From assembly GCA_050613775.1 (NCBI GenBank), contig JBODTK010000125.1, forward strand, positions 1 to 64,000: a DNA stretch of 64,000 nt. Direction: 5' to 3'. Origin of the DNA: Neocallimastix sp. 'constans' (lineage: Eukaryota). The position numbers and the translations under genes are program-made. Shown here piece by piece: positions 1 through 64,000 of this stretch. How positions within the stretch are numbered: position 1 is the first letter of the stretch; each line of letters begins with the position of its first letter. The notes below the pieces were generated by a model that made no database searches, was not told the DNA's origin, and saw only the letters and a list, made by a program, of their open reading frames with translations.

Positions 1-200
1 AAATAAAAATAAAAATAAAAATAAAAATAAAAATAAAAATAAAAATAAAAATAAAAATAAAAATAAAAATAAAAATAAAAATAAAAATAAAAATAAAAAT
101 AAAAATAAAAATAAAAATAAAAATAAAAATAAAAATAAAAATAAAAATAAAAATAAAAATAAAAATAAAAATAAAAATAAAAATAAAAATAAAAATAAAA
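1..200. repeat. (AAAATA)n hexamer microsatellite, intronic in UTP14
   Basis: Perfect tandem AAAATA from position 1 to ~200, just past a minus-strand GT donor at 206-207. Confidence 0.95.
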
Positions 201-207
201 TTATTAC

Positions 208-4346
<4,139 letters not shown>

Positions 4347-4647
4347 TTAATATTACTATTTAATATTATTATTTAATACTATTTTTAATATTTTTTTTTT
4401 TATTTTTTTAAAAAAAATTAATACTATTATAAAATACAAAATATGTTAAAATATAAAATTTGATTGGTCTATTTTTCTTTATTTTTTAAATTTTAAATTT
4501 TAAAATTGATCAATAATTTAATATATATTGTTTATTAAATAAAAGTAAAAATAATTTCAATATAAATAAAAATATTACTGAAAATTATATTTTAATTTTT
4601 ATATCTTTTAAATATTATTATCATTTTTTTAAAAAAAAAAAATTGAA

Positions 4648-4679
<32 letters not shown>

Positions 4680-4844
4680 AAAATAAATTTTAAGTTGGTA
4701 ATTATTATAATAATAATTAAAAGTCTATAAAATAAATTTTATTTTTTTAATATTTTATACATACATAATTTCATTTATAGTTTTTTATATTTATTACAAA
4801 ATTAATATTTATAAATAATACCTTCTTTTGTTTAATAGACACAA

Positions 4845-4885
<41 letters not shown>

Positions 4886-7032
4886 TTATAATTAATTATT
4901 AAATGATATTTTTAATCAATTTTTTTAAATTTTCTTTTTTCTATTACTAGATTATATGGATTATGAATTTTAAAAATATACATTTTCATATAATGAAATC
5001 AAACACACTATTACAATAAATTTATATTTAAAATTATATTTAATAAAATAATGATGCAGATTTTTATAGAATTTAGTAATTGATAATAAGTACTATATTT
5101 TTAATTTTTAATATTTTTAATCAATTAATTAACAATTTATTTCTCTCTCAAATATTCGAATATATTAAGAGTACAACCAACTTTTAATATCATTATTTAA
5201 AATTATTATAAAATATTTAAATTTAATGGTGTATTGTTGAATAATAATTATTTCTTGTAAATTTATTAATATTTTTAATTCATTTATTTAAAAAATGTCG
5301 AAAATTTTTTGTGTTTTATTAATAATAAAATAATATAATTGAAAAAATAATTTTCTAAAGTTAAAGACAGTAACTTCATTTTTTATTCTTCTTTTGGAAT
5401 ATTTTTATTTAATTTATTTATTAATTAAATCATTAAATAATATAAAAAAATACTAATTATATTTATAATTTATTAAATATAATGTTATAATCTACATTAA
5501 ATATATTAAAACTTACAAATATTATTATCTAGAATATACAAATATATTTATTGTTGTATGTTTTGTGATTTTTTGATTCGACAATTATATGTCAATTTTA
5601 TTACTGTTGTATATTCTAGATAAGTAAAATCATATTATCTTCAAATTAAATTTAAAAATAAATTATATTGATAAAAAATGAGTTCATAATAATTTGAATA
5701 TACATAATAAAATATTGTAAAAGTTAATAGCATAAGTATTTAATAAATTCTAAATCATTCCAAAATTTTTTTTATTCTTTCAGTAAATATTATAATTTAT
5801 TATACACATAATTTTCATATTAATTTAATATTTAAAAAAAAAAAAAGGTAAATTTTAATAAATTTTTTTATTCAATTTAATCATGGTTCGTTATTTTAAT
5901 GTTTTACTAAAAAATTTTTTTTTATTATAATTTATTATATTAAATTGTTAAAAATAATAATAATAATAATAAGGAAAAAAGGAAAATAAAAAAAACTTTA
6001 TTTAATATCATTTAAAAAATAATTAAATTAAAAATTAGAACTTTAAATCTATTTATTTAATTTTTTTTTTAAAAAAAAATATATAATACTAATTTATTTT
6101 TTTAATTTTATTAAATAAAATTTTAAAATTAATTAAATAAAATTTTTATATATGAAAATGTTTAAAGTCTAATATTAATTATAGCTATTAATAATATATT
6201 TTATATATAAGTACTAGATTAAATATATGTATAATTTATGTATTGTATTTTGTGTATTTAATGTTTTATAGCTATGATTGATTGTTAATGTGATACAGAT
6301 ATGGTTCAATCGTTTATTAGTATATGTAAAAGTATATATAAAAAGTATACATCATTAATATTTTAATAATAAAATGTTCTAAAATAAAGTAAAATAAATA
6401 GAAAATAACTTTTTTCCTCAAAAATATTTATATTAATTTATATTAATATTCAAAATTCATTTAATTATCAATTTATAAAATATATAATCTAATTTTTCTT
6501 TATAATTTTTTTAATATATATTATTAATATCTTTAATTTTGAAATATTTTATTAGTATTAACTACATTTATAATTATTTCAAATTTATGGTTACCATTTT
6601 TATTATTTAATTTATTTTTATAATTTAAACTTAACAATTTTTAATTTATAAAATATATTAATAATTATATATATGAAAAAATAATTTCTTTTTATTTTTT
6701 AAAATTATTTTATTGTATTAATATTATATAAAAAAATGTTGACTTAAGTAATTTACATGAAAACGCTTTTAAATAATTAATTAATTAAAAATAATATTAC
6801 GGGTAAATAATAAATAAAAATACATATTTATAATAAAACTAATAAATTTTGATAGTATTTTTTCTAATAAAAAATAATTTAGTTTTAATATTTTACATAA
6901 AATTAATATAATTGATACACTTTATATATCAATTATTATATTGTTATATTATTATTGTATTAATTATATGACTTAATATATTTAGAATAATATTAATAAA
7001 TAATAATAATATTATTATTATTCAATATGGAT

Positions 7033-7074
<42 letters not shown>

Positions 7075-7089
7075 TTTTTCTGAAATTGA

Positions 7090-10000
7090 TCAATGAACAT
7101 TTTTATTAAAATTTGATTAACTATAGTAAATTTGTTCAAAAATGTTGTCCAAATTTCATTATTTAATATTTTATTTATACAAAAACAACAATCTATAACA
7201 GTTCTACGAATATCTGTTAAAGTACAAGAGAGACCCTATATATGTAAAATATTTTTTAAAAAAAAAAAAAAAAAAATATTTGAATATATAATTACAATAA
7301 TAAAAAATGATTAATAATAATATTAACAAAATAATAAAAAATACATATTTAGTAAATTGATTAATATATTTGTATTTACTTTTGATAAAACCTGCTGAAT
7401 ATCATCTATATATTCTTGTAATTCATTTTGACTGAATCTAGAAATAATTTGACTTAAAATTTCAAATGCAAAACTTTCTGAAGTAGATCGATAAGAAAAC
7501 TTTAAATTTTGTTCATAAATTGAATTTGAGTCTATATTAAAATTAAATTGCCTATTCAAATAAGACAATATAGTTTTTAAACAAGATATCTTATCTAAAT
7601 TTTGGGCATAAATTTTAAGTGTATTTTCTGTTGTAATATATAACTTTTTTTAAAAAAATATATATATAAATATATTAATATTGGTAATATTATATTAGGT
7701 ATTTGATTAAATTTAAATAAATGAACTTACTTCTTCCGATTTTTTATTCATATATTGATTAATTAAACAAAATAACCCATTTTCTTTTCCTTTAAAATAT
7801 AAAGTTTGATTCTTCATTAAATTTTGTAATAACAACAAAATATATTCCTGTTCATCATTCTAAAACAAATATATAAAAAAATTAATATTAATATATAATA
7901 TTATTTTTAATTATTTTAATCAATTTTTGATTTAAAAATATCTTTATATGTTTATTTATTTACATTATTATTAAAGGTTTGCAATTTTTGAATTAAAATT
8001 AAATAAATTCTTTCAAACCATGAATTCCATAATTCATTAACTTTCATTAATTTTTCATTTGTTATATTTTTATCATTTTCAATATTTGATAGACGTATTA
8101 AATTTCTAAATACACTTTCATTTGGTTTTGATGATTTTAAATTTTCATATAAATTTGAAAACAAAATATCTTGATCTATATTTGCAGAAAAATACTTTGC
8201 ATTTGGTGTTTCTTTTATGAATACTAAAAAATAATAATAAAAATTAATAAATTAAATTTATTATTGTTATTATTGTTATTATTATTAGTATTGTTTTTAT
8301 TATTATTATTATATAATATAAAAAAAAAATATTTATTAAAATACATACGTCTTTCAATACCTAAAGGTTTTTTATATTTACAATAATTATCATTTATAAA
8401 ATCTAAATTAATATAATGATTCTTTGATGCTTTTAGTGTGATATTACTTGTTCGTCTTTCAATTTTATTGATATTATCAGCTAATAATAATTTATTTTCA
8501 TCTGATTATGAAATTAAATTATATTATAGATTATAAAATTTTAAATTTAACATTAATTAAGCAAGAAATAATAACGTTAATAAAGTTAATATAAATTTTT
8601 TTACCTAAATCTGGATTATTCATTGATAATTCATTTTCATGTTGACTGATTTCCATAGTCATTGTATTATCCTTATCTTTATCTGTATCAGTATTAGTAT
8701 CAGTATCATTATTACTATTATGATTATCCTTATTAAATTTATTTTGAGTAATATTTTCATTTAAATTTGTTTCAAAATTATTCTTTGGAGTTGACTGATC
8801 TGTATCATCATCAATCTGTATAACTTCAGTATCAATATTCAGTTTATTTAAATTTTTAACATTCGATTTATTTTTTTCTTCTATACCGTTATCTTTATTA
8901 TTTATATTTAAAATTTCATTTTTACTATAACTACTATCAATAACAATAATATCATTTTCCTTTATTGCTTTGTTTTGCTTTAAATTAGGTTGAGGATCAT
9001 CCAATATTATAATACTTTCATATTTTTTAGGCTTAGATTCTAATTTCCGTCTTGCATTCTCTTTTTCAAATAACATTTCACTATTTTCAATAAGGATAAC
9101 ACTTCTATCACTACTTAATTTTTCCTTTTTAATAGTTCCATTTTCTGTATTATAAAGTATATCTTTGGGTTCTTCTTTAACCTTATTCATTAATGACGGT
9201 TCAATTTTTATTTTTTTTACATTTAATGTGCTATTATTCATTTCCGTTTTCGAATCAGCTCTATTTAATTTAAGATTTAAATATTCTTTTTTCATTCTTT
9301 TATCTTGATGACTAGTGTTTAACCTTAATATATTCGGTTTCTTAGATAATTTATTTTCACTTAATTCATCATTTTCTTTAATATATATAATTTCTTGCTG
9401 TTGTTTCTGTCTTTGTTTCTGTTGTTTCCTCTGTTGCTTTTCCTGTTGTAATATTTGTTGTAATTCTTGTTGCTGTTGTTGTTTCTGTACCTTTTTAATA
9501 TTATCAGTTTTTTGCATGTCAATATTAGTATTATTATTATTATTACCATTATTATCATTATCATTATCATTTTCATCAATTTTATCTATTTTTCTTTTTT
9601 TTGAAGATGACAAATCATCATGTGAAAATGATGGCAACGAGTTATCTGACTCGATAATATCACTTAATTTAACATTTCTATGAGTAACAAATGATTTTTC
9701 ATTTATTAAATATTTATTACTTGATTGTAAATTTGAAATAGATGTTTCTTCAGGAAGCATAGAATATTGTTCATCAATTTCCATTAAATTTTTTATTAAT
9801 GTATTCCCTGATTTTTCATTTATTTTCTTTACTTTATTTAAAGGTATATTATCTTTCTTATTTATATTGCCTTCATTATTATTACTGTTTATAATCTTTT
9901 CCTCATTTTTAGTAATATTTTTATCATTTAAATTAGTTATTGCTGTTTTAATCGCTTTAGTTTCAACAACCGTTGTTTTTATTGTTTTGGAAGAGTCATC

Positions 10001-12998
10001 AATAATAACATCACTATCATGAATTTTTATTTCTTCATCATTAAAGTTTTTATTTTTAAGGGATATTTGATTATTATTATTATTATTATCATTATTATTA
10101 TTGTTGTTGCTATTATTGCTATTGCTAATATTGTTGTTGTTATTATTAATAGTAGTATTAATTTTAAATAATTTACCATCATTTTTATCCTTATTATCAT
10201 TTTTATCTCTTTTTCCATTTTCAATTTTAGTTTTATTTTGATCTTTCACATCTTTATAATTTTTTACTACCTTATTGTTCTCTTCAATAACAACATTATT
10301 ATTACTTATACTAATTTCTAAATTCTTTGATAAATTTTCCTTTGACGATTTAATTACTTCATTATCAATTGTATTTCCTTGGTTTTGATGATTTTCTTTA
10401 TCTTCATTTTCTATTTCTTCCTCATAATTATCATATAATATTGTTTCCTTGGATTTTTCAAATTCATTATCTAAAATTTCAATACCTTTAATTAATTGAT
10501 TATAAATTTCTTCAGAAAAATATTCTCTTATATATTTTAATGTTTTATTATTTAGTTTTTTTATACACCATAAAAATGATATCAAAGAACGGCCATTTAT
10601 TTCATTTCCAAATGTTGTAGATATCCAATTTCCTAATAAAAGAATCATTGACTTCAAATGTAAAAAATAAAAAAAAAATAAAAAAAAAAAAAAAAAAAGT
10701 TAAGAATATACAAAATTTAATATTATTTCATAGATAAATACATATATATATACTATAAAAATATATATATAAAAAGGATATTATTTTCATTTTTAAAATA
10801 AATGCATGGGTTTCGTTTTCCAATTTTATAATCAATTTCAACCTCTTTATTTGATTTAGCATTCATATAAAATATATTTTCTGACATATCATTTATTAAT
10901 AATTCAATGATCCATTCTAATAAACATTCTAAGATTTCATTCACATTATTATATTTCTTTCTTGATTTTCCATTTTTTGCAATTAATTCAATTATAATAT
11001 TTTTCATTATAGGAACAGTAAACTTTTCCTGTTTAATCCAGTTAACAATATTGTTAACTTTATTTATTGAGAACTCTGAATATATATTTTCTTTATTAGA
11101 TAATTTTATATTTTCATCATTTTGTTTTTTAATTTTTAATTCTATTTCTATAATCTTTGGTATTAATTGTTCAATAGATATAACTCTTGTTTTTAAAAGA
11201 ATATCCAGTGTTTCTTCATTCAATATCTCTTTCAATATATCATCAGAAGTATCATTTAAAAATGACATAATGCTTTCGTTAATTTGTAACGAGGTTCCAA
11301 GTTTATTAACTTTAGAGGCTTTAAAATAATCAATTAATTCTTTTAAAGCTTCAATTCTTATTTTTGGATTATCTACTTCTTTAAATTTTTTTATTAAACT
11401 TTGTTTAAATAAATAAGGCGTTGACAACGAAGGAGAATTAGGTGTAATACCGTTATGTTTTTTCTTTTTTGAACTAGACTTTGGAACAATTATTTTTGAA
11501 TTTTCATTCTTAACCTCAATTAAATAATTAGTACTACTTTCAATTTTTTTCAGTTTATTATTTTTTGTTGGCGTTGTTTCTTGAACTTGGCTAGAATCAA
11601 TTATATCTTTTCTATTTTTACTATCTGAACTAATAATTTTAGGTTTTTTAATTTTCTTTGGTGTTGTGAATTTATTTTTAACTTTATCATCATTATATAA
11701 TTTATTTAAATCATTATTAAAAGCACTACTAATATCATCTTCATTTTTATTTATCATATTACTATTAGATAAATCTATTATCTTCTTTTTTGATGGAGAT
11801 TCAGAAATATTGTTATCATCTTGATTCAAATGATTTTCTTGATTTATATTTTCAAATAATTTCAATTTTTTGGCTGATTTTGAAGGAGTATTTTCTGGAT
11901 CATAATCATAATTATTATTTTCATGTTTTTGTTGAATCATTTCCTCTTTGAAGAGACTCCTTTTTCGTTCACTACTCGCCTTTGGTCGGGGTGATTTTGA
12001 TGGTGTATTGATTATTATATTATTTTCATTATCTATTTCTTTTTTATCGGACATAGAGCTATAAGATCTTTTAAGACCAATAATTGGTTTTTCCTTTTTA
12101 GTTTTTGATGGAGTAGTTTTACTATGTTTTTGTTGTTCTAATGTTAAATTATTAAAATTAAAATCAATGACCTGACTATCTGAACTTAAATTTTTATTGT
12201 TTTGTTTATTATTCCATGATTTAATATTATCTCTTTCTAAAATTTTTCTCTTTTTTAATATGCTGATAGATTTGTTTTTCTTTTTCAAAGCTTGTATTTT
12301 ATTTGAACTGGATGGTATTCCCGGATTTTTCTCTAAATACTTTATAAGATTTTTTTTAGTTACCGAATCAAGTGAATCCATAAATCTATTTTATTATTAA
12401 TTAAATTCAGAAAAATAAAATTTTAGATATTATTTATTTACATATAATTTTAATAAAATGTCTACTTAAATATATCATGTATATATAAAAAAATATTCAA
12501 ACTTAATACATTTAATATACATACTTATTAGCTCTTGGTTTCCAATGAATATTTATTAAACTAAATATTTTTCTACTTGTTTCACGAATAAATTGACCTG
12601 CATCTTGTATACTTTTTTTTAGACAAGAAATAACTAAATCTAATCCACCAAATTTTTCAAACTTTGCTTTTTGAATGTCATTTTGAACTGCTATTTCAAT
12701 TGATATACCTATTAATAATATTGAAATTTGTCTTGTATTTGTATTTTTATGCTTTTCAGCTATAGGTGTACTAAGTATTTGTAAATTTCTTAAATTATAT
12801 GATACATTTTTAATGATACAAGCAATCGTATGCGAACTAATTGTTGATATAACTTTATTAGTCTGATTAATTAAAGGCATTAATTTTGATATTATTATAT
12901 CTGAATATACATCAAGTTGTGCTTTAAAAACATTTGCTAAATCTATAATTGATAAGCATGACGTTATACAAAGTGCTGTTCTTAATGATTGAACCTTA

Positions 12999-13029
<31 letters not shown>

Positions 13030-14906
13030 TGTAATAATAATAACAATAATAATATATTTAAAAAATTAAAATTTATTAATATAAATATAATAAAAAATTA
13101 CATATATATGTTTTGTTTTATTTTAATAATAAATTATATTTAATTACTGATATTAATATATTATCAATGGCTGGTTTTAATAATTTTATATTATTGTTTA
13201 AAATTTTATTATCCTTATAAAGTATTCCTCTAAATCTTTGAATTGATTTATTTCTCATATCCCAATTTTCTTCAGTTTCTTTTCCAATAAATGATTTACA
13301 AAAAGTACTAATTTCATTATCAATATCTGAAATTGAAAAGAGCTTTTCAATAAATAAAAATTAATGATAATATGAATATCAATTCATTATTATAATATAT
13401 AATTAATTAATATATTTATATTTAATTTAATGATTACTTCTATTTTCTTTGGTGTTGGATAGGAAGGTATTGTTCCAGGAATAGCAAAAATAGAAGATAA
13501 CGGAATAATATTTTTACTATTAATCATTGATTTATTAGTATTATCCTATGAATATGATTTATAAGCATCAATATAATTATTTAGATACTAATATTTATTA
13601 TTATAATATTAAATTAATAATAAAATTTTACATATACTCGAGGTGAATTCATTTTTTCAAAAATTTCTTCATATATATTTGATTTAATTTTTAATTTTTC
13701 GCATTCTTCTTTTACTTTTTTTTTATAGTTGTCTTTTTCATCTTCATCTTTTTTTAAACTTTTTTTTTTTATAAAAAAAATTATAAATAGATTGAAAAAA
13801 AATAAAAAATCATCATTATCAAATTTAATAATTATTAAATTAATATATATATATATATGTCTATATAATATTTGTTTATATTTAATAAATTACATATAAT
13901 TTGTAATAAGAAAGTTTTTGGCTGTTTCCTGTAAAGATTTAATAGATGCATTTAAGCAAGCTACCACTGGTAATATAAAAAAATCAATTGGAAAATTTTC
14001 AAATGAAGTGCTGCATCGAACTAACCAATTTATTAACTTTCAATAGCATTGTTTATTTCAGCATTAAAATATTTTAATAATTAAAATAAAATAAAAAAAG
14101 AAAATAGAAAAAAGAAAAAAATTAATATATATCAAATACATATATATATAATTGATAAAATAAAATATAAAAAAAAAAAAAAAAAAAAAATACCTTTTCC
14201 TTTTCATTATTTGAATCAATTACAAATCCTTTTAATATGTCATTTTTAAATTGAGTCATTAAATCTTTATTTTCTTGTAAATGAAATTTCAAAATTAAAC
14301 TATACATATCTATTAATGAATCGTTGGATAAAATCCCTGTTTGCCCGCTTTCTTTTAATTGTTTAATTAAAGGATACAAAAGTTTATTTATATGAACTTT
14401 TATTACATTTTCAAATTCAGATTCATTTATATTTTTAAGATGCAAAAGATGTTTTTGATAAGTATTTAAAAATAGTAAGCCTTGAGAGTTTAATTCTTTA
14501 TTATTAGATAAAAATAATTTTAAAATTAAATTTGTAATTTTTTCTGCTGCATCTTTCTTTAATAAATAAAATTTTAAAATATAAAATATATATTAAGAGA
14601 ATAAATAAATTTAAGATATTTATAAAAATTAAGTATTTCAGAAGATTTCATATAATAATTTATGCTTTAAATATATATAATTACTGATATTGATTTCAAA
14701 TTTCTTAATTTATCTTCCAATTTTTCAAGATTATCTAACAATGAATTTACATCTAAATTAATGTGACATCAAAAAAATTATAGATATTAAATTAATATAA
14801 AAAATATATCTATATACATGTTTATAAATAAATGAAAATAAAATAATATAATACCATTATCATTGATATTTGATTGAATATCTTTTAATATAAGATTAAA
14901 TTCCAT
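7090..14906 (-). CDS. STU1: CLASP/Stu1-like microtubule-associated TOG/HEAT protein, multi-exon
   Basis: ATG at 14906 (MEFNLILKDIQ). CLASP_N-type motifs KETEENWDMRNKSIQRFRGIL (~13225-13290) and SLRTALCITSCLSIIDLA...QTNKVIS...IQDAGQFIRETSRKIF (12530-12990). Long low-complexity exons 10770-12381 and 8604-10657. C-terminal HEAT-like LTDIRRTVIDCCFCI; TGA at 7090-7092. Confidence 0.75.
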
Positions 14907-14989
14907 TTTATATGCATAATAAATTCTTTTTAGTATATAAACATATATAGATTAATTATATTTCTAGAAATTTATTTTTAAATTTATTG

Positions 14990-15020
<31 letters not shown>

Positions 15021-15815
15021 TCAATCTATAAGTGATTTTTAAATTGATTAAAATGATATCATATATTATTCCAAAAACATAAAGTTATTTTGACAATAAG
15101 ATTTTAGAACTTTTACAATTTAATAAAAAAAATTTTCTAGTTCATAATATAAAGAATTATATACATTTATTGGATTTTCAAATTAAAAATATTAATTAAA
15201 AAAAAATTGGCCCATGCGGTACCAACATATTAATAAAATAATATATTTATAATAAAATTTAAAAAAAATTTTCATTAATTATATTTAAACTATATATAAT
15301 AGATCCATAGATATTCAAAGTATTTTAAAATGAATTAAAACCTATATTGTTTTATTTATATTGAACTTTCTTTCAATATAATCATATAGTTCATTCATTA
15401 AATATATCAAATATTGTAATATATATCAATATATATTAAGTTCATAACAATAATAAAATCTATATTTTCTTAACTATAATAAAAGTAACATATATATTTT
15501 ATAATTTCATAAAAATTTTATATTTAATAAAAAAAAAATTATATTGTTTCTATTTTATATATTTATATATATAATAATTATTATTACAGTCATCATTATT
15601 ATTACTATCATTATTATTATTATTACTGTTACAAATATTTTCATCATTTATATTACTATTATTATATTATAATTATTGCTATTATTATATAAGTTAATTA
15701 ACTATCTTAATTTTTAAGAATATTAATTAATTTATAATCAATTATTTATATCAAAAAGATTTGTAATTAGTATTACCAATTTACAACTTCATCATATCCT
15801 ATAAATTATTAGAAA

Positions 15816-16992
15816 ATGTCACTAAATATTTATTCAGAAAATAATAACATTGATTCTACCAATACTGATACTCTTAATATACCAAAACCAAAATTTCCAT
15901 ATGAAGCATATACTGAAGCCAAAAATATTTTTTTTACTAATTTCGAAAATTGGATTGAAAAAAAGAAAGTTGGTATAGAAGAAGGAAAGCAATTACATTT
16001 AAAAGCTGCTTTAGAAGATAGAGGTATTTATATTTTTTTTTATTAAAATTTAATTTCAAAATTATTTTTCTTTTTTATTGTTTTTGTTTTTTGTTCTTTT
16101 TTTTTTTTTTTTTTTTTTAACATATTACTATTATTATTATTATTATTATTATTATTTTAATGCTTAAAAGCCCAAAAAACTCAAATATTAAAACAAATGG
16201 AAATATACGAAAAAAAGGAAATGGAATATTCAAAAAGTATATTATTTAATCTATTTTCAATTGTTGATATTATTCATTTTTTATATATTCAATTTGATAA
16301 ATAACATATATTATTGTTATAATTATTACTATTATTATTTTATTATTTTAGATATAGAAATAGAGAGAAATGAAGCAGAAAATTTAGCAAATCAATTATC
16401 GGAAAAAAAAAAATTGAAAATTAATTTATTATCAAAACGAGATGAATTAATATTAATGAAAAAAGAACTGGAAAAGAAATTAAGCAAAAAAAAAGAAGGT
16501 ATTCATAATAAAATAATTAATTAGTTTTTTTTTTTTTTTTTTTTTTTTTTTGACAAAGTTTAGTAATTATATATTTTATTAACAATTATTTTGCTTATAT
16601 ATATATATTTTTTTTATATATAAATGTAATTTCTTTTATTATTTATTTTCAATTATATTATTTAAAATATTAAAGAACTATCTTATAAAAGAATGGAAAA
16701 GGAGGAACAAATAAAAAAAAATATTCCAGAATTAAATTTTTATGAAAATACTTTAGCTATGAAAATAACCGTATTGAAAGGTAAATCTTTACTCTATTTT
16801 AAAAAAATAGTTTTCTTTTAACAAACATCATAAATATTTTGTTAAGTCATATTCATTCAATATTTCATTCTTACTTAATTAAAATAAAAGAAAATATTTT
16901 GGAATTTGGTTTTACAAATATAAATAAAGAAATTGTTTCAAAAAAGTATTCTTTTGTTATTGATGTATCAAATAAAAATTATAAAGGTAATA

Positions 16993-17039
<47 letters not shown>

Positions 17040-17044
17040 TCTGG

Positions 17045-17095
<51 letters not shown>

Positions 17096-17264
17096 TTCAT
17101 TCATTCATTCATTCATTCATTTATATATAACTATAGTATTAGAATGCAAACCAAGGGTTCCAGAATTAAATATGTTATTAAATAATTTAAATACTAATCG
17201 TAATTTTTATGATTTTTTAAAATATATGAGAGTTGCTTTTGTTAATTATTCTGATAATAATTGA
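15816..17264 (+). CDS. SPC25: Kinetochore Ndc80-complex subunit Spc25, multi-exon
   Basis: N-terminal coiled coil, then ELNFYENTLAMKI / ILEFGFTNIN..KKYSFVIDVSNKNYK / VLECKPRVPELNMLLNNLNTNRNFYDFLKYMRVAF, matching the Spc25 RWD domain pattern; TGA 17262-17264. Confidence 0.85.
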
Positions 17265-17332
17265 TATAGATGAAAATAATTATTAATATTTATCAAAAGT
17301 ATCTTCAATTGAATAAGAAAATTATTTTATTC

Positions 17333-17388
<56 letters not shown>

Positions 17389-17845
17389 AAATTAAAATAT
17401 ATTTTAGTATACCCTCACATTATTATTATTATTTTATTATTTTATCTTTTTTTTTTTTTTCCTAATTACTTATTTGCTTATTTATTCAGTTATAAGTTTT
17501 ATTAATTTAAAAATAATAATAAAAATTTTGCAAGAAAATAAAATTATTTATTATTAAATAAGAAAATATACAATATATATGGAAGTAAAAATATAATCTT
17601 TTAAATATATTATCTATATAAATCTTATTAAAAAAAAAATAAATAAATAAATAATAATAATAATAATAATAATAATTTTAGTATTTATTTATAAAAACAA
17701 TTTATTAACTAAAAATGTAATAAGATATTATATTTATGATTAAAGGAAAAATTATCATCTAATTAAATAAATTTTATATTGACAAAATATAAAAATATAA
17801 AGTTATTATGTTTATATTTATATTGTATTAATTTTTTGTTTGTTT

Positions 17846-17888
<43 letters not shown>

Positions 17889-18241
17889 GATGTGTTTTTA
17901 TATATAATTAACCATTTAATTATTTTATGTAAGGTCTGATTTTGATATTTATTAAATAAAAAAAAAAAGTTTATCAAATTGTATCTCTTAACCATTATTA
18001 TTTCCTACTTATCAATAAAATAAATAAATTAATAAAAGTACAAATAAACAAACAAACAAACAAACAAAAACAAAAAAAAAAAAAAAAAAAAAAAATAAAA
18101 CAAAACAAAAAAAAAAAAAAAAAAAAAATTAATTGAAAAGCTTTTAATAAATTATTATTCAATTATATTAAATCTTTTTTATTTATAAAAAAATATATTA
18201 TAATGTAAATTAAAACTTTTATTTAAAGTATGAATAAAATA

Positions 18242-18653
18242 TTTTTTTTTTTTTTAGACTGAGATTAACAAGAGGGGAGGACAATAGGGCGTCTAATTTC
18301 TCCCTTAAATGTATCAAATTCTTATTGGATTCTTTAACATATTGTTTCGACGTCGACGAGGACCTCCTCTCTCTAAACAAGGCTAATACAAAAGACATTC
18401 CCTATGCGCCGCTTTATACGACGGGCTTCTTTTCAGTGATCTCTAAAACTAACATCAAGGCAGAAACAACTACGCCAATCCTCTCAAAACTGGAACACTT
18501 ACCATGGAGAGCTAACGCCAACTTCATTAATAAAGAAAAATACCCTAAGAAAATGAAAATTACCCAATATAAATTCAAAAGGTAGTCGCGGGGAAGATTC
18601 AGAAACTTTATCTGCGTTAGCCTATAGTACTAACAAACAAGTGGAATGACCGA
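18242..18653 (-). mobile_element. SINE-like retroposed element, copy 1 (degenerate head)
   Basis: GC-richer ~400 bp island; minus strand ends TCAGTCT+poly(A); flanked by direct repeat TATGAATAAAA (18229-18239 and 18654-18664); shares ordered blocks with the element at 37084-37517. Confidence 0.7.
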
Positions 18654-18948
18654 TATGAATAAAAATATATTTATTGAATATATTTTTATTCATATGTTAA
18701 ATTTATTTATTTATTTTTTATTCATTCATTCATTTATTTGTTTATTTATTCATTTATTTATTACTTCTTATTTTTTAATTATTATTTATTATTTATTAAT
18801 TTATTAACTTATTTATTATTATGAAAATTTATTTCTTATCTGCTCATAAAATTATTATTATTTTATTTATATATTATTATCATTATTATTATTTATTTTT
18901 ACTTTTTTTTCATTTATTCTTTTTTAAATATAAATAATTATAATTTAA

Positions 18949-19929
18949 CTACATAGTTTGAAGTGCCATGATACCCTTCTCAAATCCACTTTTTAATGAA
19001 TTTAATGTTTTTTCACGTTTTTTAACATATTCTATTTCATCTAAACAAGTTTGATAATGCTGTTTTAGCATGTTAACAATATAATTTTTATTATTAGCAT
19101 TCTTTTTATAGGCATTATAATCAAAAATTGTTGATTCATTTTCAGTTTCACTATTACTACCACTACCTGCAGAAACTGGTAATGGTTTTAATGTACCCTT
19201 TGATTGCGTTTTAGCGTTTGCAACTAAATTTGGATTAGATGTAGATGCGGATGGGGATATTGGAGGATAGGAACTATTCTTTTCATTATAAATAAGACCT
19301 GATTCTGGATTTTCAAAAATTGATGTTAATGGTTTACCAACAGAAGAAGGATTATCTTTATAAATTTTCTTAATAGTCATAGAAGAAGTTAAATTACCAG
19401 AAGTAAGAATTTCATTCTTCTGATTAATTACATTCTGCATTTCTGATGATTTTTCTTCTTGTTTTGATTCATTTACATAGTCTTCTTCATCTTTTAATTT
19501 TGGACTTTCATATAATTTTTGACTGTCCGATATTATATTTAGATTTTCTTGGTCATCATTACTTGAATTAGTATTAATATTTTTACCATTTTTAGGACTA
19601 TTACTATTACTATTACTATTACTACTTGAACTATAATCTTTACTATCCTTAGTATCAAATGATCCATTACCAATATTAATAAGCGGTAAAACAGATGAAG
19701 TAATAGAAGAATCTTCTCTTTTATTTAAAGGAACTGTTAATAAAGTTTTTTTCTTTTTTTTAATATTATTTGTAGTAGAGCTCTCATCATGTAATGGAAT
19801 TAAATATTTACCTTTAATACTATCTTTATTATTATTATTGATACTATTACTTTTATTTTTGTTTTTATTATTGTTATTAGTGCTATTACTATTATAATTA
19901 TTATTATTATTGATGCTATTACTTTTATA

Positions 19930-19983
<54 letters not shown>

Positions 19984-22132
19984 TGTGTTATTATTGCTTT
20001 TATTATCATTATTATCACTATCATCACTATTTTTATTATCTTTTCTTTTATTCTTTATATTTTTTCCAAATATATTTTTATTATCTTGATGATTATCGCT
20101 ATTATTGGAGCCTAAATTTTTATTTTTTTTATTTAATCTAGAAAATTTATTAACACCAGCACCTGATAAGAATAATCCCATATTAAAGAATCTTTTTTTA
20201 TGTTTTTTTGCAACATCTTTAGTTGCAGCACTTCTGGTGTCATGAATAATTAATGTAATCATTTTAGTAGTAATAACAATTGATGGAAGAGAATATAAAA
20301 TTGGTGTTGCCTATTATTTTATTTAAAAATTAAAATATACTTAATATATTTACATATATTATTTTTATTTACTGCTTTAATGTCTGTTAATTATACTTAC
20401 ACCAAATGCAACAGTTGCCATGATTTTTGCGAAATACTGTTTTTTATTTATTATATAAATAAAATTTTAATATAAATATACATATAATAATATACCTAAA
20501 AAAATAATACAATTTTACTAACAGTATTAGGACTTTGGTCACCAAAACCTAATGTGGTCATTGTCATAAATGTATACCAAAAAGCATCAAGATTGGATTG
20601 TCTAATTTATTTTCAATGCATAATAAATTTTATAAATATTACATTTTATTATAAAAAAAAAAAAAAAAAAAAAAAAGATCTATAAAATAATAATAAATTA
20701 ACATACAATTCACAGGATAAACTATTTTCATTAATTGTTCCATTTTTATATTGACGTTTCCAATTCTATTGTTTTAAAAAAAATTTTTTTTTTAAATAAC
20801 AAATGCAATTTAATAATAATATATATATTATAATTATTAAAATTAATATTTACATAATTATATATAATTATTTTAAACAAATAAAAACAAATAAAATTAA
20901 TATAATTTTTTATAATTATATATATATATATATATATATATTAATTTTCATACTTGTGAAGCTTCATCCAATGTACATTTTGATAAATCTGCATAAAAAA
21001 TAACTCTTGAACAAAATATCATGACAATAAAATAAAGAATAATAACAGATATAATTTCATAAATTGAATCCTTAGTAGCTCTAATAATAATATGAAAGAA
21101 TTTAGAAATACGATTTCTTAAATAATAAAAAATACTTAAACAAGTATAAAGACGACAACACATTAAGAGAAACGATATCAATCCATAATGATTTATATTA
21201 ATTAGACGACATTGTGGGAAAAATTCCTCAATAATAAAAGGAAGGCATCCCAAGAATTCCATTATATGAGGAATATTAATAAAGCCTTTGTAAAGCTTAA
21301 ATAAATTTTTAGTTACTTTAACATCTTTGTAATTAACAATTACATTTTTACCATCTTTCTGATTACCTCTTATAGTTGCTTCCAACATTGCCAAATGACG
21401 TCTTTTACGTATAGGGTATAAAATAACATCTGCAAGAAAATAAAGAGATAACTGTATGAAGAATACTAATGAAACTATACGCCATGCCTTTCTTTCTGAT
21501 TCTGTATCTTGTGTCTTAAGTTGTGTTGAATAGCATTCCAAAAAAAATGAAAGATATAAAATAATAGCATGATATATATTAAAAACAGTAGCCAACCAAG
21601 ATTCACGTGGACTATATATTGCATCAGTAAAAGCATGATTAAACATTTTTGATATATGATATTGAAGATTGGTAGGCTCATCCATATCTCTCGCTAAGGT
21701 TGGTTGACTCTTGCTCATACCACCACTTTTTAATGGTGTATGGTCATCTGATTTTAATGGAATTGTTTTATGTTGTAAATGACTTGTTTTAGTATCAATA
21801 GATAAATAATCAAAACTTTTTGTAAAATTATTACTTTTATCTGGTAATCTTAATACCGAATTCTTCCTACTTTTAAAATTATTTGATTGTTCTATAGCTT
21901 TTGTTTTTGCTTCTAATTTTGGGTCAATAAATAAATTTTTTAATTTTGTAATATCACTTTCTTCTTTTGATTCCTTATGACTTTCTTCAGTTAACTTGTT
22001 TAATGTATAATTATCAAATGAAGTAGTTGTAAGTTCAATTTTTGGTATATTAAATTTTTTACTAAATTCTTCCTGTGCCTTTAAGGCATCAGTATCTTCT
22101 TCCATTTTACCTTTTATATTTGAATCTGACAT
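18949..22132 (-). CDS. 6TM Kv-type cation channel paralog A (filter TTLGFGD)
   Basis: Exons 22132-20954, 20765-20707, 20601-20523, ~20436-20401, 20310-18949. Pore exon reads QSNLDAFWYTFMTMTTLGFGDQSPNT; S6 reads YFAKIMATVAFGATPILYSLPSIV. Confidence 0.9.
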
Positions 22133-25100
22133 TTTTTCTATTTTCTTTTTATTAATTATTATTAATTATTTTTATTAAATTTGCTCAAAGTTAATAACTT
22201 TTTTTTTCATAATTATATATATATATTATATATATATATATAATTACTATAATATTGTATATCCGCTGAAAATATTTTTTAATTATATATATAAATATAT
22301 ATAGTTTTATTATATTATACTATAATTAAGTTTTCTAGATTTTATAAAATTTTAAAAAAATTTATAGTATTTCTATTTTTCACCTATATTTCCAAGTTAT
22401 ATTGTTATATACAAAGGATAAATATATTATTAATTTTGTCAATAATTATCTTTTTTTTTAAAAAAAAAATAAAAAATAAATATATTTTATTCTGTTTCTT
22501 AATATTTTGTTTACCTTTTATAAATATATAAACTTATAAAATATAATATATCAATTATTATTTATCAGATATATATTATATATTTTTATATTCTATCATA
22601 AATGTGTATCCATAAATTTATTATATATATGATAATTTATAAAGGTTTCTTTAATGTATAATTTTATTTTTTTTTACGTTATATCTTTTAAATTATCTTT
22701 TCATTCAAAAAAAAAAAAGTTTTTAATACATATTTATATATAAAATAATAATAAGTGAATTTCTAAATATAAACTTCAATCCTGATTAAAATTAAATTTC
22801 AATTAAATACTTCAACTGATAAATTTTAATATATAAAATACATAAAATATTAAATATAAATATTTCTAAATGTAATTATATATAAAGTTTTTTTTTTATT
22901 TATTTATTTATTACTGTTATTATTATTATTATTATTTATCAAAAAAATAATATTTTATATATTATTTTTCAAAATTAATAATTTTTTTTAAATAAAAAAA
23001 AATATAAAAATAATAATAAAAAAAATTAAAATAAAATAAAATAAAAATATGAAAATTTACTTTAACAATATTTATTATATAATATTCATATATTGGGATT
23101 TTATATAATTTTGTATTATAATAAGTTTTATTGACAAAAAAAAATTTTTTTTTATTATTTAATAATTTTTTTTATTATTATAATATTTATTTTTTTTTTT
23201 TTTTTTATTTTTTGTAATTAATTTTATATTTATATTTGATGTATTCAATATATAAATAAATTTACTATTATAATAAAATATCAATTAAAAAATAATAATT
23301 AATAAATAATTATAAATATAAAAAAAAAATAATTATTAAAAAAAAAATTAGATTTTATAAATAATGGGAAAAAGAAAATATAAAATATTATATATATAAA
23401 AAAAAAAAAAAAAAAAAAAAAGATAAATTATTTAATATTCATCTAATTTCTGTATAAATTTTTAAATTTATGATATGGTCAATTAGCATTTTATATTAAA
23501 AACTTTACTTTATTATTATTAAGGTTTATGTTATAATATTATAATATATTAATGTGAATTTACATATATAGGATAAAAATTTTTATTTTTATTTAAAAAA
23601 ACTATTATGAAAAAGAATTTGAATATTTTGTTTTTGTTTTTTTGTTTTTTTATTTTTTTTGTTTTTTATTTTGTTTTTTAATTTAATTATATAGTATTCA
23701 ATAAAAGTTAATGGATTATAATTAAAATAAATATTAACTATAAAATTATAATTATTATAAAATAAAAAACTTTAAATTCTGGTTTTATCATTAACAGATA
23801 ATTAATGATTTTATCTGAATTATTTTTTTATAAAAATATATTAAAGTAACCAACAAGTTTAAATTAATCTATAATTATTTAATTAAAAAATATATTTTAT
23901 AATTATATTATTAATATAACTCAATATATATTTATGTATATGTATTATTAATTGATTATATGCATAATTTATTTAATATATAGTTTTTTTTTTTCAAATG
24001 AATAAATTTTATAAAATCTTTTAAGTTCATCATTTTTGTAAAACATTTAAATTTGATGAATAAAGCCACAAAACCAAATATTTAAAAAATTAATATAAAT
24101 TTTTTATAAAAAGATATATATAATAATATATTATAAATATTATATATACTTATAATAATATAATAATAGTATAAAAGAACAAAAGTCATTTCATTTTTCT
24201 TTTTACTAATAAAGTATATCTTTAAAAAAAAAATATTATCGAAATTAAAAAGTATAAAAAATATATACTATACAATAGATGGATAAATATGTATGCACAT
24301 ATTTTTATGTTATTTAATAATTAGTTAAAAATAAAAAAAATTAGATAATAGCACAAATTGATAAAATATTTAAAAATTATACTTTTAAAAAATATAACGT
24401 AATTTAATAATATATATATTATTTTGTTTCTTTTCGAAATACAAATTAATAAAATAAATAAAAAAAAAAAAAAAGGAAGTAAAGAAAAAAGAAAAAGAAA
24501 AATAAAGAATTAGAAAAAAAATAAAAATAAGAAAATAATAAAATTAAAATACAATAAAATAATAATAAATATTATTAATTAATTAATTAAAATAAATTAT
24601 AGAAATATATGTAAAATAAAAAAAAAATAAAAGAAATCTAATTCTAAAAATATAAATGATATTTTGAATAAATTTTATATACCGAAATTTTTATATACCA
24701 AATAAAAAAAAAAGTAAATATAATATTAATAAACAATTTTATATTTATATATTTATATATCTTTATATATATATATAACATATAAAGATTAATGATAAAC
24801 TTTTATTGTTTATCATTAATATATATGTTTGTTTTTTTATTGTAATTTAAATAATGTTAAAAATATAAATTTCAAATATATTTATATTAATTAAAATACT
24901 AATATATTATTATATGTTTGTTAATATAAATTACCATAAAGCAGTATATATTATTTAAACATTTTTATTAACAATAAACGAGATAAACCATTAAAATAAA
25001 AAATAAAATAAAATAAAAAAAAAAGTATAATTATGTTATTTATTTTTTAATTTGTAACCGAAATTATATCTTATAAATACAATAAAACAAAACACATAAT

Positions 25101-25191
25101 AAAAAAAAAAAAAAAAAAAAAAGTAGTTAAAAATAAATAATTTAACAATTAATTATTTAATACATAAACTATTAATTTATTATAAGACAAA

Positions 25192-26629
25192 ATGTATTCA
25201 CAAGCATATCAAGAGAAATATGTTAATGCAGCGAAAATGCTTGCACTTCAACATAATAATAGTCAACAAGGAATAAAAACAAAGCCAATTCGTAGTAGAA
25301 GTGGATATGGATTTGACGGCAGAATTAGAAATAAAAAATATGATAATCTTTTTGATAGTAAATTTGCAAAATATGTAAAGCATTACATGGAAACAGTTGT
25401 TATGCTATCAGTTTTGGCATTTAACTTTCAAACTTTACCAATATTACGTAGAACAAAGATCGCACGTGACATATGGCAATGGTTAGAAATATTTTTCACC
25501 ATAAATTATATTATAGATTGGATTATACAACTTTATTTCTATCCATATTATACAGATGATTCAAAATTAAAGAAAAAGAAAAAGGTACCACCAACCAAAA
25601 AGCAATGGGCTTACAAAGGTTATTTTGAAAGAATTAGTACATATATTAATTTACTTTGTTGTATTCCATTATTTTTAGAATTTATTTTTCCAAGCATAAA
25701 ATTTGACAATTTTGAAAAGGCATATTCAAATTCATGGATTATTTTAGTATTTCGTTCATTCCGTGCTATCAGATTCTTCCAAAATTTATATACTTCTCGT
25801 ACTACTTCAGGAAAGATGATGAATTATGTAATTTTATCATTAAAAATGGCATATCCTGGTATTATTTCATTTATTATGATTGTTGCAGTTGTTTTTCTTT
25901 GCTTTGCTGGAATTTATTATTATATTGAAATTACATATTGTGAACTTAACGAAAATAATGTAATATATTTAGTATTCATAATAATTATTATATAGAAGTT
26001 AAATGATTTTTATTTAATCAATCAATATTGCTAATAATGATAATAATAATAATAAATAGGAATGGATCTTTAAAGAGGATGGATTTGATTTAAAAGTTTA
26101 TAAAGGTGATGCTTGTTCAGTGTAAGTATTATTTAATTACTATTATAAAAAAAAAAAAAAAAATAGTAAAAAATAAATAAAAATAAAATAAAATAAAATA
26201 AAAAAAGAAAAAATCAACACAATATATATATATATTATCAATTAAATTATAAATAATATTACTATTAATAATGCTATAATATAAAGTCAAAGTATTATAG
26301 ATTCTTTATGGTATACTCTCATTGCACTTTCTACTATCGGATATGGTGATTATATTCCATTTTCGGTAAGTCATTAATATTTATAAATTTTATATGAAAT
26401 ATATAATATTTATTTTATAACGTCAATAAATATTTATATTTGAATATTCGAATACATAGGCTCTGGGCAGAGTAGCAACATCAATTGCTGTTATGGTAAA
26501 TATACATATTATAATACATTTTAAAAATATTGTGAATTTTATTTTTGCAATAATAATAATAATAATATAAAATACCTTATATTTATATATATATATATTA
26601 TAATTATTTAAAATATAATATATAAATAT

Positions 26630-26674
<45 letters not shown>

Positions 26675-26977
26675 TATGTCTATTTATTTTTGCATTACCA
26701 ACTATTTCTATAAGTACATTTTTATCAAAACTTTTAATTGAAATTTATAATACTACCTCAATCTCAAAGGTTACAGAAAAATTGAATGAATTAACAATAA
26801 GTCATAGAAAGCAAGATATGACAATTTTAAATAATTTATATACCATTAAATCGGGAATTAAAACAAATAATCCAGTAACATTATTTGAAATTTTTAATAA
26901 TGATGCCACTGATAATACTAAACCAAAATTAGAAAAACGTCGTTCATTAAATCAGTATATTAAAGAAACAATGAAAA

Positions 26978-27036
<59 letters not shown>

Positions 27037-27822
27037 CCAACATCTTCAACAAATGGTAATAAAAATGCTATAATGAATGAAAATACAATTAATAGTAATA
27101 AAATATTACAAGTAGAACTACCTAATAATGTAGCCAAATTCCCAAATTTAGAAAGTATTATTGTAGGTAATTACGATGAAAATATCTATACCATACAATC
27201 TGTTGGAGAAGATAGTACTACACATACCCCAAATGTTAATTTATCAACAATGTTTAATGCCACAACAAATTTAAAATCAAATAATCCAGATATTTCTGTA
27301 TCTAGTCCAAATTCAACAAATAATACACATACAATTTTTGATCCAAAAACGCTTAAATTGGATGAAATGGACTTTGATGATAATGAAGATGATGAAGATG
27401 ATGATGAATCCCTTTCAGAATCAGATGATGATGATTCTGAAAGTGATGATGATATTTCCATTCAAGGTAATGTCAAACAATTAAGTCAAAAACATCAAGT
27501 TTCTACAAATGCGAATAATCTTCCAAAATCATTTGAAATTAATGCTAAATCAAATGAAAAATACTATCAACAAAATGATAATATTGTTAAGCCAACAATG
27601 AATGACATAAATGAAGAAAGTGAAGAAGCCATGAATTCGGACGATATGTATTTCTCTGTAGATATGTTTGAAAAAATTATGATTAATTATAAAAATATAT
27701 GTCGTGATGAAATTGAACAATTAGCAAATCGTTATAAAAATGTTCCAAAAGTTAAAGAAAAGTATGAAGAAGCTGCTATTTTTCAAGAATTATTTGATAA
27801 GGATATTTTAAAAAATAAATAG
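25192..27822 (+). CDS. 6TM Kv-type cation channel paralog B (filter STIGYGD)
   Basis: Exons 25192-25959, 26060-26121, 26287-26365, 26460-26495, 26674-27822. S4 VFRSFRAIRFFQ; pore QSIIDSLWYTLIALSTIGYGDYIPFS; S6 ALGRVATSIAVMICLFIFALPTI. Confidence 0.92.
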
Positions 27823-27947
27823 AATAGATAAATTAAACATAAATAATAAAAAATATAAATATAAACAATATAAACAATATAAAAAATATAAAAAATAAAT
27901 AAAAAATAAAAAAATAAAATAAAATAAAATTTAATAATTAAATCAAT

Positions 27948-27991
<44 letters not shown>

Positions 27992-28884
27992 TATAATTAA
28001 ATAAATTTTAGTTATTTTTTTTTTTTTTTTTTTTTTTTTCTTTGTCTATTTATTTATTTGAACCCCTAGGCATTTTATTTTTAAATTATAGTGTAAAAAT
28101 AAATTAAAAAAATTTCTTTTTTTTAATAGAAGAGTATATAATAATAAATAATGATTTATTAGTTACTAAATAATTAAAAAAAAATAAAAAATAAAAAATA
28201 ACAATAAAATAAAGAAAAATAATAATAGTAAGCAATAATTTAATAATAGCACTTTTTTTTTTTTTTTTTTTTTTTTTTCTTGTCAAATAAATAATAAAAT
28301 ATTATCAAATCGAAAAAATAATTATATGGTTTAATTAATTAATTATTTATTTATTTATATAATTATTTATTTTCTTTGATTTTTTTTTTTCCTTTTTTTT
28401 TTTTAGCTATTTATTATTTAATTCTAAATTTTCATGAATTATAATTGCATTAAAATATAGAAACATAAAAATAATAAATTATTATATATATATATATATA
28501 TATAATTTTTAATGTTAATAGATTGATAAATTGAAAGATAGATAGATAGATAGAAAATTAAAAAAAAAAAATGGTTAACTCTGATAGATATTTAAATTGT
28601 TTTATGTTGTTAGATCTACTATTTTTAAAATAAATTTATATTTTCATAATAGAAATTAAAAATTAATAATATAAATAAATAAATATATATGAAAAATAAT
28701 TTTATTTTATAAATTAGTAACAGTCAAAAAGTATAAAAAAAAAAAAAAAAAGAAAAATAAAACAAAATAAAATAAAATAAAATAATAAATAATAAATAAT
28801 AAATAATAATAACAAATAAATAAAAATTAAAATAAAAATTATTATTATTATTATTATTACTATTATTATTATTATTATTATTAT

Positions 28885-28926
<42 letters not shown>

Positions 28927-28938
28927 AATTTTAATATA

Positions 28939-29425
28939 TTAACGAATTGATTTTTTTTTTCTATGACTTATTGTATTAACCAAATTAATTGTTTTATCTA
29001 AACCATTCATTAAAAGATATAAGGTACCCGATTGTTCATCAACATCTGCAATTTCATTATCACAAAAAGCGTAATATTCCATGGATAATTTATAAAGTTC
29101 CTTACTAATTTCACTAACAGTCATATATTTAACTTCACCCATATTCATATCAACTTCAATCTTTCCTTGACTATTCTTACGGCTATGTCCAAAATTAGGA
29201 GATAAAGAATAAGGATTTAATTTACTTTTATCTTCACTAGCTTTCATATCTTTAAAAGTTACCGTTGACTTATTTAGGTTCTTTTGATCTTGAATAACTT
29301 TATTTAATTCTTCAATCTCTGGACCTTTATTCTTCATTAATTGTTTAGAGAGAGCATACTTTATAGTTGTTGTTGAATCTGATAATAATTCATTACTACT
29401 AATATTTTTGTTATTATCATTACTT

Positions 29426-29477
<52 letters not shown>

Positions 29478-31149
29478 CTTTAAATAAAGTTTTTATATTA
29501 ACAGGATCATTTCGTGAATTTGGTAAATGGGTTAATCCTGTATGACCACCAGGTCCAGTATTTATTGAATAATACTTCAAAAATGTATTAGTACTATTTG
29601 AAAAAGCTCTTGTAGATATAATATCCTTTAATTCCTTTTTAACTCTTTTTTTACGTGCTTTTTCTATCTTCTTTTCACATTCTTTAACAGCATTTTCAAT
29701 AGTTTCATTTTTTTTTAGTTGAACCAAAAATTCCATAAATTCAATGGTTAAGATGGAACTTGGAATTGGGAAAATCATAATTGCAAATATAATTGTAAAT
29801 CCAACAACAATTTTACCTTGAGCTGTTATTGGAGTAGTATCACCATAACCAATACAGGCAGTGGTTACTGCACCCCACCAATAGGAATCAATAATTGAAT
29901 TACTAAAATATAAAATATAAAACCAAATTATTAATTTAAATAATATTAATAAATTATCAATAAAAATAATGAATTAATATAAATATATAAATCATAATTG
30001 GAATTAGTACTTACACAAGACACTCCTCAGTTTTATTATTAACAACTCTAAAATATTTCTTTTAATAATAAAATTATTAAATAATTATAATTATTTATTT
30101 TATTAGAAATATTAAATAATTTATTATAACTATTTAAAATATCAATAATAATAATAATAATAATATATACATTTATATATTATATTTACCTCGGTTGTTG
30201 AGTCAAATTCACAATCATATGTTTCTGCAAAGAAAAAAAAAGCACTGAAAAACATCATAGTCCATAAAACTAAAATAGTTACTGTAAAAAAACCATCAAT
30301 AGAATTACTTAATACTTTAATTACTGATGACATTTGAATAATTTTCACAAAACGAGTATTATAAAAATAATAAATAAAACGAAAAATACGGGTATATCTT
30401 ATAGCAGTTGGTATCCAATTAATATAAGAACTATAAGTAAGACTTAATTTTGGAAAAATTAATTCAATAAAATATGGTGTTATACCTATATACAATTTAA
30501 TTTGAAATCAAAAAAAAAAAAAAAAAAAAAAAAAAAGTATCAATAATAAAATAATAATTTGATATTAATAATAAATTTAATTTAAAATTATAATAACATT
30601 ACATACAAAATAAAATATTGTATATATAATCCTTTATCTTTTTAAAACAAAAAAACAATATTTTAATAATGAATACTTACTTATTAAATTATTAATTTCA
30701 ATTTTACTTTTAAAAAACCTAAAATAATGAGTTATAGATGAAGTAAGTATTTCACGTTGTCTTATTGAATGACCTTTTCGTGAACCATCACTCATTGCAA
30801 TGTAAGAATAGTCGATATCACTATTTAAATTTTTATGAAAATATACATCAAATTCCTTTTCACGTCCATTTATTGTAATACTGAAAAAAGTGTATAAAAT
30901 GTAGCGTAATAATAAATCAATCCCTAAGTAAACAGTAATAACAATTTCTACAATTTCTAAAATATCTTCTTCTTTTTTATCTGAATGATATTGTGGTAAA
31001 GTAGAAACGTATAATGCATAAATAGCAGCAATGATGAAGAAAAAATTTATATAATTTATTACATTTAAAAATTTGTTTGTTGAACATAAATCATCATTAT
31101 ACAATTTTTGAATTGCTTTATCTATAAAAGATTTCTTTTTTGATGGCAT
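28939..31149 (-). CDS. 6TM Kv-type cation channel paralog C (filter ACIGYGD)
   Basis: Exons 31149-30681, 30485-30190, 30058-30015, 29902-28939. S4 AIRYTRIFRFIY; pore/S6 NSIIDSYWWGAVTTACIGYGDTTPITAQGKIVVGFTIIFAIMIFPIPSS. Confidence 0.92.
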
Positions 31150-31910
31150 TTTCTCTACTATATCTTTAACATTGAATATATACTCTATACTTTTAAATTT
31201 TTTTTTTTTTTTTTTTTATTTATCTATTTATTTATTTTTTACTTTTTGTTTTTTGTTTTTCGTTTTGAATTTTTAATATTTTATTATTATTATTATTATT
31301 GTTGTTTCATTTGATTAATCAAATAAATTTCAAAGATTTCCTAATATATTAAAAATAATATTAATATTAATTACATATTTAAATAAATATATTCAAAGAA
31401 AATATAAAAAAGTTTTTTATAACAATTAAAAATATATCTATAATAATTAAAAATTTTAATATTTATGAACTATAGTTTTCTATTTTATTTTGTTTTGTTT
31501 TTTGTTTTTTCTTTTAATTTTTTTTTTTTTTTTTTTTTTTTTTACCTTCTTTAAATTTGTTTAAAATAGGTTAATCTTCTAAATTAATTATCAAAATATA
31601 ATTAACAATTAATTTTTTAATTTTACTATTATATGTAAAATATATAAATTTTTATTTATATATTTTTTCTAATTAGATTTTTATTTTATTTTTCTTTAAA
31701 TTTCCCAATTTTTTTTTTTTGTTTGTTTGTTTGTGTGTTCTTTCTTTATTTCCTTTTTATTGATTTATATATTATATTATATTATATTTATTTATTTATT
31801 TAATAATTTATTTATTTTTATTATATTATTTTTTTATATAACATAAAAGTTGGAGTAAAAACAAATAAAAAAAATATTTAATAGGAATATTATTAAATTA
31901 TATTAATTAA

Positions 31911-31960
<50 letters not shown>

Positions 31961-32856
31961 TTTTTTATTCATTTATTTATATATTTTCTATTTATTTATT
32001 TATTTATATTATTATCAAAAATTTATTTACATAAACTATATATTTAATAATAATACTTTAAAAATATAATAAAATTTCGAATTACTGTATATTTTAATTA
32101 TATTGCATTATTAATTAATTTATTTAAATAGTAAAGTAATCAATTATTTTATAAAATGCATATAATAAAGTTTTCTTCATATATTAAATACTAATTATAT
32201 ATTATAATATATTATTAATATATAAAATTAAATTAAATCTATTTAAAAAATTTTAAATAAAAAATACACAAAAAAAATTAACTACAGTTTTATATAAAAC
32301 TGTAATTATATTAAATTACATTATCAATAAATTAAGATTACAATGTAATATATTATCCAAAATATTTTTTTTAATTTAAAAAAATTATCAATCTAAATAA
32401 ATATAAATTATAATAAATAATTAATTTATACTATAAAATTTTAGTGTTGTGGCTTGTTTGATTATGTACGATTATTTTAAAGATATAGAACTTGTTCATA
32501 ATGAGTTTTTATTAATTTATTAAAAAAAAAACATTTATACATAATAGAATATATTTTATTTATATTATTTAAATTTTATTAAATAAATAATTTCCCATAT
32601 AAAAAAAAAAACTATTGTGAATTAATTATTGCTATTGTAAATGGTGTTTGATGATTATTTTAATTTAGATAATAATTTCTTAATGAAAGCAAAAAAAAAT
32701 TAAATAAAAAAAAAGATTATTTAATTTAAACTTCTTTATTATATAAATTACTAAGTAATTATTATAATAAAAACGTTATTAATATTTAATAATAAATATT
32801 AATATAATCATTTTTTTTAAATATATATATACTAATTTATTTATTAATTAGTTTTG

Positions 32857-35440
32857 TTATACATTTTGGTTTGCCTTAATTTTACGAATCTGGTTAATAC
32901 TTTTTTCGAAGTACTTCATTAAAAGATATAATGTTCCTGATTGTTCATCAACCTCTGAAAATTCATTTTCACATTGGGCATAATAGTCCATTGATAATTT
33001 ATATAATTCTTTACTGATCTCTCTTACAGTCATATACTTAACTTCACCTAATTTAAATTCAACTTCAATTTCCCCTTTATCATTTTTTCGATTTTTTACA
33101 GTAGAATCAGTAGAATTATATGAATCTCCACTTCCTTTTCCTTCCATTCCAAAAGGTCTTGAATATTTTGGTTGCGATTTTGTTGTTATTTTATTTAGAT
33201 ATTGTTGATTTTTAATAATTTTATTAAGTTTTAACATATCTGGATTCGTACTTTTTAGATTCATTAATTTATTTCCTAATCCATATTTAATAGTTGTTGT
33301 AGGATCATCCAATAAAATTTCACTTGATTTAAGAATTTTACCATTATTCATATTTGTATTATTATCATTACTAAAAATCTTCGAATTTATAGGTTTTAAA
33401 TATTCACTAAGTGAATTTGATTTTTGTTTTTGACTGTCATTAAGGGAGTTTGATTTTTTAGATTTTTGATTGTCATTAAGAGAGTTTGATTTTTTTTGTT
33501 TTTGACTATCATTAAGAGAGTTTGATTTCTTAGATTTTTGATTATCATTAAGAGAGCCTTTATCTAATGAATAACCCAATGAATTATTACTTTTTTTTAT
33601 TTTAAAAAAATCAATAATATTAGTCGGTTCATTTCTATTTAAACTTTTATTTGAATTACCGATGGAAGAATTTACACTATTATAAAGAGAATCATGTATA
33701 TTATAATATTTTATAAATGTATTGCCATTATTTTGAAGATTTTCAGATGATATAATATTAATAAATTCTTTTTTAAAATTCTTTTTTTTTGCTTTTTCTA
33801 TTTTATTTTCACATTCAATTACCGCCTTGTCTATGATATCATTTTTTCTCTTTTTCATAATTAAATCCAAAAATTCTATTGTTAAAATTGCATTTGGAAT
33901 TGAAAAAATCATATTAGCAATTAATACAATACATCCATTAACTATTTTTCCTTGGAAGGTTGCAGGAGTCAGATCACCATACCCTATACACTGAATAGTA
34001 ACTACTGCCCACCAATATGAGTCAATAATTGAATTACTTTTGTTGTTGTTGTTGTTGTTATTTTATAATAATATTATTATAATTAAATTTTGAATTTTTT
34101 GAAAATAATTTTTATATTTATAATTTTATATATTTATAATTTTATATATTTATAGATATATATAAGCAATATTTATAAATAATTATTATAATTTATAATA
34201 TGTATTAGTATTTTTATTTTAGTATCAAATAATTAAATTTAATGCTTAAAAAAAAGAAATATTAAAAAAAATACACTCGACACTCTTCAAGTTCATTTTG
34301 GCTGTTATATCTATAATATTTCTATTTAATAATTATTGATATATTATTTAAAATATATATTAAAATAAAATATAAAATTAGGAATTTATATATAAAAACA
34401 ATAAGAAGGTAAATAAGTATATAAAATAATTATCATATAACTATAAATGAATAATACTTCTGTTTGAGTATCAAATTCACAGTCATATGTTTCGGCAAAG
34501 AAAAAATATCCAGAAAAAAAGATTATACCCCACACAGATAACATAATTGTAGATATAATGCCTTCCTTTGAATTTTTAAATACTTGTAATAACATATCTA
34601 ATTTTAAAAATTTTGAAAACCTTGAGTGAATTATATAATAACCAAAACGTATTAACCGAGTATACTGTAAAACAGAAATTATAATACTAAGCTTTGAATT
34701 ATTATATATTTCACTTTGACTTTTATTAATAATCATTCTAGCAAATAACGGGGTAATATCTAATATTTATATATTAAGAGTCATTTAAATATATATATAA
34801 ATATATATACAATTATAATAAAAATTGATTATAAATCAAGTATAAAAATAAATTTTTATTTTATATATATAATATGTTTTAAATAATTATTCATTTCTAT
34901 ATTAGTATATAGTATATATTAATCAGTATTTAATCATAATAAAAATATAATATAATTACTTAACAAGCATATAATCTCCATTTTATTTAAAAAAAACTTA
35001 ATCAAATGTAACAAGGTTTTCTTTTTTTTTTTCTCTTTTTTAGTATTATGTTTATTAATGACATTTTTTATTGTAATAATTCTATATTGTCTTTCACTCA
35101 AATTTAAAAATGAAGCTTTTTCATTATAGAATTCATCCATTCGATTATAAGTAGTTATATCAAAAAATGTATATAAAAAATATCTAATTGAAATTTCAAG
35201 TATATAATATATTGTAATTAAGTATTCAATAATTGTGTATTTTACTTCTTGATTCTCTCGAAAACTTGGAATTGAAAATGCATAAAAAATATATGAGGCT
35301 ATTAATGTCACAAAAAAATTTATAAAATTTACTAAATTTAGTATGTAATTTTGTGAGCATAACTGACTATCATATAAAAGTACTGTTAAGACATTTATAG
35401 TTTGTTTAGCTATATTAACATCATTATTTTTTGATGACAT
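32857..35440 (-). CDS. 6TM Kv-type cation channel paralog D (filter QCIGYGD)
   Basis: Exons 35440-34960, 34759-34458, 34321-34275, 34036-32857. S4 VLQYTRLIRFGY; pore/S6 NSIIDSYWWAVVTIQCIGYGDLTPATFQGKIVNGCIVLIANMIFSIPNA. Closest paralog of C (shared FFFAETYDCEFD and GEVKYMTV.EISKELYKLSM). Confidence 0.92.
33406..33557 (-). repeat. Coding 36-bp tandem repeat (about 4 x SLND[N/S]QK[S/Q]KKSN) in channel D C-terminus
   Basis: ORF 32857-33912 translation shows SLNDNQKSKKSN-SLNDSQKQKKSN-SLNDNQKSKKSN-SLNDSQKQKSN-SL. Confidence 0.9.
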
Positions 35441-35547
35441 CTTTTATAATTAACAAATAGTAATGCTTGTATATATTTTACAACGATTTGATTTAAATTA
35501 TATTTTATAGGAATTCCTATATTTAAAGTGAAATGCATAAATTTAAG

Positions 35548-35583
<36 letters not shown>

Positions 35584-35964
35584 CATTGACTAATTTATTA
35601 CTACTATATAGATATATATTGATAAATGATATATTTATTGTATTTAAATCAATTATATATAAATTCTATAAATAATTGATTTTGAAGAGCAATATTAATT
35701 ATTGAATCATACAAATTAATATTTATGTCATGTTAAATAATTAATTATTTAATCAAATTGTATCTTCTATTGGATTAATTGCTTTTCCAATTATATTTTT
35801 TTTTACGATTGTTCAAATAATTCAAATAATTCCCTTTGAATATTTAAAAGTCAATCCATATTATTAAATATTATATATATTATCCAGATAAAAAAAAATA
35901 ATAAAAATAAAAATAAAACAAAAAAAAAAAAATAAAAAATAAATAAATAAAATAACACAAAAAT

Positions 35965-35999
<35 letters not shown>

Positions 36000-37083
36000 T
36001 TAAAATAAAATTCAAAGTCTGTAATAAATATATAATAAAGTTTTCAATAAAATAAAATTATAAAAATAATAAAGTTAATATCTACTATAAAAAAAAGAAA
36101 AAACTCACCCATAATTAAAATCAATTTTAAATATTATAATAATTTTTAAAAAGGGAAAAATTTTTTATATAAGTAAACTTTATATTTTTTTATATTTTCA
36201 TATGTTAATTTTTATAAATTTAAAGAATTATGAATAATAAATAAAACTAAAGAGAAATAAAACAGCAAAAGTAAAATTTACTAATAATAAAACGAAAACT
36301 AATATATACATTAAATTTTAATATTGTTTTTATTAAAACTTTATATTAAAAACCATCATTATATATTATATTTAAATAATGATAATCTTAGAATATAATA
36401 GTTATTTATATTATTTAACTTTGAGCTGTTTTTACTCAATTACTTTATATATATTAAATTAATATTTAAATTTCATCTTTGTATTAAAACAAATGGTCAA
36501 AACTGCTGTGATTTTATCAACAAACAATGCATAAATATCGACAAATATATGCAAATCATACCTATTATTGTTCAAGGCATTCCATAACCACAACAATTAT
36601 TATTAATATTATTATTATAAACAAAATTTAATTAATAATAAAGAAATTTTTATATATTATTTTATTCTATTGGTAATTATAAAAATTATATTTATCTTTT
36701 TTATATTTTTAAAAATTAATAATTTTCTTTTTTTTTAATATTAATATATTTTTATGGAAAAATAAATAATAAATATAAAAGAAAAACTGATGATGATAAT
36801 AATAAAAAATAATAAATAAATAAAAATAATTTCAATTCATTATTATTTATTATTTATCATAAAAATTATAATATATAAAATTATATATGTATTTTTAAAT
36901 TCAGTTATATTTTATAAATATATCATTTTGTATATAATGATATATTATCATAATAAATATAAAAAAAATAAAATACAATGAAAAAAAATAATTTAGAAAA
37001 TTCTCAAATTATTATATTTATACAAATATTTTGGATTATTACTTTATTATTATATACTTAATACTAATTTTTTTTATTATAAA

Positions 37084-37517
37084 TTTTTTTTTTTTTTTTT
37101 TTTTTATAGACTGAAGACTTTGGTCTTCCCCATATAGTAATATGGGTGTATGATTAACTGCCATACCGGTACGGCGTCGACGCTCTCAACTCCCCATAAG
37201 CAAAGAAACTCCATATAGAAGCACCCTACGCGATCCTCGAGGGAAAGCAGAGCCAACTATAGGTGGCGTCCTTGCCATCCCAGAGGAGCTGGACACTGTA
37301 AATCCTCTCAGACAAGGCTTACGCAATGGGATTCTAATAGTGTTAGAAATATAGAAAACTTAGAAAGTATACCTACCTGAGTATCGTTTAACCCCTAACC
37401 TTTCACGCAAAACCCAAAGGGAAAAATCGTGAAGATATGATACTTGTGGGGGTCGATCCAGAGACCTTTGGTATGATAAGCCAACGACTTAACAACCCAG
37501 GATAAGAACTGGATGAC
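37084..37517 (-). mobile_element. tRNA-derived SINE-like element, copy 2
   Basis: Minus-strand head TTGGC-TTATCAT-ACCAA-AGGTC-TCTGG-ATCGACC has tRNA anticodon-arm/variable-loop/T-arm spacing with a B-box-like GGATCGACC (37451-37459). 3' hairpin GAAGAC-CAAA-GTCTTC, then AGTCTAT+A22. 14-bp TSD TTTTTTATTATAAA at 37070-37083 and 37518-37531. Confidence 0.82.
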
Positions 37518-37652
37518 TTTTTTATTATAAAAATTACAGAAAAAATGTTTCAAAATAAGCAATACAAACATTTTATTTCATTTTATTTACTTATTTTATT
37601 TATTTGTTTATTTTATTTATTTATTATTTATTTATTTATTATTTATTTATTT

Positions 37653-37684
<32 letters not shown>

Positions 37685-38536
37685 TTTTATTTATTTATTA
37701 TTTATTTGTTTGTTTATTTATTATTTATTATTTATTTATTTGTTTGTTTGTTTACTTATTATTTATTATTTATTATTTATTTGTTTGTTTACTTATTATT
37801 TATTATTTATTATATTTATGTGTTATTTATTTATTTATTTATTTATTATTCTATTATTATATTATTATATTTTGTTCATTTATATATTTATTTATCTATC
37901 TATTTATTTATTTATTTAAAAATTAGTTTTACAAATAAATTTATCTTTATATTAATTGTATTACCAATATACATAATTAAATAAATATTAAATAAATTTA
38001 ATATATTAATATATAAACATATATGAAATATTTCAATAATACAAAAAAAAAATAAAATAAAATTATAATTTTATAATAAGTTTTTTTTTCAAAAATTAAA
38101 AAAAAAAAAAATAATAAAAAAATAAAGTTAAAAAAAAACATAAATAAAATTATCAAAGCAAAGCATTAATATAATTTAAAATAGCAAATTTGATAGAATT
38201 AATGATTTTATTAAATAGGTTTAAAAAATATAATACTAGTATTTATGTTGGTTGTATATAACATTGAATTTTGTGATTAATTCCACATTTTTTTTTAACG
38301 AAGATTAATTAATAAACGAATATATATTTATATTCTTAATTAATTTTATTAATCCCCTATCAATTCAGATTTTTATATACAATCTATTAAACATACTAAG
38401 TTTTCTTCTTTATATAAATATAAATAATTATTTATTATAAATATAAAGCATAATAATACAATAGTACAATAACAACAATATTAATAATAAGATAATATAC
38501 AGTAAAAAAAAAAAATAAAAAAAAAAAAAAAAAAAA

Positions 38537-40020
38537 ATGAAAAATAATAAAGAACCCTTAAATGATATAAAAAAGCCAGTAACTCCACATCAATCCCATT
38601 TACCAAATTTTCAAGATTTACCAAATATTCCAATATATACTGGAACTTTTAATCAAGAATTAATTTTTCAAAATGTTAATGATTTAACCTCATCTAATAA
38701 TAATAATTTAAAAACTCAAACGTATGCTAGTTCGTCAACTTTAAATTTAAAAGATGAAAATATTTATCGTAATAAACGAAATATGTTAAAATCTACAGAT
38801 AGTCTTTTTAATAGTAATGTTAGTTTAAATTCACCTGCAAGACTTGGTGGTAGTAAATTATATTTACCAGGTAGTTCATATAATATGAATGGTAGTCGAA
38901 TGTTAGGACCAGGAGCTATTAGTTTAAATACTCTTAATATTGGAGCAAATGAAAATGATTTTTATAATGATGATTTAGATAATGAAAATTATTCATTTAT
39001 ACATCTTCTTAAAACTCAATTTTTCAAAATTGCAAGAAATCCAGAAAATTCAACCATTGCCACCTTCATGAATTATCTTATAACATTTGACCTTATTTTT
39101 CTTATTATTGCTAATTTATTATATTCAGAATTAATATGGAATCATACGAAAAGACAAGAAAGAAATTGGCACATCGTACTTTTTATTCTTAATGCATTTT
39201 TAACAATAGAATGGATTTATAACTTAATTTGTCATCCTCTTCAATTAGAATACAAACAAAAAAAAGAAAAAGAAAGAGAAAAGGAAAAGGAAAAAAATAA
39301 AGATAAAAATAAGAAAGGAAAAAAAGGAAAGGATGATGATTATTTCTTTTATTCAACTTATACTGATAAAAAAACTAAAAAGAAAAGATTTTACCATGAC
39401 TGGAAAGTTTATAAATTTATTGCACGTTATAAAGGTTATTTCAAATGGAAAGGAACAATTAATTTATTAGGTAAAAAATTTACTAAATTAAAACATTAAA
39501 GGTATATGTTATATAAGTACTAATTTAATATATTAATTATGATGATAATAATAAAATAGGTATTTTAGCATTTTATATTGAATTCTTTTTTCCAGAAACA
39601 CGTTTTCGTGGAAATAAGGTTTTATATTGGATACCAACCATCTTAAGTGAATTCCTTATTATTCGTTTATTCTTAAGAATTGTACATATGAAAAACGGTT
39701 TTGCTAAGCATTTTAATATTGTTGTTAATTGTTTAAGAGATAATAGTAAATTTTTATTCAATGTTTATACTATATTTTATTTGGGTGTATTAGTTATGTC
39801 ACCAATCTATTATCATAGTGAAATTTTTGGTTCTAAATTTGATCCAAAACAAGAAGTAAAAAATAATATATAAATATTTATATAATACATAAAATAAAAT
39901 AAAATATTTTTTTTTTTTTATTAATTCTAATAATATTTTATACAATTATTAATTTTTAAAGAAATGGATTTCAGTAGATTCTATGGGAGAAGAAAAAGAA
40001 GCATCTGTGTATGTTTTTTT

Positions 40021-40053
<33 letters not shown>

Positions 40054-40580
40054 AAATATTTTATATTGTATATTATTAAATTCTAGAATAATGTTAAATT
40101 AATAAAATTTAAAAAAAAAAATTTTTTTTCCTATTTTTTAAATTAATTAATTTGAAATAATTTTTAAAATAATAGGCATTCTATCGTTGAATCGTCTTGG
40201 TGGGCAGCGGTTACTATGGTTTGTATAGGTTATGGTGATTACTATCCATTCACGGTATATATTACATTTTAATAAAATATATAAATAATTTGAAATTCAA
40301 AAACTTTTAATAATTCTATAATATAAATGTAATATTAAATACTAAATAATAATATCGTCATTTAAAATAATATGTAGGTGCAAGGAAAAATAGTTGCTTT
40401 CTTTGGTATTATGGTAAATAATAAATATTTTTATATATTTGATTTTTATCAAATGAAAGAGTATAAAGAATTAAAAAAAAAAATAAAATAAAATAAAATA
40501 AAATAAAAGAGTTTCTTATTGAAAATAAAAAAATAAAGTTTATTAAAAACTAATTTATTTATTTATTTATTTATTTATTT

Positions 40581-40676
<96 letters not shown>

Positions 40677-41362
40677 TATTAATTATAATTGCAATATTTA
40701 TTATTTAGTTTTCTATGTTCTTATTCTTAATTCCAAACGCTATTTTATATGCTACATTTGCGGATGATTTCTCTAAAGCTAATCGTGATGAAGCAATTAA
40801 AAATGCAATTGATGAAAGTAATAAACGTTATAGAAAAAGACAAAAAAAAATGTTTAAAAAAAGAAGAGAATCAACTTTTCTTTCAAGTCCTTCGTCATTC
40901 AGACCAAGAAGAGATGAAGATATTGATAATCTTTATACTATACCAAAGAAGGCAAGTGCAGATGATCATGAAGGTCTTCCAGAAATTCTCTATATGATCA
41001 AAAATAATATTAAGAATGAAGAAACTACTATTGAAGATATTAGTGATAACGAAGAGGAGGTTCATATTTTAAAAGATAAAGATGAAGTTGAAAGTTTGAG
41101 TAGTCTTGATAGTGATGATAAATCAAGAAAAGAAAGTCATTCAAATCTTCAAACCACAACAGAAGAAACTAACACTATTAGAGAAATTAATAGTGAAAAA
41201 TTAGAGGAATTCTATGATAATAAAGAAGACATTATCAATGAAATGATGGATTATTGTGAAATATGTGATAAAGAACTTGTTAAAACTTCACAAAAATTAT
41301 ACACATTAACTAAGATGAAAAAATATTATGAAATTTTGATAAAAGAATATTCTGAAGTATAA
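38537..41362 (+). CDS. 6TM Kv-type cation channel paralog E (filter VCIGYGD)
   Basis: Exons 38537-39470, 39560-39855, 39962-40008, 40176-40254, 40378-40413, 40709-41362. Pore HSIVESSWWAAVTMVCIGYGDYYPFT; S6 VQGKIVAFFGIMFSMFLFLIPNA; S4 WIPTILSEFLIIRLFLR. Confidence 0.92.
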
Positions 41363-41518
41363 TCATAATTTTATAAAAATAAAAAAAGAAAATAATAAAT
41401 ATTAAAATAACGTAAAAAGTAAAGAATAAAGAATAAAGAATAAAAAAAAAATTCAAAAAAAAAAAAAAATAAGAGTTTAGAAAAAAAATAAGTTATATTA
41501 TACCGAAAGAAATTATTG

Positions 41519-41555
<37 letters not shown>

Positions 41556-43947
41556 GAATAAAAAAATAATAATTATTAATATTAATAAATTGTAATTCAG
41601 TAAAAACTATCATAGATAAAATAATTAAATAGGCAAAAGCAATATAAAAAAAATAATAATAATAATCATTGTTTATATTTATTACAACACAAATAATTTA
41701 TTAAAATATAATAAAATCAATAATTTTTATCTTAAATTGCATAAATAAAATGAATAATATATAAATATATATTTATGTTTTTAAAAATAATATATTAAAT
41801 TATTATTATTTTCCATATTTATTATTATTATTTTAAAAACTATATAAAAATTTAACTTGATGTATTAATAAAATAATCTATATAAAAAAATACAAAAAGA
41901 AATAATAAAGCCAAAATATTTTTATATATATTCATAATAAATTATTAGTAAATAAAAATTATTTATAACTTTATAAATATAATTGATTATTTAGAATGCC
42001 AAATCGTTAGAATTTATTTACCATAAATATCATAATAATTATAAGAACTCTTTTTTTTTTTTTTAATTTTTATTACTTTATAGTTATATAATGTTTAATT
42101 TTATTTAAAAAATATTTTTAAATAATATAATCTATAAGTAATAATTCAATTAATTATAATGTTTTAATATTTATAAATTTGTATAGCTTATTATTACTTA
42201 ATAACAATAAATTGAAGCGTCATAATAAATTTATTTTCATATATTTATCGCATATCACATATCACATATTTTTTTTTTTTTTTTTATTTTCTTTTTTTTT
42301 CTATTTTTATTAATATATCAAAAATTCCCTTCAATAAATTAAGTTACACAATATATTAGAATTTTAAATTGAACTAAATAATTATAATTAATTATTTAAT
42401 AAATAAATTATCAAATATATATAATTGATAAAAATCAAAAATCTAAAATCTAAAACTCTCCAAAAAATATAAATTAAAAATGACATTATCAACTACTTTT
42501 ATTAAATAATAAAAGTTAATTGATAAAATTCATTTATAATAAAACTTAAAAAAAAAAAAAAAATTAAAATTTTAAAAATATAAAATTACTTTCTTCTACG
42601 TTAAAATATTTATTTTTATTTTTTTATTTTTTTTTATATATATATATATATATATTTTTTTTTACCATGTAATTTATAGTTATTTCTTTTTTTAGTGTTA
42701 ATATTACAATGTTAAATATTATATAGGGAATTACATAATTTCAATACTACAAATTATATATATAATAGGATACATAGAATATGTTGCATTTTAGATTGTG
42801 GCTTAAAATAAAATTTTAGATTCTTAATTTAACGCCTCACATCTTTATTTTATTTTAAATAATTTGTAAATAAATAAATGAATTAAAGTAGAAATAAATA
42901 TAAATATATTAATTTTTTATATTTTTTATTATTTATTAAATATTTATTTATTTATGTAGTATAATTTAAGCCACTTTTGCATAAACGTTTTATTTAACTA
43001 CACCATATTATAACAAAAAATGTTTCAAAAAACCACGTTCCAAAATACAATGTTCCAAAATGTAACACTCTGTTAATCTAGTATAAAAAATAGAGGATCC
43101 TGTATTTTTCAATGTGGCTTACGTATATTTTAAAATAAAGCCGTACATTTTTAAGATATTCTATACAATTATAAATAAATATATAAATAATTACTATTTT
43201 AAAAGAAATAATAATATATTTTATTAAAAAAGAATTATAAAAAATTATTTTTTGTTTATAAAAAATCATTATTACAATTGAATATTAATAAATTATATAT
43301 AAAAAAAGAATATTTATTATTTACTTAATTATTATTTATTTAATTATTAAAAACACGCCACATTGCTAAATTCATTATTATGAAACGAACTAGAATCAAA
43401 AAATATTTCAATAACTAACCCTTAAATTAATACTTTAATAAAATTAATAATTGAAAGAATTATAATTTTATAATTTTCTATATTTTTTCTTTTTGTTATA
43501 GACCTTTTGACCAATAAAAATTAAAAAATTTCTTTATATTCTATTAAATATAAAAATAATTCTATACAATATATTAAAAATATATTGAATTGAATTAATT
43601 TTTAATCTGAATTTCAAAAAATTAAAAAAAAAAAAATTAAAATTATCAAAAATTAAATAATATTATTATAAATTTTCATAGAAATTTTTTTTTTCTTTTT
43701 TTTCTTTGCACTTCTTTTCAAAGAAAAAAAGTTTATATTATTTCTTTTATATAAATAAAACGAAATTTTAAAATTAAAAATTAATTTTGTTATATTTTAT
43801 TTTATTAAAATAATAAAAATAATATTTATTTTTTAATTAAATAAAAATAAGTCTTATTTATTTAAAAATTATACCATAATACAATAAAAAAAAAATATTA
43901 ATAATATTAACAAAAGAAATAATTTATTAAAATTAAAGCGAAACATA

Positions 43948-43983
<36 letters not shown>

Positions 43984-44268
43984 ATTAATTTAATACTTAA
44001 CCTATATAAAAAATGTAAATATTTAATTTTTGTTTATAGATTTTTTTTTTTTTTTTTTTTTTTTTTGAAGAATTAATAGTACAATTTATATGAAATTTAA
44101 AAAATATATAGTTGTAAAATATATATATATAAATAAGAATGAAATTGCTTTTATTAAATAATATAATTATTAATATTAATAATATATACTTTTTCTATAT
44201 ATTTAAATATATATATATTTTATTTACACATTTATTATTATATTTTCAGTAATATATATATTTCAAAA

Positions 44269-45639
44269 ATGACTCAACAACCAGAACCAATTATTTTAGA
44301 ACTCAACCCAGACCAAGGTTGTACTGAAATTGAATCTCTCTGTATGAATTGTAGAGAAAATGGTATTACTCGTTTATTATTAACTAAGATTCCATATTTC
44401 AGAGAGGTCATTATTATGGCTTTTGAATGTCCACACTGTGGTTTCAGAAATAATGAGGTTCAATCTGCATCAGAAATTTCAGAAACTGGTGTACACTGTA
44501 CTTGTCAAATTAAAAATTCTAAAGATTTAAGTAGACAAGTATTAAAGGCTGAAACAGCCACTGCTAGAATTGATGAATTAGATTTTGAAATTCCAGCTGG
44601 TGCTCAACGTGGTGTATTAACTACTATTGAAGGTATTCTTACAAAGGCTATTGAAGGTCTTTCACAAGAACAACCTGTCAGAAAATATATGGATGAAAAC
44701 TTATATAATAAAATTCAAGCTATTATAGATAAATTAACTATTTATCGTGATGCTAAAGAACCTTTCACATTTATTCTTGATGATCCAACTGGTAACAGTT
44801 TCCTTGAAAATTTAAATGCACCAGCTATTGATCCACAATTGGAAGTTAGACATTACGTTCGTACAAAGGAACAAAATGAAGCTCTTGGTGTTGTTGCTGC
44901 TGCCAATCCAGAAGTTGAAAAGGAAGAAGAAGAAAAGAAGGATAATATTAACATTGACGTTGACGAAGTTATGCACTTTGATGCTACTTGTCCATCATGT
45001 AAGGCTCCATGTAGTACCAGAATGCATTTACTTAATATTCCACATTTTAAGGAAGTTGTAATTATGGCTACTACTTGTGATAGTTGTGGTTACAAAAGTA
45101 ATGAAGTTAAGGCTGGAGGTGCTATTGCTCCAAAGGGTAAGAAGATTACATTAAAGATGACGGATGAAGAAGATTTATCTAGAGATATTTTAAAATCAGA
45201 AACATGTGCCTTAAAGATTCCTGAAATTAACTTAGAATTAACTTACGGTACCTTAGGTGGACGTTTCACTACTGTTGAAGGTTTATTAGATCAAATTTAT
45301 GATGAATTAGATACCAAGACACCATTCACTAAGGGTGATTCAGTCACTCCAGAACGTAAACACAAGTTTTCTGATTTCCTTCATAAACTTGATGAAGTAA
45401 AAGAAATGAAGAGAGAATTCACTCTTATTTTGGATGATCCATTATCTAATTCTTATCTTCAAAATATTTATGCTCCTGATCCAGATCCAAACATGACCAT
45501 TGAAGAATATGAAAGAACCTTCCAACAAAATGAAGACTTTGGTATTAATGATATGGTTGTTGAAAATTATAATGAAAAGGGTGAAAGAATTAATCCAGTT
45601 AAAAATACTGAACAAAAAGTTGAACAAAAAGCTGAATAA
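44269..45639 (+). CDS. ZPR1: Zinc finger protein ZPR1 (two C4 zinc fingers plus A/B domains), intronless
   Basis: EIESLCMNC...TRLLLTKIPYFREVIIMAFECPHCGFRNNEVQ; second module CPSC...IPHFKEVVIMATTCDSCGYKSNEVK; GTLGGRFTTVEGLL; NSYLQNIYAPDPDP. Confidence 0.98.
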   Translation: MTQQPEPIILELNPDQGCTEIESLCMNCRENGITRLLLTKIPYFREVIIMAFECPHCGFRNNEVQSASEISETGVHCTCQIKNSKDLSRQVLKAETATARIDELDFEIPAGAQRGVLTTIEGILTKAIEGLSQEQPVRKYMDENLYNKIQAIIDKLTIYRDAKEPFTFILDDPTGNSFLENLNAPAIDPQLEVRHYVRTKEQNEALGVVAAANPEVEKEEEEKKDNINIDVDEVMHFDATCPSCKAPCSTRMHLLNIPHFKEVVIMATTCDSCGYKSNEVKAGGAIAPKGKKITLKMTDEEDLSRDILKSETCALKIPEINLELTYGTLGGRFTTVEGLLDQIYDELDTKTPFTKGDSVTPERKHKFSDFLHKLDEVKEMKREFTLILDDPLSNSYLQNIYAPDPDPNMTIEEYERTFQQNEDFGINDMVVENYNEKGERINPVKNTEQKVEQKAE

Positions 45640-46856
45640 ATAAAAATTCTTTTTAACTTTATATGTATTATAAATAAACAAATAACATTTATTTCTTTTT
45701 ACTCCAAAATAAATAGTACACTCTTATTGTTTATTATTTTATTTTATCCTATACCGAAAAATAAAAATTAATTAAAATAAGAGAAACATTACAAGCTTAA
45801 TATATAATTTATTTGTAAATTAAAAAAAAAAAAAAAAAAGATGTGGACATTCAGTATTGTTTATCTATTACTAAATATAACTAAATATAAATATATTTTA
45901 AACTGAAATGAAAACGTATTTTTTTTTAATTATAAATTATATATTAATAATATTTATTTATCAATATAACAAAAAAAGCAAAAAAAACATATTTATTTAA
46001 CAATAACTATCCTTAATTGATTCTATTTTTTTTTTTTTTTCTTTTTTTATTTTATTTCCTTTATAATAAAATAAAGGATTCAAAATAAAAAATAAAAAAA
46101 GCAAAGCACAAACAAATAAAAAACAATAATAATAAAGATAAAATAATAAAATAAGCTATATCATATATATTATTTATTAAATTAAGTTGTTATAACCACC
46201 AATATAAAAACAGAATCACATAATTTTTTTTAAAAAATATATAAAGTCAAAACAAATTTAAAAAAATCATAAATCATATTTACATACATAGTATTAATTA
46301 AAAATGAAGTACCTAACTCTATTATCTATAAAATCAAGTAAAAAAAAAAAAAAAAGTATTATTGTTTTATGTATTATATAAATATTTATATACTTTTTTT
46401 TACTTCTTGTTCTAATTATAAAATAAAATAAATAATAAAATTAGTAAGAATTCACATATTTATTTAAGTTAATAATATAAACTTTTTTTTTTAATTTTAA
46501 TAAAACAAAATAAAAATTAAAAAAATAAAAAAATAAAAAAAAATTCATTTATTTCATTATTTAGAGTGTTTTTGTGTAAATTTACATAATAATAATATTA
46601 GTAATAAAAGTTTTCACATTTTAAAATATGTAGTATATTTATTAATATTGTAATAAATAATAAATTTATATTATTATATGCATAACCTTTTTGAGAAGGT
46701 GATTTGTTCTTCAATCTATATTTATCATAAAAATTTTTTTTATTTGCTTCTCTAATAATTTTTAATAAAAGATGATTTAATCCTCAACACGATGTTTACA
46801 GAAAGCAAGAACAATAATAACAAACGCAACAGTAATAATAATAATAATGATGACTA

Positions 46857-46891
<35 letters not shown>

Positions 46892-47154
46892 AAATTTATA
46901 TGTAATAATGAAATTAAAAAAAAAATAAAATAAATAATAACTTTTTATTTTTATATATTGAATAAGAAAAAAGAAATAATAAAATTATTATTGTTTATTA
47001 TTTATTATTTATTATATATTATATTTTATTTTTTTTTTTTTTATTTATTAGTAATATATAATAAATAATCAATAATAAAAAATAAATAACTTTTATTTGT
47101 ATAAATGGAATAAGAAAAAAGAAATAATAAAATTATTATTTATAAATTACTATC

Positions 47155-47321
47155 ATTATTGATTATTGATTATTGATTATTGATTATTGATTATTGATTA
47201 TTGATTATTGATTATTGATTATTGATTATTGATTATTGATTATTGATTATTGATTATTGATTATTGATTATTGATTATTGATTATTGATTATTGATTATT
47301 GATTATTGATTATTGATTATT
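47155..47321. repeat. (ATTATTG)n heptamer tandem repeat, ~23 copies
   Basis: Perfect array visible in the sequence. Confidence 0.95.
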
Positions 47322-47751
47322 TTGACTATACAATTTTGTTAATTATTATTATTTATATAATTGGTTATTTTTATTCTTTTTGTATGTGATTTGTTAAAAT
47401 ATATTATATTTTTAATCCTAATATATGGCATAATACTTATTCTTTGTTTAATTAAATTTTTTAATTTATTTTTTTTTAAATTCTATGTATATAAAATTAT
47501 ATCAAAAAAATATTTTTAAAAAAAAAAAAATTAAAAATAATATAAATTTTATGTACAATTATGAAATAATTAATTATAAATAAATATAATTGACTTACTA
47601 AGAAAAATATTGTTAATAATAAAACGAATAAAAAATATATTAATAATACATTTAAAAGAGAACAAAAAGAAAAAGGCAATATATATATTCAAGAAATATT
47701 ATTATATATTTTAGGAATAAATATTATATATTCAGTAAAAAATATATATAT

Positions 47752-48423
47752 ATGGATTCAAAACTTTTCATTCAAGCATTTTCAAAATTTGCTATTGGTG
47801 TTTTATTAGTTGCTGCTTTAATTTTCATACCAGCATGGAGTGTTTTATACTGGCAAGGTTGGCTCTTTATGGGATTATTATTTCTTCCAATGTTTTTAGT
47901 TGGTGTAGTAATGTTGTTTAAGTCACCTGGCCTTCTAAGAAAAAGGTTAAATAATAAAGAGACGGAAGAGGAGCAAAAAGTAGTTGTTATTTTTAGTGTA
48001 ATAATATTCGTTTCAACTTTTATTGTAGCTGGATTAAATTTTAAATTTAAATGGATTGTGTTACCTGACATTGTATCTTACATTGCATCCTTTATATTTT
48101 TAATAGGTTATGTATTATATGCCGAAGTTTTACGGGAAAATACCTTTCTTTCAAGAACTATTGAAGTACAGGAAAATCAACAAGTTATTGATACGGGTCT
48201 CTATGGTTTAGTTCGTCACCCAATGTATATGAGTACCTTATTTCTATTTTTATCCATTCCACTGATTTTAGGTTCACTTTTTTCATTTATTATTATGTTG
48301 ACATACATTCCTATTATTATAAAACGCATAAGAAATGAAGAAAAAGTACTAGCCGAAAGCCTTGATGGCTATACGGAATATATGAAACGTATAAAATATA
48401 GAATTATTCCTTATGTATGGTAA
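47752..48423 (+). CDS. Isoprenylcysteine carboxyl methyltransferase (ICMT/Ste14/PEMT) family membrane protein, bacterial-type, intronless
   Basis: Multi-TM 223-aa ORF with ENTFLSRTIEVQENQQVIDTGLYGLVRHPMY and RIRNEEKVL..LDGYTEYMKRIKYRIIPYVW family motifs. Confidence 0.9.
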   Translation: MDSKLFIQAFSKFAIGVLLVAALIFIPAWSVLYWQGWLFMGLLFLPMFLVGVVMLFKSPGLLRKRLNNKETEEEQKVVVIFSVIIFVSTFIVAGLNFKFKWIVLPDIVSYIASFIFLIGYVLYAEVLRENTFLSRTIEVQENQQVIDTGLYGLVRHPMYMSTLFLFLSIPLILGSLFSFIIMLTYIPIIIKRIRNEEKVLAESLDGYTEYMKRIKYRIIPYVW

Positions 48424-49973
48424 AAGTTGGAACAGGAATAAATAATTTCATAGTTGTTTGAAATACATAATAAAATAATATATTACTAAAAATTACAATT
48501 ATATAATTAACAATGAGTTAAAATAATATTTATAATACTAATAATAATAAGAGTTCGTTTTACAGATATTATTCATATATTTACTCTTTTTGATTATTAG
48601 CATAGATTTTATGCTAACAGACATCATTTTTAATATATAAAATTGTTTTAAAAAGATTTAATTAAATATTTAAAAATCTTATTAAATAAAATTTAATAAT
48701 ACCCAAAATTGGGAATAAATATTTAATAAAAATTTGTTTAAATAAATCGAATATATATATATACATATTTAGAATTCTTAGAAAAAATAATATATATAAT
48801 ATTAATTTTATTAATTTATATTATTATATATAATTATTATTATTATTATTATTAAATATATTCATATAAAGTTTTTTACAATTATATTATGTGAAATATA
48901 AATTTACGGCTATTAAAAAAAAAAAAATCATTATAAATTTTCAATTCTATATTACTATTTAATTTTTATATTATTATTATTACTATTTATTGGAACATGG
49001 ATATATGTTTCAAAAATATTGAAATATATATTAATGTATAAGCCTCATTAATAATATCATTATAAAATATATAAATATAATTAATATAATTATAAATCCT
49101 AAATTACTTTTTAACACTATTAAATTTTGAAAAATAAATTAAAATATAATAATAAAATAATAACAAAAAAAAAAAATAAAAATAAAAATAAAAAATATAA
49201 CATTATTAATTAAATTTTAATTTTATTTCATTGTAGTTTAAAATTTTATTATTTAAATTTTTATTATTATATATCATTTATTATCTTTTACAAAACGTTT
49301 TAATTTTTGAAAAAGATATACAAAAAAAAAAAAAAAAAAAAAAAAAATAATTATTACAATTTTCTATAATTAAATTTAATCTGTCTTTATTAAAAATTTC
49401 TAATTTAAAATTTTTTCCATTTATTTTTTTATCTTTATTATAATTATGGTTGTAATAATTTTTTTTAATTAATAATAGTATCAGTATTTTTTTGGTATCG
49501 ATAACTTAAATCAATTTGAAATTCTTCCATAATATCTTAATATTTATTATAAATTTCATCTTTTTTTTTTTATAAAAAAAAAAGTTTAATTTTAAAATTG
49601 AAAATATACAGTTATTATAAAAATGATATAATTAATTTTATTTTATTTATTAGACTTTTACTTAAATATTTTACTTTAATTATAGTTATATATGTAATAT
49701 AAAACTGTTTTTTGTTTTGTTTTTTGTTTTTTTATATTAAAACTAAATATTATATATAAAATATATATAATATAAATTTTTTACTATTTTAATAAATAAT
49801 AAATATTGGACATCAAAAGAGAATTAAATCTATATTAATAATTTAAATAATAAAAATTGATACTACTACTAATATAGACTTTAGAAAATACCAATAACTA
49901 AAAAAGTAAAATTCATTTATAGTTTATAGAATTATAAATCTTTAATTAAAAAAAAAAAAAAAAAAAATTATAT

Positions 49974-50004
<31 letters not shown>

Positions 50005-50008
50005 TTTT

Positions 50009-50039
<31 letters not shown>

Positions 50040-50363
50040 TTTTTTTTTTATTTATTTATTTATTTATTTATTTATTACTCTATGCCTTAAAGTAAATCAT
50101 TCTAACGATATAGTTATTTTTATCTTAGTGTTTTATTTATATATAAAATTAAATTATTAACAATTATTATAATTCTATTATTTAATTTTTTTGTTTATTT
50201 TTTTTTTTAATTATTATTTATGAAGTATTTATTTTGTAATTTTTTACTATATTACTATTTTATTTTCTTTTATTAATAATTATAACTATTTAATTATTTA
50301 TTTAGTTAAAGATTTTTTTTACTTTTTTTCTTTTTTCTTTTCTTTCTCGTATTAGATATTCTT

Positions 50364-50795
50364 TTAAGATAAATCAACTACCCAACAGTTGGTGGCCTTA
50401 ATAAAAGCATCAATTGAAATTCTCCATTTCCAGTCAACATCTCCTGCTCCTAAATAAAAAATTGGTGGCTATATATATATTTATTATTGTTATTATTATT
50501 GTTATTATTATTATTGTTGTTGTTATTGTTATTATTATTTTATTATTAAATTATTTATTTACTTATTTTCTTATTTTATTTAATTTTATTTTTTTTAAAA
50601 AAAAAAATAACTATTTATGCTTAAATAATTAAATTTTTTTTTTATTTTATTTAAAAAATAAGTTTTGCTTACATCTAATTTAGCCATTTCTTCAGTGATA
50701 ATGACTGGAATCTTTTCTACTGTACCAATAGGACAAACACCATTTTTATCAAAACCTGTAAGTTCGGCTGATTTCTTTTTTTTTTTTTTTTAATT

Positions 50796-50831
<36 letters not shown>

Positions 50832-51077
50832 TTTAGTCTTATTTATTATTTAGTATTTTTTTTTTTGAAGTCTTACTTCTGGGCTGGCTAATCTAAAATT
50901 ATAATGTTTCTTGCTAATTGTTTTATTCTTTAAGGAACGAACAAAATTCATTAATTTTTGGGTATTCAACTTAGAGGTGTATTGAACACATACTGCATAG
51001 TATTTTGAGTTTAATGGATCTAATGAAAATTAAATAAAATAAAATAAAATAAAATATTATTATTATTATTATTATTA

Positions 51078-51142
<65 letters not shown>

Positions 51143-51456
51143 TGTCATTTTTGTTATTTTTATTGTTAATTTTCATTTCAATTATCAATAATATTTAAAT
51201 ATTATATATATAATATATTATTATATGGATATATTTTTTATTATCTTGAATAATTTATTATTCTTACCTTTCATATCATTGACAGAGCAACGAGTGTTTT
51301 CCATAACCACAGTTTTACACATATGTTCCTTGGAAGGAGCTAAAACTCTTAAACTATTAAATGTTTATAATTATTATACATATACATATTCATAGTCAAA
51401 TTATAATAGTTATACAATATTATTTATTTAATTTTTTTTTATTATTATTCATTCAT

Positions 51457-51503
<47 letters not shown>

Positions 51504-52031
51504 TATGGAAAATAAAATAACAATAAGTAAATAAATAAGTAAAATAAGATTTTAAATTTAATTTAAAATTTCAATCGAGATGAAATTAATTTTGAAATCA
51601 AATTTCAGTTAGATTGATTCAATTTATAGAGTAAGAAATTTTTTTTAAAAAAAAAAATATATATATATATAATAAATTCCATTTTATATTAAAAAAATAT
51701 ATCGATATTATATATTTATGAATTTATTTTTTCATTATAATTTATTAATTAAAAAGTAAAATTTAATAGAAGTCCATTATTTTTATTAAATAGTAAGTAT
51801 CATTATTCAATTTTATAAATATATAAATTATTGTTAAATACAAAAATAATTAAATAATGCAAAGTCAATATAATTTATACAAATATTCAATTAATAAAAT
51901 ATAAATTAGAAAATAAAAAAAAAAAAAAAAATTAATATTTTTGCTTAAATATTATAAATATAAATATATTATGATTTTAATTTTGGTACTTACGCTCTTC
52001 TCTATAATTATTTAAATTTTATATGAATAGG

Positions 52032-52071
<40 letters not shown>

Positions 52072-52619
52072 TTAAATAAATAATTATAAAAAAGAAAAAA
52101 ATATTATTCGTCCATTTAACATATATACGATTTAAAATTACTTGTAATTCCCAGTCATAGTAATCACTCTCAACTATTTATATGTATATATATAGTTTGA
52201 AATTTAATTAAATAATTATTTTTATTAATTTATTAATAAAATTTTCAATTTTTATAATTTCAATTTTTATTTTTGATTATTATTATTATTTTCTTGAAAA
52301 GAGATTATTACCATGAATAAAACCAGAATATTGTCTAATTCCAAGTTCTTCACAAGCTTTTACAACCTTTATATTTATTATTATTATTATTAAAAATAAT
52401 ATTATAATTTATAAAAATAAAAATATATGTTTATTGAATATTCTCGATTTATGTTTAATTACAAAAAAAAAAAAAAACCTTTTTAACAGTTTCTGGGGCA
52501 TCTTCTAATTCTTCCTTGAGATTCTTATCTTCTAAATATTTTAAATATTTAGGAGTAACTTTCTTATTTTGATATATTAAAGTAATTTGATTAATTAAAT
52601 TTTCAATTTGATTCTCCAT
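50364..52619 (-). CDS. YbaK/ProX-like aminoacyl-tRNA deacylase domain protein, 8 exons (not in ORF track)
   Basis: Manual splicing gives MENQIENL...VESDYYDWELQ-RRA-LRVLAPSKEHMCKTVVMENT...DPLNSKYYAVCVQY...NFRLASPEKSAELTGFDKNGVCPIG..IPVII...FYLGAGDVDWK...VVDLS*; exons ~52619-52479, 52366-52312, 52173-52142, 52001-51994, 51353-51268, 51019-50877, 50776-50673, 50468-50364. Confidence 0.85.
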
Positions 52620-53256
52620 TCTTTTGTTAAAAAGTATTTAAAATTTTTAAATTAAAAAAAAAAAAAAAAGAAAAAAAAATTTTGAAATATATTTATTTAT
52701 ACTTAAATATATAATATATAAATTTCTTTCTTTCTGACTAATGATGATCCACCGATGTTCTTTATTATATAAAAAAAATAATTATATTAATTAAACATTA
52801 ATTCTTTAATAATATATATATTTTATATTGTAATTATATATTTATTTATTAATTCATTTATTATTAATAAGAATCTTTAATAGAAATTTTATAATTACTT
52901 ATTTATTATTTATTATTTATTATTTATTATTTATTATTTATTATTTATTATTTATTATTTATTATTTATTATTTATTATTTATTATTTATTATTTATTAT
53001 TTATTATTATTTATTATTATTTATTTATAATTATTACAATATATTATATTTTATTATAATATATTTAATTAAATCTATAAACTATAATATTTTAAAATTT
53101 TATATTTTTTTAAATTTTTTTTTAACAAATATTTTTCTAAATACAATCATTTTCGATTTTTTAATAATAAAAACAATTTTATTAAATATATTTTAAATAT
53201 AATAATAAATATATAAAGCTATTTATTAACTTTTAAAATAGTTAAATGATACAGTA

Positions 53257-53295
<39 letters not shown>

Positions 53296-53397
53296 TGAAT
53301 TTATCAATACATATTAATAAAAGATATAATATTACTTTACAAATAAAATATATTTTTAAAGTAAAAATATATATATATATATTTAAAAAAAGAAAAG

Positions 53398-53573
53398 CAG
53401 AAAGAAAATTTCAATTTCATTAAAAAATATTTTCAAATTTTCAAACTATTCAAAAATTCTATACATACTATTGTAGTACATTGGTTTTATTATTCATTTT
53501 ATTACTCAGAAAAATTGGTATCAGATTTTAAATTAAAGAAAAAAGCTAGAACCTATCGAAACTAACTTCACTT
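53398..53573 (+). repeat. Dispersed direct repeat, copy 1 (~180 bp)
   Basis: Colinear with 59849-60028: CAGAAAGAAAATT..CAATTTCATTAAAAA..TTTTCAAATTTTCA..AGTACATTGGTTTTATT..AGAAAAATTGGTATCAGA..GAAACTAACTTCACTT. Confidence 0.9.
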
Positions 53574-53988
53574 TAATTTTTTTTATTTTTATTTTTTTTT
53601 CGTTTTACACAAATAACAAATGAAAAATATCAGTTTTTTTTTTTTTTTTTCTATATTATATTACTTTTTTTATTGTTGCGTTAAATAAAAAAAAATTGAT
53701 ATTTAACCTTTTTTTTCATATTTTGAATGTTTTCTTTTACAATTTCATATTCAGTAATATATTATAAGTAAATTAATTTTGAAATTGATATCATTAAATA
53801 AAAAATTATACAATTTATTTTATAAGAAAGAAAAAAAAAACAAATAAAGTGCCCTTAATAAAATTTATATGAAATAAGTAATAATTATAATAATATTAAT
53901 ATTAATAAAGTATTGTTATAATATCAATTATAGGTTAATATTTTTAATTTTTAATAACAAAAATTAATAAAAATGAATTATTTTTAAT

Positions 53989-54037
<49 letters not shown>

Positions 54038-54428
54038 TAAAATTATTCATATTTATAATAATATCAAATAAAAAAATATTATATAATTATATTAAAAATA
54101 GAAAAAGATGAAAAATATTTTAATTATTATTATAAAAATTTTATTAATTATATATTATTTGTTTATACATAAATGATAATCGTTATAAAAAATACATATG
54201 TATGATTTTTTAGATATAATTATACTTTATAATTATAAAATAATAATAAAATTTAATAATAAAGACTTAATAAATATTGTAAATATATTCAATAAATAGA
54301 ATAAATATATATATTTTTAGTTGATATTTATAATTTATTAATTTATTAATTTATTAATTTATTTATTTATATTTATTAATTTATTTATTTATTTATTTAT
54401 TTATTTATTATATTCTATTTTTTATTTT

Positions 54429-56882
54429 TTATTCATTTAACTTCCTTTGGATAATAGATGCATTTTGTTGAAAACGGTAATTGAATTCATCTGGCGTATA
54501 TGCTTCCATAACCGCTTGATAACGATTAAATACTTGTTCTGTAAATTTTTCAATATTCTTTGGTAATGTACTATTCGTATCATTACCTAAACATACTCTA
54601 CGATAGAGGAATAAAATATATTCATCTTTCGTTGGATATTTATGATAAGTGTCAACAAAATTTCCAAAATATTTATCAAATGATAAAATTGGTCCAGAAG
54701 GATTAATAATTTTACCTAATTCATCCATCCAAGTAATTCCAGGTTGAACTTGATAGAATGGACGACAAGTATTCATACTAATTTTAACATTTTTAAATTT
54801 TTCAACATTTTCATCCCATTCCTTCCAGAAATCAAGACCAGTTCCGGTAATATTGTTATTACTGTCATTTTCTTTATAACCGTTAATTAAGCTTTCAACA
54901 TTCATATCGGTCAAATTCTTTTGAACATCAATAAATTCAAACAACCATTCTAATTCATTCATTTTAATCTTACCATCTCTTACTGCATTGTAACAGAAAT
55001 TCGATAATTTTTGAATTAATTTTAATCTTTTTTCATCAGTAACTTCACCATCAATAGGAATATAGATTTCTCCACAAATACCTCCAGATTTCATTGGTGA
55101 ATCTTCATCAACATTTACTAATATCGTTGGATACTTAAGACCATTCTTATACACATCTAATAATTTTATATTTTTCTTAAAGTAATTGAGTAGATGAGAA
55201 AGTACTTCAATACGATTAGCAAATGATTGGAATTGATCAGGCAATTGAAGATCAAATAATTTTAAAATTTGTAATAGTTCCTTATAATGAATTAAATGAA
55301 CAAAGAATAAATTGGATTTTGGAGAAATCTTTGGAATTAAAAATGGTGAAATTAAACATGACCATGCTGCAGTAGGATAAAATACCTTAGTTTGAGGTAA
55401 ATTTGATAATCCACTTAAAGAAATGGAAGTTTTATAAGTTGAGAAACGATAAATTACTTGAGCTTCAATAAATGCTTCAATATCTTTTAAATAAGGAATT
55501 TCTCCATTTTTAATCATCAAATAAATAATAAAGAACCATAAATTCTTATCTCCAAGATTTTTTCCTCCCGTAATTAATTTCATTAAAGTCCAGTTAGCGG
55601 CATCAACATGTTCTTGATTTTCTCCTAACGGAATTGCTCCAATAATCTTTCTACGAGTGAAAGGTGATCTTCTAATTGGATTGGATGAACATAAAGAAGC
55701 TCGGTAATTCTTTAATGAAATTGCATGATCAATACAAGATTTCAATTTCTCGATAAATTCTGGAATATGTAATGCCGTCAAAGGACAATTAATAATTTTT
55801 TCCGTGACCACTTTATCAAATCCAACTAGAAGAGGTGTAAAATCATTAGAACTTGAAGTTTGTGAATTTTCATTTTCATCAATGGTAATTAAAATCATTG
55901 GATCAATTTCATTATCAATTGAAATTGGACATTTCCATTCACAATTTTGAATAGAAGATTCTACATTTAAATTTTGAATATTTTCAACTTCATTAACAGA
56001 AGTATCATCGGCTGTATATTCACGGAATGTTTGTAATTTATCCGCATCGAATATTTGCTTTAATCCACCGTCACACATTCTAATTAAGAGATTAATTCTA
56101 GATTGAAAATCTCCTTTTAAAACACTAGAAAAACAATGAACTACTTCTTTCATGGCTTCGTCATAATTCTTATCTTTCATAATCAATTCATCAATAATTT
56201 CATTTTTATTTTCCGATTTATTAGTATTATTGATTTTGATACGCTTATGCATTAAGATAATTGATTTTCTTAATTCTTTATCACCATCAGTTCCTAATAA
56301 TCTTGCCACTAATGCTCTTTCTAATGAATCATATTTACAATTAAATTCATCTAACGTATTAATGGAATCAATTTCTTCAATAGTTTTTAAGTCTTCTTCC
56401 GAAGTAGAAATAATTTGATCATCATGATTTGGTTTCTTAATAATTGTTCTACTGGCATTAAATCGGGTGAAAGGACATGAAACACTTAAATTAGCTTCAT
56501 TACCTAATAAATAAATTTCATAATATCTACACTTAAATCGATTTAAATTTTTTTGAATAGCAATATCTAAATCTTTGACTTCCGAATCCCAAATTTGTCC
56601 ATCAGAAATTAAAATAAGTTCATTATAATCTACTTCATCATATTTTTTAAATATTGTATCAAATAAGCATTTTGGATTTGTTCCACCATTACCATCCTTT
56701 TCTCTATTAATTCTCATATAATCCACCTTTGAAATAAATTTGGAAGAAGTATCCCAAATAATAATTTCATCACCTTCTTGATATTTTGAATTTAAAATTG
56801 TACGAACATTAGAATGATAAAAATCATCATTCCAAGTTGAACCACTGTAATCAATAGCAAAACACTTTGCAGCTCTTGTCAT
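54429..56882 (-). CDS. Intronless 817-aa protein with N-terminal vWA/MIDAS domain; baculovirus p94-like
   Basis: Long ORF with DYSGST (DxSxS), GNGGTNP and LILISDGQI MIDAS elements, followed by NLSVSCPF, CPIS and SPFTRR. The p94 resemblance is from recalled motif order and size, not from a search. Confidence 0.7.
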   Translation of the reverse strand: MTRAAKCFAIDYSGSTWNDDFYHSNVRTILNSKYQEGDEIIIWDTSSKFISKVDYMRINREKDGNGGTNPKCLFDTIFKKYDEVDYNELILISDGQIWDSEVKDLDIAIQKNLNRFKCRYYEIYLLGNEANLSVSCPFTRFNASRTIIKKPNHDDQIISTSEEDLKTIEEIDSINTLDEFNCKYDSLERALVARLLGTDGDKELRKSIILMHKRIKINNTNKSENKNEIIDELIMKDKNYDEAMKEVVHCFSSVLKGDFQSRINLLIRMCDGGLKQIFDADKLQTFREYTADDTSVNEVENIQNLNVESSIQNCEWKCPISIDNEIDPMILITIDENENSQTSSSNDFTPLLVGFDKVVTEKIINCPLTALHIPEFIEKLKSCIDHAISLKNYRASLCSSNPIRRSPFTRRKIIGAIPLGENQEHVDAANWTLMKLITGGKNLGDKNLWFFIIYLMIKNGEIPYLKDIEAFIEAQVIYRFSTYKTSISLSGLSNLPQTKVFYPTAAWSCLISPFLIPKISPKSNLFFVHLIHYKELLQILKLFDLQLPDQFQSFANRIEVLSHLLNYFKKNIKLLDVYKNGLKYPTILVNVDEDSPMKSGGICGEIYIPIDGEVTDEKRLKLIQKLSNFCYNAVRDGKIKMNELEWLFEFIDVQKNLTDMNVESLINGYKENDSNNNITGTGLDFWKEWDENVEKFKNVKISMNTCRPFYQVQPGITWMDELGKIINPSGPILSFDKYFGNFVDTYHKYPTKDEYILFLYRRVCLGNDTNSTLPKNIEKFTEQVFNRYQAVMEAYTPDEFNYRFQQNASIIQRKLNE

Positions 56883-56904
56883 TTTTTATTTTTCTTTTTC
56901 TTTT

Positions 56905-56939
<35 letters not shown>

Positions 56940-58571
56940 TATTTTTAATAATATTTTTTTATATTTAAATTTGTATATATTTATATGTATTAAAATATTA
57001 AAGTATAAATTCAAAAGCTCTTTTTTTTTTTATTTTTTACTAACTATAACCAAAAGTAATTCTTTTTTTATTATTTCATATAATCAAAAAAAATTTTTTT
57101 TATTTATTTATATTAAATTTAGAATGAAATGAAAATGAGTAAATGAAAAAACAAAAATAAAAGATTTAAACATATTAACAATTGAAAAAAGAAAAAATAT
57201 AAATAATAAATTTAATTTAATAATATAATATAAAAATATTATATATTTATAATCTTTTTTTTTTTATTTTCTTTTGAATAAAAATTAAAACTAAATTTAT
57301 TTTTAAAATATTTTTTTAAAAAAAAAAAAAACACTGATTATAAAAAATTTATTTCAAAAATTTTTGAAGTATTTATATTATTTTTTTCTTTGTATTATAA
57401 CTTTATCAAAATATAATTAAAACTTTATTTTTTACTATTGGTAAAGTTATTTAATTAATTTTAATGGTTTATGAAGAAATTAAACTTTTAATTTAATTAA
57501 TGTTTTTTTAATTTGATCAAGTAATTAAAAAAAAAAATAGATACAAATTCGATTCAGTCAAAAAAAAAAAAAATAAATAAATAAATAAAAAAAAAAAAAA
57601 TAAAATAAAATAATAATAATAATAATAATAATAACTGAAAATAGAAAAAAATAAATATATAAAAGAAAAGAAAACAGAAAATATGAATAAAAATAATAAA
57701 AAATTAAAAATAAAAATAATAAAAAACTATAAATAATAAAAAAATAAAGAAATTCTAAAAATTATTTAATATTATATAATGTTATATATATATAGTTTAT
57801 TAATTTCTCTATTTTTATAAACTGATTAATTTTGAATAAATAAATAAATAAATAAATAAATAAATTCCAACTTCACAACATTTTATTGAATTATAACCGA
57901 TTTTTATCATAATATATTGTAAATTATATTAAATTAAGAGTATTAATTATGATTCAAGATTTATTATTTTATTATATCCTAAAAATATAAATTTTTATTA
58001 AAAATAAGCTTAGCCAAATTTTTCAAAATTTTAGCTAAATTTTAAATTACTGAATCACTAATTTAATAATCTTTTTTTTTTAAAAAAAAAAATTTTTTTG
58101 ATTAATGGAATAGCTTAAAAAAAAATTATATTTTATTATTATATTATATTGTATTATATTGAATTAATATTAGTTAAAATTAAAATAATTAAATAATACA
58201 TTAATATATTTATATTTACTATTTTTAAAGAATTTATAATATAATTATCAATTATCAAAAAAAAAAAAAAATAAAAAAATAATATAAATAATTTAAAATT
58301 TTTGGTTTATGTTATTTTCAAAAGTATTCATATGATTCATAATATTATAAAATAAATATTATAAAAATAAATATGAAAATTTGAAAAAAAAAAAAAAAAA
58401 AACTTTTTAGTTTTTTTAATTTATTGATAAATAAGTGGGGGTGGATTAGCTTATAAATTTCGTTATGAAAAGCTAAAGAATTTCAAATAAAGATTATTAG
58501 GTAAACCACAAAGTTTAAATATAATCTTAATTCTTAAAGGTTAGAAAAAAAATTTTTTTTTAAATTTTTAT

Positions 58572-59592
58572 GGGAGAGTTGCATTTCCCCAGATTGCATT
58601 TCGCCAAGTGGCGTATTATTAAAATGTTGCATTTCCCCAAGTTGCATTTCCCCAAGTTGCATTTCGACAAATGGCTTATTGATATAAGTAAATGAATGAA
58701 TAAATAAATAAAAATTCAAAATAATTTTTTTAAATAAATAAAAATTCAAAATAATTTTTTTAAATAAATAAAAATTCAAAATAATTTTTTTAAACTTGTT
58801 TTTATTATATTTTATAATTAATTATAGATATTTTTTAAAATAAAATAATTATTAATAATATTTAATTATAAAAATAAATTTAATTATAAAGATATATTTT
58901 AATATTTTGTAAAAAAATAATATTATAGCAATACTTTAATTATAAAAATATATTTTTAAAATAATAATATTTTATCATAAAAATATATTTTAATGTTTTT
59001 AAGCTAACCTAATCTAATAAAGATTAAAAATACTTTAATAATTATTGTATTTATTTATTTATTCTCTTTTTAAAATAATTTTTACTATTAAAAAAATTAT
59101 TATTATATATTTTAATATTTCGTAAAATAGTAATAAAATAATAATTTATAATATTTAATTATAAAGATATATTTTAATATTTTGTAAAATAGTAATAAAA
59201 TAATTATTTAAAATATTTAATTATAAAAATAAATTTAATTATAAAGATATATTTTAATATTTTGTAAAAAAATAATATTATAGCAATACTTTAATTATAA
59301 AAATATATTTTTAAAATAATAATATTTTATTATAAAAATATATTTTAATGTTTTTAAGCTAACCTAATCTAATAAAGATTAAAAATACTTTAATAATTAT
59401 TGTATTTATTCATTTATTCTCTTTTTAAAATAATTTTTACTATTAAAAAATGAAAAAAATTTTTTTAATATTTAAATATTTACTTCATAATTATAAATAC
59501 ATCAATATTAAAAATATTTAATTTTATTTATTTATTTATTTATTTAATAATTTTCAATTTGGCGAATTGCAACTTGGCGAAATGCCACACCC
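58572..59592. mobile_element. Non-autonomous DNA transposon (MITE-like) with repeat-built terminal inverted repeats
   Basis: Left end GGGAGAGTTGCATTTCCCCAGATTGCATTTCGCCAAGT; right end reverse complement GGGTGTGGCATTTCGCCAAGTTGCAATTCGCCAAAT; 8-bp direct repeat ATTTTTAT at 58564-58571 and 59593-59600; internal ~235-bp duplication (58861-59095 / 59216-59450); no transposase ORF. Confidence 0.8.
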
Positions 59593-59848
59593 ATTTTTAT
59601 CACATAAAATCTTTAACCTTTAAAAAAGTTTATTTAATATAAAAAACGTAATAAAACTAATGATTATTATTGTTTAATGTATACGTAACACAAAAACTTT
59701 TTTTAAGAAAATTTTTATAAAGAAACTTTTTTTTATTTTTATTCTATTAGAATATAAATTTTTATTTAATAATTATTCCTAATATTATTATAATTGATGA
59801 TTTTTAAGTAAAAAGAATATATTCTAATATTAGACTATTATATAAAAA

Positions 59849-60028
59849 CAGAAAGAAAATTCCAATTTCATTAAAAAAAAATATATATATATTTTCAAAT
59901 TTTCATGCTATTCAAAAATTTTATACAAACTTTCGAAGTACATTGGTTTTATTCATTTTATTACTTAGAAAAATTGGTATCAGACTTTAAATTAAATTAA
60001 CTAGATCCTATTGAAACTAACTTCACTT
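59849..60028 (+). repeat. Dispersed direct repeat, copy 2 (~180 bp)
   Basis: Colinear with 53398-53573, with scattered substitutions and indels. Confidence 0.9.
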
Positions 60029-60449
60029 CAATATTTAGCTAATATCGCCGACAGTGGATCCAAAAGACATATTGACAATATAATTAAGATTTTTTATGTC
60101 TGTTGGAGTTCAAATGTTTTCGCCTAAATTATTAAAAATTCTTATTTAACAGGTCTTTTGTCAAAAGAATTGTTTACCCATTCTAAGTTTTTCAGATTCG
60201 GTACTATTAATTTAAAACTTAATTTTTAGAGTTAATAAAGATTTTTATTTCTTTATTAATTATAAGTCAAAAATAAAAGACATTTAAATTTTTAAATATC
60301 AGATAAATATATTAAAGTATTAATATTATATATATATATAATATATAAATATTTATATTAAAATTATTAAAATAAAAAATTTATTTATTGACTGATTGTT
60401 GGCTATTTCATATATTTAGAGATATTCTGAAATTATTATTAATATTAAA

Positions 60450-61250
60450 AAAAAAAAAAGTATTTATATTTTTATTATTTTATTGTATATATTTTTAATT
60501 TTAATTTTAATTTTATTCTTATTTTTAATATTTAAAATATATCGTATAACAATATATTAATAATTATTACTTTTAAGAAAATAAAATAGAGAATATTATT
60601 AATTAATTAATTAATTAATTAATAAATATTTATATATATATATATTTTTTTTTATATCTTTTTATGATTATATGGTTAAATTTTTTTTTTTTTTTTTATA
60701 TTTTTATTGTAATTATTTTTATTTGTATTTTTAATTTTTTGTAATTCTTTTTATTTGTATTTTTAATTTTATTGTAATTCTTTTTATTTGTATTTTTAAT
60801 TTTATTGTAATTATTTTTATTTGTATTTTTAATTTTTATTTTAATTTTATTTTCAATATTTAAAATAGAAAATAAAAGAGAAAATATTATTAATTAATTA
60901 ATTAATTAATAAATAATTTGTATATATATATATATATATATATTTTATATCTTTTATATGAAATATATTATAGTATTCCATTTTCTATATGGTTATATGG
61001 TTAAAAAAAAATATTTTTTTTTATATTTTTATTTCTATAAATATTTTTATTTTTAGTTGTATTTTTAATTTTAATTTTTATTTTATTTTTAGTATTAAAA
61101 AATTTTCATATACAATATATTAATAATTATTACTTTTTAAGAAGATAAGTAATATTATTAATAAATAAATATATATACTTTTTATACCTTTTATGAAATT
61201 TCTATATGGTAAAAAAAAAAAAGTATTTATATTTTTATTGTATATTCTAT
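60450..61250. repeat. Degenerate ~300-bp tandem triplication with internal ~32-bp tandem units
   Basis: Recurrent AATATTATTAATTAA...TATATCTTTT...TATATGGT(T)AAA blocks near 60590, 60885 and 61150; ATTGTAATT(C/A)TTTTTATTTGTATTTTTAATTTT repeated across 60705-60840. Confidence 0.6.
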
Positions 61251-61468
61251 GAGTTTTATTTACAATATAATTTATTTTAATATTATTGTTATTATTTTTG
61301 TAAATGAAAATTTAAAAAAGGTAAACAAAAAATTCTATAACTTATGTTAAAAATATTATTTTTGATATTATTATTATTATCTATTATTTTTTATTATCTA
61401 TTATTATCTATTATTATTATTTAATTTTGTAATGAAATAAAGCAAATTATATATTCCATTATTCATAT

Positions 61469-62161
61469 TCATATATAAGCTACTGGTTTTCGTAGAGAGA
61501 ATGCATTACAAACTGAAATCATAAATAAATAATCTACCCTAGGAGCAACTTCTATAGTATATTCATTTCTTTTACTAGTGATTTTACAAATTTTTGTTTC
61601 ATTCTCTCCTTCTTCATTACAAAAGATTTCAAAATATTTGTAATTGCTAACTTTTATTATTAATTCTTCCTGTGTACCAGTATTTTGGTTTAAAAAATTT
61701 ACATTATAAATTTTTGTACTATCAAATATACCTGATTTACTTTTAAGTGTAGCTATAATATGTCCTTTTTTTTTTTTACCCTTTAAAATGTATATCGATT
61801 TATAATAATTTGATGGATCTACAAAGGATGTCATAAGAGCATTTTTATGTTTATTATATAACACTATGGTATAATTATTTTTAATTTTGCAATTGAAGAC
61901 TTCATTGTTTTCATTATCATAAATTAGTAGTGTATGTGATGTATATTTACTGAAACCTTGTCTTAAACTAAAGTGAGTATGTCTTGTAGTTAGATATTCT
62001 GGACCGAAGACAATAATGTCATTTTCTGGAAGACCTATTTCACTATCATATTTTTTATATTTAGAATTTGTTTCATCATAAGGTGCAATTGTATAATATT
62101 GGTCAGGATTAAGTGGTACTTCATCATAAGAAGGTAATTTAACAACATTTTTTTTAACCAT
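61469..62161 (-). CDS. LURP-one-related / tubby C-terminal-like domain protein, intronless
   Basis: 230-aa ORF with an LPSY N-terminal motif, a beta-rich body, and terminal EYTIEVAPRVDYLFMISVCNAF, typical of the LOR/tubby/scramblase final strand plus hydrophobic helix. Confidence 0.7.
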   Translation of the reverse strand: MVKKNVVKLPSYDEVPLNPDQYYTIAPYDETNSKYKKYDSEIGLPENDIIVFGPEYLTTRHTHFSLRQGFSKYTSHTLLIYDNENNEVFNCKIKNNYTIVLYNKHKNALMTSFVDPSNYYKSIYILKGKKKKGHIIATLKSKSGIFDSTKIYNVNFLNQNTGTQEELIIKVSNYKYFEIFCNEEGENETKICKITSKRNEYTIEVAPRVDYLFMISVCNAFSLRKPVAYI

Positions 62162-62653
62162 ATTTTTTTTCTATTATAAATAAATATAAATTATTATATA
62201 TATCATTAACTAAATAAGCTGTTTTTATTTCATAGTTTCAATTAATAATATCAAATTTATATTCATATATGTTTTAAAAACAAAACAAAAAAAAAAAAAT
62301 AAACAAATTTTTTATCATATATTTTATCTTTTTTAATATATATAAATTAAAATATTACAAATACAAAATAATTTTATAATTATTTATTATAATTAATAAA
62401 GTTTTATTAATATTATTTTATTTTATTTTATTTTATTTTTTTTTTTTTTTGGAATTCATATTTTCTTTAATTATTATATTATTAGTTATTTATTTTTGGT
62501 TGGATATAAAAAAATTTGTAAAAAATTTTTTTTTCTATTTTCTTTTTTTAGTATTTTTCTATTATAGATATATGAAAGAGTAGTAACTTTTTATAAATTT
62601 ACATTTTAGTTTTAATATTTTTTATTATTTTAAATACTTTTTATTTTTATTTC

Positions 62654-62686
<33 letters not shown>

Positions 62687-62965
62687 TTTTTTTTTTCATT
62701 AAATACTTTTTATTTTTTTCATCATCTTTTTTTAATTTTATTTTATTCTATATGCTTTATTATTTTGATTTCAGATTTTTTTTTTAATTGTTATATATTT
62801 ATTTATTATTTTTTATTGTTATGTATTTATTATTATTATTTTTTTTTAATTGTTATATATTTATTTATTAATTATTATTATTATTATTATTTTGTTTTGT
62901 TTTGTTTTTATTTTTTATTTCTAATTTTTAATTATTAATACTCTTATTATCCATCATAACAACTC

Positions 62966-62996
<31 letters not shown>

Positions 62997-63485
62997 TTAT
63001 TAATTATTTAAGAAATAAATAATTAATAAAGTTTTTTTTTTTTTTTTTAATTAAGAAGTATAATATATATAAATATATAAATGAAAATGAAAAATGAAAA
63101 ATGTTTATTAACATATGGGATGCATTTAATCTGTTAATTAATACTTAATAATCTGTTAATAATTACTGAAATGAAAGTTTTATTGATATAGAAGAAAAAA
63201 CTTTTAATTAAATATATATGTATATAAATTTCATTGGGATAATTTCATTTTATTATTATTATTATTATTATTTTTTTTTATTTTTTTTTTTTTTTATTAT
63301 TAAATATATTTTAATACATATATATATTTTTAATTATATTAAATAATAATAATAATAGGTGTTTTTTCAATTATTTTTATTTTACATTCCTTTTTTTTTT
63401 TTTTTTTTAACAAACTATTTATAAAAATATTATTAGTTAAAAATATATTTATTTATTGACTCTAAAAAAGAAGCAAAAAAAAAAA

Positions 63486-63517
<32 letters not shown>

Positions 63518-63786
63518 TTCATTATTATTATTGTACTTGGAATTATCAAAGTATACATTTTAATAATAATAATAATAATAATAATGATAATAATAATGAT
63601 AATAATAATGATAATAATTATATAAATAATAAAAATAAATGAAAATTGTATAAAAATAATATAATAATTTAAAACAAAATAAAATTTATTAGAAATAAAG
63701 TTATAATATAACGAAAGATAACGAAAACTTTAATTAATAAGAGTAGTTATGATATTTCAATAATTTTATAAATAGAAATAAACATT

Positions 63787-63860
63787 CCTTCTATATTCGT
63801 ATAATTTGATAATAATAATTCAACCTTCTATATTCGTATAATTTGATAATAATAATTCAA
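63787..63860. repeat. Perfect 37-bp tandem duplication
   Basis: CCTTCTATATTCGTATAATTTGATAATAATAATTCAA x2. Confidence 0.9.
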
Positions 63861-64000
63861 CAACATAAAAAAAAAAATTATTCATTTATAACACAATAAC
63901 AATAAGCATTTAAAGAAATATAAATCATTTATTTAATTTTATATGTAAAAAGATAAAACATTTTTTATTTTTTTATTTTTTTTATTTATTATTTAAAATA

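What the first reader, a model, noticed from the sequence alone, without database searches (positions are those of the whole stretch)
18949..41362. Cluster of five divergent Kv-type channel genes: candidate heteromeric fungal cation channel
Seen: five consecutive 6TM channel genes (orientation -,+,-,-,+) with no other gene between them. They are highly diverged yet all have intact reading frames. None shows a recognisable T1/BTB or cyclic-nucleotide-binding domain. Known: Kv-fold channels are tetramers, and some assemble from distinct paralogs (CatSper1-4, silent Kv subunits, CNG). Inference: a fixed, ancient five-gene set with complementary filter and sensor changes looks like subunits of a heteromeric channel. 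If the host is a gut fungus, a role in flagellated zoospore motility or chemotaxis is plausible.
Basis: partly seen in the sequence, partly recalled or inferred. Interest (0 to 1): 0.88.

Follow-up and report, generated by a model that had tools for sequence, protein, structure and literature searches.

The report
Five-gene fungal potassium channel subunit cluster
A rumen-type gut fungus keeps five very different potassium-channel genes side by side, in an order also seen in related genera; they likely build one mixed channel from four different subunits, which would be an unusual design for a potassium channel.

Summary
Five intact, spliced 6TM K+-channel genes (G1-G5; -,+,-,-,+) lie in a Neocallimastix-type genome. 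They share intron positions and have no T1, CNBD or KCNQ domain. They form five orthogroups (within 65-100%, between 17-32% core identity; G3/G4 42-56%), and consecutive accessions show the same order in Piromyces, partly in Anaeromyces, and in a second Neocallimastix copy. New here: there are four deep lineages (G1, G2, G5, G3/G4), laid out as two head-to-head pairs plus a tandem duplicate. Each has its own fixed changes in sensor, filter and gate. All end in a strongly conserved coiled-coil helix. A complex prediction of the G1+G2+G5+G3 helices passed (0.65, best control 0.25; mark reached by 51 of 78 solved and 2 of 108 mismatched pairs) as an antiparallel four-helix bundle. No homotetramer control was run. 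Best reading (0.55): subunits of a heteromeric Shaker-like K+ channel, most simply G1:G2:G5:(G3 or G4). Five genes cannot fill one tetramer. Ion selectivity, the zoospore role and presence outside gut fungi remain untested.

The parts
18949..22132 (-). G1, 904 aa; exons 22132-20954, 20765-20707, 20601-20523, 20436-20401, 20310-18949. Filter TLGFG, one S4 Arg, gate PSIVIT.
25192..27822 (+). G2, 697 aa; exons 25192-25959, 26060-26121, 26287-26365, 26460-26495, 26674-27822. Filter TIGYG, three S4 Arg, gate PTISIS; the most canonical subunit.
28939..31149 (-). G3, 590 aa; exons 31149-30681, 30485-30190, 30058-30015, 29902-28939. Filter CIGYG, three S4 Arg, gate PSSILT.
   Evidence: spliced ortholog L002
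32857..35440 (-). G4, 669 aa; exons 35440-34960, 34759-34458, 34321-34275, 34036-32857. Filter CIGYG, two S4 Arg; younger, faster-evolving sister of G3.
38537..41362 (+). G5, 681 aa; exons 38537-39470, 39560-39855, 39962-40008, 40176-40254, 40378-40413, 40709-41362. Filter CIGYG; one Arg at the aligned sensor positions plus a Glu and an off-register Arg in S4; Tyr at gate position 6; lacks both turret cysteines.
18952..19101 (-). G1 C-terminal coiled-coil helix (stretch used in the complex job)
27649..27807 (+). G2 C-terminal coiled-coil helix (stretch used in the complex job)
28954..29118 (-). G3 C-terminal coiled-coil helix with acidic patch (scored partner in the complex job)
32860..33027 (-). 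G4 C-terminal coiled-coil helix with acidic patch (not in the complex job)
41210..41359 (+). G5 C-terminal coiled-coil helix (stretch used in the complex job)
22133..25191 (.). Shared upstream region of head-to-head pair G1/G2 (3059 bases between start codons)
   Evidence: a shared promoter is inferred, not shown
35441..38536 (.). Shared upstream region of head-to-head pair G4/G5 (3096 bases); holds the GC-richer island near 37100-37520

Best explanation
These five genes encode Shaker-like potassium-channel subunits without a T1 domain that likely assemble into mixed tetramers, most simply G1, G2 and G5 with either G3 or G4, held together by a predicted four-helix bundle of their C-terminal coiled coils. 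Shown: intact spliced genes, origin by duplication, four deep lineages, conserved order, fixed subunit-specific residues, and strong constraint on the terminal helix. Predicted: the four helices form an antiparallel bundle with G3 between G2 and G5 and G1 diagonal. Inferred: the bundle replaces T1 as the subunit sorter; G2 and G3/G4 supply most of the voltage sensing; G1 and G5 have weak or dead sensors and tune the pore; G3 and G4 are alternative occupants of one seat; the channel sits in the plasma membrane and passes K+, perhaps less selectively because some subunits carry Cys at the inner filter site.
For: (1) Tree: five orthogroups; G1, G2, G5 100/100, G3+G4 99.5/99. Paralog distances are 2.75-3.48 against ortholog distances of 0.23-0.52. 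(2) Order kept: P. finnis ORX49301 G5, 02 G4, 04 G2, 05 G1; Piromyces E2 OUM62559 G1, 62 G4, 63 G5; A. robustus ORX76375 G3, 76 G4; second Neocallimastix copy G1-G4 consecutive in three annotations, then ZPR1. (3) No subunit is canonical: all keep only the first Pro of the PVPVIV gate, with polar residues at position 2 and polar or aromatic at 6, and G5 has Tyr at 6 in 12 of 12. PMC6279357 (section 14) reports gate degeneration in 42 of 43 animal regulatory subunits and non-conducting channels with an aromatic at position 6. (4) The terminal helix matches orthologs at 26-36 of 36 residues in 18 comparisons; dN/dS about 0.04 there, 0.08 in pore-S6 and 0.23 overall, for one G3 pair. (5) Complex model of four helices: 0.65 against best control 0.25; mark reached by 51 of 78 solved and 2 of 108 mismatched pairs (eukaryotes 39 of 65 and 2 of 126); runs agree in at least 92% of contacts; partner pLDDT at least 78. 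(6) In the modelled registers G3-G3, G3-G4 and G4-G4 are the most repulsive pairings (+6.0 to +7.6, crude charge count). (7) Precedent: three choanoflagellate Shaker channels conduct only as heteromers (PMC11287247, results part 1).
Against: No homotetramer or two-subunit control was folded. The tool warns that a pass does not tell which family member binds, that the job was unlike its calibration and that the alignments were not used; the pass may reflect likeness to solved four-helix bundles. The same charge count favours G5-G5 (-5.6, -0.7) and G2-G5 (-8.8, -6.6 in one register), scores G3 with its modelled neighbours near zero, and gives no discrimination in a parallel register. Loss of the second gate Pro may be ancestral outside animals: PMC3410928 notes only the P405-equivalent Pro in fungal Kv homologues. 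Tandem duplication alone explains clustering, and background synteny among gut fungi was not measured. No shared upstream motif stood clearly above shuffles (1 of 4 word classes marginally). Co-expression in one cell is not shown. G1, G2 and G5 were not retrieved under an A. robustus name, nor G3 under Pecoramyces.
Confidence: 0.55

Rival explanations
1. The five are independent, mostly homomeric channels that diversified after tandem duplication (different stage, organelle or gating). The terminal helix makes each assemble with itself, and the cluster persists through ordinary microsynteny.
For: G2 and G3 keep three S4 arginines and G2 a TIGYG filter. Paralog-specific coiled coils can enforce self-assembly (general principle in PMC2654082 passages). 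G5-G5 is not disfavoured by charge. The ZPR1 flank is also conserved in the second Neocallimastix copy, so linkage is not special to the channels there.
Against: G5 has an aromatic at gate position 6 and G1 and G5 lack most sensor charges and the outer S2 glutamate. G3/G4 self-pairing is repulsive in the modelled registers. Replacing G2 by an unrelated chain dropped the model score from 0.65 to 0.25.
Confidence: 0.25
2. One principal subunit (G2, or G2 with G3) forms the channel, and the others are optional 'silent' modulators entering at 3:1 or 2:2, as Kv6-9 do with Kv2.
For: G2 is the most canonical (three Arg, aromatic at the S2 charge-transfer position in 12 of 12, TIGYG). G5's gate resembles the Kv6-9 signature. 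G2-G5 is the best charge pairing in one register.
Against: G2's own gate is polar at positions 2, 4 and 6, and G2-G2 is repulsive in the other antiparallel register (+5.8) and in the parallel count (+3.7). This rival is heteromeric too and differs from the best reading only in stoichiometry.
Confidence: 0.15
3. Some paralogs no longer conduct ions and act as sensors or scaffolds.
For: Degenerate S4 in G1 and G5, and no glycine seven residues before the gate proline in any of the five.
Against: The GYGD/GFGD filter is invariant in 57 of 57 rows selected for having it (partly circular), and pore-S6 identity to orthologs is 44-58 of 60.
Confidence: 0.05

Closest known systems
T1-less Shaker-like Kv channels of choanoflagellates and fungi (PMC11287247, PMC3410928, PMC7576140)
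   Same: 6TM core, K+ filter, best solved relatives Kv1.3, Kv2.1 and Kv4.2, no T1
   Different: Five-gene conserved cluster, Cys filter in three of five, degenerate S4 in two, distal coiled coil. Placement among fungal Kv-like clades was not tested.
Silent or regulatory Kv subunits (Kv5-9 with Kv2; cnidarian regulators; PMC6279357)
   Same: Degenerate S6 gate keeping only the first Pro; aromatic at position 6 in G5
   Different: No T1, and no partner with an intact gate among the five
Rod CNG channel (3:1 ratio set by a C-terminal coiled coil; PMC3265371 abstract)
   Same: A C-terminal coiled coil as likely stoichiometry device
   Different: No cyclic-nucleotide-binding domain; modelled bundle is four different chains, antiparallel, not a parallel homotrimer
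TRPM7 antiparallel tetrameric coiled coil (PMC2654082 passages)
   Same: Antiparallel four-helix assembly domain on a tetrameric 6TM channel
   Different: TRPM7's is a homotetramer and the channel is not a Kv
CatSper1-4 (recalled; no call)
   Same: Four distinct 6TM paralogs, one of each per channel, as proposed here
   Different: CatSper has an acidic Ca2+ filter and many auxiliary subunits; these have GYG/GFG filters
HCN channels (CIGYG filter; PMC2766643 abstract, PMC7576140 passages)
   Same: Same five filter residues in G3, G4 and G5
   Different: No CNBD and a short S4; both papers say selectivity does not follow from this motif alone

Membership tests
Animal Shaker family (Kv1-4) | N-terminal T1 assembly domain | tested here: not met
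   No BTB/T1 family in 34 members; no such fold in the G5 and G4 models, whose N-termini are low confidence
Animal Shaker family (Kv1-4) | PVPVIV-type S6 gate | tested here: not met
   Only the first Pro is kept in all five
Shaker-like Kv (T1-less, as defined in PMC11287247) | S1-S6 core with highest similarity to Shaker-family channels | tested here: met
   Profile against PDB: Kv1.3 E 1.2e-24, Kv2.1 1.8e-24, KCNQ1 7.9e-16; Foldseek top hits Kv4.2 and Kv1.2-2.1. PDB comparison, not reciprocal BLAST against animals.
Shaker-like Kv (T1-less, as defined in PMC11287247) | Canonical K+ selectivity filter | tested here: inconclusive
   TxG(Y/F)G in G1 and G2; CxGYG in G3, G4 and G5
Shaker-like Kv (T1-less, as defined in PMC11287247) | Voltage gating and K+ selectivity | not testable with these tools
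   Needs electrophysiology; aligned S4 Arg counts are 1, 3, 3, 2, 1
Regulatory (silent) Kv subunit | Degenerate S6 gate | tested here: met
   may be ancestral outside animals
Regulatory (silent) Kv subunit | No functional homotetramer | not testable with these tools
   Needs expression
CNBD channels (HCN, CNG, EAG) | C-linker and cyclic-nucleotide-binding domain | tested here: not met
   No cNMP-binding family in 34 members
KCNQ/Kv7 | KCNQ C-terminal domain (PF03520) | tested here: not met
   Not listed for 34 members; present in the KCNQ2 hits
CatSper | Acidic Ca2+-selective filter (recalled) | tested here: not met
   GYG/GFG filter in all five
Known fungal Kv-like subfamilies (PMC7576140) | Phylogenetic placement in either clade | not tested
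   No non-gut-fungal fungal sequence was retrieved

The most novel reading that the evidence does not exclude
A potassium channel built obligately from four different pore subunits, a 'CatSper logic' K+ channel. Its order is dictated by an antiparallel hetero four-helix bundle, it is encoded as two head-to-head gene pairs kept together for perhaps hundreds of millions of years, G3 and G4 switch between two versions, and it sets the membrane potential of swimming gut-fungal zoospores.
Probability: 0.25. Interest if true: 0.88.

Novelty: new variant of a known kind. Interest (0 to 1): 0.64.

Why it matters
Heteromeric Kv channels known to me use two subunit types sorted by T1 (recalled; examples). 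A T1-less Kv with four fixed seats would show a separate route to strict heteromers and give a natural mixed Thr/Cys filter and mixed live/dead voltage sensors to study. It names exact genes and combinations to express, which matters because single-gene expression would likely fail. It also offers an entry to electrical signalling in rumen fungi.

Tried and rejected
No whole genome was held, so synteny rests on accession order, not on DNA, and orientation in other genomes is unchecked. Read laying returned nothing, so there is no read-level check of introns or expression. The deep profile search of representative proteins never ran (queue full or no answer), so the range outside gut fungi is open. 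Word-based searches found only gut-fungal members plus three KCNQ2 rows and one EF-hand channel (45 hits, 16, 7); this is weak evidence of absence. ESM Atlas: G5 gave generic eukaryotic ion-channel clusters at 0.90 or less; its terminal helix gave no usable hit. The metagenome scan gave 2 short loci and no cluster DNA. AlphaFold monomers were low confidence overall (pTM 0.32 and 0.27), usable only for helix layout; the G4 job folded a public model that lacks part of S1. A recalled X-box motif gave 6 matches against 9.4 expected. Shared upstream words were not convincing. Rfam: nothing in the window or the two islands. Earlier findings: none. The first IQ-TREE run did not finish and was replaced by FastTree (supports may be displaced by rerooting) and a 17-row IQ-TREE. 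Deep nodes are weak: G1+G2 78/77, G5+G3+G4 61/70. Rejected: pseudogenes (open frames, purifying selection), a strain-specific expansion (orthologs across genera), and membership of CatSper, HCN or KCNQ.

Full report
Setting. The window is about 16% G+C with GT-AG introns. Identical or near-identical proteins carry Neocallimastix names, so the host is an anaerobic gut fungus of that genus. One of those assemblies may be the window's own source and is not counted as independent.

Observation. Five exon models translate cleanly (904, 697, 590, 669 and 681 aa; 19 of 19 introns GT-AG). Two intron positions, in the turret and before the pore helix, are shared by all five; two more by G1, G2 and G5; one in S3 by G3, G4 and G5. 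This shows common descent by duplication. Spliced transcripts exist for each orthogroup: proteins that cross the junctions lie on contigs only slightly longer than their coding sequence (G1 P0052 on 2872 bases, G2 P0083 on 2192, G3 P0073 on 1743, G4 P0095 on 1457 (partial), G5 P0064 on 2207), and L002 is an uninterrupted 590-codon G3 ortholog. Pfam finds ion-transport families and no T1, CNBD or KCNQ domain in 34 members. The closest solved relatives are Kv1.3, Kv2.1 and Kv4.2. The layout is two head-to-head pairs, G1/G2 and G4/G5, each about 3.1 kb apart at the start codons, with G3 in tandem behind G4.

Conservation. All 45 hits fall to one of G1-G5. The tree used stored proteins P0001-P0096 of at least 430 aa that contain the filter motif, deduplicated, plus the window models: 57 rows and 4 outgroups. 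It gives five orthogroups: within-group core identity 65-100%, between-group 17-32%, G3/G4 42-56%. A 17-row IQ-TREE supports each group (98-100) and G3+G4 (99.5/99); deeper nodes are weak. Accession order: P. finnis G5, G4, one unseen number, G2, G1; Piromyces E2 G1, two unseen, G4, G5; A. robustus G3, G4; first Neocallimastix copy G1, two unseen, G4, one unseen, G5 in one annotation and G4/G5 adjacent in two others; second copy G1, G2, G3, G4, then one or two unseen numbers and ZPR1 in three annotations. Piromyces is dated 55-41 Mya (PMC10293281, passages). Paralog distances (2.75-3.48) are roughly 7 to 15 times the window-to-Piromyces ortholog distances (0.23-0.42), so the duplications are far older, unless rates jumped after duplication.

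Anatomy. Arginines at the aligned S4 positions: G2 three (13 of 13), G3 three (11 of 11), G4 two (6 of 6), G1 one (12 of 12), G5 one, with Glu in 11 of 12 and a further off-register Arg. G1 and G5 lack the outer S2 glutamate; only G2 and G4 keep an aromatic at the charge-transfer position (residue roles recalled from Kv1.2). The filter is Thr-type in G1 and G2 and Cys-type in G3, G4 and G5, invariant in each group. The Cys form matches HCN, but selectivity cannot be read from it (PMC2766643 abstract; PMC7576140 passages). The S6 gate keeps only its first proline in all five. A cysteine pair in the turret is invariant in G1-G4 and both are lost in G5, which suggests a disulfide and an extracellular or luminal face.

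Assembly domain. After a low-complexity linker every subunit ends in a heptad helix with invariant Cys and Glu, modelled as a long helix in G5 and G4. It is about as conserved as the pore. ESMFold2 on the helices of G1, G2, G5 and G3 (partner G3; G4 left out; alignments not used) scored 0.65 against a best control of 0.25. The mark was reached by 51 of 78 solved and 2 of 108 mismatched pairs; the eukaryote counts are 39 of 65 and 2 of 126; runs agree in at least 92% of contacts and partner pLDDT is at least 78. The listed contacts run antiparallel between G3 and G5 and between G3 and G2, and G1 touches G3 with two residues, as a diagonal helix would. An antiparallel tetrameric coiled coil is known from TRPM7 (PMC2654082, passages) and a coiled coil sets CNG stoichiometry (PMC3265371, abstract). 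The model supports binding; it does not show it, and it cannot rank heteromer over homomer. G3 and G4 carry a conserved acidic patch (net -5 or -6 in 17 of 17 rows) that repels itself in the modelled registers but not in a parallel one; G5-G5 and G2-G5 are not disfavoured.

Mechanism. Four deep lineages match four seats in a tetramer, no subunit has a standard gate, and a constrained paralog-specific bundle offers the sorting device that T1 gives animal Kv channels. I therefore favour heteromeric assembly, most simply G1:G2:G5:(G3 or G4), at 0.55, with a principal-plus-silent arrangement at 0.15 and independent homomers at 0.25. Function as a plasma-membrane, depolarisation-gated K+ channel is inferred from family membership. 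A zoospore role is plausible but has no evidence here.

Literature. Seen: PMC11287247 (passages, results part 1 of 3), PMC6279357 (passages, section 14), PMC3410928 (abstract, section 5), PMC7576140 (passages, section 7), PMC5168858, PMC2654082 and PMC10293281 (passages), PMC2766643 and PMC3265371 (abstracts). Fungal Kv-like genes are known, and PMC5168858 mentions voltage-gated potassium channels in gut fungi once. The listings showed no title or abstract start describing this cluster; the library is open-access only, and I opened no supplements, which for PMC5168858 and PMC7576140 may list these genes.

Verdict. A real, conserved and probably undescribed arrangement: a new variant of the T1-less Shaker-like Kv channels, with a specific, testable heteromer model. 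Interest 0.64.

Noticed in passing
window ~18245-18665 and ~37100-37520: Two GC-richer islands (peaks 46% and 56% against 16%) that share only a short terminus next to a poly(A) run on the minus strand; likely truncated retroposed insertions. No Rfam hit.
   Followed up: partly
window 44269-45639 +: Intronless ZPR1 gene flanking G5; also follows the cluster in the second Neocallimastix copy.
   Followed up: yes
window 47656-48423 +: Intronless PEMT/ICMT-like membrane methyltransferase ORF; looks bacterial by style, a possible horizontal transfer.
   Followed up: no
window 54429-56885 -: Intronless 817-aa ORF with no Pfam hit; its N-terminus recalls a VWA-type motif (recalled, untested).
   Followed up: no
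window 61469-62170 -: LURP-one-related (LOR) gene.
   Followed up: no
window 416-3855 - and 8531-14592 -: Spliced genes that recall UTP14 and a CLASP/TOG protein (labels recalled, not searched).
   Followed up: no
P0002, P0003, P0048: Public gene models drop part of S1 in G4 and the S2 region in G5 relative to orthologs; probably mis-spliced models.
   Followed up: partly
window 33420-33550 -: Short peptide repeat (about four units) in the G4 linker, absent from Piromyces and Anaeromyces orthologs.
   Followed up: no

What the first reader, a model, noticed from the sequence alone, without database searches (positions are those of the whole stretch)
29839..40239. Three paralogs carry an HCN-like CIGYG selectivity filter on a Kv scaffold
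Seen: filters are ACIGYGD (29839-29859), QCIGYGD (33973-33993) and VCIGYGD (40219-40239), versus STIGYGD in B (26330-26350). Known: the canonical K+ filter is TxGYG, with the Thr hydroxyl forming ion site 4; CIGYG is the signature of HCN channels, which are weakly K+/Na+ selective. These proteins keep Kv-like WW..VT and GYGD..P.T..GK context and lack a CNBD. Inference: convergent Thr-to-Cys substitution, retained in three diverged paralogs, possibly reducing K+ selectivity.
Basis: partly seen in the sequence, partly recalled or inferred. Interest (0 to 1): 0.8.

Follow-up and report, generated by a model that had tools for sequence, protein, structure and literature searches.

The report
Gut-fungus potassium channels with cysteine filter
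Three of five neighbouring potassium-channel genes in an anaerobic gut fungus carry cysteine where potassium channels almost always have threonine in the ion filter, which likely makes them slow-conducting, non-inactivating but still potassium-selective channels rather than relatives of heart pacemaker channels.

Summary
The window (Neocallimastix) holds five tandem Kv-like 6TM channel genes; three have Cys at filter site S4, two keep Thr. Cys is present in 47 of 47 gut-fungal ortholog pores (10 distinct motifs) and the K3 pore is under purifying selection. It is rare elsewhere: 0 of 187 pores in the nearest other relatives, and 0 matches in prokaryote genomes against about 51,000 for the Thr pattern. 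The proteins are Kv-like, not HCN: no CNBD, Trp (not HCN's Phe) at the W434 site, best hits Kv2.1. The match to CIGYG is loose, since orthologs read CLGYG or CTGYG. The Cys needs one or two changes inside one gut-fungal clade; their order is unresolved. Reduced selectivity is the weaker reading: published Kv2.1, Kv3.1, Kv1.5 and Shaker mutants lacking this Thr stay K+-selective but lose conductance and change inactivation, although MthK and NaK2K mutants do lose selectivity. No function was measured here. Verdict: new variant of a known kind, a natural version of a much-studied lab mutation.

The parts
18949..22132 (-). K1: Kv-like 6TM channel gene, 5 exons, 904 aa, filter TTLGFGD (Thr kept), most degenerate S4
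   Evidence: Model; residues 1-487 identical to spliced product P0229
25192..27822 (+).
   Evidence: Model; residues 1-327 identical to spliced product P0219, 80% to N. lanati KAG4089917.1
28939..31149 (-). K3: Kv-like gene, exons 30681-31149, 30190-30485, 30015-30058, 28939-29902; 590 aa; filter ACIGYGD; S6 PIP motif; S4 RRRYYR
   Evidence: Model; 81% to N. lanati KAG4089918.1; same junctions contiguous in intron-free ortholog L001; no identical spliced product found
29854..29856 (-). K3 Cys codon (TGT) at filter site S4 (Shaker T442 / KcsA T75 position)
   Evidence: register from alignment to Kv2.1
32857..35440 (-). K4: Kv-like gene, exons 34960-35440, 34458-34759, 34275-34321, 32857-34036; 669 aa; filter QCIGYGD
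   Evidence: Model; N. lanati KAG4085400.1 differs by 1 mismatch and one 23-residue gap in exon 1
33988..33990 (-). K4 Cys codon (TGT) at site S4
38537..41362 (+). K5: Kv-like gene, 6 exons (pore exon 40176-40254), 681 aa; filter VCIGYGD; turret cysteine pair lost
   Evidence: Model; identical to N. lanati KAG4085402.1
40222..40224 (+). K5 Cys codon (TGT) at site S4

Best explanation
K3, K4 and K5 are intact, conserved Kv-like channel genes of anaerobic gut fungi with cysteine at the innermost filter site, and they likely form potassium-selective channels of low conductance that would not inactivate and would respond only weakly to voltage. Shown: five tandem paralogs from one ancestral gene; Cys at site S4 in three; the Kv pore-helix scaffold (W434, W435, T439, Y445, D447 sites) kept; no CNBD; fewer S4 charges than relatives. 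Inferred from published mutants: the outer filter keeps its Kv shape, sulfur holds K+ at site S4 less well than the Thr hydroxyl, so conductance falls and the link between gate and filter inactivation is cut, while K+ over Na+ preference is largely kept. Speculative: a steady, non-inactivating K+ conductance that rises with external K+ would suit K+-rich gut fluid (gut K+ level is recalled, not from a call).
For: Gene integrity. One clade and shared turret introns in all five: (1000/1000 LG, 968/1000 Dayhoff-6, 100/98 C20). Cys 47 of 47 ortholog pores, W434/W435/D447 sites 47 of 47, T439 site 46 of 47. dN/dS K3 vs L001 0.21 whole, 0.065 pore to S6, dS about 1 (one pair). Best solved relative Kv2.1, E 4e-14 for the K3-type and 5e-10 for K5. 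Kv2.1-T377A and Kv3.1-T400A stay K+-selective, have lower unitary conductance, do not inactivate and gain current with external K+ (PMC7231921). KcsA T75C lowers K+ binding at S4; TREK-1 T157C loses filter gating and gives a linear current (PMC4771873). HCN has Phe at the W434 site (PMC9614928). S4 columns: 2-4 basic residues of 6 in the five paralogs against 5-6 in 168 of 183 comparator pores.
Against: No current was measured for any gut-fungal channel. The Kv precedents are Thr-to-Ala, not Thr-to-Cys. MthK T59A and NaK2K T63A are non-selective and simulations of KcsA T75A lose selectivity (PMC11251424). The two papers disagree on KcsA: one says T75C did not reduce selectivity, the other knows no selectivity measurement on T75X. 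The preceding residue (T441 site) is also changed to Ala, Val or Gln in 40 of 47 pores, a double change the mutant studies did not test. A fungal Shaker-like channel gave no current in oocytes or yeast (PMC7678990), so these may not conduct alone. Direct RNA evidence for K3 itself is missing.
Confidence: 0.55

Rival explanations
1. Losing the S4 hydroxyl plus the preceding Thr leaves a three-site filter that passes Na+ (or NH4+) as well as K+, giving a depolarising cation channel on a Kv scaffold.
For: MthK T59A and NaK2K T63A non-selective; KcsA T75A less selective in simulation. T441 site changed in 40 of 47 pores. The near-absence of Cys elsewhere (0 against about 51,000) shows ordinary K+ channels do not tolerate it. 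A filter Cys at the next position makes C. elegans UNC-58 Na+-permeable (PMC11513965).
Against: Four Kv channels stay selective without this Thr. Cys is not what makes HCN non-selective. Scaffold residues are kept.
Confidence: 0.2
2. The Cys paralogs are modifier subunits that conduct little alone and co-assemble with the Thr paralogs K1/K2, giving mixed Thr/Cys filters with tuned conductance and gating.
For: Tandem cluster kept across genera by accession order. All five share a C-terminal Y..C..E helical motif. In a TRAAK simulation one Cys gave 11.4 and two gave 1.25 permeation events per microsecond. Reduced S4 charge.
Against: The Cys paralogs keep the pore scaffold better than K2 does, and K3 keeps a PxP gate motif. 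Paralogs are only about 20-40% identical. No co-expression data.
Confidence: 0.15
3. The ring of four thiols at the inner mouth of the filter is a redox, oxygen, sulfide or soft-metal sensor in a strict anaerobe (can coexist with the best explanation).
For: Cys is invariant while its neighbours vary, which suggests selection for Cys itself rather than for loss of Thr. [quoted passage not shown]
Against: No direct evidence. In HCN structures the sulfur points away from the pore. Cys is also the closest steric stand-in for Ser/Thr.
Confidence: 0.07
4. The proteins are HCN/CNBD-lineage channels that lost the CNBD and inherited CIGYG.
For: The five-letter match; no HCN sequence was in my trees.
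Against: No HCN among the top 60 shown in three PDB sequence searches, including a pore-only query. Trp at the W434 site, Asp after GYG, short S4 and Kv-type S4-S5 linker. One clade with Thr paralogs, weakly sister to glomeromycete Kv-like proteins. Orthologs read CLGYG and CTGYG.
Confidence: 0.02

Closest known systems
Fungal Shaker-like K+ channels (SKC; PMC7678990) / fungal Kv-like clades (PMC7576140)
   Same: 6TM, G[YF]G[DE] pore, no CNBD. Piromyces sp. E2 gene 11147, listed in that paper's sequence table, is the K5 ortholog and reads VCIGYGD.
   Different: Cys at site S4, fewer S4 charges, five-gene tandem cluster. The passages I saw do not mention the Cys.
Kv2.1 and the Shaker-type Kv1-4 channels
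   Same: Best sequence and fold matches; WW pore helix, T439 and D447 sites, S4-S5 linker, PxP in K3.
   Different: No T1/BTB domain hit; Thr-Thr replaced by x-Cys; 2-4 S4 charges; a turret hairpin with a cysteine pair.
Engineered site-S4 mutants: KcsA T75C, TREK-1 T157C, Kv2.1 T377A, Kv3.1 T400A, Shaker T442A, MthK T59A
   Same: Same position, loss of the S4 hydroxyl.
   Different: Here it is natural, fixed across genera and under purifying selection, with the preceding Thr usually changed too.
HCN channels (CIGYG)
   Same: Cys at the same filter position; usually Ile next.
   Different: No CNBD, Trp instead of Phe at the W434 site, Asp after GYG, short charge-poor S4.
C. elegans UNC-58 K2P (TCGYG; PMC11513965)
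   Same: Natural cysteine inside a K+ channel filter.
   Different: Different position (one residue later) and different family; shown to pass Na+.

Membership tests
Kv-like 6TM channels (Pozdnyakov 2020 sense) | Six TM segments with S5-P-S6 pore | tested here: met
   PF00520 above cutoff in K3, K4 and K5 orthologs; AF2 model of a K3 ortholog, pLDDT 77.8
Kv-like 6TM channels (Pozdnyakov 2020 sense) | No CNBD | tested here: met
   No PF00027 at E up to 0.05-0.1 in 13 plus 9 proteins scanned, covering the C-terminal exons of all five genes
Kv-like 6TM channels (Pozdnyakov 2020 sense) | Sequence affinity to Kv rather than CNBD channels | tested here: met
   Top 60 of 171 and of 188 PDB hits are Kv, KCNQ or bacterial K+ channels
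Kv-like 6TM channels (Pozdnyakov 2020 sense) | Canonical TxG[YF]G filter | tested here: not met
   CxGYG in K3-K5; a consensus, not an absolute rule in that paper
Kv-like 6TM channels (Pozdnyakov 2020 sense) | Charge-rich S4 / voltage gating | tested here: inconclusive
   2-4 of 6 basic positions; K5 alignment has a gap; gating not measurable here
Kv-like 6TM channels (Pozdnyakov 2020 sense) | K+ selectivity | not testable with these tools
   Needs electrophysiology
Metazoan Shaker family Kv1-4 | N-terminal T1 (BTB_2) domain | tested here: not met
   No PF02214 hit in full-length orthologs or first exons
HCN | C-linker and CNBD | tested here: not met
HCN | Cys at first filter position | tested here: met
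   47 of 47; full CIGYG in 36 of 47
HCN | Phe at the Shaker W434 site | tested here: not met
   Trp in 47 of 47; HCN state from PMC9614928
HCN | Long S4 with seven or more basic residues | tested here: not met
   HCN state from PMC7576140
HCN | HCN-type fold / grouping with HCN in a tree | tested here: inconclusive
   Fold lists headed by Kv chains, but 71 of 86 alignment rows behind the model were Kv-like; no HCN sequence was available for the trees

The most novel reading that the evidence does not exclude
Gut fungi evolved the first natural Kv-scaffold channel family with a thiol in place of the site-S4 hydroxyl, and it has turned into a Na+/K+ non-selective or redox-gated cation channel, reaching HCN-like permeation without HCN ancestry, with Thr-bearing sister paralogs in the same cluster as built-in controls.
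Probability: 0.25. Interest if true: 0.8.

Novelty: new variant of a known kind. Interest (0 to 1): 0.5.

Why it matters
The site-S4 threonine is among the most conserved residues in K+ channels, and the literature disagrees on whether losing it costs selectivity (Kv mutants no, MthK and NaK2K yes). These genes are natural, selected versions of that mutation on a Kv scaffold, beside Thr-bearing sister genes, so they make the question testable without crippled lab mutants. A 2024 paper states that its authors found no filter cysteine in voltage-gated K+ channels (PMC11513965); this is a counter-example. They would also be a first handle on membrane physiology of rumen fungi. Interest is held down because equivalent mutants are already well studied and nothing about function is shown here.

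Tried and rejected
No own genome was held, so other channel genes of this genome were not counted. No reads could be laid, so splicing rests on identical or orthologous spliced products; one search lists 9 runs on record as RNA holding 0.40-0.51 of the words of the K3-K4 stretch, unlaid and so not used as evidence. First fold on a 12-row alignment failed (pLDDT 36.5). Single origin of the Cys: my first trees supported a K3+K4+K5 clade (92 FastTree; 87/57; 85/81 without K1 and 42% of bootstrap trees without K2) but they kept the Cys column; with it dropped and a finer alignment support fell to 46/1000, 20/1000 and 3%, so I withdrew that claim; AU tests reject neither arrangement (p 0.112; p 0.152). 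Complex prediction of K3 and K2 C-termini: no answer, score 0.02. HCN chains were absent from the displayed fold lists, which excludes nothing. Atlas searches gave only generic Ion_trans clusters. Metagenome scan gave 2 loci of 394 candidates, neither with neighbouring paralogs examined. Motif search of papers returned 82 papers, 30 listed, none about channels by title; one checked was an antibody peptide. Earlier-findings look-ups were empty. Rfam found nothing in the window. First S4 tally used wrong columns and was redone.
Full report
Observation. The four motifs are exactly where stated, and a Cys pore pattern matches three times in the window and never in 100 shuffles. The window is 16% GC, intron-rich DNA of an anaerobic gut fungus: K5 is identical to Neocallimastix lanati KAG4085402.1 and K4 nearly identical to N. 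californiae ORY61874.1 and N. lanati KAG4085400.1.

Anatomy. There are five, not four, 6TM channel genes in about 22 kb, each with a GT-AG model and one open frame (alternative splice solutions existed, the chosen ones match database products). K1 (TTLGFGD) and K2 (STIGYGD) keep Thr; K3, K4, K5 have Cys. Products identical to K1 residues 1-487, K2 1-327 and K5 1-511 come from JGI contigs of 1.4-2.7 kb and run across the intron sites, so I infer they are transcripts. L001 is an intron-free K3 ortholog, contiguous at all three junctions. K3 itself has no identical spliced product, and no reads could be laid. All five genes share two turret introns; K3/K4/K5 share an S3 intron; K1/K2/K5 share two post-filter introns. 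Accession order shows the cluster in Piromyces sp. E2 (11145-11147), P. finnis and a second Neocallimastix copy.

Conservation. Of 64 gut-fungal proteins fetched, 47 contain the pore (17 are fragments without it); all 47 have Cys, though they collapse to 10 distinct 16-mers. Named sources span Neocallimastix, Piromyces and Anaeromyces. The next residue is Ile 36, Leu 7, Thr 4, and the preceding one Ala 16, Val 15, Gln 9, Thr 7, so the Cys, not CIGYG, is the conserved feature. W434, W435, Y445 and D447 sites are 47 of 47, T439 46 of 47. dN/dS for K3 against L001 is 0.21 overall and 0.065 from pore helix to S6, with dS near 1 (one pair, simple counting, AT-rich).

Rarity. A profile search of 1.84 billion representatives gave 9,381 hits; I saw the best 150. 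Of the 146 new entries, 141 had a recognisable pore; of their 187 pores 184 have Thr, 2 Leu, 1 Ser, 0 Cys, although the profile favoured Cys. In one genome for each of 185,579 prokaryote species the Cys pattern had 0 matches and the same pattern with Thr about 51,000 stretches, an estimate from 1/64 of the collection; 120 of 120 sampled translate as pore motifs. The pattern needs Trp, Thr and Pro at fixed places and misses other scaffolds. In Table S2 of PMC7576140 (whole table seen) all 8 CIGYG rows of 302 have a CNBD; none of about 125 CNBD-free rows (my hand count) starts with Cys. Eukaryotes outside these samples are untested.

Kv, not HCN. Best PDB hit is Kv2.1; a pore-only query also lists no HCN in the top 60 of 208. 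Pfam finds Ion_trans only, no CNBD and no T1 domain. An AF2 model of a K3 ortholog (pLDDT 77.8) matches Kv2/3/4 best (Foldseek E 5e-8; Z 14.1, rmsd 5.8, 247 aligned), but most alignment rows were Kv-like, so this is not independent. S4 has 2-4 basic residues at six columns against 5-6 in 168 of 183 comparators.

History. The five paralogs form one clade (1000/1000, 968/1000 after Dayhoff recoding, 100/98 under C20), weakly sister to glomeromycete Kv-like proteins (89/80; names). Branches are long. The usual unrooted shape is (K3,K4), K5, (K1,K2), which the introns fit. The root is not resolved: with the Cys column dropped a Cys-only clade gets 2-5% support and K5-basal trees are commonest, yet AU tests reject neither. 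So the Cys is one gain, a gain at the base with reversion in K1/K2, or two gains; not three. Thr to Cys needs two base changes (genetic code, own knowledge).

Mechanism. From passages of PMC2766643 and PMC9614928: Cys-to-Thr makes HCN4 less selective, and HCN's odd filter is tied to residues outside it, with Phe at the W434 site. From passages and the Discussion of PMC7231921: Kv2.1-T377A and Kv3.1-T400A stay K+-selective, lose conductance and inactivation, and gain current with external K+; Shaker and Kv1.5 behave alike on selectivity. From passages of PMC4771873: T75C lowers K+ at S4 in KcsA and T157C removes filter gating in TREK-1. Against: passages of PMC11251424 and PMC12658365 report non-selective MthK T59A and NaK2K T63A and lower selectivity in simulations. 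Since the gut-fungal proteins keep the Kv scaffold and are closest to Kv2.1, I favour K+-selective, low-conductance, non-inactivating, weakly voltage-dependent channels (0.55) over reduced selectivity (0.2), modifier subunits (0.15), a thiol sensor (0.07) and HCN descent (0.02). All functional statements are inference.

In print. The proteins are annotated as voltage-gated potassium channels in NCBI. The K5 ortholog of Piromyces E2 is in the sequence table of PMC7678990 (passages and part of its table seen). PMC5168858 mentions gut-fungal voltage-gated K+ channels in one line (passages). PMC11513965 says no filter cysteine was found in voltage-gated K+ channels (passages). Searches for CIGYG + selectivity filter, Neocallimastix + potassium channel (28), chytrid/fungi/Kv-like (47), motif variants (77), anaerobic fungi + zoospore + ion channel (89) and Neocallimastigomycota + Shaker/selectivity filter (113) showed no paper describing this Cys; these were judged from listings, the library lacks most subscription papers, and figure alignments are not searchable. 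PMC3537762 and PMC4411761 were seen as passages only. That PDB 1S5H, a hit, is KcsA T75C is recalled; one search shows only that it is a site-4 mutant. Shaker numbering other than W434, T441 and T442 is recalled.

Verdict. Real, conserved and very rare; a new variant of fungal Kv-like channels. The HCN likeness is a one-residue coincidence and the selectivity claim is the less likely outcome, but it is open and directly testable. Interest 0.5.

Noticed in passing
turret exons of K1-K5 (e.g. window 30015-30058 and flanks): A cysteine pair brackets a predicted beta-hairpin turret in K1-K4 and their orthologs; both are lost together in K5 and 3 of 3 orthologs checked, as expected of a disulfide.
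   Followed up: partly
last exons of K1-K5: All five paralogs end in a helical segment with a Y..C..E motif despite low overall identity; possible assembly domain.
   Followed up: partly
window 26287-26365 (K2 pore exon): The Thr paralog K2 has Tyr at the W435 site and Ala at the T439 site, so its filter scaffold is more altered than that of the Cys paralogs.
   Followed up: no
P0066 residue 1099 and P0202 residue 130: Two unnamed Kv-like proteins carry TCGYG, the UNC-58-type filter reported as unique and Na+-permeable.
   Followed up: no
P0066, P0067, P0071, P0077, P0084: Kv-like proteins with three or four pore repeats in one chain; the survey passages I read describe two-repeat Kv-like channels.
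   Followed up: no
window 47752-48423 (+): Intron-free PEMT/ICMT-family methyltransferase ORF with 29-36% identity to bacterial plasmid genes; possible horizontal acquisition (0 of 3 genomes).
   Followed up: partly
window 54429-56885 (-): 818-codon intron-free ORF with no Pfam hit at E 0.01.
   Followed up: no
window about 37110-37500 and about 18260-18660: Two GC-rich islands (up to 49% and 42%) next to poly-T/A runs, unrelated to each other and single-copy in the window; possibly mobile-element remnants flanking the cluster genes.
   Followed up: partly
window 2303-3112, 12512-13021, 44167-45639, 61469-62170: Ordinary neighbours: Utp14, CLASP, ZPR1 and a LURP-one-related gene.
   Followed up: yes
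P0038, P0047, P0218 (N. lanati KAG4089917-19): Neocallimastix has a second copy of at least K2-K3-K4 on another scaffold, 63-81% identical to this one, whose K4 reads CTGYG.
   Followed up: partly
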